A stretch of DNA of 64,000 nucleotides, taken from NCBI GenBank assembly GCA_046757165.1, contig JBHHXT010000006.1, positions 780-64,779 on the forward strand, read 5' to 3'. The notes under the pieces are model-generated. The model searched no databases and was not told the DNA's origin. It saw only the letters and a program-made list of their open reading frames with translations. Each line of letters begins with the position of its first letter. The stretch's first letter is position 1. The translations under genes and the position numbers were made by a program. The DNA comes from a bacterium. GTDB lineage: Bacteria > Zhuqueibacterota > Zhuqueibacteria > Oceanimicrobiales > Oceanimicrobiaceae. Below, piece by piece: positions 1 through 64,000 of the stretch.

Positions 1-3000
1 AAGGGTCGCTTCGTTTGAAGGCTTCGATGTGTCGGTAGGCGGTCAGGGCATCTTCATACATTTGGTTACGGAAGTAAGCATTGCCCAACATGACGTACCC
101 ATCCGTAAAATCGGGGTCGCGTTTGATGGCAGCTTTGAAGCAGATGATCGCGTCCTCGTATTGTTTGTCTTGATAGTGTTGTGTACCGCGCGACAACTCA
201 GCCGGTGGTTGTTCGGCTGGCGGACGGTCATCGGCATAGGTCGGAGTCGCGCGGCGCTGCACCGGTGGTGTTTGGCTGCCGGCTGCGACTTCGCCGTGCG
301 GTGTGGATGTCCTCTGTTCTGCATCGATGTCACCAACATGCTCGCTTTGAGGCTCGATCGAAAGGCTGGGTTCCGGGGCATGTGAACGGGTCGCAAGCTT
401 GTCATCGAGCTCGTTGCTTGTAATCTCGAAACCTTTGAGGGAAGGGAAGACGGGAGTGTCTGGTGGTTTTCGCGGCGTTTCCTTGGTTTCTTCCGGTGCA
501 GTCAAGTCCGGGCTTGCCATCTCCGGCGCGTCGACCGTGTCCTCGCGCGCCAGAAATTCCACAGCCTCTTTTTCAGGTGAGATGTCATGAATGTTCTTGT
601 TCTCGAGGGCAATTTCTGAATCTTGCTGCTCCGCTGCAGGTGTGTCTCCTTCGTTGTCTATGAAGTCCGGACGAACCTGAATCTCACTCTCTACTTCCTT
701 TGTCTCCTCGTCGGGAAAGTCCGTCTCGGGCTCGTTCTGCCCGAGGAGTGCCTCTACGGTGGTGTCGAAGTAGCCCTCGTGTTCTCTGGTCTCGGCACCG
801 GAATCAGAATCAGACAGGTCGGTGTTCGCCTCGGTCTCTGTCAACGCATCCGGCATCGGGGGGCCTGCGTGGCTGGATTCGGGTTTGTCGGCGTCGTCCT
901 GCGTCGTTTCTGATGCGCCTGCTGCGGAACCATCTGCACCCTCAGCAGGGCCTTCAGGCCGCGTCGCGCTATCTTCTGCCGCCCCGGGCTCCTGTCCTTG
1001 CTTTGTCTCGAATGAACCTTCGGCAGCAGAGCCGGCGTCTCCGATCAGCTCACCAGTGGCAGCCTCCATACCCGAATAAAACTCGATGATGTCATCGGGT
1101 TGGATGGGGTGAGTCGAGCCGAGCAAGGTGCCCTCAGACGGGACGGGTCCGGGCAAGCCCGCTTGTTGGTCGATTTGCTCCGGTGGTGGGACCGTTTCCG
1201 CCGGTTCAGGCCCATCTTCTGCATGAACGGGCCTGGTGGCTTCGTCTGTGGAACGAGACTCTGGTTCGGCCGCACCCGGCTGGCTCGCGAACGGTTCTAT
1301 CTCAGCGATTTCAAATTCAGCAGGCGCACCTGGCAGGCCCACACCCTGTTCTCTTGCCAATTCCAGGTCGTCTGTCTTCGCGGTGCCCTCGGACTCGGCC
1401 TGAGGCGGTTGAACATCGCTCTCCAGGGTTTCTTGCCCGGATTCGATGATTGCGGCTTCCTGCTCGTCAGTGCCGGATTCATCGGCATCGGCGCTCGCGA
1501 GATTGTCCGGTACCTCAGGTTCAACCTGCAGTTCTTGTTCCGTGTCGACTGGCAGCTCTGGAGTGCTCTCCTGCGTCAAGTCAGGCGGTGGAGCCGTGTC
1601 GCAGATTTCCGGCTCAGCAGGGTGAATTTCTCCGGCAGCATCCGAAGATAGGATGGCATGTTCCGGTGCCTCTGGCTCCTCTGACTCGACATGGGATTGA
1701 GCCTCGGGTTCGCGCTCCGCAACCTCGCCAGCCTCACGCTCTTGCCCGGCCAGGGGTTGCACCGCGGCTTCAGACTTGTCGTCCGGTTCGGCCGCAGCTT
1801 CTTTCCCGCCATCTTCTGCCGCCGCTTCCAGCACATCCACTTCGTCCGGCGTTGCAGGGGCCGCGGGCAGCAAGGCTTCCGGTTCTCGTCCGGCCGGGGC
1901 GTGCACGGTGGCTTCAGACTTATCGTCCGGTTCGGCTGCGGCTTCTTTTTCGCCATCTTCTGCCGCCGCTTCCAGCACATCCACATCGTCCGGCGTCTCA
2001 GGGGCCGCGGGCGGTAAGGGTTCCGGTTCTTGCCCGGCCGGGGCGTGCACCGCGGCTTCAGACTTGTCGTCCGGTTCGGTTGCGGCTTCTTTTTCACCAT
2101 CTTCTGCCGTTGCTTCCAGCACATCCACATCGTCCGGCGTTGCAGGGGTGGCGGGCAGTGAGGGTTCCGGTGGTTCTGGGGCTTCCGCGGTCTCGACTTC
2201 ACTCGATACGTCGTCGGACTTGTCCTCAATCTCTGCTGGGCGCTCGGGTTCCGCAGGCGCCTCTTTCGCCGTGGCCGGGACGACATCCTCGGCCATCTCG
2301 ACCGAGTCGGGCGAGTCGTCCACCGGGCTCTCTGTTGTTTCAGCGGGTGCGCTTTCCACTGTTGCTGGCGGGCTGGCAAGATTTCTGGCATAACTATCAA
2401 AGATGGAATCTATCAAAGAATCTGAGATATCTTCGGCAAGAAGAGTACTGCTCTCGTCGCCACCAGCGTCGCCGGTCAACTCTGTACCGGCCGGCAGATG
2501 CAGCGCCTTCCTGTCGGTTTCCAGAGGGTCATCCATGCGGGCATTCAAATCCTGGGCGGCGCCTGGCACGTCCGTTTCTTCGACTTCTGCGCCGCCGGCA
2601 ACGTCTGCGGCGACCTCAGTTTGGTCCAACGAGAGCGTTTCATCCGGCCTGTGCGTTTCGGTCAACTCTTCACGGTTCGTGCTGGAGATGAGTTGGTCGA
2701 GAAAATCACCAAATACGAAATCAGCCTCGATGTCCGGACAAAAGAAGGCGGTGTCCGACCGGTCCTGTTCAAACGAAGGTTCACTCGATTGACTCTTCTG
2801 GCCGGTGGGGGCGCCGGGTTCGGCAGGTTTGTCGCCCTTGCGGATGGCCGGCTGATCGCTTGTGAGAGGCGCCACACGCAGCCTCTTGCGTATCTTGATG
2901 TGGCCATTCAGGGACAGTTGCGGCGTGCCTGGCGGGTTGGCGTTGCGCTGTTTTTCTGCACACAATTTGGCGTATCGTCTGCGCAATTCAGGGGTGGGCA

Positions 3001-5188
3001 GCTTTTGTCTTTGCAGTTCTGCTTCGATCTTCTCAGCGTTGATTTTGGTCTCTTTGTATCTGGGAAGCTCGAGCTCAGCCGCGATCTCAGCAGGTGCAAA
3101 TTCAGGATGGTGCGCCACAACATCCAGCATTTTGGTTGTGTCTTCAATGCTGAGGTATTTGCTTTCGACCGAAAGACCTTCCTCGACGGGCACGGGTTCT
3201 GCTTGTCCTTCAGGCTCCGCGTCGGTTTTTTTTCGAATTGTGACGATGGTGATATCATCGTGCAGCGGCCCGTCTTCCCGAAAGGAATAGATGCTGTTTT
3301 TCAGCTTTTCAACGAACAGAGTGAGCGGCAGTTTGCTGTGCCTTCTGACTTGCTTCAGGAGCCTTTCTTCGCCAAATTCGCCTCGTTGTGGATTTCTCGC
3401 TTCCGTAATCCCATCTGTATACAGGAGAATAGTGTCGCCGTCTTGCAGTTGAATCGTTTCCGACACGATATTATTGCGGAAGAAATCTTTTTCCGGCAGC
3501 GTGATGCCCACCGGACACCCTATCGGGTTGAGGTAAAACGTCTTGCCCGTTTCCCCACGATGCAGGATGAGGGGAGTATGGCCGCCACTGGCAAAATTCA
3601 CCACGCAGGTTTTTGTGTTGACCACCAGGTAGAAGACGGTGACGAACATGCCGTTCCGCAGGTCGTTCGCGACGAAATCGTTGACTCGTGTCAGCACCTC
3701 CGCCGCGTCATGAACGCCCCGCGCCTCGGTCCTCAGTGCCGTGCGAATCATGGTCATGACCATCGAACCGGGCACGCCTTTGCCGGCAACGTCGGCTATG
3801 ACAACCCCGAGTCGGTCCTGGTCGACCTCGATAAAATCATAGTAATCGCCGCTGACTGTTGCGGCCCCCTCATAGTATGCCGCAATCTCGATCTTGTCCA
3901 GAACCGGGATTTGGGCTGGCAACAGGGACTGCTGAATATCCTTTGCCAGATGTATCTCCTTCTCGAACCGTTCGCTTTGCTCCAGGTGCTTTTGGGTTTC
4001 GTTGAATCTTTGCGTGATGTCACTGAACGCCCGGGCAATCTCTCCAATCTCAGAGGAGCCATCAATATCGAGATCCTTTCTCACTTCTCCCTTGCCGGTC
4101 GCTCTAACCCACTCTGAGAGTTTGCGCACAGGGTAGTTGATAATGAAACTGAAGAGCGCCAAAAGAACATAGCTGGCGCCCAGCGTCACGAGCCCTAGCT
4201 TAATGTAACGCAGCCGTCTAAGATGCACTTCATTGTCAACGTAGTGTTTTGAGAGCAGAATATGGACCTTTTTGTAGGCCGCGGGTTCATTCTCGAAATT
4301 CAATCGCCGTTCGAACTCATAGACGGCCACGCTATCGTTGAGTACGTAGGTGGTGACGCCTGGCACGAAATCAGCCACCTGGCCAGGCCGGACAAAGGGT
4401 GAATCCAGCTCTGCCTCGACCGTCGACCAGGCAATGTGACCCAGGCTGTCTTCAACCGAAAGGCTATAGATTTGTCCGAAGTTTTCTTCATAGATGGGCA
4501 AGAGAATGGCACTCAAATAGGATTCACCGTCCGGGCCGTTCAACAGCCCCGGTTTGATGGCACTGATCTGGTTGCCGACCTGTTTGCACAGCTTTCGGCC
4601 AGACTGGATGAATACGTCGCTGACTCTTTTTTCTGCTTGCCAGTAATAGTAGCCGACGCCGGCGACATTGAAGAGCGTGACAAGCAAGATGGCGTTGACA
4701 AAATAGCGGATCTTCGAGGCCGGCGGCAGCCCCCACAAATAGGTCAGACTCAACCGCTTTGGATGTCCCCTGTCGACCTTGGTCAAACTCAGCTCATTGC
4801 CCGCCTCAGACTTGCGATAGTCGATCTCGTCCATCAGCTTGCGCATCATAAAGATGCCCAGCCCGACCTTTTCGCCCAGACCGGCCGTTTCTTTGATGTT
4901 GGGCGTTCTGGCCCATTTCGGATCGAAAAAGGCGCCCTGGTCGATGAGATTGATGGTCAGACTCTTTCGGCGAACGATGGCCTGAATGGTGATATACCCT
5001 TCGTTTTCGCTGTAGGCATGGTTAATGATATTGGTGGCGGCCTCATCGATGGCAATTTTGAAGGCGTTGACCAGTTTACGGCTGTAGCCGTACTTCGTGC
5101 CAATTTGGGTCACAAAGTCGCGCAGGCTGGCCAGGTGGTCAATATGGGCAGGGACGATCAGATGTTCTTTTTGGGCAAATCTAAACAA
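1..5188 (-). CDS. Very large multidomain signalling protein, at least 1729 aa within the window. Minus-strand ORF with TTG start at 5188; its C-terminus runs past position 1, so it is absent from the ORF table. Architecture: RsbW-like HATPase_c serine-kinase/anti-sigma domain, TM1, about 145-aa periplasmic loop, TM2, HAMP, PP2C/SpoIIE phosphatase, about 900-aa acidic low-complexity region with 48-aa tandem repeats, then C-terminal TPR repeats.
   Basis: My manual reverse-complement translation from 5188 to 1 is stop-free and gives meaningful protein throughout. An in-frame TGA lies upstream at 5222-5224, and the TTG start gives MFRFAQKEHLIVPAHIDHLASLRDFVTQIG...IDEAATNIINHAY, a spacing typical of RsbW N-termini. 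Hydrophobic helices YFVNAILLVTLFNVAGVGYYY and LGLVTLGASYVLLALFSFII bracket the loop. The PP2C motifs are IADVAGKGVPGSMVM and ILLYTDGITEA. The tail is rich in E/D/P/A, and the window ends in TPR-like sequence (YEDAIICFKAAIKRDPDFTDGYVMLGNAYFRNQMYEDALTAYRHIEAF). Forward ORFs 2498..4117, 4436..5209 and 1450..2691 are antisense shadows. Confidence 0.75.
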   Translation of the reverse strand, partial: MFRFAQKEHLIVPAHIDHLASLRDFVTQIGTKYGYSRKLVNAFKIAIDEAATNIINHAYSENEGYITIQAIVRRKSLTINLIDQGAFFDPKWARTPNIKETAGLGEKVGLGIFMMRKLMDEIDYRKSEAGNELSLTKVDRGHPKRLSLTYLWGLPPASKIRYFVNAILLVTLFNVAGVGYYYWQAEKRVSDVFIQSGRKLCKQVGNQISAIKPGLLNGPDGESYLSAILLPIYEENFGQIYSLSVEDSLGHIAWSTVEAELDSPFVRPGQVADFVPGVTTYVLNDSVAVYEFERRLNFENEPAAYKKVHILLSKHYVDNEVHLRRLRYIKLGLVTLGASYVLLALFSFIINYPVRKLSEWVRATGKGEVRKDLDIDGSSEIGEIARAFSDITQRFNETQKHLEQSERFEKEIHLAKDIQQSLLPAQIPVLDKIEIAAYYEGAATVSGDYYDFIEVDQDRLGVVIADVAGKGVPGSMVMTMIRTALRTEARGVHDAAEVLTRVNDFVANDLRNGMFVTVFYLVVNTKTCVVNFASGGHTPLILHRGETGKTFYLNPIGCPVGITLPEKDFFRNNIVSETIQLQDGDTILLYTDGITEARNPQRGEFGEERLLKQVRRHSKLPLTLFVEKLKNSIYSFREDGPLHDDITIVTIRKKTDAEPEGQAEPVPVEEGLSVESKYLSIEDTTKMLDVVAHHPEFAPAEIAAELELPRYKETKINAEKIEAELQRQKLPTPELRRRYAKLCAEKQRNANPPGTPQLSLNGHIKIRKRLRVAPLTSDQPAIRKGDKPAEPGAPTGQKSQSSEPSFEQDRSDTAFFCPDIEADFVFGDFLDQLISSTNREELTETHRPDETLSLDQTEVAADVAGGAEVEETDVPGAAQDLNARMDDPLETDRKALHLPAGTELTGDAGGDESSTLLAEDISDSLIDSIFDSYARNLASPPATVESAPAETTESPVDDSPDSVEMAEDVVPATAKEAPAEPERPAEIEDKSDDVSSEVETAEAPEPPEPSLPATPATPDDVDVLEATAEDGEKEAATEPDDKSEAAVHAPAGQEPEPLPPAAPETPDDVDVLEAAAEDGEKEAAAEPDDKSEATVHAPAGREPEALLPAAPATPDEVDVLEAAAEDGGKEAAAEPDDKSEAAVQPLAGQEREAGEVAEREPEAQSHVESEEPEAPEHAILSSDAAGEIHPAEPEICDTAPPPDLTQESTPELPVDTEQELQVEPEVPDNLASADADESGTDEQEAAIIESGQETLESDVQPPQAESEGTAKTDDLELAREQGVGLPGAPAEFEIAEIEPFASQPGAAEPESRSTDEATRPVHAEDGPEPAETVPPPEQIDQQAGLPGPVPSEGTLLGSTHPIQPDDIIEFYSGMEAATGELIGDAGSAAEGSFETKQGQEPGAAEDSATRPEGPAEGADGSAAGASETTQDDADKPESSHAGPPMPDALTETEANTDLSDSDSGAETREHEGYFDTTVEALLGQNEPETDFPDEETKEVESEIQVRPDFIDNEGDTPAAEQQDSEIALENKNIHDISPEKEAVEFLAREDTVDAPEMASPDLTAPEETKETPRKPPDTPVFPSLKGFEITSNELDDKLATRSHAPEPSLSIEPQSEHVGDIDAEQRTSTPHGEVAAGSQTPPVQRRATPTYADDRPPAEQPPAELSRGTQHYQDKQYEDAIICFKAAIKRDPDFTDGYVMLGNAYFRNQMYEDALTAYRHIEAFKRSDP
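1759..2190 (-). repeat. Three tandem 144-bp in-frame repeats (48 aa each) inside the acidic region of the 1..5188 gene.
   Basis: The units begin at about 1759, 1903 and 2047 (period 144 bp) and are near-identical, with forward-strand core gcttcagacttgtcgtccggttcgg...ccagcacatccac. On the minus strand they encode PATPDDVDVLEA(A/T)AEDGEKEAA(A/T)EPDDKSEA(A/T)VHAPAGQEPE-type units. Confidence 0.8.
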
Positions 5189-5264
5189 ACTCTGTTCTCG
5201 ATGCGTTAGACCGATTCTCCCTCACGATGAGGAGAGAGTCAGTCGTGTCCATGCGGCAGGGCCA

Positions 5265-6026
5265 TCAACTCTTTTTCGAGTTGAGCGTGATGCTTTGCAA
5301 CTGATTCTTCTTGAGACTTCCCAGGAACACAGGGTACTCGCACTTTCTTCTCAAGTTCTCTGCCAGCAGTCTGCCTCCGATCGCATTTTTGTCCGATTTA
5401 TTGATGAAGATAGCAATGTGGGCGTGGATCGGGATGTTTTTCAGGTAGCTATAGGGCGAGATCAGCTCACGAGCGATGATTTCAGGCGTCAGGGTCGTGC
5501 CCATTTTCAGGTCCCACTTTCTTGCAAAAAGCTCCGCGCGGTGGACCCATTTATCGCTCAGGGGTTGCCCCACTGCCTCGGCGCCACAAATAATAATCAC
5601 GGAAGTGCAGTCGCCCGGAATGACAGGCTCGTACTCTTTGTGTGTCTTCAAGGGTCGTTGTCGGGCCCCATCTGCCTCAACCAAAACGATATCGGACTTT
5701 GTTCGCAGCTCCGAGACGGTTTGCTGACTCACCCCCAGCAGCCGGTTCTTCTCCTGATAAGAATCTTTAGCGACAGCGGCAAGCTTCGATGTTTGGAGCC
5801 AGGATTCTACCTCTGACAGGTAGTCCCGGCTTTCCGTCTGCAGAACGGTGGCAATCCTGGACGAGACCTGGAATTTGGTGGTTGAGGTCAACACAACTCT
5901 CAAGTTGCGTTCAATCAACTCCCTGGAAAGTTTGTCCATCAAGGTGGATTTGCCCCCGCCGCCGATGATAGCGACGACCTGGTTTGCCGGGGCATTTCTC
6001 GAGTCGATAAGCGCTGCCAATTGCAT
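5265..6026 (-). CDS. yqeC: YqeC-family P-loop protein (putative selenium-dependent molybdenum hydroxylase accessory protein).
   Basis: 253 aa with an N-terminal Walker A motif (VVAIIGGGGKSTLM) and a size and motif layout matching the YqeC/TIGR03172 family. The family assignment is from memory of that family. Confidence 0.5.
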   Translation of the reverse strand: MQLAALIDSRNAPANQVVAIIGGGGKSTLMDKLSRELIERNLRVVLTSTTKFQVSSRIATVLQTESRDYLSEVESWLQTSKLAAVAKDSYQEKNRLLGVSQQTVSELRTKSDIVLVEADGARQRPLKTHKEYEPVIPGDCTSVIIICGAEAVGQPLSDKWVHRAELFARKWDLKMGTTLTPEIIARELISPYSYLKNIPIHAHIAIFINKSDKNAIGGRLLAENLRRKCEYPVFLGSLKKNQLQSITLNSKKS

Positions 6027-6283
6027 CTTGTGTGCCTTTTCCTGAAGAATCCAAAGATTAGAATAATTGCAGATAAATGCAAGGGGTCATTTCTAAAAAG
6101 TGTTTGATGGTAGAGTCTCCGGGGCGGATTTTTCCCTTGATTGTCAGAGCGGAAATGCTATATTTAATATAAAATAGATGCAAGAATGCTGAACAGCGTA
6201 ATTCTCGAACATGGTTTTATTTCTTTCTTAATCAACAAATTATACACGTTCGCAATCCACGTAATACAAGTAAAGGAGAACCT

Positions 6284-7480
6284 ATGTCTTCAGCAGATTT
6301 GACGCGATCGAAAGAACATTTTGCGAACCTGATCGAGCAGCAACTGCAGCGTGTCGAAAGGATGAAGCAAGACGCGGACTGGATCGACTATAGCACTCTC
6401 AAGCCAATCATTATCGGAATCGTCGGCGGCGACGGCATCGGGCCGTTTATCGCCGCCGAAGCACAACGGATTCTGGAATTCTTGCTCAAGGAAGAGGTCG
6501 CGTCCGGCAAAGTCGAGTTCCGGGTGATCGAGGGCCTCACCATTCAACGGCGCGCCGAAGTCAGGAAGGCCATCCCGGACGAGGTGCTGGAAGATCTCGA
6601 GAAGTGCCACATCACGCTCAAAGGGCCCACGACCACCCCGCGCAAGGGCGATCCCTGGCCGAACGTCGAAAGCGCGAACGTCGCCATGCGCAAAGAGCTC
6701 GAATTGTTTGCCAATGTGCGTCCGGTAAAAGTTCCAACCGAAGGCATCGATTGGGTCTTCTTCAGAGAAAACACCGAAGGCGCTTACGCATTGGGGAGCA
6801 ACGGGGTCAACATCTCCGATGATCTCGCCATCGACTTTACCGTCAGTACCACGCAGGGAACGTCACGACTCATTCGTCTCGCCTTTGAACACGCCAGGAA
6901 AAACAACATCGACAAAGTCACCCTGGTGACAAAAGCGAATGTGATAAAAACCACGGACGGCAAGTTTCTGGATATCGGCTACAGGATCGCCAGGGAGTAC
7001 CCGAATATTCAGTGTGATGATTGGTACATCGATATCATGACGGCGAAATTAGTGGATCCCAAGCGTCGATCGCAGTTCAAGGTGATGGCCCTACCGAATC
7101 TGTATGGCGACATTCTTACCGACGAAGCTGCGGAGTTCCAGGGAGGGGTGGGCACGGCCGGGAGCGCCAATATTGGCACCCGGTATGCCATGTTCGAAGC
7201 CATTCATGGCAGCGCACCCCGCATGGTCAAGGAAGGTCGCGCGCAATACGCTGACCCGTCCAGCATGATTCGCGCCGCCAGCATGTTGCTCAGACACATC
7301 GGATATGAGCAAAAGGCCAGCAACCTGGAAATGGCGCTCGATATTTGCGGCCAGCTCGAGAAGAAATTGACCATCACGGGCAGGGACACAGGCGCCACAG
7401 GCAAAGATTTGGCTGACTACATCATGAGCACGGTGCAGGAGGCCAATCTAAAATCCAAATGGCAAGAATTGCAGCAATAG
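6284..7480 (+). CDS. icd: Isocitrate dehydrogenase (isocitrate/isopropylmalate dehydrogenase family).
   Basis: 398 aa with an AAAGGAGA ribosome-binding site 6 nt upstream. It carries GIVGGDGIGPFI and NLYGDILTDEAAEFQGGVGTAGSANIG decarboxylating-dehydrogenase motifs, sits next to citrate synthase, and is preceded by an AT-rich divergent promoter region 6030-6283. Confidence 0.8.
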   Translation: MSSADLTRSKEHFANLIEQQLQRVERMKQDADWIDYSTLKPIIIGIVGGDGIGPFIAAEAQRILEFLLKEEVASGKVEFRVIEGLTIQRRAEVRKAIPDEVLEDLEKCHITLKGPTTTPRKGDPWPNVESANVAMRKELELFANVRPVKVPTEGIDWVFFRENTEGAYALGSNGVNISDDLAIDFTVSTTQGTSRLIRLAFEHARKNNIDKVTLVTKANVIKTTDGKFLDIGYRIAREYPNIQCDDWYIDIMTAKLVDPKRRSQFKVMALPNLYGDILTDEAAEFQGGVGTAGSANIGTRYAMFEAIHGSAPRMVKEGRAQYADPSSMIRAASMLLRHIGYEQKASNLEMALDICGQLEKKLTITGRDTGATGKDLADYIMSTVQEANLKSKWQELQQ

Positions 7481-7599
7481 ATTGATGGTTCTTGCTGTTA
7501 TCATGATTGGATGACGACAAAAGTTTTGCATTCTTGCGGAAATGAATGATCGTTTGGTGAAGAGGCTTAACCAGAGACTACTTTATGAGGAGGCTTTGC

Positions 7600-8850
7600 A
7601 TGAGTGCACAAGAAGTCAATGAGTTGATCAGGCAGGCAGCCATCAAAGCCGCGCGTGAAACCGACAACGAACCCGAGCCAGGCCTGACGAAAGAATTGGA
7701 TTGGCCCGTGCAGGTCACTCTTGGCAGAGGACTCGAAGGGGCTATCTCCAATAGCACGAAGATCGGTTATGTCAACGGTGCCAAGGGCTGGTTGGTCTAT
7801 CGCGGCTACAACTGCTTCGACCTGGCAGAAAAGTCCACGTTCGAAGAAACCACTTATCTTCTGCTGTTCGGAAGGCTCCCCACGTCTCCGGAGCTGGAAA
7901 AATTCAGGGAGAAACTTATCAGCTATCGCACGGTTCCGAGAGCGGTGTTTGATGTGTTGCGCGCGGTGCCGGCTGCCCGGAGCCATCCCATGTCGATTTT
8001 GGCTACAGCCGTGTCGGTGCTCGGCAATCTGGACGACAACGCCGAGGACACATCGGTTGAGGCCGAGACCGAGATCGCCGTCAAACTCATTGCCCAGATG
8101 GCGACCATCTCAGGCGCAATTGCCCGCATCCGTCAGGGGAAAGAGGCCGTAGCGCCCAATCCAGAATTGAGCCACGCGGGAAACTTCATGTATATGATGA
8201 CCGGGGAAACGCCAGATGACGCCAGCGAACGCATCATGGATGCTGCGCTGATTCTGCACGCTGACCATGGCATGAACGCTTCGACATTTACGACCATGGT
8301 GGTCAATTCTTCGCTTTCGGACATGTACAGCTCGATTGTCGCTGGCATCGGCAGTTTGAAGGGTCCCTTGCACGGTGGCGCCAATGAGCGTGTGCTCTAC
8401 GACCTCGAGGATATCGGCAGCCCGGACCAGGTCGAAGCCTGGTTTGCGAAAGCGCGCCAGGCCAAACGCAAGGTCATGGGATTCGGTCACCGGGTGTACA
8501 AGGCCTACGATCCCAGAGCCCGCATCCTGGGACCGATCGCCGAACTCGTGGCCCGCCGCGATGAAGAGACACGCAAACTGTATGAAACTGCGGTGCGCCT
8601 GGAAACTCAGGTATGCTCCGTGTTGGGCGCCGAGAAAAAGATCTTCCCCAATGTTGATTTCTATTCCGGCATCATCTACAAAGCGATGGGCATCGAGACT
8701 GCGATGTTCACGCCTATCTTCGCGGTCAGCCGCATCGCCGGCTGGACGGCGAGGGCCCTCGAATATCTGGCAGATAACCGGCTCTTCCGGCCGAGAGCCA
8801 TCTATACCGGTCCGATCAAGGCCGAGTACGTGCCGCTGAGCGAGCGCTAG
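7600..8850 (+). CDS. gltA: Citrate synthase.
   Basis: It contains HADHGMNASTFT and GFGHRVYKAYDPRA citrate synthase signatures. I prefer the ATG at 7600 (MSAQEVNELI) because the table start at 7585 overlaps the GAGGAGG ribosome-binding site. Confidence 0.85.
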   Translation: MSAQEVNELIRQAAIKAARETDNEPEPGLTKELDWPVQVTLGRGLEGAISNSTKIGYVNGAKGWLVYRGYNCFDLAEKSTFEETTYLLLFGRLPTSPELEKFREKLISYRTVPRAVFDVLRAVPAARSHPMSILATAVSVLGNLDDNAEDTSVEAETEIAVKLIAQMATISGAIARIRQGKEAVAPNPELSHAGNFMYMMTGETPDDASERIMDAALILHADHGMNASTFTTMVVNSSLSDMYSSIVAGIGSLKGPLHGGANERVLYDLEDIGSPDQVEAWFAKARQAKRKVMGFGHRVYKAYDPRARILGPIAELVARRDEETRKLYETAVRLETQVCSVLGAEKKIFPNVDFYSGIIYKAMGIETAMFTPIFAVSRIAGWTARALEYLADNRLFRPRAIYTGPIKAEYVPLSER

Positions 8851-8990
8851 GTGTTGCAGTACAGCAACTGGCTCGCTGCTCTACCGGAGTTTAGAGATTT
8901 CACAGGTGCCGCGCCCACAATTGGCTCAACTCGACATTGCGCGGCACCGGCATCATTGTAGAAAAGGGACTTTTAACAAGAGGTGCTGAT

Positions 8991-10748
8991 ATGAAAACTG
9001 GCGGTGCTTTTCTCACTTCCCCCGTTTGCACGGATGAAATCTTTACTCGCGAACAGTTCTCCGAAGAGCAAAAAGAAATCGGCCAGATGGTCGAGAAATT
9101 TGCCCGCGAGCGTATCCGGCCACAAAAAGAAGAGATCGAGAAGTTCAACAAAGAGCTCTCGCTCGAGCTGCTGCGTGAATGCGGCGAGATGGGATTGCTG
9201 AGCGTGGACATTCCGCAACCGTATGGCGGTCTCGGGCTGGACAAGGTCACCTCCGCCATCGTGGCGGAAAAACTCTCCATGGGGATGTGTGCTTCCTTCG
9301 CGACGACCTTCGGGGCACATGCGGGCATCGGCACCCTGCCGACCGTGTTTTTTGGCAATGAACAGCAGAAGAAAAAATATTTGCCCAAACTGGCCACTGC
9401 CGGGTGGATCGCTTCCTATGCGTTGACCGAACCGGAATCCGGCTCGGATGCCACCTCCGCCAGGACCACTGCCCGGCTCTCTGGAGATGGCAAATCCTAC
9501 ATTTTGAACGGCACCAAACAGTTCATCACCAATGCGAGCTGGGCCACGCTTTTCACCACCTTTGCGAATATGGACGGCAAGTTTACAGGGTTCCTGATCG
9601 AGCGCGACACCCCCGGGTTGTCCATCGGACCCGAGGAGAAAAAGATGGGCGTCAAGGGCTCCTCTACCTGCTCGGTCTATCTTGAAAATGCAACCGTGCC
9701 GGTGGAGAGCGTTCTGGGCGAAGTTGGCTCGGGCGCAGCTATCGCGTTCAATACCTTGAACATTGGCCGGTTCAAATTGGGCGCCGGCGCATTGGGCGGT
9801 TGCAAGATCGTCACCGAGGAAACGCTGCGCTATGCCAGCCAGCGCCGGCAGTTCGGCCAGGCCATCCGCAATTTCGATGTGATCAAAGGATATTTCGCAG
9901 ACATGGCTGTCCGGACATTCGCGCTGGACGCCATCGTCTACCGCACCATCGGCCTGATCGATGCGGCCATTGCCGCTATTCCTGTGGACGCACCCGACTA
10001 CAACAAACGCGTTGCTGACGCGATTGAAAGTTACGCCATCGAGGCCTCCATGTGCAAGGTTTACGGCAGCGAGAGCCTGGCCTTTGTGGCGGACACCAGC
10101 GTGCAGATTTACGGCGGCTACGGGTTCATTGAAGAGTACCCACTGGCCTCGGTCCTGAGAGACACCCGCATCGACCGCATCTGGGAAGGCACCAACGAGA
10201 TCAACCGACAGATCATCGCGGGCTACGTTCTGAAGAAAGCTTTGCTGGAAACCCTGCCCATGCGGGAGGGGATTAAGGACATCAAGCTGCAAAATCTGCA
10301 CGCGGGTTCGCCGGTCGCTCCAGATGACGGGCTGGCCGCCGAGAAGAGCGCGTTTGAAGTCGCCAGAAAGCTGGTGCTTTACACTTTCAACGAAGCGGTG
10401 AGCAGGTACGGTCAGGACCTCACCAACCAGCAGCAGGTCGGCGCTCTGTTGAGCGACATGTTTACCGATATCTTTATCTCGAGCAGTGCACTTTCCCGGG
10501 TCTCACAGCAGAGCAAAAGGCGAGAATCCGACCCAATTGCGCGGGCAATTGTGAAAGTGTTGTGCTACGAAAGAATCCAGGCGTTGACGGCGGCCGCTCA
10601 GAAGATCTTGCACGCCGTTGTCGAGGCGCCCTACCTCGGCCAGACGATGCGTACGCTGAATCTATTCCGCCAAGAAATGCGGGTAGAGCAGAACATATTC
10701 AGGTTGAAACGCGAAATAGCGGAAGCCGTTTATTCGGGCCTGAGCTGA
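8991..10748 (+). CDS. fadE: Long-form acyl-CoA dehydrogenase (Bacillus FadE/YusJ-like, about 585 aa with C-terminal extension).
   Basis: An AAGAGGTG ribosome-binding site precedes the ATG at 8991. The acyl-CoA dehydrogenase motifs are YALTEPESGSDA and QIYGGYGFIEEYPLASVLRDTRIDRIWEGTNEI, followed by about 200 extra C-terminal residues as in Firmicute FadE. Confidence 0.8.
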   Translation: MKTGGAFLTSPVCTDEIFTREQFSEEQKEIGQMVEKFARERIRPQKEEIEKFNKELSLELLRECGEMGLLSVDIPQPYGGLGLDKVTSAIVAEKLSMGMCASFATTFGAHAGIGTLPTVFFGNEQQKKKYLPKLATAGWIASYALTEPESGSDATSARTTARLSGDGKSYILNGTKQFITNASWATLFTTFANMDGKFTGFLIERDTPGLSIGPEEKKMGVKGSSTCSVYLENATVPVESVLGEVGSGAAIAFNTLNIGRFKLGAGALGGCKIVTEETLRYASQRRQFGQAIRNFDVIKGYFADMAVRTFALDAIVYRTIGLIDAAIAAIPVDAPDYNKRVADAIESYAIEASMCKVYGSESLAFVADTSVQIYGGYGFIEEYPLASVLRDTRIDRIWEGTNEINRQIIAGYVLKKALLETLPMREGIKDIKLQNLHAGSPVAPDDGLAAEKSAFEVARKLVLYTFNEAVSRYGQDLTNQQQVGALLSDMFTDIFISSSALSRVSQQSKRRESDPIARAIVKVLCYERIQALTAAAQKILHAVVEAPYLGQTMRTLNLFRQEMRVEQNIFRLKREIAEAVYSGLS

Positions 10749-11017
10749 GCGCTTCCTGGCCGGTGCGGCGGTGTACAGGCTTTCAGCTTGCTTTGGGTAA
10801 GGGGAGCAACATGATGCCAAGTAAACACCCTGAAGTGAACTCCGAGAGCGGGGCGGTCGGTGTTCAAGCTTCAGCTTGAGGGGAGTGGTTGGGACACGCG
10901 GCTTACCCAAATCACGAATACCCGGAGCCGGTGAGAAGACTATTCAACGGTGAATCGCTCAATTCAGGTTAAAGCCCGACAGTAAGAACACAAAGAACAC
11001 AGCAAAAGGAGCAGACA

Positions 11018-12157
11018 ATGTCAAGTCAAGAGAGATTTACGGTCATCATCGATGCCGTACGGAGCCCGATTGGTGTCAAGAACGGTCGACTTGTGGGTAT
11101 CCGGGCGGACGAGCTATCGGCCCAGGTGGTCCGTGCTCTGCTGAAAAGAAATCCACAGTTCCCGAAGGAGAAGACCGAAGACGTGGTCTGGGGGTGTGCC
11201 TTTCCGGAAGCGACACAGGGCATGCTGGTCGCGCGCGGCGTGGGCTTGTTGGCCGGCCTGGCGGAGACCACCGCGGCCAAAGTCGTCAACCGCTTTTGTG
11301 GCTCATCGATGGAGGCGGCGCACCAGCTCGATCGCGCGATCCTGGCCGGGGACATCGAAGCGGGGATTGCCGGTGGGGTAGAGGACATGTTCTCCATCCC
11401 TATGGGCGGTTTCAACCCGAGTTTTCATCCAAAACTGGCGGAGATGAAGTTTTACATGGGGATGGGTGAGACCGCTGAAAATTTGGCCAGGGATGGTGCC
11501 ATCACTCGAGAAGCCCAGGAAAAATTTTCCGTGGCCTCCCATCAAAAAGCACTTGCTGCCTGGAAAGAAGGCCGTTTCGCGAAGGAAGTCGCGGCGATTC
11601 AAACGAACGGCGCCACCGTCGAGCAAGACGAGGGGCCGCGCGAGCCGAATTTCGAGAAGATTCAGTCCCTCAAGCCCGCCTTTCTGAAAGATGGCACCGT
11701 CACAGCGGCCACGAGCAGTCCGTTTTCGGTTGGAGCTGCCGCCCTGCTTCTGGTCAGCAACAGCCTGGCCCTGGAACTGGATTTGAAACCGCGTGCCAGG
11801 ATCGTCGCTCGCGCGGTCGCCGGTGTCGACTGGACACGGATGGGCATGGGGCCCATTCCCGCGACCGAGAAGGTGCTGCAAAAAGCCAACATGACCCTTG
11901 ACGACATCGACGTGATCGAGCTCAACGAAGCGTTCGCTGCCCAGTCGCTCTATGTGATTCAGAAAGCAGGCTGGTCCCCGGAGAAAGTCAATCTCAACGG
12001 CGGCGCCATCGCGCTGGGTCATCCACTTGGCTGCTCTGGCGCACGTATTCTGACAACCCTGCTCAATGTGATGGAACAGCAGAAGGCCAGGACCGGCCTG
12101 GCGACCATGTGCATCGGCGGGGGTCAGGGCATTGCAACCATCATCGAACGCATGTAA
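11018..12157 (+). CDS. fadA: 3-ketoacyl-CoA thiolase (acetyl-CoA acyltransferase).
   Basis: The thiolase motifs are NRFCGSSMEA with the active Cys, and NLNGGAIALGHPLGCSGARI with GGGQG near the C-terminus. Confidence 0.85.
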   Translation: MSSQERFTVIIDAVRSPIGVKNGRLVGIRADELSAQVVRALLKRNPQFPKEKTEDVVWGCAFPEATQGMLVARGVGLLAGLAETTAAKVVNRFCGSSMEAAHQLDRAILAGDIEAGIAGGVEDMFSIPMGGFNPSFHPKLAEMKFYMGMGETAENLARDGAITREAQEKFSVASHQKALAAWKEGRFAKEVAAIQTNGATVEQDEGPREPNFEKIQSLKPAFLKDGTVTAATSSPFSVGAAALLLVSNSLALELDLKPRARIVARAVAGVDWTRMGMGPIPATEKVLQKANMTLDDIDVIELNEAFAAQSLYVIQKAGWSPEKVNLNGGAIALGHPLGCSGARILTTLLNVMEQQKARTGLATMCIGGGQGIATIIERM

Positions 12158-12167
12158 GGAGGACGCC

Positions 12168-14513
12168 ATGACAGACAAGATCGAAAAAGTTGCGGTGCTC
12201 GGTGCGGGCGTAATGGGCGCCCAGCTCGCCGCGCACCTCTCGAACGCCGGCATTCCGTCCTTGTTGTTCGATATTTCCCAGGAGGTGGCTGAGCAGGGTA
12301 AACGTGCGGCGCTGACCCTCAAGCCGGCCCCATTCTACAATCCAAAAACCGCTGAGCTGATCGAGCCTTGTAACTACGACGACCACCTGGACAAACTCAA
12401 AGAAGTCGATTGGGTGCTGGAAGCGGTGGTCGAGCGTTTGGATATCAAGCAGTCGCTGTTCAACCGCATCGCGCCGCATTTGAAGAAGGGGGCGATTGTC
12501 TCGTCGAACACTTCTGGCCTCTCCATTAAGAACATGATGGACGGCATGCCGGCGGCGTTTCAGCAGCGCTTTCTGGTGACGCACTTCTTCAATCCGCCGC
12601 GCTATATGCGGCTCCTTGAAATCGTCTCCGGTGAAAAAACCGATCCGGCGCGGGTTGCAAAGTTGGCTGAATTCTGCGAAAACGTGCTGGGCAAAGGCAT
12701 CGTCACCGCCAAAGACACGCCCAACTTCATCGCCAACCGCATCGGTACCTTTGGCATGATGCTGTCCCTGAAGCTGACGCGTGAGATGAACTTGACAGTG
12801 GAGGAAGTCGACAAGATCACGGGCACACTGGTTGGCCGTCCGAAAAGCGCAACCTACCGCACCGCCGACGTTGTCGGACTCGATACGTTGGCACACGTGG
12901 CCCGGAATACATACGAATATTGCCCGGACGATGAGCAGCGGGAGATCTTTCTGGTGCCGGAGTTCTTCCAACAGATGCTGGACAAGGGCCTGCTCGGCCA
13001 AAAAGTCAAGAAGGGATTCTACCAAAAGGTCGACAAAGAGATTCTTTCCCTTGACTTAGACACCCTCGAGTATTCGCCCCAAAAAACCGTCCGCCTTGAT
13101 GGGTATCGCGTCGCCAAGGGATTTCAGACCACGCCCGAGCGCATCAAAGCGCTTGCCTTCAGCGACGATCCTGCTGGCAAATATTTCTGGGAACTGCTGG
13201 CCACCACGCTTATCTACACCGCAAACCGTCTCCCGGAAATCGCAGACGACATCGTCAATGTCGACAATGCGATGAAATGGGGATTCGGCTGGGAGCTGGG
13301 ACCGTTTGAAACCTGGGATGCGATTGGCCTGCAAAAGTCGGTTGAGCGCATGCAGCGGGAAGGAAAGAAAGTTCCAGCCTGGATTCTGGAGATGGTACAA
13401 AGTGGTGAGCCCGCTTTCTACACCAGCCAGAAGGGCCAAAAGACCTTTCTTGATCTTACCACCAAAAAACCAGCAGATTTTCCGCGCAGCGCCAAAAGCG
13501 TGGACCTGGCCTCTTTGAAACAGGCCGGCAAGGAAGTCAGCAAGAACTGGTGCGCCAGCCTGGTGGACCTCGGCGACGGCGTCCTGTGTCTGGAGTTTCA
13601 CAGCGCCCTGCAGCCGGTCATGAATCCAATCGACGCCTCGATCATCGATATGATGCAGGCCGCGCTGCAAACCGTGTCGGAGAAAGGCTTCAAAGGTCTG
13701 GTCGTTGGGCATCAGGGTCAAAATTTTTCCGCCGGCGCGAATCTGGCGCTCATCCTCGAGCTTTGCGAGGCGAAAGATTGGCCGCGCATCGAGCAGACCA
13801 GCAAGACCTTTCAGGATATCACCCAGGCGTTGAAATTCGCGCAATTTCCGGTGGTGTCGGCGCCGTTCAATCTGTGTCTTGGCGGTGGCTACGAGGCCGC
13901 GGCCTTCGCCGACCGGATTGTGGCCTCTGCCGAATTGTACTGTGGTCTCGTGGAGGTGGGGGTCGGAATCATTCCGGGCGCAGGCGGCAATCTGCGTGTG
14001 CTGCTCAACAACAGGCAGAAGATGGAAAAGGCGAGAACCGGCCCCTTTCCGGTCGTGCAGAAGGCGTTTGAAACCATCGGTTTCGCCCGCGTGTCCACCT
14101 CGGCGAAGGAAGCTGTCCGGCTGGGCTACCTGAGGCGTTCAGACCAGATCGTTCTGAACGCGCAGCATTTGCTTTTTGAGGCCAAACAGGCGGTGCTCGA
14201 GCTGGCCGGGAGTTACGCCCCACCGGCGTGCCATGAAGATCTCATTCTGCCCGGCGAGGGAGGCAGGCTGGCCATCGAAAGCTCGCTCTCCGATTTCGTC
14301 AAGGCGGGTCAGATCTCAGAACACGACCGGTTGATCGGCAGCAAACTGGCGCGGGTTCTGACCGGCGGCGACGTGGCCTCCCTGACCAGACCCGTCGACG
14401 AGCAGACGATCCTCGATCTGGAACGAGAAGCTTTCGTCAGCCTGTGCGGTGAGAAGCGCTCGCAAGAACGGATGAAGTACATGCTGGAAAAGGGCAAGCC
14501 GCTGCGGAATTAG
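12168..14513 (+). CDS. fadN: Bifunctional 3-hydroxyacyl-CoA dehydrogenase / enoyl-CoA hydratase with the FadN (Bacillus YusL) domain order: N-terminal dehydrogenase, C-terminal crotonase.
   Basis: An AAGGAGG ribosome-binding site lies 6 nt before the ATG at 12168, which is downstream of the table start. A Rossmann motif VAVLGAGVMGAQLA sits at the N-terminus and a crotonase fold in the C-terminal third. Total length is about 781 aa, and fadA ends 11 nt upstream. Confidence 0.8.
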   Translation: MTDKIEKVAVLGAGVMGAQLAAHLSNAGIPSLLFDISQEVAEQGKRAALTLKPAPFYNPKTAELIEPCNYDDHLDKLKEVDWVLEAVVERLDIKQSLFNRIAPHLKKGAIVSSNTSGLSIKNMMDGMPAAFQQRFLVTHFFNPPRYMRLLEIVSGEKTDPARVAKLAEFCENVLGKGIVTAKDTPNFIANRIGTFGMMLSLKLTREMNLTVEEVDKITGTLVGRPKSATYRTADVVGLDTLAHVARNTYEYCPDDEQREIFLVPEFFQQMLDKGLLGQKVKKGFYQKVDKEILSLDLDTLEYSPQKTVRLDGYRVAKGFQTTPERIKALAFSDDPAGKYFWELLATTLIYTANRLPEIADDIVNVDNAMKWGFGWELGPFETWDAIGLQKSVERMQREGKKVPAWILEMVQSGEPAFYTSQKGQKTFLDLTTKKPADFPRSAKSVDLASLKQAGKEVSKNWCASLVDLGDGVLCLEFHSALQPVMNPIDASIIDMMQAALQTVSEKGFKGLVVGHQGQNFSAGANLALILELCEAKDWPRIEQTSKTFQDITQALKFAQFPVVSAPFNLCLGGGYEAAAFADRIVASAELYCGLVEVGVGIIPGAGGNLRVLLNNRQKMEKARTGPFPVVQKAFETIGFARVSTSAKEAVRLGYLRRSDQIVLNAQHLLFEAKQAVLELAGSYAPPACHEDLILPGEGGRLAIESSLSDFVKAGQISEHDRLIGSKLARVLTGGDVASLTRPVDEQTILDLEREAFVSLCGEKRSQERMKYMLEKGKPLRN

Positions 14514-14748
14514 CTGCTCATTCGCCAGGAATCTGCCCGGAAAATGGTAAACAGGTCATTCCGGCTGCCGGAACCCGGTACCAGACAGCCACGCAAAGAC
14601 TCCGGGGTGCAAAGAGAGCTGACCTCAGCGGAGCCGCGACCCAATTCGGTGCGTTTCGGTAACTTCCCGGATTTGTGCGTAAAACACGGTTGCCTTTTTA
14701 GACAGCCCCAGAAACATACAAAATCGTGCAATTCACGAGTATGTTTTA

Positions 14749-14879
14749 CCGCGAAGCGCACGAAGGTCGCGAAGACAGGAAAGAGTTCTTTAGAATTTCG
14801 TGTTGCATGCTAGCTAGCGTAAGAAACAAATGACAGGTATATATAGCTTTCTCTTCGCGTTCTTCGCGCCTTTGCGGTG
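14749..14879. repeat. Imperfect palindromic intergenic element of the CGCGAAGG / CTTTGCG family (REP/MITE-like).
   Basis: The left arm ccgcgaagcgcacgaaggtcgcgaag (14749-14774) and right arm cttcgcgttcttcgcgcctttgcggtg (14853-14879) are mutually inverted around an AT-rich core. Related arms occur at 55356-55438, 61953-62032 and, more weakly, 28117-28207. Confidence 0.55.
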
Positions 14880-15127
14880 AATGAATTATTCAGAGTAAAT
14901 CACTGGCTAAGAACATGTTTTGAAGCGTCCAAACTTTGCGAAGAAAACACAATGTGAGTGGCGTCCGACATCCCCCTTTCCTGAGTTGTATCACAAGGTT
15001 GTCCCACACCAGCCCCAATTCGTCCCAGTTCTTCTACCATTCGTCCCAAAAGGGTAGAGTAATTCATAGTTTTCTCTAACTTTATGCATAATACTGGAGC
15101 TAACAACACAATCTGGAGGTCAACACG

Positions 15128-15883
15128 ATGAAAAACAGGCTTGCAACGTACCTTTTTGCGCTCAACGTTCTTCTTCTTGGCGCACCCCCTTCAAACGCGC
15201 AAATCCCGGACAAATTCGAGAACCTGCAAGTTCTCCCCAAAGATCTCAGCAAGCAGGAGCTCATGGCCCATATGCGGGCCTTCGCCAGAGGGTTGGGCGT
15301 GCGCTGCCAACACTGCCATGTCGGCGAGGAAGGGCAGCCGCTGTCGACCTTTGACTTCGCCTCTGACGAAAAACCGGTGAAGGAAACCGCTCGGATTATG
15401 ATGAAGATGCGACAGGAAATCAACCAAACCTTTATGACGCGCTTGGGCAAAGAGAAAGCGCAGACACTGCAAGTCAACTGTGTCACCTGTCACCACGGAC
15501 AGTCGAGACCACAAACGCTCGAGCAAGTGCTAACAGGTGTTTTAGATGCCGATGGTATCGACGCAGCAACCGAGAAGTATCGCGAGCTGCGAAAGCAGAA
15601 TTATGGTGGCTTTGCCTTTGATTTTGGCGAGTTCACCCTGCTGAGGCTTGCAAGCGAGCTGTCAGAAAAAAACCTCGAGGCGGCCATCGCCATGCTGAGA
15701 CTCAACCTGGAATTCTATCCGGAATCCGCTTTCACCCATTACTCCCTCGGCGAAGGGTACGCCCAAAAGGGAGACAAGGCGCTGGCCATCGAGCATCTGC
15801 AAAAAGCGTTGGCCATTCAACCGCAGAATCGACGGGCGAAAAGAAGACTGGACCAGCTTTCCAAGAGCTCAGACACGCATTGA
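15128..15883 (+). CDS. Secreted diheme c-type cytochrome with C-terminal TPR-like region.
   Basis: It has a signal peptide (MKNRLATYLFALNVLLLGAPPSNA) and two CxxCH heme-binding motifs (CQHCH, CVTCHH). The C-terminal 90 aa are TPR-like (AFTHYSLGEGYAQKGDKALAIEHLQKALAIQP). Confidence 0.7.
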   Translation: MKNRLATYLFALNVLLLGAPPSNAQIPDKFENLQVLPKDLSKQELMAHMRAFARGLGVRCQHCHVGEEGQPLSTFDFASDEKPVKETARIMMKMRQEINQTFMTRLGKEKAQTLQVNCVTCHHGQSRPQTLEQVLTGVLDADGIDAATEKYRELRKQNYGGFAFDFGEFTLLRLASELSEKNLEAAIAMLRLNLEFYPESAFTHYSLGEGYAQKGDKALAIEHLQKALAIQPQNRRAKRRLDQLSKSSDTH

Positions 15884-15914
15884 GGCTGGACAAAAAAGGG
15901 TGACCGCCATGGTT

Positions 15915-15952
15915 GGCAGATCTCAAATCTTGAGGTCTGCCGCTTTATTTTG
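15915..15952 (+). terminator. Probable rho-independent terminator after the cytochrome gene.
   Basis: The stem ggcagatctcaa-atc-ttgaggtctgcc pairs 11 of 12 bp and is followed by gctttattttgttg. Confidence 0.5.
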
Positions 15953-16017
15953 TTGCCTTTTGAACGATTTATTTGTAAAGTAGCAGCCAGAAGACGCACA
16001 TTCTCAGGGAAGAAATC

Positions 16018-17268
16018 ATGTATGTCCTGGTCCTCAATTGTGGTTCATCCTCGGTCAAATTCCAGATCATCGAGACCGATCTCGATTTGATCGAGAAGAA
16101 TTCAGACCGCCGCCTGGCGCACGGCGTGTTGGAACGCATCGGCAGCCACTCGCTGATCACCTTGCAGGCGGAAGGGGCGCCCAAGAGCAAGAAAGATGCG
16201 CCTCTGCGAGACCACCGTGCCGCCATAGACATCATTCTGCGCTGGATCATCTCACCCGAGTCAAAGATAGAACAGATTCGATCCTTGTCCGACATTCATG
16301 CGGTCGGACACCGGGTCGTGCACGGCGGTGAGAAATTCAGTAAATCGGTCAGAATCGATTCTGACATCATTGCGGAGATCGAAGAGTGCATTGAGCTGGC
16401 GCCGCTGCACAATCCTGCCAACATCAAAGGCATCAAGGCGGTGACGGAGCTCCTGGGCGAAGGGGTGCCGCAGGTCGCGGTTTTCGATACCGCCTTTCAC
16501 TCCACAATGCCGGCGACTTCCTACCTTTACGGATTGCCCTATCCGCTTTATCGTCGCTACAAGATTCGAAGGTATGGTTTCCACGGCACCTCGCACCGCT
16601 ACATCGCTTACCGTTACCGGCAAGTACACGGTTTGAACCAAAACCAGGTCAACATCATCTCCCTGCACCTCGGCAACGGCTGCTCCGCGTGCGCCATCAA
16701 AGGCGGGTCCTCTGTTGACACCTCGATGGGTTTCACGCCTCTGGATGGTCTGCTGATGGGCACCCGCTCGGGCGATGTGGACCCGTCGATACTGGAGTTT
16801 CTTTATCATAAAGAAGGCTTGACGTTCAACGAAATCGACACGCTTCTGAACAAACGGTCCGGTTTGCTCGGAATCTCAGGCTTGACCAATGACATGCGTG
16901 AACTGTTGGAAGAGGAGGCGGAGAACCAGGACCGTCGAGCCAAACTGGCCATCGATATCTTTTGCAAGAGAATCAGAAAATATGTCGCCGCGTACTATGT
17001 GGAGATGAAAGGCAAGGTGGAAGCTGTGGTTTTCACCGGCGGAATCGGGGAGAATGCGCCCACTGTGCGCGAGCGTGTTTGCCAGGGGCTGGAGAGCATC
17101 GGCTTGCACCTGGATAAGAAAAGAAATGCCACCGTACATTCCGGCGCGAGTGGCACGATCTCCAGGGACGGCAGCAGGTTACAAGCATGCGTTTTCCCGA
17201 CCGATGAAGAGCTGCTCATCGCGCGGGACACCGTACGTGTCGTCAAAAACGCGCCGCGGAGATGGTGA
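16018..17268 (+). CDS. ackA: Acetate kinase.
   Basis: It has the N-terminal VLVLNCGSSSVKFQI motif, HLGNGCSA, and a size and fold consistent with acetate/propionate kinases. Confidence 0.9.
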   Translation: MYVLVLNCGSSSVKFQIIETDLDLIEKNSDRRLAHGVLERIGSHSLITLQAEGAPKSKKDAPLRDHRAAIDIILRWIISPESKIEQIRSLSDIHAVGHRVVHGGEKFSKSVRIDSDIIAEIEECIELAPLHNPANIKGIKAVTELLGEGVPQVAVFDTAFHSTMPATSYLYGLPYPLYRRYKIRRYGFHGTSHRYIAYRYRQVHGLNQNQVNIISLHLGNGCSACAIKGGSSVDTSMGFTPLDGLLMGTRSGDVDPSILEFLYHKEGLTFNEIDTLLNKRSGLLGISGLTNDMRELLEEEAENQDRRAKLAIDIFCKRIRKYVAAYYVEMKGKVEAVVFTGGIGENAPTVRERVCQGLESIGLHLDKKRNATVHSGASGTISRDGSRLQACVFPTDEELLIARDTVRVVKNAPRRW

Positions 17269-17283
17269 GCCAGCGAGTTTATC

Positions 17284-17417
17284 CACCGAAATTCACCGAA
17301 ACCACCGAATCCCACCGAGAGTATCTAACGATCAGTGAATAATCTGTCATACTTTGACCTTTGCGGCTTCACCGCGTTAGAAATAATCCAGGTCAAAAAT
17401 AATCGGTCAACTCGGTG
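17284..17417. repeat. Array of four CACCGA(A/G) heptamers (17284-17319, period about 11 bp) with an inverted TCGGT/CTCGGTGG partner at 17403-17417, placed exactly between the convergent ackA and the giant minus-strand gene.
   Basis: The forward array reads ccaccgaaattcaccgaaaccaccgaatcccaccgag, and the partner aatcggtcaactcggtgga lies 85 bp downstream. The same heptamer family forms a near-perfect palindrome at 30925-30993. Confidence 0.55.
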
Positions 17418-17430
17418 GATAAGAATGACG

Positions 17431-20400
17431 CTAGATGATCCCCTCCAATTCCGCTTTTGCCGGTTCCTGTTCTTCACTCTCGAGCCGTTTCATCATATTG
17501 CCATAGCGATGGTCGATCTTGAAGCCGAATTTGTAAAAGTACTGAGGTCGCAGGTAGCCAACCGTGACGATTTCTACCCCCTGACTTGTCAATCGGTTGA
17601 AGAACTCGTTCAGCAGTCCATCGCTGATTTCTTTTCTGCGGTGATGCTCCTGCACCACGATTTTCTCCAGGTGCACATGCTTGGCATCCACATGATGGTA
17701 GAACATGCCCGCAACAACGCGCCCACGGGGATTGAGCACGACGAGATACTGATGCTCAGGTCGAAACTCCACCGGTAGATTTGCCAGCGTGAAAAGTTTG
17801 TGTAGTTTTGCGATTTCCTTCGGATTGGCTGGTTTGCGCACCGCCAGTTGATTGCCATCATTGTCCTCGATAAACACGACCAGGGAGGTCTTCTCCGCGC
17901 CCTCAGAAGTGAGGGACACGAACTCTGCTTCGTGTTTGACGCCAAGGTGGGGGTAGGAAAGCCGGGTGAGAAAAAACTGCTCCTCGTGCGAAAAGTGGTT
18001 GCGGCCACGTAACTCGGCCAAATGTTCCGGCAGTTCATAGGTTGCGACTTCCTTACGTCTAACCCTGCGTAAAATCTGATTCAAACCATCGATGAGCGTG
18101 GGATCGCTGTGGGAAAAAACCGTGTCGCGAAAGAACTGGATTCGGGCACCGGGGTATTTTTTTTCGATCTGGGCCAGGATGTAAGTCGTGTATAAGTCAC
18201 GCAAGGTCTGCATACGGGCTTGCCGTGTTGCAGCCGGATTCAAGACATACCAGCGTTTGAAGCGGGCGATGGCAAAGTGGAGCCGTTCTGGCTTGTAGCC
18301 TTTCTCTCGCACAGAAGTGATGAATTCACTCAAGTTTTTCACCAGCTCGTCCGTCTCGCCGGGTTCATCGTTTTGCTGGTCGCTCTCGATGGCTTGCTCG
18401 AAAAGCTGCACCCCTTCCTTCTCCCCCAGGATCTCGAGAAAAGCAGAAAAGATGACATGCCAGCTACATCGACCTTTTAGATGGGTGTACGTCGACTCGG
18501 CCGAAAGAATGAAGTGTCTTCGAAACGCCAGGATCATTTCAAAGAGAGTTGCAAAGGGTTTGCGCGACGAAATCGAAACGATACGGAAGCCGACCAGGAA
18601 ATCATGCGACGGCACGATGACGTTTGCCGGCGTCGGATCAGCGATTTCCAACGTTCGGCCCGTTCGATTCCAGAAATCGATGTAGGCGCTCAGGCCGTTC
18701 CAGACAAACGAGGGCCAGAGTTGTTGCATCCGCTCCTCGCCGTCTTTGGCGGCTTGCCGGTCCAGGCGTCGCAGATACCTGGCGACCGTCTCACCGGGGA
18801 TGAACTCTTCGGTCCACAATCCATATTCTGGCCAATAGCCTCCAAACTCCTCGACTAACGGAGTCCTGTCGTCGGTTGCCCCGGCGCAGATCAGCCAGTT
18901 GATCTCGGAGATGATTTCGTCGTCGGAGAGCGATTTGTTGAGATTGATGGCGACGTCAAATGCGCCGTAGCTGTGCGTTTGCACCGACACCCGGTAGACC
19001 GCTTTTCCGTGCAAGGCACCCAGGAAGCTGATGTAGATTCCCTGTTGCGGGATTTCATGCAGCGGAATAAGCCGGCCGCCGGAGAAGATGAAGATGGCCT
19101 CCCTGAGCAAGGGACCCTTCTGAATCGCCTCGGCCATGATTTCGCGGTCACTCGAGGGGATGGTTTCTTCGAAGAACAACACATCCTTCCAGCGAAACTC
19201 CTCACGGGTTTCAGGGTCGATGGCGATCTGTAAATTGTCGCCCAACCAGTTGCGGAACCCCTTTCGCAAGGTTTGCAGGCAGCGCTCGGCTTGGGTCTTG
19301 ATGGCGCCGTCGGGGGCAAAAATGCGCCACCTCACCAGCTCCGCCCGGATGGACTTATGCGCGACCGGATGCTGGACGCCGTAGGCTGTGATAAATCGCA
19401 ACATCGCTTTGATCGGAAATTTGGACGCCTTCTCCTGGCCGTTTTGCACGCTTTGCAAGCACGCTGCCAGGTAGTCCAGAAGAGTGTTGAGTTGATCTTT
19501 TGAGAAGTCGTGGCGGCTCAGTCTGGCGATTGTGTCCCGGTCGAGGATGGCATGTTTCGCCAGCAGAAACCGCTCCAGAATGGGCCTGAGCAAGTTTCTC
19601 TTTTCATTGAGCAAAAGCACCTGGAATGCTCGCCTTTTGATGGCTGTGTTGCTCGAGGCACAGGAGCGCATCAGGACCCCTTTGGCCAGGCGAAGTGTTT
19701 TTTCATTTTTGTCAGAGATGACCGCTTGCAGATAATCGATGGCCTTGAAGGCAGCCTTTTCCTGCCAGGTTTGCAGCACGAACGCGGCGACGTGAACACC
19801 CTGAACACTTTTGTATTTTGCTTTCATGATCTTGCCAAAGTCCTCCGCCACTCGTCTCTGCAGAGGTGCCGGCTTGCTTGCCAACTGCAGTTGAATCGTC
19901 GAACTGTGGGAAACGTTGCCCGTGGCGACGCGGAAGATTTTGTGCCCGACGAAGTGGCCTAGTTGCAGGTTTCCCAGCCACAACGTTGGATCCCGCACAA
20001 TCATGCCCAGGTCCAAATAATTCTCCTCCGTCTCATAGACGAAACTGCCGATTTGCATGCGACAGCATCCACTCCTTTTCAGTCTCCTGATATGCAATTT
20101 TGTCTTTGTGGGCGTCAGGACAATGGCGGAGCCTTGCACTTTCAGGTCATTCGAAGTCAGACCCTGTGCCCGCAGGAACCAGGACGGGATGCGAAAGTCA
20201 AAGCCGTCGACCGTGAGCGAAACATAATCCCGGGCGTACATCTCCTCGATGACAGGGGCAAAATTCTGCTCGATGGCTTTACGCTTGTACGTGCTTTTGA
20301 CGGTCAGCTCTCCCCGGTCGGCCTCGAAGTCCCGGTCGATGATAGTGAAATTGACGATTCTTTCGTAGGGCGCCAGGAACTGGTTGATGGAAACAATGAT

Positions 20401-22230
20401 AGAGCCGAAGAACTCCCGCAGCTTCTCATGGCTGAGCTGGCGAAGATTCACTTGTTCATAGTCATAGTTCGGAAAGAGCAGCAGCGTGTTGTACTCCCGG
20501 CGGTCGCCAACCAGGAACACACGCCTGACCGCTTCAAAATCGTTGAACAGGTTTTCGATTTTTTGTGGGGAGATGGTTTCCCCCTGTACGCTCTTGTAAA
20601 TCTCTTTCTTCCTATCGATGATCTCGAAAAATCCCTCGCCGTCCTGGCGGAAGATATCCCCGGTGTGCAGCCATCCGTCCTCCATCCCGGTGGTTTCATC
20701 GTCCAGGTAGCCCATCATGACATAGGGACCTCGAATGAGCATTTCACCATCCTGCGCCAGCTTGATATCGATGCCGGGCAGGGCTTTCCCCACGGAGTTG
20801 GTGCGGTAATCGAAAGGTGGGGTCATGGTGATGCCGCCGGTCGCTTCGGTCATGCCAAATCCGCTCATGATTTCGACCCCGCATTCCTGAAAGAATCGAA
20901 AGATGTCGGGGTCGAGGTAGCCGGCGGCGGACAGCCCCCATTTCAAGCACCCCCCGGTCATCTCTTGCACGACCGCGCGCACCCCGGCAAGCGGTGCATG
21001 TTCAACGTCGATCTTCTCACCGATCTTTTCACGCAATTGAATCCATTTCTTGGGAATGCTGATAAAGACAGTGGGCCGGGTCAATTGCATGTTCTCGACG
21101 ATGGTTTCGATCTTGGTGTTTTCGATGAAGCTGTAGGTGGCGCCCCAGAAGAGAGACCCGACCATCTCGAAGTATCTGCCGAACGTGTGAAACAGGGGCA
21201 GGTAGCAAAGAAAGCGGTCCTGGTCTCCGATTTGTGGCAGCGCGATGGCACGGGCGAAACGCTTGCTGATGATGTTGCGGTGCGAGAACATGATACCCTT
21301 CGGGGCCTCGGTGGTGCCTGAGGTGTACATGACGGTCGCAAGATCATCCAGTTTGACCCCGGCCATGGCCTCGATGACCGTGCTGTCTGGCAACGTGATG
21401 CCGCGCAACAAGAATTCACCAAATGAGATGATTTGGTCATCAGCGGGAATCTGAGTCGTGTCCATGGCGACCGTCAGGTGGACCTCCTTTGTTTGCCTCC
21501 AAATCTTCAGCAGCTCGGCCAGGCGGCGGTCTCGAGACACGAAGATGACTCGGACCCGCGAGTGATTGATGATAAATCTGATGGTTTGCGGCGTGGCATT
21601 GACCGGGATAGGCACATTGACGATGCCGCAGATCAGGCACGCCAGGTCGATGCATACCATGTCCAGGGTGTTATCCGACAGGATGGCCACGCGGCAGGGC
21701 CCGGAGGGCTGCGCAAGCTCGGCTGTGATGTCCAGAAGACTTTTGGCAATGGCGAAAACCCGGCTTTGCAGCTCCCGCCAGGAGTGGTTCATTGCCCTGC
21801 GCCCGGACAGGGTCTGGAAGATGGATTTTTCGCCGTATTCCTGCACCCGCTGCATCAACAGCGCGCCCGTGGTGAAATTGCTCGCATCCACGATGGCCAG
21901 CAGCAACCGGAACCAGTCCTCTGACAGATTGTTCTCCTGAACTTTTTGCAGGACACAGCTCCGGCGTGCCGCGTTCAGGAAATTGTGGAGTATCCTTACG
22001 AGATGGGGCTGTTGGGCCGGGCCGCACGCTTTCAGACTCTTAAGCAGGCGTTCACCCAGTTGGCAAAGAAGCGGAATCTCGAGGTGCGCCATATTCGTCG
22101 AAGATATCGCGCCATCTGTTAGCAGGTCGAGCAGCTGCTGGACGCGGCCGTTTTTGTGCCGGCCGTTTCCGGAATGCAGGGCCTGGATGACCTCGTCAAC
22201 CTGTTGCAAGACCTCTTTGTCAGTGAGCAT
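17431..22230 (-). CDS. Giant multidomain protein of about 1599 aa. It has an N-terminal region of about 180 aa of unknown function, an AMP-dependent synthetase/ligase (acyl-CoA synthetase-like) domain, about 900 aa of uncharacterised sequence, and a C-terminal GNAT-like acyltransferase fold.
   Basis: An AAGGA ribosome-binding site lies 6 nt before the ATG at 22230 (MLTDKEVLQQ), whereas the table start at 22389 falls in an AT-rich region. The AMP-binding motifs are MYTSGTTEAPKGIMFSHRN and GYLDDETTGMEDGWLHTGDI...IIDRKKEIYK. The C-terminal 110 aa (HQYLVVLNPRGRVVAGMFYHH...EISDGLLNEFFNRLTSQGVEIVTVGY...FYKFGF) resemble a GNAT fold. The central region has no motif I can name, and the forward ORF 19963..21321 is an antisense shadow. 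Confidence 0.7.
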   Translation of the reverse strand: MLTDKEVLQQVDEVIQALHSGNGRHKNGRVQQLLDLLTDGAISSTNMAHLEIPLLCQLGERLLKSLKACGPAQQPHLVRILHNFLNAARRSCVLQKVQENNLSEDWFRLLLAIVDASNFTTGALLMQRVQEYGEKSIFQTLSGRRAMNHSWRELQSRVFAIAKSLLDITAELAQPSGPCRVAILSDNTLDMVCIDLACLICGIVNVPIPVNATPQTIRFIINHSRVRVIFVSRDRRLAELLKIWRQTKEVHLTVAMDTTQIPADDQIISFGEFLLRGITLPDSTVIEAMAGVKLDDLATVMYTSGTTEAPKGIMFSHRNIISKRFARAIALPQIGDQDRFLCYLPLFHTFGRYFEMVGSLFWGATYSFIENTKIETIVENMQLTRPTVFISIPKKWIQLREKIGEKIDVEHAPLAGVRAVVQEMTGGCLKWGLSAAGYLDPDIFRFFQECGVEIMSGFGMTEATGGITMTPPFDYRTNSVGKALPGIDIKLAQDGEMLIRGPYVMMGYLDDETTGMEDGWLHTGDIFRQDGEGFFEIIDRKKEIYKSVQGETISPQKIENLFNDFEAVRRVFLVGDRREYNTLLLFPNYDYEQVNLRQLSHEKLREFFGSIIVSINQFLAPYERIVNFTIIDRDFEADRGELTVKSTYKRKAIEQNFAPVIEEMYARDYVSLTVDGFDFRIPSWFLRAQGLTSNDLKVQGSAIVLTPTKTKLHIRRLKRSGCCRMQIGSFVYETEENYLDLGMIVRDPTLWLGNLQLGHFVGHKIFRVATGNVSHSSTIQLQLASKPAPLQRRVAEDFGKIMKAKYKSVQGVHVAAFVLQTWQEKAAFKAIDYLQAVISDKNEKTLRLAKGVLMRSCASSNTAIKRRAFQVLLLNEKRNLLRPILERFLLAKHAILDRDTIARLSRHDFSKDQLNTLLDYLAACLQSVQNGQEKASKFPIKAMLRFITAYGVQHPVAHKSIRAELVRWRIFAPDGAIKTQAERCLQTLRKGFRNWLGDNLQIAIDPETREEFRWKDVLFFEETIPSSDREIMAEAIQKGPLLREAIFIFSGGRLIPLHEIPQQGIYISFLGALHGKAVYRVSVQTHSYGAFDVAINLNKSLSDDEIISEINWLICAGATDDRTPLVEEFGGYWPEYGLWTEEFIPGETVARYLRRLDRQAAKDGEERMQQLWPSFVWNGLSAYIDFWNRTGRTLEIADPTPANVIVPSHDFLVGFRIVSISSRKPFATLFEMILAFRRHFILSAESTYTHLKGRCSWHVIFSAFLEILGEKEGVQLFEQAIESDQQNDEPGETDELVKNLSEFITSVREKGYKPERLHFAIARFKRWYVLNPAATRQARMQTLRDLYTTYILAQIEKKYPGARIQFFRDTVFSHSDPTLIDGLNQILRRVRRKEVATYELPEHLAELRGRNHFSHEEQFFLTRLSYPHLGVKHEAEFVSLTSEGAEKTSLVVFIEDNDGNQLAVRKPANPKEIAKLHKLFTLANLPVEFRPEHQYLVVLNPRGRVVAGMFYHHVDAKHVHLEKIVVQEHHRRKEISDGLLNEFFNRLTSQGVEIVTVGYLRPQYFYKFGFKIDHRYGNMMKRLESEEQEPAKAELEGII

Positions 22231-22459
22231 AACGTCCTTTTCAAAGATGACGTGACGGATAGAAATTAAACAGACCTGGCTATAAATACAAACAAAATTT
22301 TTTGTCATCTGACTCGGAAAGAACAGATGGAACGAAAAATGGTCAAACCCGATGCCGGGAACGCACATGTTTTTGCTTGCAATTCGCACAAATAAATCTT
22401 ATCATTTTGCTTTGAGTTCGATTTGCACTGGTTCGATGAAAGGAGCTAAATAGAGTGCC

Positions 22460-23395
22460 ATGCCAAATGCTGAAGTTAGAAATGTGATCATCATCGGTTC
22501 CGGGCCAGCCGGATACACGGCGGCAACTTACAACGCGCGCGCCATGTTGCAGCCGCTGGTTTTTGCGGGGCCAGAGCCCGGGGGACAGCTAACGTTAACT
22601 ACAGATGTCGAGAACTACCCGGGGTTTCCAACCGGTGTCATGGGACCGGACTTGATGAACGCCATGCGCGAGCAAGCCGAGCGTTTCGGCGCCGAGATTG
22701 TCTGGGATGCAGTGACACGGGTGGATTTCTCTAAACGGCCGTTTTCTGTGTTCGTGGGCGAGCAGGAGTACCTGGGCAGGACCGTAATCATCGCCTCGGG
22801 CGCCTCCGCCAGACTTCTGGGCCTTGAATCAGAGAAGAAGCTCATGGGCCACGGCGTCTCAACCTGCGCTGTTTGTGATGGCGCCTTTTATAAAGGCAAA
22901 GACGTCATCGTGGTCGGCGGCGGCGATACCGCTCTGGAAGACTCGACCTTCTTGACCCGGTTTGCGAAACGGGTCGAGGTCGTGCACCGCCGGGACCAAC
23001 TGCGCGCCTCGAAGATCATGCAGGAGCGCGCGTTCAAGAACGAGAAGTTGCATTTTGTCTGGGATACGGTCATCGACGAGATTCACGACGTGGAGAAGCG
23101 GAGCGTGACCGGAGTTACCTTGAGAAACGTCAAATCAGGAGAAACAATTCAGCGCGAGGTCGACGGCGTCTTCGTTGCCATCGGCCACAAGCCGAACACC
23201 GAAATTTTTCATGGCCAGATTGAGTTGGATGATGTCGGCTATATCGTGCCGAAGCAGCGCACGATGACCAGGGTCGATGGCGTATTTGCTGCCGGCGATG
23301 TCGTGGACCACTACTATCGGCAGGCGATTACCGCGGCCGGGATGGGATGCCAGGCGGCGATTGACGCAGAAAGATGGCTCGAGGCGCAGGAATGA
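22460..23395 (+). CDS. trxB: Thioredoxin-disulfide reductase.
   Basis: It contains GSGPAGYTAA for FAD binding, the CAVCDG redox-active disulfide motif, and a GGGDTA NADPH-binding motif. Confidence 0.9.
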   Translation: MPNAEVRNVIIIGSGPAGYTAATYNARAMLQPLVFAGPEPGGQLTLTTDVENYPGFPTGVMGPDLMNAMREQAERFGAEIVWDAVTRVDFSKRPFSVFVGEQEYLGRTVIIASGASARLLGLESEKKLMGHGVSTCAVCDGAFYKGKDVIVVGGGDTALEDSTFLTRFAKRVEVVHRRDQLRASKIMQERAFKNEKLHFVWDTVIDEIHDVEKRSVTGVTLRNVKSGETIQREVDGVFVAIGHKPNTEIFHGQIELDDVGYIVPKQRTMTRVDGVFAAGDVVDHYYRQAITAAGMGCQAAIDAERWLEAQE

Positions 23396-23661
23396 AATTC
23401 AGCCCACGCTGGCTCATCCAGGCGGCAGCCTTTATTGGCTGCATTTTCTTTTTTCTCGAAATCTGGCAGCGTTCCAAGCAGATGCTCGTCAGCGCCAGTA
23501 CGCGAGACGTATGGCTGCTCGTACTCCACGGCTCCCTTTTTCTCGGCTGTTTTTTTGTGATGGCCCTCACCAGCTATCTGAAGCAGCGGAAGAATGGCAC
23601 GCTCGAGAATCCGCTTCCGTTCTTTGAAAAGGTGCTGGCCAAAATGGGGCTGGCGCGATAA
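23392..23661 (+). CDS. Small membrane protein of unknown function (two predicted TM helices).
   Basis: Its ATG overlaps the trxB stop (ATGA). The helices are AAAFIGCIFFFLEIW and VWLLVLHGSLFLGCFFVMALT, and I detect no homology. Confidence 0.4.
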   Translation: MKFSPRWLIQAAAFIGCIFFFLEIWQRSKQMLVSASTRDVWLLVLHGSLFLGCFFVMALTSYLKQRKNGTLENPLPFFEKVLAKMGLAR

Positions 23662-23684
23662 CCCGGAAGCCCTCGACTTGCCTG

Positions 23685-24554
23685 ATGAGATTCGGTGCCC
23701 ATGTTTCGATTGCAGGTGGGGTGTTCAATGCCCCACAAAACGGCGTGCAAGCCGGCTGTGATGTCGTTCAGATTTTCACCAAGAACCAGCGTCAATGGCG
23801 CACAAAAGAGCTCACCAGCGCCGACGTCGAAAAATTCAAGGCCGAGGAAGAGCGTACGGGCGTAAAAGTGGTGTGTGTGCACGCCTCGTACTTGATCAAT
23901 CTTGGTGGGGATGACCCGCACAAGCTCGATCAATCACGTCAGAATTTCACGATAGAAATCGAAAGGGCAGAGGCGCTCGGGATTCCCTATCTAATCGTTC
24001 ATCCCGGTTCTCATGTCGGGCAGGGCGAGCAGCAAGGCATCCTCACCATCGTTGAAAGCCTCAATGAGGTGCTGGACAAATCTGCGGATTTGCGGTTGAA
24101 GGTTCTCCTGGAAGCCACGGCCGGTCAGGGCTCCAACCTGGGCCACACCTTTGAACAGTTGGCTGCGATCAAGAACAAGATCGAAGCGACTGGGAGGGTG
24201 GGATTCTGTCTCGATACGTGCCACATATTTGCCGCAGGATATGAGCTGCGCGACAAGGAGGGGTACCGCCAAACCATGGACCAGCTCGATCAACTGCTCG
24301 GTGCAGAACACATCGGTATCATTCATGCAAATGACTCCAGGTTTGACCTCGGGAGCAAGCGGGACCGTCATGCGCACATCGGTGAGGGTGAGCTTGGCCT
24401 TGCTGCATTTGCGAACTTGATAAACGACCCCCATTTCAAAGAGGTGCCGTTTATCATCGAGACCCCCGGCGGGCCGGAGAAAGACAACGAAAATCTGGCG
24501 AAACTGCGCAGCCTGGTCGACCAGGGAACCGGCCGGAATCAGGGAGGCGCATGA
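23685..24554 (+). CDS. nfo: Endonuclease IV (AP endonuclease Nfo).
   Basis: It opens with MRFGAHVSIAGG and carries conserved His/Asp/Glu metal-ligand blocks (HASYLINL, HPGSH, LETTAG-like LEATAGQG, HANDS). Confidence 0.85.
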   Translation: MRFGAHVSIAGGVFNAPQNGVQAGCDVVQIFTKNQRQWRTKELTSADVEKFKAEEERTGVKVVCVHASYLINLGGDDPHKLDQSRQNFTIEIERAEALGIPYLIVHPGSHVGQGEQQGILTIVESLNEVLDKSADLRLKVLLEATAGQGSNLGHTFEQLAAIKNKIEATGRVGFCLDTCHIFAAGYELRDKEGYRQTMDQLDQLLGAEHIGIIHANDSRFDLGSKRDRHAHIGEGELGLAAFANLINDPHFKEVPFIIETPGGPEKDNENLAKLRSLVDQGTGRNQGGA

Positions 24555-24588
24555 GGAAATCCATGCGATTCTACCGTGTCATCATCCT

Positions 24589-24642
24589 AAGCCGGACAAG
24601 CCGGAAAGTCTTGCCAAAGAATGACAGAACTTGACTTGTCAG
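24589..24642. repeat. Conserved roughly 55-bp sequence found next to both toxin-antitoxin loci in the window (second, interrupted copy at 55324-55341 plus 55474-55503).
   Basis: The block aagccggacaagccggaa (24589-24606) matches 55324-55341 at 18 of 18 positions. The block gccaaagaatgacagaacttgacttgtcag (24613-24642) matches 55474-55503 at 27 of 30 positions. Confidence 0.7.
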
Positions 24643-24772
24643 GGCCTGATTTGCGATCAACAAAAAAACGCGAAATCGTCTGGATGCAACGCGGGCGGAA
24701 CGGCAGCTATCATGGCGACAAACAGCTCATGCAGCATTTGGGATGTGAGTTTGACCTGGCATTCGAGGGAGA

Positions 24773-25120
24773 ATGAACGTTTTGACAACAAACGAACGCG
24801 CTGAGGTTCCGAGAGAAGCCATCTTGGACGTCGTGGAACAAAAAAAAACCAGGTTCAATCCGCAGAAAATCATCCTCTTTGGATCCTATGCACGCGGTAC
24901 GCAAGGCCCCGGCAGTGATGTAGACCTTCTTGTCGTTATGCCCTTGGAGAAAAAACCGCTCCGCCAGGCCATCGAGATTCTGCAGAACATAGATTATCAT
25001 TTCGGCCTGGATCTGATTGTCAGGAGTCCGGAGGCGTCAATGAGGCGAGTAAAGCTGGGCGATTTTTTTCTGCAGGAAGCGGTTGAGCAGGGGGTTCTTC
25101 TTTATGAATCCGATCATTGA
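24773..25120 (+). CDS. MntA-type minimal nucleotidyltransferase (type VII TA antitoxin-like), apparently orphan.
   Basis: 115 aa with the Pol-beta superfamily motif GSYARGTQGPGSDVDLLVV. The expected HepT/HEPN partner is absent: only a 48-aa ORF (25104..25250, ATG overlapping the stop as ATGA) follows, and it has no HEPN motif. Confidence 0.6.
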   Translation: MNVLTTNERAEVPREAILDVVEQKKTRFNPQKIILFGSYARGTQGPGSDVDLLVVMPLEKKPLRQAIEILQNIDYHFGLDLIVRSPEASMRRVKLGDFFLQEAVEQGVLLYESDH

Positions 25121-25360
25121 AGAATGGCTCCGGAAACCGCAAAGACGCAATGAACGTAAAGGTCAAAATATGATAGCCTGCATTATTCATGAATTGTTTG
25201 TTCGTAGTGCCGCCGTCAGGCGGCCAAAGGCTTTAAAAACAGCACGCTGACGCGTGCACTACAAACTTCAAAAGGCAGCTTTGTTCAAAACTTCTATTCG
25301 GGTATGCGGCTTTGCCGCGCTAGGACTTACTCAGGCTGATGATTTCGACCTAAAGGGAAT

Positions 25361-28069
25361 ATGGCTCACATTTATCAAGAGATCCTTGATTCCATTCAAA
25401 AGCCCGTGCGCTACCTGGGCAACGAATGGAATGTCATTCGCAAATCGAAAGAGGAAGCGCGCAAGCGCGTCGTGCTCTGCTTTCCGGACACGTATGAGAT
25501 CGGTATGTCCCATCTGGGACTGCGTATTCTCTACGCTATCCTGAACAAGCGTGACGATACCGCTGCTGAGCGCTGCTACACCCCCTGGATCGACATGGAG
25601 CAGAAGCTGCGGCAGAAAGGATGGCCGCTGGTCTCCCTGGAAACCCAGACGCCGCTCAATGAATTCGATGTGGTAGGGTTTTCCCTGCAGTATGAACTGG
25701 AGTACACCAATATTCTCACCATGCTCGATCTGGGTGGAATTCCTCTGCATTCGAGAGAGCGCGCGGCGAAGGATCCCCTCGTCATCGGCGGCGGACCGTG
25801 TGCGTTTAGCCCCGAGCCAATTGTCGATTATTTCGATTGTATCCTGATCGGCGATGGTGAAGAGGCCTTCCCGAACGTGGTCGACCGGTTCATTGAATTA
25901 CGGGATGGCGACTTGCCACGTGCGGAAATCCTGGGTCACCTGGCGCAGTGTGACGGCATTTATGTGCCTTCGCTGTATGAAACCCGCATCGACTCCGAGA
26001 CAGGGTTCGAGGTCGTCACGGGGAGCACGAACGCCCCCTATCCGGTGCGGCGGACTTACATCGAGGACATCAATCAGTATCCGTTTCCCGCCGACATTCT
26101 TGTGCCGCATGGCGACATTGTGCACGACCGGGTTTCCGTTGAGATCGCGCGCGGGTGCACTGAAGGGTGCCGTTTCTGTCAGGCCGGGACGATTTACCGG
26201 CCTGTGCGCGAACGCAAGCCGGAGGAAATCATCAAGAGTGTTCTCAAAAGTCTTGCAAAAACCGGCTTTGACCAGGCCTCCCTGACCTCGTTGTCGACCG
26301 CGGATTTCAGTTGCATCGGCCCCCTGGCACAGAAGCTGAGCGATGAATTGCAGAAACGGAAAACCGCCATGACTGTCTCTTCCATGCGCGTCTATGGCAT
26401 GACTGATGACCTCGGCGTGAGCCTGTCAAAAGTCCGGCGCTCGGGATTTACCATTGCACCTGAGGCGGGCAGCCAGCGCATGCGCGACGTCATCAACAAA
26501 GGGATCACCGAAGAGGTGATCCTGCATGGCGCGCGCACGGCGTTTCAAAACGGGTGGAACCATGTCAAACTCTACTTCATGATAGGCCTGCCCACCGAGA
26601 CCGGAGATGACTTGAAAGCGATTGTCGACCTGGGAGTCAAGATTCTCAGGCTGGCCGAGCAGGAGCACGGCAAGAAAGCTCAGGTGACGATCAGCATCTC
26701 TTCGCACATTCCCAAGCCCCATGCGCCGTTCCAGTGGCTCGGGGTAGAAGACCAGGCGTCCTTGCGGGAGAAGCAGAAATACTTGCTGCGCCTGATTCGG
26801 CCACACAAACGGCTGCGCCTGAAATGGCACGATGTCGAGCACACGTGGCTGGAGGCGATTTTTTCGCGTGGCGACCGCCGGCTCAACAAGGCGGTGGAGC
26901 TGGCCTACCGCCGTGGCTGCCGCTTCGACGCCTGGACCGACCAGGTGGATGTTGGGGCCTGGCGCCAGGTGTTTGATGATTTGAACATCGATACGGAAAT
27001 ATGGATGCGGGACATCCCCCTTTATGCCGCGCTGCCGTGGGACCACCTGGATTCGCTGGTGAAAAAGGAGTGGCTCGTTCGCGAGCTGAAGCGGGCCATG
27101 AAAGGTCGCTTCTCCCCCGCTTGCGAGAAACCGTTCAAAAGAAAAGATGAGCACGACCGCACAGATCTGGGCCGGCCAACGGAAAGCGACAAACTGGTTT
27201 GCTATCACTGCGGTCTGGAGTGCGACCTGGACGCGATCCGGCGTGAGCGCATCGAAAGCTGGAGAAGTCTGGAGAACGGAATCGAAGTCAAAGGCGAAGT
27301 GCCGCAGGAGGGGGAGTCGAGTCCGTACCCGCAGCGCGTGACGCGGTACCGGGCCGCCTACACCAAGCTGGGTGAGTGCCGCTTCCTTTCTGCCCTGGAT
27401 TCGACGCGTACCTTCACACGCGCTTTCAACCGCTCCATGGTGCCGCTCAGATTCAGTCAAGGGTTTCATCCGGCGCCGGTGATTTCATTTGGTCCTGCAC
27501 TCGCGGTTGGCATGGAGAGCGCTGAGGAGTTCCTCGATTTCGAAACCGTTGCAGACATCCCTGAACAGGAGCTGCGCGCCAGGCTCAACGCGCAGTTGCC
27601 CCGCGGGTTGGAATTCACGGCACTGGCGAAAATCGATGCCAGAGCGAAATCCTTATTCGAAGTGATTGATTTCGCTGAATACTCCGTCCTTGTGGACCTG
27701 GCAGGGCTGGAGGAGTACCTCGAGACGCGCGCCAACGGTCGTGCTCACGCGACTTCGGTCGCTTTACACGCAGCTTTCGCTAACAAGCTTTTGGAGCGCG
27801 ACAGCATTGAAGTTAAAAGGACGAGCAAGGGTCGGCTCCGGATTCAGGACGTCAGGCCCCTCATCCGCAAGCTCGAAGTGCTCAATTCAGAGGTCCCCCT
27901 GCGGCTTCGTTTGCTCCTTGGTTCGGGCAGGAACGGGAGCGTGCGCCCGGAAATCGTCCTGAAAGAGATGTACGGCGAGGACGTGCCCCTGGAGATGTTC
28001 CGCATCCGGCGCGAACGGTTGCTGGTGGAAAAGGCTGGAACTTTCTATTCGCCACTGGAGTTGGACTAA
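25361..28069 (+). CDS. B12-binding-domain radical SAM protein fused to a DUF2344-like C-terminal domain (TIGR03960 plus TIGR03936 type).
   Basis: The radical SAM motif is CTEGCRFCQAG, preceded by a cobalamin-binding-like N-terminal domain. The C-terminal 300 aa (RFLSALDSTRTFTRAFNRSMVPLRFSQGFHP) resemble the radical-SAM-associated DUF2344 family, which is often encoded separately. Confidence 0.65.
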   Translation: MAHIYQEILDSIQKPVRYLGNEWNVIRKSKEEARKRVVLCFPDTYEIGMSHLGLRILYAILNKRDDTAAERCYTPWIDMEQKLRQKGWPLVSLETQTPLNEFDVVGFSLQYELEYTNILTMLDLGGIPLHSRERAAKDPLVIGGGPCAFSPEPIVDYFDCILIGDGEEAFPNVVDRFIELRDGDLPRAEILGHLAQCDGIYVPSLYETRIDSETGFEVVTGSTNAPYPVRRTYIEDINQYPFPADILVPHGDIVHDRVSVEIARGCTEGCRFCQAGTIYRPVRERKPEEIIKSVLKSLAKTGFDQASLTSLSTADFSCIGPLAQKLSDELQKRKTAMTVSSMRVYGMTDDLGVSLSKVRRSGFTIAPEAGSQRMRDVINKGITEEVILHGARTAFQNGWNHVKLYFMIGLPTETGDDLKAIVDLGVKILRLAEQEHGKKAQVTISISSHIPKPHAPFQWLGVEDQASLREKQKYLLRLIRPHKRLRLKWHDVEHTWLEAIFSRGDRRLNKAVELAYRRGCRFDAWTDQVDVGAWRQVFDDLNIDTEIWMRDIPLYAALPWDHLDSLVKKEWLVRELKRAMKGRFSPACEKPFKRKDEHDRTDLGRPTESDKLVCYHCGLECDLDAIRRERIESWRSLENGIEVKGEVPQEGESSPYPQRVTRYRAAYTKLGECRFLSALDSTRTFTRAFNRSMVPLRFSQGFHPAPVISFGPALAVGMESAEEFLDFETVADIPEQELRARLNAQLPRGLEFTALAKIDARAKSLFEVIDFAEYSVLVDLAGLEEYLETRANGRAHATSVALHAAFANKLLERDSIEVKRTSKGRLRIQDVRPLIRKLEVLNSEVPLRLRLLLGSGRNGSVRPEIVLKEMYGEDVPLEMFRIRRERLLVEKAGTFYSPLELD

Positions 28070-28189
28070 TCTTTCATGTTATGAGTCATCCGTTGCATTT
28101 TTTGAAAAATTGTCGATCACGCAAAGCCGCAAAGTACGCAAAGATAAGATAGCGTGGAAAGAAGAGATGCACCGATAACTGCTTGAATT

Positions 28190-29563
28190 ATGCTGCTTTG
28201 CCGTACTATGGAGACTACCGAAATCAAGCATTCGAACTCGAGAGTCGGGAGCAAAGACTCACGGCTCAAGAAATATCGCGCCTCCTTCTATACCCTCGGG
28301 TGCCGGCTGAACCAGGCTGAGACTTCGCTCATCAGCAACACGTTCAAAGAAAAGGGGTACGAGATCGTTGCCTACGGCGAGCCCACCGATGTCTGTGTCA
28401 TAAACACCTGCACGGTCACCGAGCAGGCAGACGCCAAGTGCCGCCAGTTGGTGCGACAGGTGCTCAAGCGCTCCCCCGATGCATTTGTGGCGGTGGTCGG
28501 CTGTTACGCGCAAATGGATTCCGGAATCCTCGCAGAGATCGACGGCGTCGATCTCATTGTTGGCACCGAGGAGAAGCTCCAGGTCTCGTCGTTTGTTGAT
28601 GTTCCGCACAAGCTGCCTGAGCCGATCGTGCGCAACCGCAAGATTCGGAGCACGCCCTTTACAATCAGCTCGGTCGGCAATTATGAGCATGCCACCCGCG
28701 CGAACCTGAAGGTGCAGGACGGCTGTGATTTCATGTGCACCTTTTGCATCATTCCGTTTGCCCGGGGCCGCGCTCGCAGTCGGACTTTCCGGGACATTCA
28801 ACGCGAGGCCCGGCAACTGGTCGAGCGTGGTCACAAGGAGTTGGTGCTGAGCGGCGTCAATATCGGCACGTATGAATTCGAAGGCAAGACCCTGCTCGAT
28901 GTCATCAAGATGCTGGAGCGTATCGAGGGACTGGTGCGCATTCGAATCAGCTCAATCGAGCCCACCACGATTCCCGATGCGCTCGTCAACCACATGGCGG
29001 AATCTGAAAAGCTCTGTCACCACTTTCACATCCCGGTCCAACACGGTGATGATGCTGTTCTGCAAAAGATGCGGCGGCTGTACACGGTCGGGGAGTATGT
29101 TGAGTTTCTGGAGAGGGTACAGAAACGCATTCCAGACGTTTGCCTTGGCACGGACGTCATGGTTGGCTTTCCCGGCGAGGGCGTGGCAGAGTTTGAAACC
29201 ACCCACCAGCTCTTGCGCGATTTGCCGTTTGCTTACTTTCACGTCTTTTCTTTTTCCGAGCGCGGTGGAACCCCTGCGGTGCGAATGGCGGACAAGGTAG
29301 AAGCGCGAGTGAAGAAAGAACGGAGTCAGGCGTTACGCATGCTCTCCAATCAAAAGAGACGAGAATTCATGCAAGGACAAATTGGCAGATCGGTGCGCGT
29401 GCTCATGGAAGAACGGTATGAAGATGGCTTGTACCAGGGGTTTACAGACAACTACATCAAAGTGGCCGTGCAGACAGAACGCGACCTGGAAAATCAGATG
29501 GTCGAGGTGGAGCTGCGGCAAGTCAGCGAGCAGCCTCTCGCACTCGGCGTCATCAAGGCTTAG
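28190..29563 (+). CDS. mtaB: MiaB-like tRNA methylthiotransferase (MtaB/RimO clade).
   Basis: It has the MTTase N-domain (FYTLGCRLNQAETS), the radical SAM motif CDFMCTFCIIP and a TRAM C-terminus. The start is ambiguous (ATG at 28190 or 28208) and neither has a clear ribosome-binding site. Confidence 0.7.
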   Translation: MLLCRTMETTEIKHSNSRVGSKDSRLKKYRASFYTLGCRLNQAETSLISNTFKEKGYEIVAYGEPTDVCVINTCTVTEQADAKCRQLVRQVLKRSPDAFVAVVGCYAQMDSGILAEIDGVDLIVGTEEKLQVSSFVDVPHKLPEPIVRNRKIRSTPFTISSVGNYEHATRANLKVQDGCDFMCTFCIIPFARGRARSRTFRDIQREARQLVERGHKELVLSGVNIGTYEFEGKTLLDVIKMLERIEGLVRIRISSIEPTTIPDALVNHMAESEKLCHHFHIPVQHGDDAVLQKMRRLYTVGEYVEFLERVQKRIPDVCLGTDVMVGFPGEGVAEFETTHQLLRDLPFAYFHVFSFSERGGTPAVRMADKVEARVKKERSQALRMLSNQKRREFMQGQIGRSVRVLMEERYEDGLYQGFTDNYIKVAVQTERDLENQMVEVELRQVSEQPLALGVIKA

Positions 29564-29566
29564 TCG

Positions 29567-30880
29567 ATGAAGAAAGTCTACATTGAAACATACGGCTGTC
29601 AGATGAACGAGTACGATACGGAGCTGGTCAAAAGCATCCTCGAATCAAGAGATTACGAGTTGACGGCAGCCGAAGCGGACGCAGATGTGATTTTCATGAA
29701 CACCTGCGCCATTCGTGAAAACGCTTACGGCAAAATCTACGCGCGTCTGGGAGACATCAAACACTTGAAACATGAGAAGAAAAACCTTGTGGTCGGACTG
29801 CTCGGCTGCATGTCACAAAATCTGCGCGGCAGTCTCGACAGGAACGAGGATTTGGTCGATATTTTTGCCGGGCCGGACAGTTACAAACGGCTTCCGGACA
29901 TGATCGAAGCGGTCCTGGCCGGCAGTCACCGGGAAGTCGACTTCAGTCTGTCCGAGTTCGAGGATTATAGCGATGTCTATCCACGACGTGTGCCAGGCGT
30001 CAACGCCTGGATTGCGGTCATGCGCGGGTGCGACAATTTCTGCACCTTCTGTGTGGTGCCCTACACCAGAGGTCGCGAGCGCAGCCGGACGCTCGAGAGC
30101 GTCGTCGCCGAAACGGAACGGCTGGTGGCCGAGGGGTTCAAACAGGTCACCCTGTTGGGCCAAAACGTCAACTCTTACCAGTGCAACGGGACCGACTTCG
30201 CAGACTTGATCGTGGCCGTGGCGCGCGTAGACGGTCTCGAGCGGGTGCGTTTCATCTCACCGCATCCCAAGGATTTTCCTGACAAGCTTCTGCGGGTCAT
30301 GGCGGAAACCCGAAAGATTTGCCATCACATCCATTTGCCCCTGCAGGCGGGAAACAATCGCGTCTTGCAGATGATGGCGCGCACGTACACTCGAGAAAGT
30401 TTTCTGGCGCTGGTCGAAAAAATACGGAATACTGTCCCAAACGTCACGTTGACAACGGACGTGATCGTTGGCTTTCCAACTGAGTCCGACGAAGAGTTCG
30501 AGCATACGCTCGAAGTTATCCAAGAAGTCGAGTTCGATGCGGCGTTCATGTTCAAATATTCGGAAAGAAAAAACACCATTGCTTACCGCAACTTTGTCGA
30601 TGACGTGCCGGAGGAAAAAAAGACCGAGCGTATCGTCAGAGTCAATGAGCTGCAAAAAGCCAAGTCCCTGAAGAAAAACAAAGAGGAAATTGGCACCATG
30701 CAGCACATTCTCGTGGAAAGTGCGAGCAAAAAGAATTCGGCTGAGTGGATCGGCAGAACGGACGGCAACAAAATTGTGGTCTTCGAAAGAGGTAATTGTG
30801 ACCAGGGGGAGATGATTGCGGTCAAGATCACCGGGGCCAGCGCGAATACGCTCTTTGGGGACAGGGTGGAACAGCGATGA
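29567..30880 (+). CDS. miaB: tRNA-2-methylthio-N6-dimethylallyladenosine synthase.
   Basis: It opens with MKKVYIETYGCQMNEYD, carries the radical SAM motif CDNFCTFCVVP and a TRAM domain, and lies 3 nt after mtaB. Confidence 0.85.
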   Translation: MKKVYIETYGCQMNEYDTELVKSILESRDYELTAAEADADVIFMNTCAIRENAYGKIYARLGDIKHLKHEKKNLVVGLLGCMSQNLRGSLDRNEDLVDIFAGPDSYKRLPDMIEAVLAGSHREVDFSLSEFEDYSDVYPRRVPGVNAWIAVMRGCDNFCTFCVVPYTRGRERSRTLESVVAETERLVAEGFKQVTLLGQNVNSYQCNGTDFADLIVAVARVDGLERVRFISPHPKDFPDKLLRVMAETRKICHHIHLPLQAGNNRVLQMMARTYTRESFLALVEKIRNTVPNVTLTTDVIVGFPTESDEEFEHTLEVIQEVEFDAAFMFKYSERKNTIAYRNFVDDVPEEKKTERIVRVNELQKAKSLKKNKEEIGTMQHILVESASKKNSAEWIGRTDGNKIVVFERGNCDQGEMIAVKITGASANTLFGDRVEQR

Positions 30881-30924
30881 CAGAGTTTTATTGATTTAGC
30901 CACGAATAAGATGAGTCTCGTGTA

Positions 30925-30993
30925 TTCGGTGAGCTTCGGTGACTTCGGTGGTCTCAAAATCTTTCCCACCGAAGGGCACCGAAGTCACCGAAA
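30925..30993. repeat. Near-perfect palindrome built from three TTCGGTG and three CACCGAA heptamers; likely a terminator or REP element after miaB.
   Basis: The left half ttcggtgagcttcggtgacttcggtgg is followed by the loop tctcaaaatctttc and the right half ccaccgaagggcaccgaagtcaccgaa. It is of the same family as 17284-17417. Confidence 0.6.
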
Positions 30994-31127
30994 TACAGCG
31001 GATTTGATTGCGGCTTTATCGCGCTGCATGAATCGATGGCTAAGCATTCTTAGAATTAAGTTAAGTCCAGACAGAACGAGATAGAGCCAGGTTTTTGTTT
31101 ACACACTAACACTTCGGGGCGAAAAAT

Positions 31128-32294
31128 ATGGCATTTCAAGGGTTGGATTTTTACGGCATTGAGAATCTTCTTTCAGAAGAAGAGCGTTTGGTCCGCAACA
31201 CCGTGCGTGAGTTCATCGAGGCGGAATTCATGCCGCTTGTGCGGGAAAGTTACCGCAAGGGGGAGTTTCCCGTGCAACTGATTCCTCCGATTGGCGAGCT
31301 GGGGCTGCTTGGGGCAAATCTGTCCGGATATGGCTGCGCCGGGCTGAAGCCGGTCGCCTACGGCTTGATCAGTCAGGAGCTCGAGCGCGGCGATAGTGGC
31401 CTGAGAAGCTTCGTTTCGGTCCAGGGCAGCCTGGTGATGTATCCGATTCACACCTTTGGGTCGGAGGCGCAAAAGCAGACCTGGCTGCCCAAATTGGCAA
31501 AGGGGGAAGCCATCGGCTGTTTCGGGCTAACAGAGCCTGATTTTGGCAGCAACCCCTCTGGCATGCGCACGCGAGCTGAGAAGACGGATGAAGGATGGCG
31601 CCTGAACGGCAGTAAAATGTGGATTACGAACGGAACGCTTGCCGATATCGCCGTGGTCTGGGCAAAAACGGAGGCCGGCATTCGTGGCTTCCTGGTCGAG
31701 AAGGGGACGCGGGGATTTGAAAGCAAAGCCATGCACGGCAAGCTGTCGCTGCGCGCCTCGGACACCGCCGAGCTGCTGTTCGACAACTGTGACATCCCTC
31801 AGGAAAATCTTTTGCCCGCAACAAACGGGCTGAAAAGCGCGCTCATGTGTTTGAGTCAGGCCCGGTACGGGATCGCCTGGGGAGCCATCGGCGCGGCGAT
31901 GGCCTGCTATGAAGAGGCGCTGACCTACGCCAGGGGCCGCGTTCAGTTCGACGGCAAGCCCATTGCCTCGCATCAGTTGGTCCAGGAGAAGCTGGTCTAC
32001 ATGCTGACTGAAATCACCAAAGCACAGCTTCTGGTCTTGCAGTTGGGTCGACTGAAACAACAGGACAAAGTGACTCCCGGTCAGGTTTCCCTGGCGAAAC
32101 GAAATAATGTCTATCACGCGCTCGAGATTGCCCGCCTGGCCCGGCAGATTTTGGGCGCAAATGGCATTCTCGATGACTATCAGGCCATGCGCCATCTTTG
32201 CAATCTGGAAACGGTGATCACTTACGAGGGAACGCACGACATACATACGCTTATTTTGGGCAACGAAATCACTGGCCTCCCGGCTTTTTCTTGA
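31128..32294 (+). CDS. gcdH: Glutaryl-CoA dehydrogenase-like acyl-CoA dehydrogenase.
   Basis: 388 aa with a GcdH-type N-terminus (LLSEEERLVRNTVREF). The acyl-CoA dehydrogenase motifs are GLTEPDFGSNPSGMRT, MWITNG, and a C-terminal YEGTHDIH. Confidence 0.6.
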   Translation: MAFQGLDFYGIENLLSEEERLVRNTVREFIEAEFMPLVRESYRKGEFPVQLIPPIGELGLLGANLSGYGCAGLKPVAYGLISQELERGDSGLRSFVSVQGSLVMYPIHTFGSEAQKQTWLPKLAKGEAIGCFGLTEPDFGSNPSGMRTRAEKTDEGWRLNGSKMWITNGTLADIAVVWAKTEAGIRGFLVEKGTRGFESKAMHGKLSLRASDTAELLFDNCDIPQENLLPATNGLKSALMCLSQARYGIAWGAIGAAMACYEEALTYARGRVQFDGKPIASHQLVQEKLVYMLTEITKAQLLVLQLGRLKQQDKVTPGQVSLAKRNNVYHALEIARLARQILGANGILDDYQAMRHLCNLETVITYEGTHDIHTLILGNEITGLPAFS

Positions 32295-32316
32295 GCCAAA
32301 TGTAAGTGAACAGACG

Positions 32317-32724
32317 ATGAATCTCTACGACAAAGACGACGGCTTCAAGAAATTCACCCTGGAGGAGGCGAACGCGCTCTTGCCTGAGGTCATCCAAAGA
32401 ACTGAAAAGGCAGTGCAGCTTCTGGAAAAGGTCAAGCAAACCTACGATGCGGAACGTTCGAACGACCCCGACAGGGCCGAGGCAGAGTTCGATGCAGAAT
32501 GCGCCCATATCCTGGACCGCTGGTCGCGCGAGATTGTGGCCCTGGGCGCCTACCCAAAAGGCTATTTCACCGTAGATTTCAAATCCCCTCTTCCTGATAC
32601 CTTGTTTTGCTGGACTTTGGGCGAGCGAGTGATCTCTCACACGCACAAAATATTCGAAAGCTACAAGGACCGCGTCCCAATTCAGGACATCCCTTCCCTG
32701 GGATTCGAGAACTCTCTAAATTGA
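32317..32724 (+). CDS. Hypothetical cytoplasmic protein of 135 aa (DUF2203-like, tentative).
   Basis: The N-terminal FTLEEANALLPEVI block resembles DUF2203 family starts. I find no catalytic motif. Confidence 0.4.
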   Translation: MNLYDKDDGFKKFTLEEANALLPEVIQRTEKAVQLLEKVKQTYDAERSNDPDRAEAEFDAECAHILDRWSREIVALGAYPKGYFTVDFKSPLPDTLFCWTLGERVISHTHKIFESYKDRVPIQDIPSLGFENSLN

Positions 32725-32726
32725 CC

Positions 32727-33560
32727 ATGTTCAAAAACGTTTTCTTTTTCCTGTTTACACACTTTTCAGTCGGGCTTGTTTTTACGATTCTTATGATTTC
32801 CCGGCAAGAAATCGGGAAGCTTTTTTTCCGGGTGACGACACTCTTGGCTTCAGGGCTCATCGTGGTCGCCCTTGCGGCGAAGCCATTCGGGGCCATAGAT
32901 TGGTCGTATCTCTTTCATCCTGCTCCGGAGGCCGACACGCTCTGGCCACAACTAAGCTATTGGTTTCTTGTGATCACGGCCTTCCTGCTTCTCGTATACA
33001 ATGTGGTTTCTACCGGATTCCACAAGTTCCTGCTCGCAGCAAGTTTCCTGACCGGCCTTGCCGGTATTTCCTGTTTTTCACTCGTCACCTACCGACCTGC
33101 CGGAGCGGCGTTTGCCCACCAGGGGCTGTTCGTCACAAACGGCATCACTGCGACGTTGCTTTTGGGCTCGGTTCTGGGAGCGATGATCACGGGACACTGG
33201 TACCTGGTGCAGCACAAGTTGAGCTTGACGCCTTTAAAAAACAGCACTCGTGTTTACCTTCTTTCAGTCTTTTCGCGAACTGGCATCGTGGTGGCAAGTT
33301 TATTGCTTACCTGGAATGTGGATTTGGACACCAGCCCGTCACAGCTTCTCACAGGTCTGAGTTTCAACAGCTTTGTTTTCTTTCTTCGGATTGGCTTCGG
33401 CCTGATCATTCCGCTCATTTTCGGCCTGCTGATCTGTAGTGCTGTTACGATTCGGTCAACTCAATCCGCAACCGGAATGTTGTACGCTACTATTGTATTG
33501 ATTTTGATTGGCGAGACCTTTGCCAGGTTCTTGTATTTCTCTGTGGGCATTCCCTTGTAG
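32727..33560 (+). CDS. Polytopic integral membrane protein (about 8 TM helices) of unknown function.
   Basis: The ATG at 32727 lies 2 nt after the upstream stop. Hydrophobic stretches are spaced about 25-35 aa apart across 277 aa, and I find no recognisable transporter motif. Confidence 0.5.
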   Translation: MFKNVFFFLFTHFSVGLVFTILMISRQEIGKLFFRVTTLLASGLIVVALAAKPFGAIDWSYLFHPAPEADTLWPQLSYWFLVITAFLLLVYNVVSTGFHKFLLAASFLTGLAGISCFSLVTYRPAGAAFAHQGLFVTNGITATLLLGSVLGAMITGHWYLVQHKLSLTPLKNSTRVYLLSVFSRTGIVVASLLLTWNVDLDTSPSQLLTGLSFNSFVFFLRIGFGLIIPLIFGLLICSAVTIRSTQSATGMLYATIVLILIGETFARFLYFSVGIPL

Positions 33561-33676
33561 TTTCCACTTTCGGTTCTGCGGAGACAGGGATTTGTCTTGC
33601 TTTTTCCTGCGGTAGTCATTATATTCCCGTCTGCACGTTACACAAATACTTAGAAAAGAAGTGCACAGTTGCTGCT

Positions 33677-34108
33677 ATGAGCGTTGAACTTGAACTCAAA
33701 CCCAGCCATAAACTGGAATTGTTGAGCGCAGTTTTCCAGGGCAGACCCCTGCGCTCCATCCTCGAACCGTTTACCACCAGGCAATTGGTGCAGGCGCATG
33801 CATTCTTGTGGGATAAACTGGTTGAGATACACTATTTGACACAACCGCGGCAATTCGAGCGCGAAGTCGTCACCCGAAACATGGTGCCTTCCGCGACTTA
33901 TCAGAGACAGCAAGGGTGCGACTTACGCCTGGATTACTGCAAGGGAGTCGAGTGCATCTGGTCAAATCCTGTTTGTGCTGGCAATAAAGTCAAAAACAAT
34001 ATGGAGGCCATGGCGAAAGCGATTTCCCAATACCTGAAATCGTCCAAACAAGCCCGGCCGGTTCCGCTCAAAAAGCGATATGTCACGAGCATCGAAGTCA
34101 ATGAATAA
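33677..34108 (+). CDS. Hypothetical 143-aa protein with a Cys-x6-C-x3-C-x6-C cluster.
   Basis: The cluster reads QGCDLRLDYCKGVECIWSNPVCAG, a possible metal-binding knuckle. I detect no family match. Confidence 0.4.
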   Translation: MSVELELKPSHKLELLSAVFQGRPLRSILEPFTTRQLVQAHAFLWDKLVEIHYLTQPRQFEREVVTRNMVPSATYQRQQGCDLRLDYCKGVECIWSNPVCAGNKVKNNMEAMAKAISQYLKSSKQARPVPLKKRYVTSIEVNE

Positions 34109-34120
34109 CAGGCGGAGCAA

Positions 34121-35686
34121 ATGGATATGTCATCTCTAACTTCTATCATTCTATATACATCAGTGGGGGTTGTGTTGTATGCTTTGGGTTGGCTTTCTGC
34201 TTTCTTTTTCTCCAAAAGCAAGCTGAGAAATGCCAATGCTCAGGTCGAGGATATCCTGACCCAGGCGCAACGAGAAGGCGAGCGCATCAAGCAAAGAACC
34301 ATTTTGAAAGCCAAAGAGCAGTGGTATAGAGTGCGTGACGAGCAGGAGAGCCGCCTGAAAGCTCGGCAAAAGAAACTCGACAAGATTGAGCGTGAGTTCT
34401 CCGAGAAGGAAAAGAGGGTGTTGCGCAAAGAGAGTGAGTTCGGCCAAAAAGAGAGCAACCTGCGCTACAACGAAAGAAACTTGCAGGAGCAGAAAGAGGC
34501 GCTCAGAACCAAAGAAGATGAGCTGAATCGCCTCATGCATGAACAGAACCTGGCGCTCTCCAAGATATCGCAGATCAGTCCGGGGGAAGCCAAGGAATTG
34601 CTGCTGGAGAATCTTCGGCGAGAATATAAGGCCGAGGCCGCACAAATCTACAAAGAATATGTTGACAAAGCCAAGGACAATGCCACGCGCGAGGCCAAGA
34701 AAATTATCACCATGGCCATCGAGAGGAACGCCGCCGATCACTGCGTGGAAACCACGGTCTTGGTCGTGCCTCTACCTTCGGAAGACTTGAAGGGGCGTAT
34801 CATTGGACGGGATGGCCGCAACATCAAAGCCTTCGAACAGGCCACTGGCGTGAAAGTCATTGTAGGTGACACGCCAGAAGCGGTCGTGCTTTCTGCTTTC
34901 GACCCCGTACGACGCCAGGTTGCCAGGCTGGCACTCGAAAAGATTATCAGCAACCACAGAGTGCACCCACAGATGATCGAAGACATCGTGCGGAATGCGG
35001 AAAAAGAGGTGGACCGGCTCATCTGGCGAGTTGGAAACGAAGTTATCGCTCGCATCGGCGTTGGCCGTATGCACCCGGATTTGATTCGTATTCTGGGCCG
35101 TTTGAGATATCGCAGCAGCTATGGCCAAAACGTGCTGCAGCATTGCGAGGAAGTGGCAACGCTCACCGGCGCCATGGCAGCCGAGCTCAAGCTGGATGTC
35201 AAGCTCGCCAAGAGAGCGGGCCTGATGCACGACATTGGCAAGGCCATGAGCCAGGACCAGGAAGGCACCCATGTGCAGATCGGTCTCAAGGTCGCCAATA
35301 AGTTTAGAGAGAATCCGGTCGTTTTGAATGCGATTGCCTCCCATCATGAGGACGAACCCAAAACCTCCCTCATTTCTGTGCTTGTCGCCTGCGCCGACTC
35401 CATTTCAGGCGCACGTCCGGGAGCACGACGCGACACTCTGGACGGCTATGTGCGCAGAATTGAAAGCCTGGAGAAGGTTGCAGATTCCTTTGACCTGGTG
35501 AGCAAAGCCTACGCCATTTCCGCCGGCCGTGAAGTTCGGGTGATTGTGCAGCCAGAAAAAGTGAGCGATGCGCAGGCCAATCTGCTCGCCAGCGACATCG
35601 CCGAGAAAATACACTCCGATCTGGAGTATCCAGGGCAGATCAAAGTCACCGTGATTCGGGAAACCAGGGCCGTGAGTTACGCATAA
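34121..35686 (+). CDS. rny: Ribonuclease Y.
   Basis: It has an N-terminal TM anchor, a coiled-coil region, a KH domain (GRIIGRDGRNIKAFE) and an HD domain (HSYGQNVLQHCEEVA...HHEDEP). Total length is 521 aa. Confidence 0.9.
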   Translation: MDMSSLTSIILYTSVGVVLYALGWLSAFFFSKSKLRNANAQVEDILTQAQREGERIKQRTILKAKEQWYRVRDEQESRLKARQKKLDKIEREFSEKEKRVLRKESEFGQKESNLRYNERNLQEQKEALRTKEDELNRLMHEQNLALSKISQISPGEAKELLLENLRREYKAEAAQIYKEYVDKAKDNATREAKKIITMAIERNAADHCVETTVLVVPLPSEDLKGRIIGRDGRNIKAFEQATGVKVIVGDTPEAVVLSAFDPVRRQVARLALEKIISNHRVHPQMIEDIVRNAEKEVDRLIWRVGNEVIARIGVGRMHPDLIRILGRLRYRSSYGQNVLQHCEEVATLTGAMAAELKLDVKLAKRAGLMHDIGKAMSQDQEGTHVQIGLKVANKFRENPVVLNAIASHHEDEPKTSLISVLVACADSISGARPGARRDTLDGYVRRIESLEKVADSFDLVSKAYAISAGREVRVIVQPEKVSDAQANLLASDIAEKIHSDLEYPGQIKVTVIRETRAVSYA

Positions 35687-35731
35687 CGAAGAAAATATGG
35701 ATGAATACTCACCTAAACAGGATGTTGTAGC

Positions 35732-37672
35732 ATGCGCACCGTTTTAGAAACCATCAAGAGCCCGCAGGATCTCAAACCTCTCAAAATCGCTGAATTGCAG
35801 CAGCTTTGTGCAGAGATCCGAGACTACTTCGTCAGCGTCATAACCAGCGTCGGGGGACACTTCGCGCCCAGCCTGGGCGTGGTGGAGCTCACAACTGCTC
35901 TCCACTATGTGTTTGACGCGCCTGCAGACAAGCTGATATGGGATGTTGGCCATCAGGGCTACGTCCACAAAATACTCACCGGCCGTCGGGAGGAGCTCAG
36001 AACCATCAGACAGTACAAAGGTATTAGCGGGTTTCTGAAGCGCACCGAGAGTCTGTATGATGACTTCGGGGCTGGCCATGCCAGTACCTCCATTTCCGCG
36101 GCGCTTGGATTCGCAGCCGCCAGGGATTTGAAAGGCGGAGAGAATAAAGTCGTCGCCATCATCGGTGATGGCGCGCTGACTGGCGGCCTGGCCTATGAGG
36201 CGTTGAATAATGCCGGTAGCCTCAACAAGGACATTCTCGTTGTTCTGAACGACAACCAGATGTCCATCTCGCCCAATGTCGGTGCCATTTCGAAATATCT
36301 GACCGAGATTACCTCTCATCCGCGCTACAACAAGCTCAAAGACGAGATCTGGAATTTGACCGAAAAGATGCCCGTCGGTAAGAAGCGAATTCGAAAGGTT
36401 GTCCGCAGGGTAGAGGAAAGTTTGAAGAATCTCATGGTTCCGGGCATGTTTTTTGAGGAGCTTGGCTTCAGATACTTCGGCCCGATCGATGGTCATGACC
36501 TGCGAGAGCTTATCCCGACGCTGCAGAATCTGAAGAATCTCAAGGGCCCCAAAGTGCTTCATGTATTGACGGTGAAAGGGAAGGGCGTCGACTATGCCGA
36601 GAAAGATTCGGTCAGATTTCATGCAGTTTCCCCGCTGCCGAAGCAATCGGCCGGTGACGAGCGGGTCGTTCCTAAGCCGCCGGCGTATAACAAAGTTTTC
36701 ACGGATGCGCTTATTGAACTAGGCCGCAGCAACGAGAAAGTTGTGGCGATTACCGCGGCCATGGCTGAAGGCACGGGCCTCGTGAAGTTCCAACAAGAGT
36801 TCCCCGAAAGATTTTTTGATGTCGGAATCGCCGAAGGACATGCCGTCACCTACGCGGCTGGCCTGGCGGCGGAAGGCATTCGTCCGTGCGTCGCGATCTA
36901 TTCGACTTTCCTGCAACGCGCCTACGACCATATCATTCATGACGTCGCGCTTCAGCACCTGCCCGTCGTTTTCACGCTGGACCGCGCCGGACTGTGCGGC
37001 GCGGATGGCCCGACACACCACGGCACCTTTGACTTGTCCTATCTCTCACTTATTCCCGGCATGATCGTGGCGGCTCCCAGGGATGGCGACGAGCTGAGAA
37101 ACCTGTTGCACACGGCCTTTGCCCAGGACAGCAATCCTTTCGCGATTCGTTATCCCAAGGACACGTGTGTCAATCTTTCCGGCCGGCACGAGTTTACGGA
37201 GATGGAGATCGGCTCCTGGGAAGTGCTGCGCCATGGGAATAATCTGGCGCTGCTGGCCGTTGGAACAATGGTAGAAAATTCCCTGCGGGCCGCCGAAAAA
37301 TTGCAGAGAGAGGGCGTCTCGATTGCGGTCGTCAACTGCAGGTTTGTCAAACCCCTCGATGCGGACTTGTTAAGCGAGCTCGCTCGAAAGTATGACCACC
37401 TGGTGACGGTTGAAGAGAATGTGCTCAGGGGCGGCTTCGGCTGCCAGGTCGGTCAACATTTGCGGATGCACGGCATAGAATTGGGGACGATTTCCCATCT
37501 CGGCATCCCCGATGATTTTGTCGAGCATGGCTCCCGGTCGATCCTGCTCGAGAATCTGGGGCTTTCGCCGAACAGAATAGCAACGTTTTGCTCGAAGGTT
37601 ATCGAGCACCAGCAAGAATTCGAACCTGTTTCGCTTGAAGCCTCGAAAGCAATGAACAAGATAATGATGTAA
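35732..37672 (+). CDS. dxs: 1-deoxy-D-xylulose-5-phosphate synthase.
   Basis: It carries the TPP-binding motif GDGALTGG and the GHQGY N-terminal transketolase signature ([11 protein letters not shown]). Total length is 646 aa. Confidence 0.9.
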
Positions 37673-37698
37673 GCTTAAGAATTAAGGAAGGAGATACC

Positions 37699-38151
37699 AT
37701 GCCCGCCAAAAGAGTGAAAATTGCGGCTGCTTTTACGATAGTTGCCGGACTGCTTGTCTGGTTGACGATTTCCGGGTTTGACGAGAACATGCAATACTAC
37801 CGGGATGTCAAGGATTTGAAGAGTCTGCCGGCGAGTGAATTGTCCAAAGGGCTGAGAGTCAAGGGGTATTTGGTCGCTGGCTCGGTTGAAAGAGCGGACA
37901 ACACCAGTCTGGAAAGATTCTTTTTGATTGAGGAGAGCGGTCACCAGTTGCGCGTTCGATATGACAAAGAACTTCCAGACACGTTCAAAGATGGGGCAGA
38001 GGTGCTCGTGGAGGGGAAAATGACCGAGGCCGGTTATTTCGATGCCAAAATGCTGATGGCCAAATGTCCGTCAAAATACGAAAGTACCGAAGAATTCAAT
38101 GCCAGGGATTATGATCCCGCGAAGTATCAGAATCGGGACGGCACGAATTAG
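37699..38151 (+). CDS. ccmE: Cytochrome c-type biogenesis heme chaperone CcmE, CxxxY variant.
   Basis: It has an N-terminal membrane anchor and OB-fold. The heme-binding site LMAKCPSKYES carries C-x3-Y in place of the canonical H-x3-Y. An AAGGAAGGAG ribosome-binding site precedes it. Confidence 0.8.
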   Translation: MPAKRVKIAAAFTIVAGLLVWLTISGFDENMQYYRDVKDLKSLPASELSKGLRVKGYLVAGSVERADNTSLERFFLIEESGHQLRVRYDKELPDTFKDGAEVLVEGKMTEAGYFDAKMLMAKCPSKYESTEEFNARDYDPAKYQNRDGTN

Positions 38152-38211
38152 GGAGTGATTGACCGAAAACCATAGAACGATTTCATAGCGGAGGGATAAA
38201 GGTTGGAGACT

Positions 38212-40254
38212 ATGCCTGATATTGGACACCTGATCCTGGTTTTGGCGCTAGCCTGTGCAGTGTACGCCATTGTGGCATCCATCTGGGGTGGGCGCAGGCA
38301 AAGAGAGGACATGCTCAGGTCCGGGGAGAACGCCTTGTATATGGTGACGTTTCTGCTCACGCTGAGCGTGTTCGTCCTGTGGCAACAGATCCTGGCACAC
38401 GATTTTCACAACGAATATGTCGCCAGCTATTCGAATCGTGACATGCCGGTTTTTTATGTGCTCGCCTCTCTCTGGGGCGGTCAGAAGGGCTCGCTGCTGT
38501 TCTGGGGGTGGCTGCTGTCGCTCTATTCTTCTCTGGCGGTTTACCTGAACCGCGGCAGGAATCGCGAGCTCATGCCTTACGTGGTCGCAACTCTGGTGGC
38601 GGGCGCGATGTTTTTCATTCTGCTAAACCTTTTTGTTTCACAACCCTTTGAAAAGCTCTGGCAATTGGCGGATGGCCGGGTTATCAAAGCCCTTGTGCAA
38701 CCTCCAGGGTCGGTTGCGTTTGCGCCCGCCGACGGCCGGGGATTGAACCCGCTGCTGCAACATCCAGCCATGGCGATTCACCCGCCGGTGCTCTATCTTG
38801 GCTTCGTGGGATTCGGTGTGCCCTTCGCGTTCGCCATCGCCTCTTTGTTGACCGGCAGACTCGATAGCCAGTGGTTGCTCACGATCCGGCGTTGGACGCT
38901 TGTGCCCTGGTTCTTTCTTGGGATTGGCATGCTGCTCGGTGGCAAATGGGCCTATATGGAGCTCGGCTGGGGTGGGTACTGGGCCTGGGACCCGGTGGAA
39001 AACGCTGCCCTCATGCCCTGGCTCGTCGGCACGGCTTTCATCCACTCGGTCATGATCCAGGAAAAGAAGAACATGCTCAAGGTTTGGAACATGGTGCTTA
39101 TTTTATTGACCTACACCTTGTGCATTTTTGGCACCTTTCTGACCCGAAGTGGTGTGGTCTCCTCGGTGCATTCTTTTGCCCGTTCTGAAATCGCGCCCTG
39201 GTTTGTCGGTTACCTGGTGCTGATTATCGTCGGTTCTGCAGCGCTGCTGATCAAGCGACTGCCAGCCCTCAAGAGTGAGCACCATTTTGAATCGGTTGTG
39301 TCGAGAGAGTCGGCTTTCCTGCTCAACAACCTCGTCTTTCTGGGGGCCCTGTTTGCCGTCTTCTGGGGAACCATCTTCCCGATGGTGACCGAGGCGATTC
39401 GCGAGGTAAAGATTACAGTGGCCGAGCCATTCTTCAACAAGGTGACCATCCCGATTGGCCTGTTCTTGTTGCTGTTGACCGGTGTCGGTCCCTTGTTCGC
39501 CTGGAAAAAGACCTCCTCTAAGCTCTTGCTGAGAATCTTTCTGAAACCGACGCTGGTTTCCCTGGCAGGGCTTGTGATCATGTTGGTGGCTGGCATCCGC
39601 CATTTCTACGCCCTTGTCTCATTTACCTTGGCTATTTTTGTCACTGCGACAATCCTGGCTGAATTCCATAAAGGTGCCCGCGCCCGCATGCGCACAAACG
39701 CCGAAGGCTATGTTGAAGCCCTCTTCCGGCTTTTCGAACGCAACAAACGGCGCTATGGCGGCTACATCGTTCACTTCGGCATGGTGGTCTTGTTCGTCGG
39801 CTTCACCGGCAAAGCATTCGATACGGAAAAAGAAAGCCATCTGAAGAAAGACGAGTCAATGCAAATCCGGGATTACACCCTCACGTATTTGGGTCTCGAG
39901 ACGCTGCAAGATGAGAACAAAATCGTCTGGCAGGCGACGATGGACGTCTACAAGGGTGGACAGAAGGTCAAGACCATCTATCCCAACAAGCATTATTACC
40001 CCGTCCAGGAGCAGCCTACAACCGAAGTCGTCCTCAGGTCGACTTTACTCGAGGATCTTTATGTCGTCCTGGCGCAGCCGAATGAGGACGAGAGCGCTGT
40101 GTTCAAAGTCTACATAAACCCGCTGGTCAACCTGGTCTGGATCGCGGGATTTATTATCACGTTAGGAACATTCGTCATTTTGCTGCCGGATGGAAAAGAG
40201 AAGAAGCGATCCCGGAAACCCCGGCAGTTAGCTTCGCAGCCGGAATATGTTTGA
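38212..40254 (+). CDS. ccmF: Cytochrome c-type biogenesis protein CcmF (heme lyase/heme handling protein).
   Basis: It has the WWD domain WGGYWAWDPVENAAL and multiple TM helices. I prefer the ATG at 38212 after the GGAGGGATAAAGG ribosome-binding site, because the table start at 38203 is TTG. Confidence 0.8.
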   Translation: MPDIGHLILVLALACAVYAIVASIWGGRRQREDMLRSGENALYMVTFLLTLSVFVLWQQILAHDFHNEYVASYSNRDMPVFYVLASLWGGQKGSLLFWGWLLSLYSSLAVYLNRGRNRELMPYVVATLVAGAMFFILLNLFVSQPFEKLWQLADGRVIKALVQPPGSVAFAPADGRGLNPLLQHPAMAIHPPVLYLGFVGFGVPFAFAIASLLTGRLDSQWLLTIRRWTLVPWFFLGIGMLLGGKWAYMELGWGGYWAWDPVENAALMPWLVGTAFIHSVMIQEKKNMLKVWNMVLILLTYTLCIFGTFLTRSGVVSSVHSFARSEIAPWFVGYLVLIIVGSAALLIKRLPALKSEHHFESVVSRESAFLLNNLVFLGALFAVFWGTIFPMVTEAIREVKITVAEPFFNKVTIPIGLFLLLLTGVGPLFAWKKTSSKLLLRIFLKPTLVSLAGLVIMLVAGIRHFYALVSFTLAIFVTATILAEFHKGARARMRTNAEGYVEALFRLFERNKRRYGGYIVHFGMVVLFVGFTGKAFDTEKESHLKKDESMQIRDYTLTYLGLETLQDENKIVWQATMDVYKGGQKVKTIYPNKHYYPVQEQPTTEVVLRSTLLEDLYVVLAQPNEDESAVFKVYINPLVNLVWIAGFIITLGTFVILLPDGKEKKRSRKPRQLASQPEYV

Positions 40255-40341
40255 CCGCAGGATAGAGAGAATCTCCAAAGTCCTGGTGTCAGCCTCCTTT
40301 GCCCTTCGGGGCAGCATTCCCCAGGTTGACTAATTTTTCAC

Positions 40342-40370
40342 TTGACAATGCGAGGCGATTTCCCTATATT
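40342..40370 (+). promoter_or_regulatory. Sigma70-type promoter for the rrf2-suf operon.
   Basis: TTGACA (40342-40347), a 17-nt spacer, then TATATT (40365-40370), about 33 nt upstream of the Rrf2 ATG. The preceding GC hairpin with UUCG tetraloop (tgcccttcggggca, 40300-40313) may close ccmF. Confidence 0.5.
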
Positions 40371-40402
40371 AAACCCGACCAAAATAGTCGCATTTTTGAG
40401 CC

Positions 40403-40837
40403 ATGCTAAAGCTATCCAAAAAATCAGAATACGGCATTATTGCCCTGAAGCATATGCTCAACCAACCTGCGGGAGAGGTGAGCACGGCTAAAGACATTGC
40501 CCGCGTGTACAACATTCCGGCTGAGGTGATGGCAAAGATTCTGCAAACTTTGGCTCGCAAGGGCATTGTTCAATCGTCGCAGGGAGCAAAGGGCGGATAT
40601 TTTCTCGCCAGAGAAGGCGGGCGGATCAGCCTATCGGAAATCATAGAGTCTATCGAAGGGCCGGTCGGGATTGTCAACTGCGTCAACGATCAGGATTGTG
40701 ACTGCGTGCAGTTGACCAATTGCAACATCAGCGATCCCTTCAAAGTGATTCAAAAGCAATTCAAGATATTTCTTTCGGGCATCTCACTGGCTGACATCAA
40801 TGATCAAATGGAGATGCAAAGAGTACGGTGGTATTGA
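40403..40837 (+). CDS. Rrf2-family transcriptional regulator (IscR/SufR-like) with three-Cys cluster ligands.
   Basis: It has an N-terminal wHTH (LSKKSEYGIIALKHM) and the C-terminal CVNDQDCDCVQLTNC motif. It sits directly upstream of sufA-sufBCDS. Confidence 0.75.
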   Translation: MLKLSKKSEYGIIALKHMLNQPAGEVSTAKDIARVYNIPAEVMAKILQTLARKGIVQSSQGAKGGYFLAREGGRISLSEIIESIEGPVGIVNCVNDQDCDCVQLTNCNISDPFKVIQKQFKIFLSGISLADINDQMEMQRVRWY

Positions 40838-40866
40838 TCGGTTCAATAAATCTAGGGAGGTGAAGA

Positions 40867-41193
40867 ATGATCACCCTGACACCAAAGGCGATTACCGAAG
40901 TGAAACGGCTGATGCAGGAAGAGAATTCAGCCCAGCAGATGGGACTGCGAGTCGGCGTCAAAGGTGGCGGTTGTTCCGGGCTGTCGTACGTCCTCGACTT
41001 CGTAAAGGAACCGCGCCAGGATGACAAGATTTTGGAGTTTGACGGGATCAAGGTGTTTATGGACCCCAAGAGCGCTATCTATCTGAAGGGAACCCAGCTC
41101 GATTTCACCGATGGATTAGGTGGGACTGGATTTACGTTTAGCAATCCGAATGCGCAACGGACATGCGGCTGCGGCAGCAGTTTTGCAGTTTAG
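40867..41193 (+). CDS. sufA: A-type Fe-S carrier (SufA/IscA/ErpA family).
   Basis: 108 aa with the GGGCSGLSY motif and C-terminal CGCGSSF cysteine triad. A GGGAGGTG ribosome-binding site precedes it. Confidence 0.8.
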   Translation: MITLTPKAITEVKRLMQEENSAQQMGLRVGVKGGGCSGLSYVLDFVKEPRQDDKILEFDGIKVFMDPKSAIYLKGTQLDFTDGLGGTGFTFSNPNAQRTCGCGSSFAV

Positions 41194-41221
41194 AGGTCAT
41201 TTGAACGAATAGGAGCGTTGC

Positions 41222-42667
41222 ATGAGTACCGAACAGGAAACAATCGAGGAGTTTACAAGGAGCGAATACAAGTGGGGGTTCACGACGGACCTGGACACCG
41301 ATCTGGCCCCTAAGGGTCTCAACGAGGACATCGTTCGACTGATCTCCAGGAAGAAGAAGGAGCCCCAGTTCATGCTCGACTGGCGTTTGAAAGCCTTCCG
41401 GCACTGGCAAACGATGGCAGAGCCCACGTGGCCTAACGTCCACTATCCGGCCATCGACTATCAAGATGCCTACTACTACGCTGCGCCGAAGAAGGAAAAA
41501 AAACTGAAAAGCCTCGATGAGGTCGACCCCAAGATTCGTGAAACCTTTGACAAACTCGGCATTTCGCTCACTGAGCAAAAGAGGTTGAGCGGCGTGGCTG
41601 TGGATGCTGTCATGGACAGCGTCTCTGTGGCAACCACGTTCAAAGATGAATTGCAGAAACACGGCATCATCTTTTGCTCGTTCTCTGAAGCGGTACAGAA
41701 TCACCCCGATTTGGTGAGAAAGTACGTGGGTTCAGTGGTGCCCTATACCGACAATTTTTTTGCTGCCCTGAACTCAGCTGTGTTCAGTGATGGTTCTTTC
41801 TGCTATGTCCCCAAAGGGGTGCGCTGTCCCATGGAGCTATCGACCTACTTTCGAATCAACGCCGCCAACACGGGACAATTCGAGAGAACGCTCATCGTGG
41901 CCGAGGAGGGGGCCACGGTCAGCTATCTGGAAGGGTGCACGGCGCCCATGCGTGATGAAAACCAGCTGCATGCTGCCGTCGTGGAAATCGTGGCGCACAA
42001 GAATGCCAAAGTGAAGTACTCCACCGTGCAGAACTGGTATCCCGGCGATGAAAATGGCCGCGGAGGAATCTACAACTTCGTGACCAAACGCGGTATTTGT
42101 CAGGGCGACCACGCCAAAATATCGTGGACACAAGTAGAAACCGGTTCTGCCATCACCTGGAAATACCCCAGTGTGATCCTGAAGGGGGATCAGTCGGTAG
42201 GCGAGTTCTATTCCGTGGCCCTGACCAACAACTACCAGCAGGCAGACACCGGCACAAAGATGATTCACCTGGGGCGCAACACCTCCAGCACTATTATCTC
42301 CAAAGGCATTTCAGCCGGTCGCAGCAACAATTCTTACCGCGGTCTGGTACGAGTGGCGCGGAACGCAGAGAATGCACGCAATTTTTCTCAATGCGATTCG
42401 CTCTTGATCGGGGACAAGTGCGGGGCGCATACGTTTCCTTACCTGGAGGTCCACAACCGGAGCGCCAGGATCGAGCACGAAGCCACCACCACGAAAATTG
42501 GCGAAGACCAGATTTTTTATTGCAACCAACGCGGTATTGGGACAGAGAACGCGATTGGGTTGATCGTCAACGGGTATTGCAAGGAAGTCTTCCGCGAGCT
42601 GCCCATGGAGTTCGCGGTGGAAGCACAGAAGCTCCTGGCGATCAGCCTGGAGGGCAGTGTCGGGTAA
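41222..42667 (+). CDS. sufB: Fe-S cluster assembly protein SufB.
   Basis: 481 aa with the SufB/SufD beta-helix C-terminal domain and conserved SufB blocks (YYYAAPK..., ...EHEATTTKI...). Confidence 0.85.
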
Positions 42668-42766
42668 ACACGACACTGTGAGGCGTTTTGTAACCGGAGA
42701 GAGGAAGAAACCACAGAGAGGCAAAGTTCACGAAGTTGAAGAATGATAGGAGAGCAACCAGACACC

Positions 42767-43531
42767 ATGTTGAAAATACGAAATCTTGAAGTTGCAGTAG
42801 AAGGAAATCAGATTCTCAAAGGCCTGGATTTAGAGGTGAACGCCGGTGAGGTGCACGCCATCATGGGACCGAACGGCAGCGGAAAAAGTACGCTGGCCAA
42901 CGTGCTGGCTGGCCGCGAGGAATATGAGCTCCTCGCCGGGACCATTGAGTACAACGGCCAGGACCTGCTCGATATGGCGCCGGAAGAGCGCGCCCACGCA
43001 GGGCTTTTTCTCGCCTTTCAATATCCCATCGAGATCCCGGGGGTGAGCATGTCCAATTTTCTCAAGATCGCCCTAAACGAAATCCGCGAAGCGCGCGGAC
43101 AGGAGACGCTCGACGCCATGGATTTCTTCTCCCTGGTCAGGGCCAAACTGAAGATGGTTGAGATGGACGAGAAGTTCCTCAGTCGCTCAATCAATGAGGG
43201 CTTTTCTGGCGGTGAGAAGAAGCGCAACGAGATTCTTCAGATGGCTGTGCTGGAACCGAAGCTGGCCATTCTGGATGAGACGGATTCTGGATTGGACATT
43301 GATGCGCTCAAGATTGTGGCGAACGGCGTCAATGAGCTGCGCGGCAAGAAAAACGCGATCGTGGTTGTCACCCACTATCAGCGCTTGCTGAATTACATTG
43401 TGCCGGATTTTGTGCATGTTTTACTGGACGGGCGAATCGTCAAGTCCGGAGACAGGAAACTGGCGTTGCAACTCGAAGAGCAGGGGTACGACTGGCTGAA
43501 GGAAGAAAACGACCCGCCAGTCACAGCCTGA
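42767..43531 (+). CDS. sufC: Fe-S cluster assembly ATPase SufC.
   Basis: It carries Walker A GPNGSGKSTL, the ABC signature FSGGEKKR and Walker B LAILDETDSGLD. The start may instead be 42743. Confidence 0.85.
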   Translation: MLKIRNLEVAVEGNQILKGLDLEVNAGEVHAIMGPNGSGKSTLANVLAGREEYELLAGTIEYNGQDLLDMAPEERAHAGLFLAFQYPIEIPGVSMSNFLKIALNEIREARGQETLDAMDFFSLVRAKLKMVEMDEKFLSRSINEGFSGGEKKRNEILQMAVLEPKLAILDETDSGLDIDALKIVANGVNELRGKKNAIVVVTHYQRLLNYIVPDFVHVLLDGRIVKSGDRKLALQLEEQGYDWLKEENDPPVTA

Positions 43532-43581
43532 ATCAATCGACCATCGATTATCGATGGTCGACGATTAAGGAAGCTCAGGAC

Positions 43582-44940
43582 TTGAAACAAGGAATTGCAC
43601 GGTACATGAAAAACATAGACATCGAGAAAGAGGACATCAAGAGATGGTACCTCGACAACTTTGAGCGGGTTGAGGACAGGTTTAACGGCTTTCGGAATCT
43701 ACCATTTCATCAGACGCGCAGAGCTGCTATCGCCAGGTTTTCTGAGTATGGCTTTCCGACCCCGCGCCATGAGGATTGGAAGTATACAAACGTGGCTCCC
43801 ATTCTGCAGCAAAAGTTCACATTGGCCTCCGCTGCCGTCGATGTGCCGGACGGACTTTTGCAGGAGCTGCAATTTGACGGTTTGCAGGAGAACGTTGTCG
43901 TGCTGGTCAACGGCCGGTACTCGGCTGCCCTGTCCAATCTGACCCTCGACCAGAAGGGGGTCATTATCAGCAGCCTGGCAGAGGCGATGGTCAGTCATCC
44001 GGAGATTGTCAATCCCGCTCTGGGCAAATATGCCAACTTCGATGAAGAGAGCTTTACGGCACTCAACACCGCCTTCACGTCGGACGGAACAGTGATTTAC
44101 CTTCCGGATAACACGCAGGTGCAGGAACCCATTCATCTCATTCACCTCTCCGATTCCCGGTCTGAGAGATTCGTTTCACACCCTCGCAATCTGTTTCTGA
44201 TCGGGAAAAACAGTCAGGCCGATATTATCGAGACCTTTGCTGGCGTTTCGGAGCCCCACTATTTCAACAATCTCGTCAGTGAGGTTGTTCTGGCTGAAAA
44301 CGCACGGCTCAATCACCTGAAGGTGCAGGAGGAAGGGAGAACGGCGTTCCACATTTCGAACGTGCACGTTCACCAGGAGCGGTGCAGCGTATATTCATCC
44401 GTGAACATCGACCTCGGCGGGGCGCTGGTTCGCAACAATCTGAACGTCCGGCTGAACGGCGTTGGCTGTGCGTCGTATCTGTTCGGTTTCTACATGGGCA
44501 GCGGAACACAGCACATCGACAACCACACCTTCGTCGACCACGCTCTGCCGCACTGTTTCAGCAACGAGCTGTACAAGGGTATTCTCGATGAGAAAGCCAA
44601 AGGCGTCTTCAACGGCAAGATCCTCGTGCGGCCGGATGCACAAAAAACCAACGCGCTACAATCCAACAAAACATTGCTTTTGACGGATGAGGCCTCCATC
44701 AACGCCAAACCGCAGTTGGAGATCTTTGCCGACGACGTCAAATGCACGCACGGCGCCACCATCGGTCAGTTGGACGACGAGGCGCTTTTCTACCTCCGCG
44801 CGCGTGGCATCGGCAAGGAGATGGCCGGAGCCATGTTGCGCCACGCTTTTATCAGAGATGTCCTCGATAACGTCAAAGAGACATCCGTACGTGAAAAGTT
44901 GGATGCCAAGATCATGCAAAGATTCACAAATGGTAAATAA
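43582..44940 (+). CDS. sufD: Fe-S cluster assembly protein SufD.
   Basis: SufB-like beta-helix paralog lacking the SufB N-terminal motifs. The start is TTG at 43582 or ATG at 43606. Confidence 0.75.
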   Translation: MKQGIARYMKNIDIEKEDIKRWYLDNFERVEDRFNGFRNLPFHQTRRAAIARFSEYGFPTPRHEDWKYTNVAPILQQKFTLASAAVDVPDGLLQELQFDGLQENVVVLVNGRYSAALSNLTLDQKGVIISSLAEAMVSHPEIVNPALGKYANFDEESFTALNTAFTSDGTVIYLPDNTQVQEPIHLIHLSDSRSERFVSHPRNLFLIGKNSQADIIETFAGVSEPHYFNNLVSEVVLAENARLNHLKVQEEGRTAFHISNVHVHQERCSVYSSVNIDLGGALVRNNLNVRLNGVGCASYLFGFYMGSGTQHIDNHTFVDHALPHCFSNELYKGILDEKAKGVFNGKILVRPDAQKTNALQSNKTLLLTDEASINAKPQLEIFADDVKCTHGATIGQLDDEALFYLRARGIGKEMAGAMLRHAFIRDVLDNVKETSVREKLDAKIMQRFTNGK

Positions 44941-44949
44941 GGTTTAGCG

Positions 44950-46224
44950 ATGGAAGACCTCCTTCAACGTAGAGTTGCAGTGCCGGAAGTCTCTTGCCCC
45001 ATCGAGGTATTTGACGTCGAGATGGTACGCGATGACTTTCCACTTTTGCACAAGAGAGTGCACGGCAAACGTTTGGTGTACCTCGATAATGCCGCGACCT
45101 CCCAGAAACCGCGGGTCGTTATCGAGGCGGTCAAGGCGTATTACGAAGTGCAGAATGCCAATATTCACCGGGGCGTGCACTACTTGAGTGAGCTGGCCAC
45201 CTCACAATATGAAGAGGCGCGCGTCAAAGTCCGGAAGTTCATCAACGCAGGCTCGGAAAAAGAGATCATTTTTACACGCGGCACGACAGAATCGGTGAAT
45301 CTGGTCGCCGCGTCCTATGGCCGGCAACATCTGAAGGATGGGGATGAAATTGTCATCTCTACGATGGAGCATCACTCGAACATCGTTCCCTGGCAGCTTC
45401 TGTGCGAGCAGACCGGTGCCAAGCTGCGCGTGATTCCAATGAATGACTCCGGTGAGCTCGTTCTCGCGAAGTACGAGTCGCTTTTGACGGAGCGCACGAA
45501 ACTCGTCGCGCTGGTCCACATCTCTAATTCGCTCGGCACGATCAACCCGGTGAAAGAGATGATTGCCTCCGCCCATGCCCGCAACATCCCGGTTCTTCTC
45601 GATGGCGCGCAAGCCGTAGTACACACCCGCGTTGACGTGCAGGATCTGGATTGTGATTTCTATGCCTTCTCGGGGCACAAGATGCTGGGACCGACCGGAA
45701 TCGGTGTGCTCTACGGCAAGGAGGCGTTGCTGGACGCCATGCCGCCCTATCAGGGAGGCGGCGATATGATCAAATCCGTCACGTTTGACCGGACGACCTA
45801 TAATGACTTGCCCTACAAATTCGAAGCGGGTACGCCCAACATGGCCGGGACCATCGGCCTTGGCCACGCGATTGACTATCTGCTCGACCTCGGTTTTGAC
45901 AAGATAGCGGGGCATGAGGCGTCGTTGCTGCAATATGCGCATGAAGCGTTATCCTGCATCTCGCAAGTCAAACTCATCGGCACTGCCAAGCGCAAAGCCG
46001 GGGTGGTTTCCTTTGTGATCGAGGGCGTGCATGCGCATGATGTTGGCACGATTTTAGACCAGAACGGCATTGCAATACGGACCGGCCACCACTGCACGCA
46101 GCCGGTGATGGATTGGTTCGACGTGCCGGCAACGTCCAGAGCTTCCTTTGTTTTTTACAACACCAGAGAGGAAATCGACCTTCTGGTCAAGGGTATTTAC
46201 GGCGTGATCAACCTGTTCAAATAA
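44950..46224 (+). CDS. sufS: Cysteine desulfurase SufS (class II aminotransferase V).
   Basis: It has the PLP-lysine region FYAFSGHKMLGPTGIGVLYGK and the active-site loop RTGHHCTQP. The start could instead be 45022. Confidence 0.8.
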   Translation: MEDLLQRRVAVPEVSCPIEVFDVEMVRDDFPLLHKRVHGKRLVYLDNAATSQKPRVVIEAVKAYYEVQNANIHRGVHYLSELATSQYEEARVKVRKFINAGSEKEIIFTRGTTESVNLVAASYGRQHLKDGDEIVISTMEHHSNIVPWQLLCEQTGAKLRVIPMNDSGELVLAKYESLLTERTKLVALVHISNSLGTINPVKEMIASAHARNIPVLLDGAQAVVHTRVDVQDLDCDFYAFSGHKMLGPTGIGVLYGKEALLDAMPPYQGGGDMIKSVTFDRTTYNDLPYKFEAGTPNMAGTIGLGHAIDYLLDLGFDKIAGHEASLLQYAHEALSCISQVKLIGTAKRKAGVVSFVIEGVHAHDVGTILDQNGIAIRTGHHCTQPVMDWFDVPATSRASFVFYNTREEIDLLVKGIYGVINLFK

Positions 46225-46679
46225 TGCAAGATCTGAGAGAACTTTATCAGCAGATCATTCTCGACCACAATAAGAATCCCAAGAATTTCAAAAAGGTAGA
46301 GGGAGCGACGCATGAGTCGGAAGGCTATAATCCGCTGTGTGGCGACAAGATCAAGCTGTCGCTTAAAATGGAGGGCGACAAGATTGCTGACATCGGGTTT
46401 CAGGGTTCAGGGTGCGCCATTTCGAAGGCCTCGGCTTCCGTCATGACGACGATGGTGAAGGGCAAAAGCGTCGATGAAGCAGACGCGCTCTTCGAAATCT
46501 TCAAGCACGCGATTACGAGTGGCGTGAACGAGGAGGTCGACACCGACAGACTCGGGAAGCTGGCCGTCTTCGCCGGCGTGCGGGAATTCCCCTCTCGCAT
46601 CAAGTGCGCAGCGCTTGCCTGGCACACGATGGAGGCCGCGCTGCACAACGATGATGAGATTGTTTCAACTGAATCGTAA
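46224..46679 (+). CDS. sufU: SufU/IscU-like zinc-dependent sulfurtransferase (NifU N-terminal fold).
   Basis: Its ATG overlaps the sufS stop (TAATG). The motifs are NPLCGDKI, GSGCAISKASAS, and a C-terminal KCAALAW. Confidence 0.7.
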   Translation: MQDLRELYQQIILDHNKNPKNFKKVEGATHESEGYNPLCGDKIKLSLKMEGDKIADIGFQGSGCAISKASASVMTTMVKGKSVDEADALFEIFKHAITSGVNEEVDTDRLGKLAVFAGVREFPSRIKCAALAWHTMEAALHNDDEIVSTES

Positions 46680-46694
46680 CCATTGAGATTGTAC

Positions 46695-47018
46695 ATGGAA
46701 ACCCCCTCACAGCAGACCGACCTGAGAGATCAAATTGTTGAAGTGCTGAAGACCTGCTACGACCCGGAGATTCCGGTCAACATTTATGACTTGGGTCTCA
46801 TTTACGATATTGAAGTCGACGGCGAGAACAACGCGCACGTGACCATGACGCTTACTTCACCTGCCTGTCCTGTTGCCGGCACGCTCCCCATCGATGTGGA
46901 GGAGAAAATCAAAGGGATAAAAGAAATCAAAAGCGCCCGGGTAGAGGTGGTTTGGGAGCCGCAATGGAGCCCCGACATGATGAGCGACGTGGCAAGATAT
47001 GAACTCGGCATGATGTAA
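46695..47018 (+). CDS. sufT: SufT/DUF59 (MIP18-family) Fe-S assembly protein.
   Basis: It has the conserved DPEIPVNIYDLGLIY and TLTSPACP motifs. The alternative TTG start is at 46683. Confidence 0.7.
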   Translation: METPSQQTDLRDQIVEVLKTCYDPEIPVNIYDLGLIYDIEVDGENNAHVTMTLTSPACPVAGTLPIDVEEKIKGIKEIKSARVEVVWEPQWSPDMMSDVARYELGMM

Positions 47019-47037
47019 AAACAATCGATTCCTGTCC

Positions 47038-47457
47038 GTGTCCCTTTACCAGCAAGCGATTCTCAACCACTCCCGAAATCCCCACAACTTTGGCCGGATG
47101 CCAGATCCGACGGTTGAAGTTGTGGCAAGCAACCCGGTCTGCGGTGACGAAATTGTTCTCCAGCTCCGCATTGAAAAAAATCACATCTCCCAGGTTCGGT
47201 TCGAGGGCAAGGGCTGTTCGATCAGTCAAGCCTCCGCTTCCCTGATGTCTGACCACATCATGGGCAAAAGCATCAAACAAACGACAAAACTTTGTGAACG
47301 ATTCAAAGCCATGCTGACGGAAGGGGACTGTCGCAATCCTGAAGGATTGGAGGAGCTGCAGGTGATGCAAGACGTCCGCGCCTATCCCGTTCGGGTGAAA
47401 TGTGCGTTGCTGGCCTGGGATGCGCTGCGGGATGGCATCGCAATGTATCAAAGGTGA
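47038..47457 (+). CDS. Second SufU/IscU-like paralog.
   Basis: GTG start. The motifs NPVCGDEI, GKGCSISQASAS and KCALLAW parallel the first copy, with roughly 40% identity by eye. Confidence 0.65.
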   Translation: MSLYQQAILNHSRNPHNFGRMPDPTVEVVASNPVCGDEIVLQLRIEKNHISQVRFEGKGCSISQASASLMSDHIMGKSIKQTTKLCERFKAMLTEGDCRNPEGLEELQVMQDVRAYPVRVKCALLAWDALRDGIAMYQR

Positions 47458-47559
47458 GTTTTGATTCCCTATTCTTCAACAAATTCTCTTGAGTTTTCGA
47501 ATCAGATTTGTTAAGTTGATTTTGGTTCTTTAACATCATCAAAGCAAAAAGGAGGGAGG

Positions 47560-48240
47560 ATGAAAGACAACGTTAGAGCTTATCTCGCGGAATTTCTGGC
47601 CACGTTCGCTTTGTGTTTTTTCGGCGCCGGGGCGATCGTGACCAACACCTATTCGAATGGTGAGCTTGGCTTGATCGGGATCGCGCTGGCGCATGCCGTG
47701 GTCCTGGCCATCATGATCAATGCAACCGGTCATATCTCGGGCGGTCATGTCAATCCGGCGGTGACGCTCGCTTTCATGGTCACCAAAAAAATCGAGGCGC
47801 TAAAAGGAGTGGGGTACATCATTTCTCAGCTCGCGGGTGGGGTTGTGGCAGGTCTGGCGCTCAGAGTCATCTTTAGCCCGCAAGTCTGGGCTGATACCCA
47901 TCTCGGCACCCCGGCGCTCTCTTCCGGGGTATCCCCTGAACACGGTGTTCTTATTGAAGCGATTCTGACGTTTTTTCTGATGTTTACCATTTATGCCACG
48001 GCGGTGGACAAACGCGCCCCGCAGAATGTCTACGGGTTTGCGATTGGACTCGTTCTCTTGTTCGATATTCTGATGGGTGGGCCGCTGACAGGTGCTGCCA
48101 TGAATCCTGCCAGAACGTTTGGCCCGGCGCTCGCTTCAGGATTCTTCGTGCGCCACTGGGTTTACTGGGTTGGGCCTGTACTCGGAGCGGTCAGCGCTGC
48201 TTTGCTGTATGACCGTTTTTTCCTTTCGGATGAGAAATAG
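47560..48240 (+). CDS. aqpZ: Aquaporin / MIP-family channel.
   Basis: It carries two NPA boxes (HVNPAVT, MNPARTFGP) on a six-TM layout. An AAAGGAGGGAGG ribosome-binding site precedes it. Confidence 0.85.
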   Translation: MKDNVRAYLAEFLATFALCFFGAGAIVTNTYSNGELGLIGIALAHAVVLAIMINATGHISGGHVNPAVTLAFMVTKKIEALKGVGYIISQLAGGVVAGLALRVIFSPQVWADTHLGTPALSSGVSPEHGVLIEAILTFFLMFTIYATAVDKRAPQNVYGFAIGLVLLFDILMGGPLTGAAMNPARTFGPALASGFFVRHWVYWVGPVLGAVSAALLYDRFFLSDEK

Positions 48241-48308
48241 CTAATGACGGACAAATTCACGTAGATAGGCTGTAGACTTTAGGTAGGAAGCGCCTAGTAG
48301 GCCACTGT

Positions 48309-48367
48309 CTAAACACCCGAATAGTTCACCTATTCTTTTCCGACATACTTCTATCGCCCCAATTCCG
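48309..48367. promoter_or_regulatory. Two short palindromes upstream of the first enoyl-CoA hydratase gene; candidate operator sites.
   Basis: GAATAG-ttcac-CTATTC spans 48309-48325 and AATTCC-gtcat-GGAATT spans 48351-48367, lying 80-140 nt upstream of the ATG at 48447. Confidence 0.3.
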
Positions 48368-48446
48368 TCATGGAATTATTTTCAAAGTTGTGGTGTTCTT
48401 GCAAAGAATCGAAAGTCACAAACATTATACCAGAGGAGAATCTTAG

Positions 48447-49235
48447 ATGCCAGAGAGTTTAGTGGACTACCGTGTGGAAGACGGTATCGCCATCCTGGAG
48501 CTGAACAACCCGCCGGCGAACAGTTATAATCACGAAATGATGGCTGCGTTGGACGCCTGTGTTTTGAAGGCGAGGTTTGATGCGTCTGTGCACCTGTTGA
48601 TCATCACGGGAAAAGGAGAGAAGTTCTTTTCCGGTGGCGCGGACATCAACATGTTACAGTCCAACGGTCCAGAATATCTCTACAATTTCGGCCTGCACGG
48701 CAATGAAACCTTGATGCGGATCGAAAACACGCCAAAACTCGTCATCGCTGCGATCAATGGCCACGCCATGGGCGGCGGGTGTGAAATCAGTCTGGCATGT
48801 GATCTGCGCGTTGCTAAGGCCGGCAAGAGCAAGATCGGGTTGCCCGAAGTCAACCTGGGCGTGCTGCCCGGGATGGGCGGTACGCAACGGCTGCCGCGCT
48901 TGATCGGCCAGGCCAGGGCGATAGAGCTGATGGCCTCGGGGGCCGCGCTTTCCGTGGACCAGGCGCTCGAGATAGGCCTGGTCAATCATGTTTTTGAAGA
49001 GGACGGGCACTGGGAAAAAGTCATGGACTATGCGCGCAATTTCGTGCCACCTAAGAAAGCGAGCCTTTCGCTTGGCTTGATCAAACGCGCCGTCAAGTCC
49101 GGGGCGGAGATGTCGCTGCCGGACGGCCTGGCACTCGAACGGGAGCTTTTGCAGCGGGGATTCGAGAGCGAAGACGCGCAGGAAGGGCTAAAGGCGTATC
49201 TTGAAAAAAGGGCGGCTAAGTTCAAAGGCAAATAA
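48447..49235 (+). CDS. Enoyl-CoA hydratase/isomerase (crotonase) family protein.
   Basis: It has the crotonase fold with oxyanion-hole motifs FFSGGADI and AAINGHAMGGGCEI. Confidence 0.8.
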   Translation: MPESLVDYRVEDGIAILELNNPPANSYNHEMMAALDACVLKARFDASVHLLIITGKGEKFFSGGADINMLQSNGPEYLYNFGLHGNETLMRIENTPKLVIAAINGHAMGGGCEISLACDLRVAKAGKSKIGLPEVNLGVLPGMGGTQRLPRLIGQARAIELMASGAALSVDQALEIGLVNHVFEEDGHWEKVMDYARNFVPPKKASLSLGLIKRAVKSGAEMSLPDGLALERELLQRGFESEDAQEGLKAYLEKRAAKFKGK

Positions 49236-49273
49236 TCGATTGAGTTGAGTAAATACGAACAGGAGACGAATTC

Positions 49274-50734
49274 ATGGCTCAGATGTTTCTAAATGGGGAA
49301 TGGGTAAACGCCAGCAGTGGCAAAACAGTTGAAATAGGAAATCCCGTCGACGGGTCGGTGGTGGACACCGTGCCGTCCAGCGACGCTGAGGACGCCACTG
49401 CCGCCGTCGAGTCTGCCAGGGCGGCCTTCAAAGAATGGGCCGGGACGGCGCCTGATGTGCGGGCGGAGATTTTGCACAGAGGCGTCGCTCTCGTCAAAGC
49501 GCAGGTGAAAGATCTGGCCGCACTGCTGACGCAAGAGCAAGGCAAGCCCTTCATGGAGTCGATGGGAGAGTTGAATCATTTCTTGCACGGCATGGAATTC
49601 TACCTCGGCCTGGCAAGCAAGGTCAGGGGCAAGCAAGTCCCTCTGCCGCCTTCGATGAATCCCAACTGTTATGGGGTGATCATGAGGCAGCCTGTGGGAA
49701 TCTGCGTCGGCATCGTCCCCTGGAACTTCCCGATCACGCTCATGGGCACCAAAGTCGGGCCTGCGCTTGTCGCCGGCTGCCCGATCATTATCAAACCGGC
49801 TTCCACCACACCTTTGACCACGCTGAAAATCATTGGTTTGCTCAACGAGGCCGGCCTCCCGGCCGGTGTGCTCAATTGTGTCACCGGCCGCGGCAGCAAG
49901 GTTGGTTCGGCTTTGATTGCGCATCCGGAGGTGCGACGAGTGGCGCTGACCGGCAGCTCCGCAACCGGCCGGCAAGTGATGCAGGTCGCTGGCCCGGATT
50001 TCAAGCGCATCACCCTGGAGCTGGGGGGCTCTGACCCGATGATCGTTTGCCCGGATGCCGACCTTGCCAAAGCGGTGAGCGGGGCCATGATCGGCCGCTA
50101 CTGGAACGCGGGCCAGGCCTGTTTGGCGGTCAAGCGGCTCTATTTGTTCGAGGAGATCTACGACGAATTTCTGGATAAACTGGTCGCAAAGGTGGGCCGC
50201 TATGAAGTGGGAGATGGCCGGGTGAAAGCGGAGAAGCCCCGCATCCGGATGGGCCCCCTGCACACGGCGTTTCAGCGCGAGGAAGTCGAAGACCAGCTCA
50301 AAGATGCTGTCGACAAGGGCGCTGAAGTTCTGGTTGGAGGCAAACGACCGCAAGACGACGGGTTGAGCAAAGGTCATTTCTTCGAGCCAGCCGTGGTCAC
50401 CAACGTGTCAGAAGAGAGCAAACTGGTGACCGAGGAGGTGTTCGGCCCGGTGCTCCCGGTCTTCAAGGTCTCTTCGCTGGATGAAGCGATTGCCAAAGCA
50501 AACGACAGCAAGTGGGGCCTCGGTGCTTCAATCTGGACGAATAATATGAAGTACGCCAATCAAGCCGCGCGTGAGATTCAGTCTGGCATGGTCTGGGTGA
50601 ACCAATTGCATTTTGGCTACGACGAGATGCCTTTCGGCGGTGTGAAAGCATCGGGGATCGGGCATGAGCACGGGCCGGAAGCACTGGATACCTATTTTGA
50701 ACCCAAAAGCGTTGTCTTTGGAGGTCTGGACTAA
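49274..50734 (+). CDS. NAD(P)-dependent aldehyde dehydrogenase.
   Basis: It carries the catalytic Glu motif LELGGSDP and the catalytic Cys in NAGQACLA, with VPWNFP near the N-terminus. Total length is 486 aa. Confidence 0.85.
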   Translation: MAQMFLNGEWVNASSGKTVEIGNPVDGSVVDTVPSSDAEDATAAVESARAAFKEWAGTAPDVRAEILHRGVALVKAQVKDLAALLTQEQGKPFMESMGELNHFLHGMEFYLGLASKVRGKQVPLPPSMNPNCYGVIMRQPVGICVGIVPWNFPITLMGTKVGPALVAGCPIIIKPASTTPLTTLKIIGLLNEAGLPAGVLNCVTGRGSKVGSALIAHPEVRRVALTGSSATGRQVMQVAGPDFKRITLELGGSDPMIVCPDADLAKAVSGAMIGRYWNAGQACLAVKRLYLFEEIYDEFLDKLVAKVGRYEVGDGRVKAEKPRIRMGPLHTAFQREEVEDQLKDAVDKGAEVLVGGKRPQDDGLSKGHFFEPAVVTNVSEESKLVTEEVFGPVLPVFKVSSLDEAIAKANDSKWGLGASIWTNNMKYANQAAREIQSGMVWVNQLHFGYDEMPFGGVKASGIGHEHGPEALDTYFEPKSVVFGGLD

Positions 50735-50912
50735 TCTGATCGACAAGACGACAACATTTTTTGGCCTGGATTATTGACAAGAGATTAGCAAATATTCACA
50801 TAACCGCTTGATTATGTCTAACTTAACGGGATCTTCAAGACTCATCTTGTTCGTGCCAATTCGTGTAGATTCGTGGCTGAATCAATTATTCGGTCGCGTC
50901 AATAGGTTATAG

Positions 50913-50932
50913 ATTCCCGCTTTCGCGGGAAT
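50913..50932. promoter_or_regulatory. Perfect 8-4-8 palindrome ATTCCCGC-tttc-GCGGGAAT upstream of the second aldehyde dehydrogenase.
   Basis: The hairpin or operator lies 50 nt before the ATG at 50985, with no U-tract after it. Confidence 0.35.
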
Positions 50933-50984
50933 GACCGACAAACTGGACTTTTATAACAACCGAACTGGGAAGAACAAATCATAC

Positions 50985-52421
50985 ATGGCTAAGATGTTCA
51001 TAGCAGGCGAGCAGGTGGACGCCCGCTCAGGCGAAACCACCACGATTTACAACCCGGCGAATGGCGAGGCCGTGGGCACGGCACCGAAGGGAAACCGGGA
51101 AGATGCGAAGATAGCCATCGAGGCGGCAGCCGGGGCGTTCAACTCCTGGTCGACAACTCCTTTTTCACAGCGGGGTGAAATTCTGTTCAACACCTCCCGG
51201 ATGGTGCGCGAGCACGAAAACGACCTGGCGGTCCTGTTGACCGAGGAGCAGGGCAAACCCCTGCGCGAATCCGTTAGAGAGATTCGCCGCTTTGCCCATA
51301 CCCTCGACCACTACGCCGGATTGGCGAAGAATATCCGTGGCGGGTATGTGCCCCTGCTGGATGCCAATCGCTTTGGCATGATCATCAAGCGTCCTCTGGG
51401 CGTTTGTGGGGCGATTGTGCCGTGGAATTTTCCGGTTTCGTTGATGGGCAACAAGATCGCGCCCGGTCTTTTAACAGGAAACACATTTGTGGTCAAACCG
51501 GCAAGCACAACGCCTCTGACGGCCACGAAAGTTGTTGAGTTGATGTTTCGGGCCGGACTGCCAACCGGGGTGCTCAACATCGTGACGGGTCCCGGAGGCA
51601 CGGTCGGGCAGGAAATCATCGAGAATTCCAAAGTGCGCAAAATCGGATTCACCGGTGCGACGGACACGGGTCGCAAGGTCATGGCAAGCGCGGCCACTGA
51701 ACTCAAACGCGTGACGCTCGAGCTGGGCGGGAGCGATCCGATGATCGTTTGCGATGACGCCAATCTCGACAAGGCGGTCAGTGCTGCTTCGGTGGGCCGG
51801 TTCTTCAATTGTGGCCAGGCCTGCCTCGCGGTCAAACGGCTCTATCTCTTTGAGCAAATCGCGGACGAGTTTATTGACAAGCTCGTTGCGAAAGTGAAGA
51901 AACTGCGGCTCGGCGACGGCCTGGCGGAGGGCACCATGATCGGACCGATGCACACAAAGGGACAACAGGCAGAGGTCGAAGCACAGGTGCAAGACGCACT
52001 CGACAAAGGGGCCAGGATTCTGGCCGGCGGCAAGCGCCCTGAAGGAGCGGAATACGCAACGGGCAACTATTATCTGCCAACCTTGTTGACCGACATCGAT
52101 GAATCCTCCAGAATCATTACCGAGGAGGTCTTCGGACCCGCCCTGCCCATCATGCGGGTGAGCTCGCTCGAGGAAGCGATCGAAAAGGCCAACGACCATA
52201 TTTATGGCCTCGGATCTTCTGTGTGGACGCGCGACCTGGATCGCGCCAACGAAGCGGCCTATCGCATCGACGCCGGTTACACCTGGATAAACTCAGCGCA
52301 GATTATCTTTGACGAAATGCCGTTCGGCGGCTTCAAGCAGAGCGGTTTGGGCAAGGAGCACGGGTCGGAGGCATTGGACTACTACATGGAAACCAAATCA
52401 GTCGTCTTTGCAAAGAATTAG
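50985..52421 (+). CDS. Second aldehyde dehydrogenase paralog.
   Basis: It contains LELGGSDP and CGQACLA. I prefer the ATG at 50985 (MAKMFIAGEQ) by alignment to the upstream paralog (MAQMFLNGEW). Confidence 0.85.
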   Translation: MAKMFIAGEQVDARSGETTTIYNPANGEAVGTAPKGNREDAKIAIEAAAGAFNSWSTTPFSQRGEILFNTSRMVREHENDLAVLLTEEQGKPLRESVREIRRFAHTLDHYAGLAKNIRGGYVPLLDANRFGMIIKRPLGVCGAIVPWNFPVSLMGNKIAPGLLTGNTFVVKPASTTPLTATKVVELMFRAGLPTGVLNIVTGPGGTVGQEIIENSKVRKIGFTGATDTGRKVMASAATELKRVTLELGGSDPMIVCDDANLDKAVSAASVGRFFNCGQACLAVKRLYLFEQIADEFIDKLVAKVKKLRLGDGLAEGTMIGPMHTKGQQAEVEAQVQDALDKGARILAGGKRPEGAEYATGNYYLPTLLTDIDESSRIITEEVFGPALPIMRVSSLEEAIEKANDHIYGLGSSVWTRDLDRANEAAYRIDAGYTWINSAQIIFDEMPFGGFKQSGLGKEHGSEALDYYMETKSVVFAKN

Positions 52422-52426
52422 CGCCC

Positions 52427-53218
52427 ATGAGCACGACGTATCAGGCGGTCACCTTCGAGCTGAGCGACAACGGCATCGCCACAATCACGCTCAACCGTCC
52501 CGATAAGCTCAACGCCATGAACAATGCCATGCGCAGCGATTTCAGGGTGCTGCGCGACGAGCTTGCTTCCAACAAGCACATCAAAGTTGTCATTTTCACC
52601 GGCGCCGGGCGCGCGTTTTCAGCCGGCGGCGATATCGACTTTCTCGACCGCGACTGGCTGACCCAGGACTTCCGCGAAGAGACGCAAGACTTCACCGGCT
52701 TTTTCGATTCGCTCGAGAGGCTGGAAAAGCCGGTTCTGGCGGCCATCAACGGCCCGTGTACTGGAGCGGGGTTGCAGATTACGCTTTCCTGTGACATCCG
52801 CATCGCGTCAGAGCGCGCAACGTTTGGCTTCCGGGAGAATCTCATCGGACTCATCCCGGGCGCGGGTGGCTGCTCGAGATTGGTCAAACTGATCGGCTAC
52901 GGCAAAGCGAAAGAATTGATTTTTACCGGTGAGATGATCTCTGCCGAAGAGGCCAAATCCATCGGCATGGTCAACCGGGTCGTGCCGCATGAGCAGTTGT
53001 TGGATGAGACTCGCACTCTGGCCGAGCACCTCCTGACCCGGGCACCCGTTGCCCTGGGTTTGGTCAAACGAATCCTGTGGAGCTGCGTCAGCGTTGACAT
53101 GGCCAGCGGCCGGACCCTGGAGAGCCTGGCGCAGAGCATTCTGATCAAAACCGAAGACCATAAGGAAGGCATTCGGGCCTTTCGCGAAAAGAGACATCCA
53201 GAGTTCAAGGGCAAATGA
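52427..53218 (+). CDS. Enoyl-CoA hydratase/isomerase family protein (second crotonase).
   Basis: It contains FSAGGDI and AAINGPCTGAGLQI, and begins 6 nt after the aldehyde dehydrogenase stop. Confidence 0.8.
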   Translation: MSTTYQAVTFELSDNGIATITLNRPDKLNAMNNAMRSDFRVLRDELASNKHIKVVIFTGAGRAFSAGGDIDFLDRDWLTQDFREETQDFTGFFDSLERLEKPVLAAINGPCTGAGLQITLSCDIRIASERATFGFRENLIGLIPGAGGCSRLVKLIGYGKAKELIFTGEMISAEEAKSIGMVNRVVPHEQLLDETRTLAEHLLTRAPVALGLVKRILWSCVSVDMASGRTLESLAQSILIKTEDHKEGIRAFREKRHPEFKGK

Positions 53219-53233
53219 GAGAATAACAAACAC

Positions 53234-54427
53234 ATGCATCGTCAAAATCAGCAGGTTTTTATCGGCGCCCCGGTTCGCACACCGATTGGCAAGTTTGGCG
53301 GTGGACTGAGCTCGCTGACCAGTCCTGAGCTGGGGGCGGTTTCTGCAACGGCAACCATCAACAGGGCCGGCATCGACCCGGACCAGATCGATGAAGTTAT
53401 CATTGGAATAGCGCGCTTGGCGGGGGTCGGTCCGAACCCCGCACGGCAGATCGCTTTCAAAGCAGGGTGCCCGGAGACCGTGCCCGCCTACTCGATCAAC
53501 ATGGCATGCGGCTCCGGGTTGAAGTCCATTATTAGCGGATTCCAAACCGTTGCCCTCGGCGACGCCAACCTCATCCTGGCGGGTGGCTCCGAGAGTTTGA
53601 GCAATGCGCCATACCTCTTGATGCAAGGCCGATGGGGCTATCGCTTGGGACACAGCCAGGTGGTTGATTCGATGTACCGGGATGGCTATCTGTGCCCGCT
53701 TTGCGACGAGATTATGGGGGAGACGGCTGAAAATCTGGCTGAGAAATACGGGATTCCCCGGACGGAATCCGATCAATACGCGCTGCTGTCTCAAAAGCGG
53801 TGCCGCATCGCACAAGAGAACGGGCGGTTTGCAGACGAAATTGTCCCGGTCGAGGTCCCCCTCAAGAAGGGGGCAGTGAAGGTGATAGACACCGATGAGC
53901 ACCCGCGGCCGGAAACGACGCTGGAAGGCCTTGCCAGGCTCGAGCCAGTGTTCAAGGAGGGCGGCACCGTCCATGCCGGCAACGCTTCCGGAATCACCGA
54001 CGGCGCCGCAACCGTGCTCGTGTTTTCCGAGCAGAAGCGCGACGAGCTCAATCTCAATCCAGTGGTCAGAATTGTCGACACCACCATTGCCGGTGTGGAC
54101 CCTTCTCTGATGGGAATCGGGCCGGTGCCGGCCGTCAAGAACCTGTTGCAGCGTAACAATTTGCACCTCAGCGATATCGACTTGATCGAGCTGAATGAAG
54201 CATTTGCGGTGCAGGTGCTTGCCTGCCACAAAGAACTGGATTTTGATATGGATAAAGTCAATGTCAACGGGGGCGCCATCGCGCTCGGACATCCAACGGG
54301 GTGCACGGGAACACGGATAACGGTCACTTTGCTGCATGAGATGGTCAAACGCGATGCAACCCTCGGGCTCGCGACGCTGTGCGTCAGTGGCGGCATGGGC
54401 GTGGCTTTGCTGGTGGAGAGAGTCTGA
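53234..54427 (+). CDS. Acetyl-CoA C-acyltransferase (thiolase II).
   Basis: It contains NMACGSGLKS with the active Cys, NVNGGAIALGHPTGCTG and CVSGGMG. Confidence 0.85.
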   Translation: MHRQNQQVFIGAPVRTPIGKFGGGLSSLTSPELGAVSATATINRAGIDPDQIDEVIIGIARLAGVGPNPARQIAFKAGCPETVPAYSINMACGSGLKSIISGFQTVALGDANLILAGGSESLSNAPYLLMQGRWGYRLGHSQVVDSMYRDGYLCPLCDEIMGETAENLAEKYGIPRTESDQYALLSQKRCRIAQENGRFADEIVPVEVPLKKGAVKVIDTDEHPRPETTLEGLARLEPVFKEGGTVHAGNASGITDGAATVLVFSEQKRDELNLNPVVRIVDTTIAGVDPSLMGIGPVPAVKNLLQRNNLHLSDIDLIELNEAFAVQVLACHKELDFDMDKVNVNGGAIALGHPTGCTGTRITVTLLHEMVKRDATLGLATLCVSGGMGVALLVERV

Positions 54428-54729
54428 TGGCCAGAGTTCCGAAAGAATATCACAAGTTTTTCTGGGAAGTGAAGGCAGAGATGCTGGACACGGAGGAGTA
54501 TCCTGAGTATATCATCGAACGGATTCTGGAGCACGGGACGCTGGAATCGGTGAAGTGGCTACGCAGTACCATCGGGGATGAGAGGATAAGGTCGTTTGTC
54601 AAGACTCGAGGAGACCGAAGCCTGTCGTCCATGACTTTTAACTTTTGGCAATTAATCCTTAAGCTGAGTCCAGAGGAATGTACACGAATGTCCTCAACAA
54701 GACGCAAATACTCATTCTGGAAGTATTGA
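54427..54729 (+). CDS. Small protein (100 aa); probable antitoxin partner of the downstream AbiEii-family nucleotidyltransferase.
   Basis: Its ATG overlaps the thiolase stop (TGATG), and its 3' end overlaps the start of the next ORF by 51 nt. I recognise no catalytic motif. Confidence 0.4.
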   Translation: MARVPKEYHKFFWEVKAEMLDTEEYPEYIIERILEHGTLESVKWLRSTIGDERIRSFVKTRGDRSLSSMTFNFWQLILKLSPEECTRMSSTRRKYSFWKY

Positions 54730-55298
54730 GCCAACTGCCTCTGATCAGGAATTTCTATCTTGCAGGCGGCACTGCACTTGCACTGCACTACGGCCATCGT
54801 GAATCAGTCGACTTTGACTTCTTTTCAGAAAAGCCTTTCTCCCCAGATGAGATATTAGGCGAGCTAAAGAAGAACAAGATCGAGCTTCAGTTCAAGAACG
54901 CGAATACGCTGGGCATCTTGTTTCAAGGTGTCACATGTACTTTTTTTCTTTACAAGTATCCTCTTCTCGGCAGATTCCACACGGTGTTTGAACACGTGCA
55001 GGTCGTAGGCGTATCCGATATCGCTGCAATGAAGGTTGCGGCAATCGCCGGACGAGGGAAAAAAAGAGATTTTATTGATCTGTATTTTGTTTGCCAAAAA
55101 GACTACTCGTTGAGAGAAGCCGTGGAATTGTATCAGAAAAAATACGAGGTATTGAATCACGATTTATATCACGTTTACAAAGGACTTGCGTATTTCTCGG
55201 ACGCGGAGCTAGACTCCATGCCTAAGATGTTTGACAGCGTGGAGTGGAGCCTGGTCAAGAGTTTCTTTGAAAAACAAGTTAGTCAACTTATGGAGTAG
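54678..55298 (+). CDS. Nucleotidyltransferase AbiEii/AbiGii toxin-family protein (DUF1814-like).
   Basis: 206 aa with the FYLAGGTALALHYGHRESVDFDFF motif, which matches the GGTAL...R.S.D.DF signature of AbiEii-type type IV TA toxins. Confidence 0.6.
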   Translation: MYTNVLNKTQILILEVLSQLPLIRNFYLAGGTALALHYGHRESVDFDFFSEKPFSPDEILGELKKNKIELQFKNANTLGILFQGVTCTFFLYKYPLLGRFHTVFEHVQVVGVSDIAAMKVAAIAGRGKKRDFIDLYFVCQKDYSLREAVELYQKKYEVLNHDLYHVYKGLAYFSDAELDSMPKMFDSVEWSLVKSFFEKQVSQLME

Positions 55299-55341
55299 AA
55301 CACACAAGGCTCAAGCCGGACAAGCCGGAACCAACAAAGAT

Positions 55342-55473
55342 TAAGAGCGCACGCGAAGGCGCAGAGCCGCAAAGAATAGGCAAAGGATTCTCTTTGCGAA
55401 CCCTTTGCGCCTTCGCGTCTTTGCGTGAAATCTTTGGTTTTAGGATTCAGTTTTCATTTTTTGCCAAAAGATG
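55342..55473. mobile_element. MITE-like insertion (about 130 bp) with terminal inverted repeats, carrying an internal CGCGAAGG/CTTTGCG palindrome and splitting the conserved TA-flank sequence.
   Basis: The terminal inverted repeats ccaacaaagatt (55342-55353) and aatctttggtt (55440-55450) match at 10 of 11 positions. The internal inverted arms are cacgcgaaggcgcagagccgcaaag and ctttgcgccttcgcgtctttgcgtg. The two halves of the conserved sequence are contiguous at locus 24589-24642 but separated here. Confidence 0.55.
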
Positions 55474-55516
55474 ACAGAACGTGACTTGTCAGATACTAAA
55501 ATTAAGGACATGAACC

Positions 55517-56665
55517 ATGATCGATTTCAGTCTAAGCGATGAGCAAAAGCAACTGCGCGACCTGGCCAGAGAGTTCACCGAGAAGGAGATCAAGCCCGTG
55601 GCCGCCGAATATGACAAAAAAGCGGAGTTCCCGACCGAAGTGCTGCGCAAAGCCTGGGAGCTTGGTTTGATGAACGTACAGATTCCCGAGAAATTCGGCG
55701 GACCGGGATTGGGCGTGCTGGAGGACTGCCTGATCGCCGAGGAGCTGGGCGCCGGCTGCACAGGCATTGGGACTTCCATGATGTCAAATATGCTGGCGCA
55801 GGGGCCGTTGCTGGTTGCCGGCACCGACGAACAGAACAAGAAATATCTCGGTCAGATGGTCGATGAGTTTGCCTTTTGCGCCTATGCCGTGACCGAGCCG
55901 GGTGCGGGTTCCGATGTCGCGGGCATCAAAACGACGGCCAGGAAAGTAGGCAATGACTACGTCGTCAATGGCCAGAAGATGTGGATCACCAACGCGGCGC
56001 AAGCAAAGTGGTTTTTCGTCCTGACCTACACCGACCCGGCGGCGAGTTACAAAGGCATGACGGCATTCGTCATTCCGGCTGATCTACCGGGTGTGGCGGT
56101 TGGCAAGCACGAGGAAAAGATGGGACAACGCGCCTCGGACACGCGCGCCGTGACGTTCGAAGACGTGAAACTGCCGGCCGAAAACCGGCTCGGCGCCGAG
56201 GGGGATGGCTGGAGAATCGCGATGCACGCTTTCGACCACTCCCGTCCGATCGTGGCGGCGGCGGCTGTGGGGTTGGCGCGTGGCGCCATGGAGCATTCGA
56301 TCCAGTATGCGGGGGAGCGCACGACCTTTGGGGTCCAGATTGCCAAGCATCAGGCCGTGAGCTTTATGATTGCCGACATGGCCATGAACGTCGAAGCAGC
56401 CCGGCATCTGGTTTGGAAGTCCGCCTGGAAGACAGACCGGGGCGAACGCAACACGCTTGAAGCGGCCTACGCCAAAGCCTTCGCCGCTGACATGGCCATG
56501 AAAGTCGCCACCGACGCCGTGCAAGTGTACGGAGGCTATGGCTATTCTGCGGAATATCCGGTCGAAAAGATGATGCGGGATGCGAAGATTTTTCAAATCT
56601 ACGAAGGCACCAGCCAGGTTCAGCGCTTGATCATTGCCCGCGAGCTGTTCAGCCGGAAATCATGA
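55517..56665 (+). CDS. Acyl-CoA dehydrogenase (short/medium-chain type).
   Basis: 382 aa with YAVTEPGAGSDVAG, MWITN and QVYGGYGYSAEYPVEKMMRDAKIFQIYEGTSQVQ motifs. An AAGGA ribosome-binding site precedes it. Confidence 0.85.
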   Translation: MIDFSLSDEQKQLRDLAREFTEKEIKPVAAEYDKKAEFPTEVLRKAWELGLMNVQIPEKFGGPGLGVLEDCLIAEELGAGCTGIGTSMMSNMLAQGPLLVAGTDEQNKKYLGQMVDEFAFCAYAVTEPGAGSDVAGIKTTARKVGNDYVVNGQKMWITNAAQAKWFFVLTYTDPAASYKGMTAFVIPADLPGVAVGKHEEKMGQRASDTRAVTFEDVKLPAENRLGAEGDGWRIAMHAFDHSRPIVAAAAVGLARGAMEHSIQYAGERTTFGVQIAKHQAVSFMIADMAMNVEAARHLVWKSAWKTDRGERNTLEAAYAKAFAADMAMKVATDAVQVYGGYGYSAEYPVEKMMRDAKIFQIYEGTSQVQRLIIARELFSRKS

Positions 56666-57156
56666 CCACCGGAAATCGAACGATGAACAAAACCCTCGTG
56701 ACCTTGAAAGTCAATGGTTCAGACTGCGAAACGGCGATTCGGGAGTACGACGTTCTCCTGGACGTGCTCCGTGAGAATTTGAACCTGACGGGCACCAAGC
56801 GGGGATGTGACATGGGCACGTGCGGCTGTTGTGCGGTTCTGATCGATGGACGCCCGAAACTTTCCTGTTTGACTCTGGCGATGGAGTGTGTTGGCAGGGA
56901 GGTCACGACCATCGAGGGCTTGAAATCACCTCTCTTGCATCCTTTGCAAAGAACATTCGCTGAGGCTGGCGGTTCGCAATGTGGCTTTTGTACCGCTGGA
57001 TTCATTATCACGGCCAGGGCGCTGCTCCATGAAACTCACCATCCGTCACGCAGTGAAATTGAAGAGGCAATTTCCGGCAACATGTGCCGGTGCACCGGCT
57101 ACATCAAGATCGTCGATGCCATTGAGATGGCCGCCAGCGAACTGAATGGACCGTAA
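56662..57156 (+). CDS. hcrC: (2Fe-2S)-binding small subunit of a molybdenum-hydroxylase-family enzyme, proposed 4-hydroxybenzoyl-CoA reductase gamma-like.
   Basis: It has the plant-type ferredoxin motif CDMGTCGCC and the second cluster motif CGFCTAGF...CRCTGY. Its 164 aa are close to HcrC size, and the start may be 56683. Confidence 0.5.
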   Translation: MTTGNRTMNKTLVTLKVNGSDCETAIREYDVLLDVLRENLNLTGTKRGCDMGTCGCCAVLIDGRPKLSCLTLAMECVGREVTTIEGLKSPLLHPLQRTFAEAGGSQCGFCTAGFIITARALLHETHHPSRSEIEEAISGNMCRCTGYIKIVDAIEMAASELNGP

Positions 57157-57271
57157 AGAATCGGGTCGTGTTTGCACAGTTTTCGAGTTTCGAGTTTAGG
57201 ATTTCGAATTTCCGGCTCATGTAATACAACGTCACCAAATTGTTGACAAAACCAGGAATCAAAACAAGAGC

Positions 57272-59647
57272 ATGATTATGAAGGGAGCAAGGGCCTCTCA
57301 TCAGGTCGTTGGCAAGCGATACCCGCTTGTTGATGCCCTCAAGAAAACCTCGGGCGAGGGAGTTTACACAGATGATATCAAACTGCCGGGCATGCTGGTC
57401 GGCAAGATCCTGCGCAGCCCGGTGTCGTACGCGCGTATCAAGCGTATCGATGTTTCGAAAGCGGAAAGCCTGGCGGGCGTTCATGCCGTGATCACGGGTG
57501 CTGAACCTGGCGCACTCAACAGATTCGGGGTCCTGCCAATTTCCAAAGATGAAATCAGTTTGCCGCAGCCCGGGGCCTCCGGACGTGACGGCAAAGTCTT
57601 GTATGTCGGTGACTGCGTCGCTGCCGTCGCTGCCGATAATGAGGAAACCGCCCTGGCCGCCTTGCGCCTCATCGAGGTCGAATATGAAGCGCTCCCTCCG
57701 GTTCATCGCCTCGAGAATGGACTGAAAAAGACGGATGAACCGATTCAGGACGAGACCCTGGACGGGACCAATATTCACAAGTCTGTCGAGCAGCATTTTG
57801 GCGACGTCGAAGCGGCGCTGAAGCGCTCCACCCACGTGCTCACACGGGATTTCGCATTTGTCGGCGTCACGCACGCCTTCACGGAACCGATCGCAGCGAT
57901 CGCCCATTTTGATGCTGACGAACGGTTGACCGTGTGGTCGGCGCAGCAGGTGCCGCATTACCTTCACCGCGCTTTGACTGAGGTGATGGAAATGGACATG
58001 CACCGCATCCGGGTCCTTCGACCCATGGTCGGCGGCGGCTTCGGAGGAAAAAGCGACCCCTTTCCGCACGAGATGATCGCCTCGTTGCTGTCGAGGAAGT
58101 GTCGCCGGCCGGTCAAGATTTTGTTCGACCGCGAGGAAGTCTTTTACAACAATCATGGCCGACATCCGACCCGGACGCATCTGACCGTTGCCACGGATGA
58201 TAAAGGCATGCTGACTGCCATCGACCTGGACGCCACGATTGACGGCGGGGCCTGGGGCAGTTTTGGCGTCGTGACGACTTATTACAACGGCGTTCTCTCC
58301 ATGGGACCATACAAGATCCCAAACTTCCGCTACGCGGGTCGACGCGTTTACACCAACAAGGCGCCGTGCGGTGCCATGCGAGGGCATGGCGCGGTCAACT
58401 CTCGGTTTGCGTTCGAGGTGCTCTTGGACCAGCTCGCCGAAGACAACAAGATGGACCCTTGTGAATTTCGCCTGGTCAACCTGCTGCCGGAAAACACCGA
58501 GACCCTCAATGGCTTTCGCATCACCAGCAATGGCACGCGCGAATGTATTGAGCGCGCGCGTGAGCAGTCGGAGTGGGACCGTAAGCACGGCAAATTGTCT
58601 CATGGCGAAGGCATTGGAGTGGCGTGCGGCTTCTACATCAGTGGCAGCGCGCACAGAATTCATTTCAACGAGCTGCCGCATTCGACGGTCCACCTGAAGA
58701 TAGATATGGACGGCGGCATCACGGTGCACTGTCTGGCGGCGGAAATCGGGCAGGGCAGTGATACCATGCTGGCGCAGTGTGTCGCAGAGCCCCTGGGGGT
58801 CAAGCTGGAGCGAATTCGTGTCTTCTCGGGGGATTCGGACACCGATCCCATTGATTTGGGCTCCTACTCCAGTCGTGTCACTTTCATGGCCGGCAATGCT
58901 GCCCTGGAGGCTGCCAACAAAATTCAGCAGAAAATTACGCAAGCAGCCGCGCGCAAGACGGGCTACCCGGCACAGGGGTTTGTGCTCAAAGATGAGCAGG
59001 TGATTTATGCTCCGGATCCTCAGATCCGGCTGACCTTCGATGATGCGCTGACTGAGGCGCTGGCAAAGAACGGCGCTTTGATTGCCAAAGGAATCTACCA
59101 GTCGCCGCCGCCCATCGGCAAGCGCGGTGAATTCAAAGGGTGGCGGGCCGGGCTTTCTCCGACCTATAGTTTTCAGGCATACATTGCGCAAGTCATGGTT
59201 GACCCGGAGACCTTCGAGGTCAGAGTGCAAAAGGTGTGGGCCGCACATGACTGTGGCAAAGCGCTCAACCCGCTCGCCGTCGAAGGCCAGATCGAAGGGT
59301 GCATCCACATGGGCCTCGGGCAGGTGCTGTGCGAGGAAATGCCCTACTTGAAGGGCACCATCCAGGGCCCGAATTTTCTGGACTACCGCACCCTGACGCC
59401 CATGCAGATGCCCGAAGTCGATGTGATCATCGTCGAGAGTCATGACCCGGAAGGCCCGTTTGGCGCAAAAGAAGCGGGAGAGGGGCCGCTTTTGCCCATC
59501 CTTCCCGCGGTGGCGAATGCCATTTATGATGCTGTCGGAATCCGCATCTATTCTCTGCCGATCACGCCAGACAAGCTCTGGAAGGAGGCGCAGCGTCAAG
59601 AGCGCGCTGTCACTCGTGTGAAAGTGCCGACGGCGGTCACGGCATGA
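57272..59647 (+). CDS. hcrA: Molybdopterin-binding large subunit of the xanthine dehydrogenase/aldehyde oxidase family, proposed 4-hydroxybenzoyl-CoA reductase alpha-like.
   Basis: 791 aa with Ald_Xan_dh N-terminal hammerhead and MoCo-binding domains (GGGFGGK, AAHDCGKALNP, EGPFGAKEAGEGP). The reverse-strand ORF 57104..59725 is a shadow. Confidence 0.5.
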   Translation: MIMKGARASHQVVGKRYPLVDALKKTSGEGVYTDDIKLPGMLVGKILRSPVSYARIKRIDVSKAESLAGVHAVITGAEPGALNRFGVLPISKDEISLPQPGASGRDGKVLYVGDCVAAVAADNEETALAALRLIEVEYEALPPVHRLENGLKKTDEPIQDETLDGTNIHKSVEQHFGDVEAALKRSTHVLTRDFAFVGVTHAFTEPIAAIAHFDADERLTVWSAQQVPHYLHRALTEVMEMDMHRIRVLRPMVGGGFGGKSDPFPHEMIASLLSRKCRRPVKILFDREEVFYNNHGRHPTRTHLTVATDDKGMLTAIDLDATIDGGAWGSFGVVTTYYNGVLSMGPYKIPNFRYAGRRVYTNKAPCGAMRGHGAVNSRFAFEVLLDQLAEDNKMDPCEFRLVNLLPENTETLNGFRITSNGTRECIERAREQSEWDRKHGKLSHGEGIGVACGFYISGSAHRIHFNELPHSTVHLKIDMDGGITVHCLAAEIGQGSDTMLAQCVAEPLGVKLERIRVFSGDSDTDPIDLGSYSSRVTFMAGNAALEAANKIQQKITQAAARKTGYPAQGFVLKDEQVIYAPDPQIRLTFDDALTEALAKNGALIAKGIYQSPPPIGKRGEFKGWRAGLSPTYSFQAYIAQVMVDPETFEVRVQKVWAAHDCGKALNPLAVEGQIEGCIHMGLGQVLCEEMPYLKGTIQGPNFLDYRTLTPMQMPEVDVIIVESHDPEGPFGAKEAGEGPLLPILPAVANAIYDAVGIRIYSLPITPDKLWKEAQRQERAVTRVKVPTAVTA

Positions 59648-59653
59648 TCTGTG

Positions 59654-59866
59654 TTCAGCCTGTAGAGACTGTGTGAAAATGTAAGGCAAGCATCTTGCTT
59701 GCCAGAATGGTTTGCACGAGAACAAGAATGTAGCTTAAATCATAAACCTCTTTTAATTAACAAGCCAGAGGCATGTTTTACCATGTTTTCTCACAGTCTC
59801 TTCAGGCTGAAAGTCAAATGTAGCGCAGTCTTCCAGACTGCAGGCAGAATGCCTGCGCTACTTTAC
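59654..59866. repeat. Highly structured intra-operon spacer: a 26-bp inverted repeat pair enclosing nested hairpins.
   Basis: ttcagcctgtagagactgtgtgaaaa (59654-59679) pairs with ttttctcacagtctcttcaggctgaaa (59786-59812) with 2 mismatches. The inner palindrome is ggcaagca-tc-ttgcttgcc (59684-59702). A downstream hairpin gtagcgcag...ctgcgctac (59822-59862) encloses gcaggca-gaa-tgcctgc. Confidence 0.6.
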
Positions 59867-59887
59867 AAAATATCGTGAGGGAGTTCT

Positions 59888-60925
59888 ATGAAATGCTTAA
59901 TGAATGTTCTTTTACTTTCCGGGCTTATCGCTGGCAGCGTTTGGACGGATGCTCCTGGCCAAACCCCATCACAAAAGATGACAGTCCGCCGGCCCGTTCA
60001 CACCTACTCCATTGTGGCTCGCGACCCTGAGACCGGTGAGCTCGGGGTGGCGGTGCAATCCCACTGGTTCTCAGTCGGGTCTCTCGTCACCTGGGCAGAA
60101 GCGGGCGTGGGGGCTGTGGCAACTCAGTCTCTGATCGATGTCACGTACGGCCCACTGGGACTTCAGTTGATGAAAGCAGGACGCACAGCCAACCAGGCGC
60201 TGGAAGCCCTGAAAGTCGCTGATGAACATCCCGAAATCCGGCAGGTTGCCATGATTGATGCGAAAGGGAATGTGGCGGCACACACGGGTGAGAAATGCAT
60301 TCCGGATGCAGGCCATCTCGTCGGAGAGAACTTTTCGGTGCAAGCAAATTTGATGCTGAACAAAGAAATCTGGCCTGCGATGAAGAGCGCCTATGAAGGC
60401 ACCGAAGGCGACCTGGCCGACAGGATGCTGGCGGCCCTGGAAGCCGCGCAAAACGCGGGTGGCGACATCCGCGGCAGGCAATCTGCGGCAATCTTGATCG
60501 TGAAAGGTGAGGCGACCGGCAGGCCCTGGGAAGATACGGTGATGGAGCTGCGAATCGAAGACCATGCCACACCGATTCAGGAGCTCAGGCGGCTGGTCAA
60601 GCTGCACCGCGCCTATCAGCACATGAACAACGGTGACCTTGCCCTCGAGGCTAATGATGTGGAAGGCGCCCTGCGCGAGTATGGCGCCGCTGAGGCGTTG
60701 TTCCCGGACAATCTTGAAATGAAATTCTGGCACGCGGTTTCTCTGGTGAATGCAGAGCGAGTCGATGAATCTTTGCCGCTCTTCAAGACCATCTTTAGCA
60801 AAGACAAAAACTGGGCAACTCTGGTTCCCAGATTGCCAGGCGTCGATATTCTTCCGAATGAGGAGGCCGTAATCACCAAAATACTGTCGGTAACTCAGGA
60901 TAACATCAAACGAACCGAGAAGTGA
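59888..60925 (+). CDS. Secreted DUF1028-family protein (Ntn-hydrolase-like fold) with C-terminal TPR-like repeat.
   Basis: It has a signal peptide (MKCLMNVLLLSGLIAGSVWT) and the N-terminal TYSIVARDPETGELGVAVQS block characteristic of DUF1028. The family assignment is from memory. Confidence 0.5.
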   Translation: MKCLMNVLLLSGLIAGSVWTDAPGQTPSQKMTVRRPVHTYSIVARDPETGELGVAVQSHWFSVGSLVTWAEAGVGAVATQSLIDVTYGPLGLQLMKAGRTANQALEALKVADEHPEIRQVAMIDAKGNVAAHTGEKCIPDAGHLVGENFSVQANLMLNKEIWPAMKSAYEGTEGDLADRMLAALEAAQNAGGDIRGRQSAAILIVKGEATGRPWEDTVMELRIEDHATPIQELRRLVKLHRAYQHMNNGDLALEANDVEGALREYGAAEALFPDNLEMKFWHAVSLVNAERVDESLPLFKTIFSKDKNWATLVPRLPGVDILPNEEAVITKILSVTQDNIKRTEK

Positions 60926-60929
60926 ACAC

Positions 60930-61913
60930 ATGATCCTGCCGCCGTTCAAATATCACCGTCCTGCGACAATTGATGAGGCCATCGACGTTGCGAGAACCTG
61001 CAAGGGCGATTTCGACTTTGTGGCCGGCGGCACGGATGTGCTGCCAAATTACAAGAATCGGTTGAACAGTCGAGATAATGTCATCAGCCTTTCTGGCATT
61101 AAGGAATTACATCAAATCTCGGAGAGCAAGATCGGCGCGATGGTCACGCTGGTAGCGCTGGAAAAGAATAACCGGCTCAGAAAGGTTTATCCGTCGATTT
61201 CCGAGGCAGCTCATCTCGTGGCCACGCCCCTTCTGCGTGAATCCGCGACCGTTGGCGGTAACATTCTTTTGGACACACGCTGCTGGTTTTTCAACCAGTC
61301 CTATCTCTGGCGCCAGTCCAAAGGTTTTTGCCTGAAGGCGGACGGGGACGTCTGTCTGGTCGTGCCGCAGAATGAGGTGTGCTACGCGACCTATTCCGGC
61401 GACATGGCGCCTGTCCTCATGGTTTTGAATGCAACCTTCCATCTCGCCGGTCCTGAGGGCGTGCGCGAGATCCATTCCAGCAAGTTTTTCACCCATGATG
61501 GCATCACGCGCAATGTGAAGCTCCCCGAGGAGATCCTGACCCACATCTCAATACCGGACGAATCAAAGTCGTTGCGGTCAGCCTACCGCAAGCTTCGCAT
61601 TCGTGACGCCATGGACTACCCGGTCATGGGCACGGCAGTGGCGTTGAGTTTGAACCAGAATACCATCGAAACGCTTAGAATCGCGCTCACGGGGACCGGC
61701 ACGACGCCTTTCCTCTATGATGAAATCACCCGACCGTTTTCCGGCGATCAGTTGACCGACGAGCTCATCGAGCAGATCAGTAACGAAGTCATGAACGAGG
61801 TCCAGCCTTACCGCAACGTGCATTTTTCGCCGCAATACCGCAAAGCCATGGTGGGCGTGTACTTGCAGCGGATTCTGACTGAGCTCGCAGATTCCACAAA
61901 CTCCAGCCACTAA
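60930..61913 (+). CDS. hcrB: FAD-binding medium subunit of the molybdenum-hydroxylase family carrying a four-cysteine insertion, proposed 4-hydroxybenzoyl-CoA reductase beta-like.
   Basis: It has the FAD_binding_5 fold (FDFVAGGTDVLP). The inserted loop DTRCWFFNQSYLWRQSKGFCLKADGDVCLVVPQNEVCYA places cysteines at 118, 134, 142 and 151. The spacing of 16, 8 and 9 residues is, as I recall, the same as the [4Fe-4S]-ligating Cys122/138/146/155 of Thauera HcrB. Total length is 327 aa, against HcrB at about 324. Confidence 0.55.
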   Translation: MILPPFKYHRPATIDEAIDVARTCKGDFDFVAGGTDVLPNYKNRLNSRDNVISLSGIKELHQISESKIGAMVTLVALEKNNRLRKVYPSISEAAHLVATPLLRESATVGGNILLDTRCWFFNQSYLWRQSKGFCLKADGDVCLVVPQNEVCYATYSGDMAPVLMVLNATFHLAGPEGVREIHSSKFFTHDGITRNVKLPEEILTHISIPDESKSLRSAYRKLRIRDAMDYPVMGTAVALSLNQNTIETLRIALTGTGTTPFLYDEITRPFSGDQLTDELIEQISNEVMNEVQPYRNVHFSPQYRKAMVGVYLQRILTELADSTNSSH

Positions 61914-61952
61914 GCCTGAGTACAGGTTTTCATAGATTCGATGACATATCGC

Positions 61953-62032
61953 CTCACGCAAAGCCGCAGAGTCCGCAGAGAAAGGAAGGTCAAAAACAAA
62001 CAAACTCCGCGCGCTCGGCGTCTTTGCGTGAG
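61953..62032. repeat. Palindromic REP-like element of the CTTTGCG family after hcrB.
   Basis: ctcacgcaaag (61953-61963) and ctttgcgtgag (62022-62032) are exact reverse complements. The inner arms cgcagagtccgcagag / ccgcgcgctcggcg resemble the elements at 55356-55438 and 14749-14879. Confidence 0.6.
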
Positions 62033-62160
62033 ATTGAATACGTGATCGTATTTACGAATTCCTGTACTAAGTTATTGATATCCCAGCACAAGAGGGGAAA
62101 GGGATGTCGATCCATCGTCTCGGCAGGTGAAATGGAGCGCATTTGACGGAGAAACCGGTC

Positions 62161-64000
62161 ATGCTCAAAAAGCTTACCTATTTTTCTATAGACCACCCCA
62201 AAATGGTGATCATCCTCACGCTGATTCTGACGGGCTTGTTTCTATTTCAACTCCCCAGGGCCCATATCGACACCGACCCGGAAAACATGCTGGAAGTGCG
62301 TCAACCCGACCGGGTTTTCTATGACCAAATCAAAAATGAGTTCGGCATTCGAGACCTCATCGTTTTGGGCATTCGTGATGACAGTGGTATCTTTCGAATC
62401 GAGACACTGGAAAAGATTGCCCGTATGACTGATGAAATCTTGAAAATAGAAGGGGTCATCGTCGAAGACGTCATAAGCTTCACGACCACAGACAATGTAA
62501 CTTCCGGGGGTGGGCTACTGCAGGTGCGCCGGATCATGGAGAGGGTGCCTCAGTCAAACGAGGAGCTTGACGCCATCAAAGCAGGCATCTATGATAACCC
62601 GCTTTTTGTGGAGAAAATCGTCTCGAAACAAGGGGACGCCGTAGCCCTTTATATCCCTATTCAGCAAAAGGACATGAGCTACCGCATTTCAAAAGCGATT
62701 GAGTCCATCGTGCAGGAGCAGTTGAGTGAAGGGCAAGATTACTACATTGCCGGTTTGCCGGTGGCGGAGGATACGTTCGGCTTCGAGATGTTCATGCAGA
62801 TGGGCATCCTGGCGCCGCTGATCGGCCTGGTGATCTTTGTCCTGATGTTCCTGTTGTTTCGGAAACTTTCTCTCGTCGTTTCGCCGATGATTGTTGCCAT
62901 GTTCAGCGTGGCCTGGGGTATGGGAGCGTTGATTGGCCTCGGCTTTACGGTGCACATTATGAGCTCCATGATTCCCATCTTCCTCATGCCCATCGCGGTG
63001 CTCGATTCGGTGCACATTTTGAGTGAATTTTACGACCGCTATCCAACGCTACGTGACCGGAAGCAAACGCTCATGGCGGTTACCGACGAACTTTTTGCCC
63101 CCATGTTTTATACTTCGATTACCACGGCTGTTGGATTTGCATCTCTGGCTCTGGCCGATATTCCACCCGTGCGGGTGTTCGGCGCTTTTGTGGCCTTTGG
63201 CGTGATGGCGGCCTGGCTGCTGACCGTGACCTTTGTCCCGGCATCCATCATGCTGATTGGCGAAGAAAAACTTTCGGCCAAGGTTGCCAAAAAAGAAGCA
63301 AAACCGTCCATCCTGGCTACGTTTCTACCCGCGGTCGGACGTTTTGCTTTCGCTCAGAGTCGAGCTGTTGTGTTCGCCGCTGGACTCCTTTTGGCTATTG
63401 GCATCTGGGGTCTCACCAAAATCGTGGTCAATGATAACCCGGTAAATTGGTTCAACAAAGATCACAGAATCCGCGTCGCTGACCGCGTGATGAATCAGCG
63501 CTTCGGCGGCACGTATATGGCGTATTTGTCCGTCGAGGGCCGGCAGCCAGGTGATATGAAACGGCCTGAAGTGATGAGCTACATCAGTGAGCTGCAAGCG
63601 TATCTGGAGCAGAAGGAGGTGGTGGGCAAAACCTCCTCAGTCGTGGATGTCGTGAAACGGATAGGCCAGGTACTCAAAAACGATGGCGAGGCGGCAAGCA
63701 CGATTCCGGTAAGTCAGGAAGAAATCGCCCAGTATTTATTTCTATTTCTGATGTCCGGTGACCCCAACGACCTCGACAACTTCGTGGATTACGATTACCA
63801 GAAGGCGAATATCTGGGTGCAGATGAAACGCGGCGACAACCGGGACATGGAACGAGTGGAGCGGTCGGTTGAGCAATTCATCGGCAAGAACGATCCGCCC
63901 GCAGACATCGAAATCCGCTGGTCCGGTCTTACCCACATCAACAAGGTCTGGCAGGACTTGATGGTCAAAGGCATGCTGAAGGCGGTGCTAGGGGGTTTTG
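62161..64000 (+). CDS. MMPL/RND-superfamily exporter (HpnN-like), N-terminal about 613 aa; continues beyond the window end.
   Basis: My manual translation from the ATG at 62161 is stop-free to 64000. It shows TM1, a large periplasmic loop, a TM cluster (FMQMGILAPLIGLVIFVLMFLLF...VAMFSVAWGMGAL), and a second loop. It is not in the ORF table because no stop falls in the window, and table ORF 62127..62324 is in another frame. Confidence 0.65.
   Translation, partial: MLKKLTYFSIDHPKMVIILTLILTGLFLFQLPRAHIDTDPENMLEVRQPDRVFYDQIKNEFGIRDLIVLGIRDDSGIFRIETLEKIARMTDEILKIEGVIVEDVISFTTTDNVTSGGGLLQVRRIMERVPQSNEELDAIKAGIYDNPLFVEKIVSKQGDAVALYIPIQQKDMSYRISKAIESIVQEQLSEGQDYYIAGLPVAEDTFGFEMFMQMGILAPLIGLVIFVLMFLLFRKLSLVVSPMIVAMFSVAWGMGALIGLGFTVHIMSSMIPIFLMPIAVLDSVHILSEFYDRYPTLRDRKQTLMAVTDELFAPMFYTSITTAVGFASLALADIPPVRVFGAFVAFGVMAAWLLTVTFVPASIMLIGEEKLSAKVAKKEAKPSILATFLPAVGRFAFAQSRAVVFAAGLLLAIGIWGLTKIVVNDNPVNWFNKDHRIRVADRVMNQRFGGTYMAYLSVEGRQPGDMKRPEVMSYISELQAYLEQKEVVGKTSSVVDVVKRIGQVLKNDGEAASTIPVSQEEIAQYLFLFLMSGDPNDLDNFVDYDYQKANIWVQMKRGDNRDMERVERSVEQFIGKNDPPADIEIRWSGLTHINKVWQDLMVKGMLKAVLGGF

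Follow-up and report, generated by a model that had tools for sequence, protein, structure and literature searches.

What reaction is catalyzed by a three-subunit molybdenum enzyme whose genes resemble those of 4-hydroxybenzoyl-CoA reductase (4-HBCR), yet enclose a gene for a DUF1028 protein? This question is raised by a stretch of 64,000 nt from an Oceanimicrobiaceae bacterium (Zhuqueibacterota; GCA_046757165.1, contig JBHHXT010000006.1, positions 780 to 64,779, forward strand), hereafter called the window, whose own numbering we use throughout. The original prediction read the operon as an HcrCAB-type 4-HBCR working in an anaerobic aromatic-CoA pathway. Taken as a whole, our own reading (probability of roughly 60%) is that it encodes an HcrCAB-like enzyme of a separate sister clade, likely reductive and driven by ferredoxin, with the DUF1028 protein acting separately.

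Organization of the operon

The four open reading frames described earlier were recovered with exactly the same coordinates and lengths, all on the forward strand. They encode an HcrC-like small subunit (56662-57156, 164 aa; Pfam Fer2_2 and Fer2), an HcrA-like large molybdopterin subunit (57272-59647, 791 aa; 1RM6_A, 4.9e-187, 627 bits), the DUF1028 protein (59888-60925, 345 aa), and an HcrB-like FAD subunit (60930-61913, 327 aa; 1RM6_B, 6.9e-57; Pfam FAD_binding_5 and CO_deh_flav_C). The claimed order, small-large-[DUF1028]-FAD, holds, and small-large-FAD is the hcrCAB order, found in every locus with both small and large genes detected (80 loci recovered). The start of the small-subunit gene shares 4 bp (ATGA) with the stop codon of an upstream acyl-CoA dehydrogenase gene, and 4 bp separate the DUF1028 stop from the FAD-subunit start.

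The closest known system is HcrCAB of Thauera aromatica (PDB 1RM6/1SB3; TIGR03193/03194/03195), with three subunits in the same order and, as had been noted, of matching size (161, 769, and 324 aa in the PDB). Export signals are lacking in the Thauera enzyme, and likewise no Sec-type N-terminus was seen in the three subunits here, nor a Tat signal in the small one. The latter carries eight [2Fe-2S] cysteines in two motifs (49/54/57/69 and 107/110/142/144). Its best PDB matches are nearly equal, namely 5Y6Q_A, from a Methylobacillus aldehyde oxidase, with 158 bits and 1RM6_C with 156 bits, and its score on the NCBIfam Hcr equivalog (171.6) lies below the cutoff of 257.8.

The four-cysteine loop

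The FAD subunit has cysteines at positions 24, 118, 134, 142, and 151, and the spacings of 16, 8, and 9 residues claimed for the last four are correct (codons at 61281, 61329, 61353, and 61380, checked in the sequence). In a phmmer search against the PDB (E 6.9e-57), residues 100-202 align with 1RM6_B 104-206 without a single gap, placing these cysteines on C122, C138, C146, and C155 of Thauera HcrB, so the predicted HcrB-type loop is indeed present. Even an 81-aa query limited to the loop still matches HcrB (8.9e-25), again without gaps. CO-dehydrogenase flavoproteins align in two blocks with a break at query 112/158, which puts the insertion at about 40 aa (61266-61400). None of the four loop cysteines varies across the aligned sequences (81 of 81), but Cys24 does and so acts as an internal control. 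Binding of a [4Fe-4S] cluster by the loop is therefore predicted.

A cysteine-rich loop at the same site also occurs in the FAD subunits of two other heterotrimeric enzymes that belong to the xanthine-oxidase family, Escherichia coli PaoABC (5G5G/5G5H) and the Methylobacillus aldehyde oxidase (5Y6Q). PaoABC works oxidatively. As the PaoB and 5Y6Q loops belong to oxidative enzymes, the loop alone leaves the direction of electron flow unfixed. The enzyme could also be an oxidative hydroxylase or dehydrogenase, acting on a heteroaromatic acyl-CoA (like furoyl-CoA dehydrogenase) or on an aldehyde, in which the [4Fe-4S] cluster would be the electron exit as in PaoABC. The small subunit, whose top PDB match is that of 5Y6Q by two bits over HcrC, leans slightly this way, as does an operon context with two aldehyde dehydrogenases and an acyl-CoA dehydrogenase; moreover, many host phyla of the clade include aerobes. 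However, aligning the loop with PaoB and 5Y6Q requires indels and shows that the cysteines are spaced differently, and the large subunit reaches just 218 bits with PaoC and 197 bits with 5Y6Q_C, against 627 with HcrA. Unlike PaoA (229 aa, aligned from residue 63), which is extended at its N-terminus by about 50 aa, the small subunit carries no Tat signal. We consider an oxidative role very unlikely.

Placement of the enzyme in a sister clade

The large subunit lies nearest HcrA, by far its best solved match, and not the xanthine, nicotinate, or CO dehydrogenases (627 versus at most 277 bits in the PDB search). With the loop aligning and the large subunit falling beside HcrA, the HcrCAB likeness proposed in the original prediction stands, gene order included. 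The narrower assignment to 4-HBCR in an anaerobic aromatic pathway fares less well. Identity to the Thauera proteins is only 43% for the large and 37% for the FAD subunit. The Hcr equivalogs are the top NCBIfam models for all three subunits, but each score stays under its curated cutoff (large subunit, TIGR03194, 834.7 versus 994.55; FAD subunit, TIGR03195, 299.6 versus 404.55). On the alpha-subunit model, canonical controls score 1289-1342 bits and members of the query clade 799-886, so that the controls clear the cutoff by about 300 bits.

In a neighbor-joining tree of the large subunit, the query clade and the canonical clade are set apart with bootstrap values of 100/100 each. Identities are at least 51% within the query clade, at least 72% within the canonical clade, and 40-46% between them. 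Canonical HcrA remains at least 75% identical across Proteobacteria and Actinomycetota, and the 43% seen here is thus not mere taxonomic distance. The two clades share 160 invariant positions and are fixed differently at 57, some of them beside the GGGFG motif in segments next to the molybdenum site (GGGFGARTE to GGGFGGKSD, and SHFVSGT to GFYISGS). Clustering at 50% likewise makes canonical HcrA one of at least 10 HcrA-like families at about 40-49% from the query. Judged by its sequence, then, the enzyme is a member of an uncharacterized sister clade to bona fide 4-HBCR. This clade is widespread among uncultured bacteria and Thermoplasmata archaea, with members in KSB1/Calditrichota, Planctomycetota, Acidobacteriota, and Gemmatimonadota. 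In a further difference from the Thauera system, the host lineages are uncultured KSB1/Calditrichota-like bacteria.

A canonical 4-HBCR was rejected on the three sub-cutoff scores and the 100/100 clade separation. Another option is a genuine but divergent 4-HBCR, delivering benzoyl-CoA to an anaerobic aromatic pathway whose genes would lie outside this region of the genome. Since 4-HBCR is the best-scoring characterized relative of both the large and the FAD subunit, the same substrate is conceivable. No solved proteins match better than HcrA and HcrB, the equivalog models rank first, cysteine spacing and gene order are identical, and clade members carry JGI annotations as 4-HBCR subunits. On the other hand, the scores, the identity gap, the clade separation, and the fixed differences near the molybdenum site all argue for a distinct enzyme. 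So does the presence of the clade in Thermoplasmata, Planctomycetota, and Gemmatimonadota, for which we know of no established benzoyl-CoA pathway. On balance we regard a divergent 4-HBCR as possible though rather unlikely, and the clade probably acts on a substrate other than the canonical one.

Neighboring genes and metabolic context

The neighboring genes had been taken as consistent with an aromatic pathway, but all of the crotonase, thiolase, and acyl-CoA dehydrogenase genes proved to be of generic beta-oxidation types. The conserved acyl-CoA cluster, likewise on the forward strand, begins with an enoyl-CoA hydratase of the crotonase family (48447-49235; Pfam ECH_1, 1.3e-54), which matches generic NCBIfam enoyl-CoA hydratases, all under cutoff; the best 25 of 73 matched families include neither a Dch nor an Oah model. 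Two aldehyde dehydrogenases follow (49274-50734, Pfam Aldedh 1e-158, and 50931-52421, 3e-165). The first has an orthologue of 79% identity in relative L018, and the second has orthologues of 74-78% in L003, L008, and L018. Further downstream lies an acetyl-CoA C-acyltransferase (thiolase; 53234-54427), scoring 460.8 on TIGR01930, above the cutoff of 240.55, and kept upstream of the enzyme genes in five relatives (L003, L004, L008, L012, and L018). The short-chain-type acyl-CoA dehydrogenase (55517-56665; Pfam Acyl-CoA_dh N, M, and 1 domains) has orthologues of 81-84% identity. AcrC and cyclohexane-1-carbonyl-CoA dehydrogenase are its best NCBIfam matches, both under cutoff. Between thiolase and dehydrogenase sits a DUF6922/AbiEii nucleotidyltransferase pair resembling a toxin-antitoxin system (54379-55298, forward strand; PF21956, PF08843); it is an insertion and no part of the enzyme, and relatives have at this site a DUF6922 gene alone (L003) or nothing.

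The supposed gcdH at 31128 is likewise a generic acyl-CoA dehydrogenase, with its best NCBIfam matches all far under cutoff. Across the 64-kb window, no model match to Dch/Had/Oah, benzoyl-CoA reductase (BCR/Bam), or an aromatic CoA ligase was found, which counts against a divergent 4-HBCR. In relatives, a downstream MDR gene reaches 100 bits on the Had model, for which the cutoff is 338. Still, the canonical hcrCAB locus of Sedimenticola (L090) also lacks aromatic-pathway neighbors, so their absence here is weak evidence, and the neighboring alcohol and aldehyde dehydrogenases could conceivably oxidize 4-hydroxybenzyl alcohol or aldehyde. It is in one KSB1/Calditrichota subclade, with a bootstrap of 100/100 in the tree, that the enzyme genes share an operon with aldehyde dehydrogenases and generic enzymes of acyl-CoA beta-oxidation.

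Proposed reaction

For the sister-clade enzyme that we favor, we infer both the direction of electron flow and the class of substrate from its architecture: the small subunit has two [2Fe-2S] clusters, the large one molybdopterin, and the FAD subunit a predicted [4Fe-4S] cluster. With the Thauera enzyme as the model, low-potential electrons may enter at the loop cluster, which would make the ferredoxin-driven reduction of an aromatic or heteroaromatic substrate, for instance its dehydroxylation, the most likely chemistry. Electrons would then pass from ferredoxin through [4Fe-4S], FAD, and the two [2Fe-2S] clusters to molybdenum, and the substrate is probably a CoA thioester. That reductive dehydroxylation in the xanthine-oxidase family extends beyond 4-hydroxybenzoyl-CoA is illustrated by UcdCFO of Enterocloster, a urolithin C dehydroxylase that reductively dehydroxylates a phenol and does so without the HcrB [4Fe-4S] loop (PMC11760930). 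By its published description, UcdCFO also differs in acting on something other than a CoA ester.

The DUF1028 gene

The operon departs from HcrCAB in the gene that separates the large-subunit gene from the FAD-subunit gene, and the arrangement recurs in relatives: 10 further genomes at species level have it, as does L012 with a truncated copy, all from a single subclade and with FAD subunits of 66-77% identity. Its product (PF06267, 247 bits, with an additional weak TPR_16 match) had been credited with a signal peptide, and a Sec-type hydrophobic N-terminus is seen in all orthologues whose N-terminus lies on the contig. The AF2 model (pLDDT 85) has a helix at 2-18, a disordered stretch at 20-36, a first strand from residue 39, and helices at 229-333 as a C-terminal TPR-like domain.

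By sequence (6e-17, 30% identity), its Ntn-hydrolase core resembles that of SPO2555 from Ruegeria (Silicibacter) pomeroyi, the DUF1028 structure 2IMH, which at 231 aa has neither the signal peptide nor the TPR-like domain. Foldseek also ranks 2IMH first (2e-14, target-normalized TM-score 0.78-0.82), followed by proteasome beta subunits and Anbu. The threonine at the start of the first strand aligns with that of 2IMH and lies in the motif RPVHT[YF]S, invariant among orthologues; Thr39 (codon 60002-60004) is the predicted nucleophile.

Could this protein be coupled in function to the enzyme? It might, for instance, be a periplasmic amidase or peptidase that frees an aromatic or heterocyclic acid for import, activation, and processing by the enzymes of the operon. 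Such coupling is compatible with any of the other readings. Retention of the gene across the subclade, its Ntn-hydrolase fold with an invariant threonine, and a stop codon within 5 bp of, or overlapping, the FAD-subunit start in 8 of 12 genomes would fit a functional link. Yet the gene is absent from L018, the earliest branch of the subclade, and from all other clade members, which amounts to one insertion event; the whole neighborhood is syntenic across that subclade, and simple inheritance is therefore enough to account for its retention. Orthologues of 70-80% identity also stand in unrelated contexts (L086, L088, and L089), and the protein is predicted to be exported, whereas the enzyme is cytoplasmic. 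We therefore find coupling quite unlikely. The gene entered the operon once, in the KSB1/Calditrichota subclade, and looks lineage-specific rather than part of the enzyme. Its product would be a separately acting, exported Thr-Ntn-hydrolase-like protein, neither subunit nor maturation factor.

The structured spacer

The 240-bp spacer between the large-subunit and DUF1028 genes (59648-59887, forward strand) is strongly structured, as had been suggested, with -84.9 kcal/mol, z = -5.24, and none of 200 shuffles as stable. It matches no Rfam family, has no second copy in the 64-kb window, and is not conserved in relatives, where the interval here varies between an overlap and about 1400 bp; the spacer is thus specific to the query lineage. 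It contains a 26-nt inverted repeat of 92% complementarity (59654-59679/59786-59811) and a second palindrome at 59817-59864.

Gene Organization and Cofactor Motifs

The enzyme is encoded by three genes that, together with a fourth, all lie in the same orientation. On the plus strand we find the small subunit (164 aa; 56662-57156), with the Pfam domains Fer2/Fer2_2 and eight cysteines making up two [2Fe-2S] motifs, followed by the large subunit (791 aa; 57272-59647), with Ald_Xan_dh_C, MoCoBD_1, and MoCoBD_2. Next come, also on the plus strand, a DUF1028 protein (345 aa; 59888-60925), matching PF06267 with 247 bits (cutoff 26.2) and, weakly, a TPR model, and the FAD subunit (327 aa; 60930-61913), with FAD_binding_5 and CO_deh_flav_C. 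Only 4 bp separate the DUF1028 stop codon from the FAD-subunit start, and upstream an acyl-CoA dehydrogenase gene (55517-56665, plus strand) overlaps the start of the small subunit by 4 bp (ATGA). The open reading frames (ORFs) agree exactly with the coordinates and subunit sizes of the original prediction, and its order small-large-[DUF1028]-FAD is found at 56662-61913. This is the small-large-medium order of hcrCAB, encoding the 4-hydroxybenzoyl-CoA reductase (4-HBCR) of Thauera aromatica, with the DUF1028 gene intercalated.

The xanthine oxidase family domains in all three subunits pass the Pfam gathering scores. Furthermore, the large subunit has in common with HcrA the Gln of a QVP motif and the Glu of a GAKE.GEG motif, which, going by the motifs of bovine xanthine dehydrogenase (XDH), we take to be Mo-site residues. 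Two long minus-strand ORFs were rejected as genes: one of 873 aa (57104-59725) is an antisense shadow of the large-subunit gene and one of 509 aa (52808-54337) of the thiolase gene. Such long antisense ORFs are codon-bias artefacts; a naive gene caller that picks the longest ORF went astray on them, both here and in related high-GC loci.

The Cysteine Loop of the FAD Subunit

The FAD subunit has cysteines at positions 24, 118, 134, 142, and 151, the last four of which had been proposed to form an insertion of the HcrB type. Among all PDB sequences, its best match is Thauera HcrB (1RM6_B, E 6.9e-57). Residues 100-202 align without a gap on HcrB 104-206, so that C118, C134, C142, and C151 fall on C122, C138, C146, and C155, and the proposed insertion thus lines up. 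The flavoproteins of CO dehydrogenases align in two blocks that break at query 112/158, which puts the insertion at about 40 aa. On its own, the 81-aa loop region finds HcrB at 8.9e-25, whereas the matches to Escherichia coli PaoB (5.9e-5) and the 5Y6Q flavoprotein (4.4e-4) are weak, contain indels, and have another cysteine spacing. Across 81 aligned sequences (one from the window, 79 from related loci, and one from Thauera), the four cysteines are always present, while Cys24 is free to vary. The gapless alignment and this invariance confirm the cysteine loop far beyond chance, and by analogy with HcrB we infer that it would bind a [4Fe-4S] cluster.

A Sister Clade of the Canonical Reductases

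Is the enzyme then a 4-HBCR, as was originally proposed? The large subunit is indeed nearest to HcrA (627 bits) among the enzymes of known structure in the PDB. The next ones, CoxL and quinoline oxidoreductase, reach at most 277 bits, and xanthine dehydrogenases about 138 bits or less. In addition, the top NCBIfam match of each subunit is an Hcr equivalog model. A divergent but true 4-HBCR would explain these matches, as well as the loop, the subunits, and their order. However, all three scores stay under the curated cutoffs (TIGR03193, 171.6 vs 257.8; TIGR03194, 834.7 vs 994.55; TIGR03195, 299.6 vs 404.55). On TIGR03194, the model of the large subunit, three canonical proteins used as controls score 1289-1342 bits and five other members of the query's clade 799-886 bits. 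Identity to Thauera is 43% for HcrA and 37% for HcrB. The best 120 database clusters of HcrA, Actinomycetota and Solirubrobacterales included, all show 75% identity or more to Thauera HcrA; since canonical HcrA is so conserved across distant taxa, the 43% found here is not simply a matter of taxonomic distance.

The phylogeny points the same way. In an alignment of 74 large subunits, identity does not fall below 51% inside the query's clade or below 72% among canonical proteins, but is only 40-46% across the two. A neighbor-joining tree rooted with a PaoC-like outgroup makes them sisters, each with 100/100 bootstrap support, so the large subunit falls outside the Thauera clade. The two groups have 160 invariant positions in common and are fixed differently at 57. 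The differing segments (canonical to query's clade) include GGGFG-ARTE to GGGFG-GKSD, HRGRP to NHGRH, and SHFVSGT to GFYISGS, which presumably correspond to the substrate-contacting regions of bovine XDH around Glu802 and Phe1009/Thr1010. With the cutoffs, the sister clade, and the cross-clade identity on the other side, we consider a true 4-HBCR unlikely, yet still a reading to be reckoned with. As far as sequence can tell, the enzyme is not a canonical 4-HBCR and belongs to a well-separated sister clade that keeps the HcrB loop.

Canonical HcrA is itself just one among ten or more HcrA-like families at about 40-49% from the query, as a search of 1.84 billion representatives revealed; its representative there (P0373) is 61% identical to Thauera and 41% to the query. 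Several other HcrA-like families from this search (P0363, P0364, P0367, and P0368; 934-951 aa, 44-50% to the query) are extended at the N-terminus by about 160 aa, which presumably represent a fused 2Fe-2S subunit. A periplasmic aldehyde oxidoreductase of the PaoABC type was rejected: the small subunit has neither an N-terminal extension nor a twin-arginine motif, the loop aligns with indels, and the large subunit scores 299 on the PaoC model NF041671 (cutoff 1180).

Distribution and Genomic Neighborhood

When a single genome was scanned for each GTDB species, 244 relatives were confirmed, the closest of which are MAGs of candidate division KSB1 and Calditrichaceae. The best 80 of the 244, which were fetched, come from KSB1/Calditrichota, Planctomycetota, Acidobacteriota (Polarisedimenticolia), Eisenbacteria, Wallbacteria, Gemmatimonadota, Cloacimonadota, Myxococcales, and many Thermoplasmata archaea. 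Every locus in which the small- and large-subunit genes were detected has the order small-large-FAD.

Acyl-CoA genes are present only in the closest subclade, in which the FAD subunit is at least 66% identical and which has 100% bootstrap support. Upstream of the enzyme genes, they encode aldehyde dehydrogenases, a crotonase, a thiolase, and an acyl-CoA dehydrogenase; downstream follow an MDR-type reductase and a 3-hydroxyacyl-CoA dehydrogenase. The crotonases, thiolase, and acyl-CoA dehydrogenases of the window had been read as the context of an aromatic-CoA pathway, a reading that they do not bear out, as they match generic models. The thiolase and 3-hydroxyacyl-CoA dehydrogenase pass general models only, the Had model gives the MDR gene 100 bits (cutoff 338), and the crotonase gives no Dch or Oah signal among the matches listed. 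Judged by these models, the acyl-CoA neighbors are generic. Likewise, the supposed gcdH (31128-32294) matches no specific model and is a generic acyl-CoA dehydrogenase, so we dropped that label.

In the rest of the clade, ORF clustering brings up only neighbors that resemble maturation genes (XdhC-like, cluster 8; MocA/MobA-like, cluster 12) or a Glu/Leu/Phe/Val dehydrogenase (cluster 10), as judged by eye except for Pfam matches in three loci; for cluster 10 the assignment agrees with an ELFV_dehydrog match in one of them (L005). Aromatic-pathway genes are absent from the clustered neighboring ORFs of this wider clade. Clusters 4 and 7 were discarded as gene families, being antisense-ORF artefacts of high-GC DNA.

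In the 64-kb window, no gene for a 4-hydroxybenzoate-CoA ligase or a bcr/bam benzoyl-CoA reductase and no dch/had/oah gene was found. This is weak evidence, because a canonical hcrCAB locus, from Sedimenticola, also lacks them nearby, with only XdhC, MocA-like, and NifU-like genes beside it. The other genes of the window have housekeeping roles and comprise SUF, Ccm, DXS, RNase Y, TCA enzymes, a FadE/FadA/FadB-type set, acetate kinase, and an AMP-binding protein of 1651 aa. In the latter (17431-22389, minus strand), the acyl-CoA synthetase-like domain covers only residues ~180-720, and the ~900 other residues have no Pfam match. Literature searches linking KSB1 to 4-hydroxybenzoyl-CoA, or furoyl-CoA dehydrogenase to 4-HBCR, found no such paper.

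The Embedded DUF1028 Gene

The DUF1028 gene inside the operon, noticed in the original prediction, is a real arrangement that recurs in relatives of the subclade. The window has it between the large and FAD genes, as do the related loci L003, L004, L006-L009, L011, L015, L017, L019, and L033, and L012 has a 198-aa remnant. It is not found there in L018, the earliest branch of the subclade, nor in other loci. This pattern is most simply read as one insertion event with vertical retention thereafter. In L012, the large and FAD genes are about 1.9 kb apart (8055-10004) and the DUF1028 stop overlaps the FAD start; its 198-aa ORF may be a decaying or truncated copy.

By inspection, the N-terminus, MK-LMNVLLLSGLIAGSVW-TDA, is a candidate signal peptide, with a Kyte-Doolittle peak of 2.26 (enzyme subunits, 0.55 or less). 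A putative Sec-type hydrophobic segment is present in all DUF1028 orthologues whose N-terminus is on the contig and missing from the three enzyme subunits; in the orthologues it is followed by a short linker and an invariant RPVHT[YF]S[IV]VARD. An AlphaFold (AF2) model (pLDDT 85) has a helix at 2-18, disorder at 20-36, and a TPR-like helical domain at 229-333. Its Ntn core has a first strand that begins at Thr39, which is invariant in the orthologues. With this model, Foldseek returns the DUF1028 structure 2IMH first, and then proteasome beta subunits and Anbu, which are Ntn hydrolases with a Thr nucleophile. Going by the PF06267 match and the model, the protein is a member of the Ntn-hydrolase superfamily with an alpha-beta-beta-alpha fold and Thr39 as the predicted nucleophile.

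Could this protein supply the substrate of the operon? Its stop codon lies within 5 bp of the FAD start, or overlaps it, in eight of the 12 genomes, which speaks for such a coupling. On the other hand, the family is abundant and highly conserved, and orthologues at 70-80% identity occur in unrelated contexts (loci L086, L088, and L089). We therefore regard a substrate-supplying role as rather improbable and read the protein as a predicted exported hydrolase that has a function of its own and came to be fixed in this operon, not as a subunit or maturation factor. The insertion is probably unimportant mechanistically; it is a neat case of a foreign gene, for a predicted exported protein, fixed within the operon of a multisubunit cytoplasmic enzyme. 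A literature search on DUF1028 brought up nothing relevant.

Another comparison locus, L087, has a PaoABC-like Mo-enzyme trio (1310-5133) and, two genes farther downstream, a DUF1028 gene. As this trio is unrelated (31% identical in the large and 28% in the FAD subunit), it gives no support to a recurrent Hcr-DUF1028 link, which we rejected. Its FAD subunit has a cysteine-rich insertion (Cys 115/120/129/137/155), apparently of the PaoB type.

Proposed Mechanism and Direction of Electron Flow

To our knowledge, HcrCAB is the sole biochemically understood member of the xanthine oxidase family with a reversed electron chain. The enzyme described here combines a cofactor scaffold of the HcrCAB type with the conserved four-cysteine loop and is predicted to be cytoplasmic. 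By analogy with 1RM6, the predicted [4Fe-4S] cluster would take electrons from a low-potential ferredoxin and pass them via FAD and two [2Fe-2S] clusters to the Mo-pterin site, where the substrate would be reduced. Substrate or product may be a CoA thioester, since the acyl-CoA dehydrogenase is translationally coupled to the small subunit and the operon includes a thiolase, a hydratase, and a hydroxyacyl-CoA dehydrogenase.

PaoB provides a precedent for a cluster at this site, and by this analogy shows that such a cluster would not alone set the direction of electron flow. An oxidative hydroxylase is accordingly a reading that PaoB leaves room for, albeit one we deem quite improbable. We return to the reductive reading, in its fullest form, with a probability of roughly 0.15. 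The clade would then comprise widespread ferredoxin-driven Mo reductases (in at least eight phylum-level bacterial groups and Thermoplasmata archaea) acting not on 4-hydroxybenzoyl-CoA but on some different substrate, such as another hydroxy- or amino-aroyl-CoA or a heterocyclic acyl-CoA. The reductase of the KSB1/Calditrichota subclade would be wired both to a periplasmic Ntn-hydrolase, which would free this substrate from a conjugate, and to a beta-oxidation module, which would use the product. If true, routine KEGG-style annotation of these genes as hcrABC overstates the anaerobic phenol-degrading potential of metagenomes.

Consequences for Annotation

The hcr genes serve as metagenome markers for anaerobic phenolic degradation. 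A much larger, phylogenetically separate clade spanning many uncultured phyla and archaea keeps the diagnostic [4Fe-4S] loop and its exact cysteine spacing, which matters for interpreting 'hcrABC' matches in MAGs. Proteins that JGI names '4-hydroxybenzoyl-CoA reductase subunit beta' are for NCBI only 'FAD binding domain-containing protein', a discrepancy that affects metagenome surveys of anaerobic aromatic degradation. The enzyme type is known, and JGI already labels clade members as 4-HBCR subunits. Two things are newly recognized: a sister clade, well separated and widely distributed, in which the HcrB loop is retained, and an operon variant, specific to the subclade, with an embedded gene for a predicted exported DUF1028 protein. 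The clade offers new targets for low-potential Mo chemistry, and the main practical value lies in caution for metagenome annotation and in a target for biochemistry.

Intergenic Elements and Flanking Genes

The 240-bp spacer between the large-subunit and DUF1028 genes (59648-59887) is strongly structured, as originally predicted (MFE -84.9 kcal/mol, z = -5.24), with a 26-nt inverted repeat whose arms are 106 nt apart and a second palindrome. An Rfam scan of 54000-64000 (E<=1) gave no match in the spacer and two sub-threshold miRNA-like hairpins elsewhere. Neither repeats of the spacer in the window nor similarity in related loci were found, and the corresponding gap in relatives can be anything from an overlap to ~1400 bp. 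On these grounds we rejected a conserved regulatory RNA, such as a riboswitch. The spacer has one sigma-70-like site, where chance alone would give 3.0, and its terminator-like sites are no more numerous than those of shuffled sequences. It resembles a palindromic, MITE-like insertion specific to this lineage, or else a local processing/terminator structure, rather than a conserved regulatory element.

Between the thiolase and acyl-CoA dehydrogenase of the operon lies a pair of DUF6922 and AbiEii (nucleotidyltransferase toxin) genes (54379-55298); at this place, relative L003 has only a 74-aa DUF6922 gene and relative L004 nothing. After the FAD subunit, the MDR-type reductase and 3-hydroxyacyl-CoA dehydrogenase of the relatives are replaced in the window by a hairpin-rich gap of 257 bp (61914-62170) and an HAE3/MMPL-type RND transporter gene (62170-64000), which runs off the window end. 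The stretch just upstream of the acyl-CoA dehydrogenase (55299-55516) matches 24589-24642, immediately upstream of a nucleotidyltransferase gene at 24773, with 18 nt exactly and 32 nt at 91%. It is also 75-77% similar to a palindromic stretch in the KSB1 locus L029 (8808-8905, both orientations) and may be a small repeated intergenic element.
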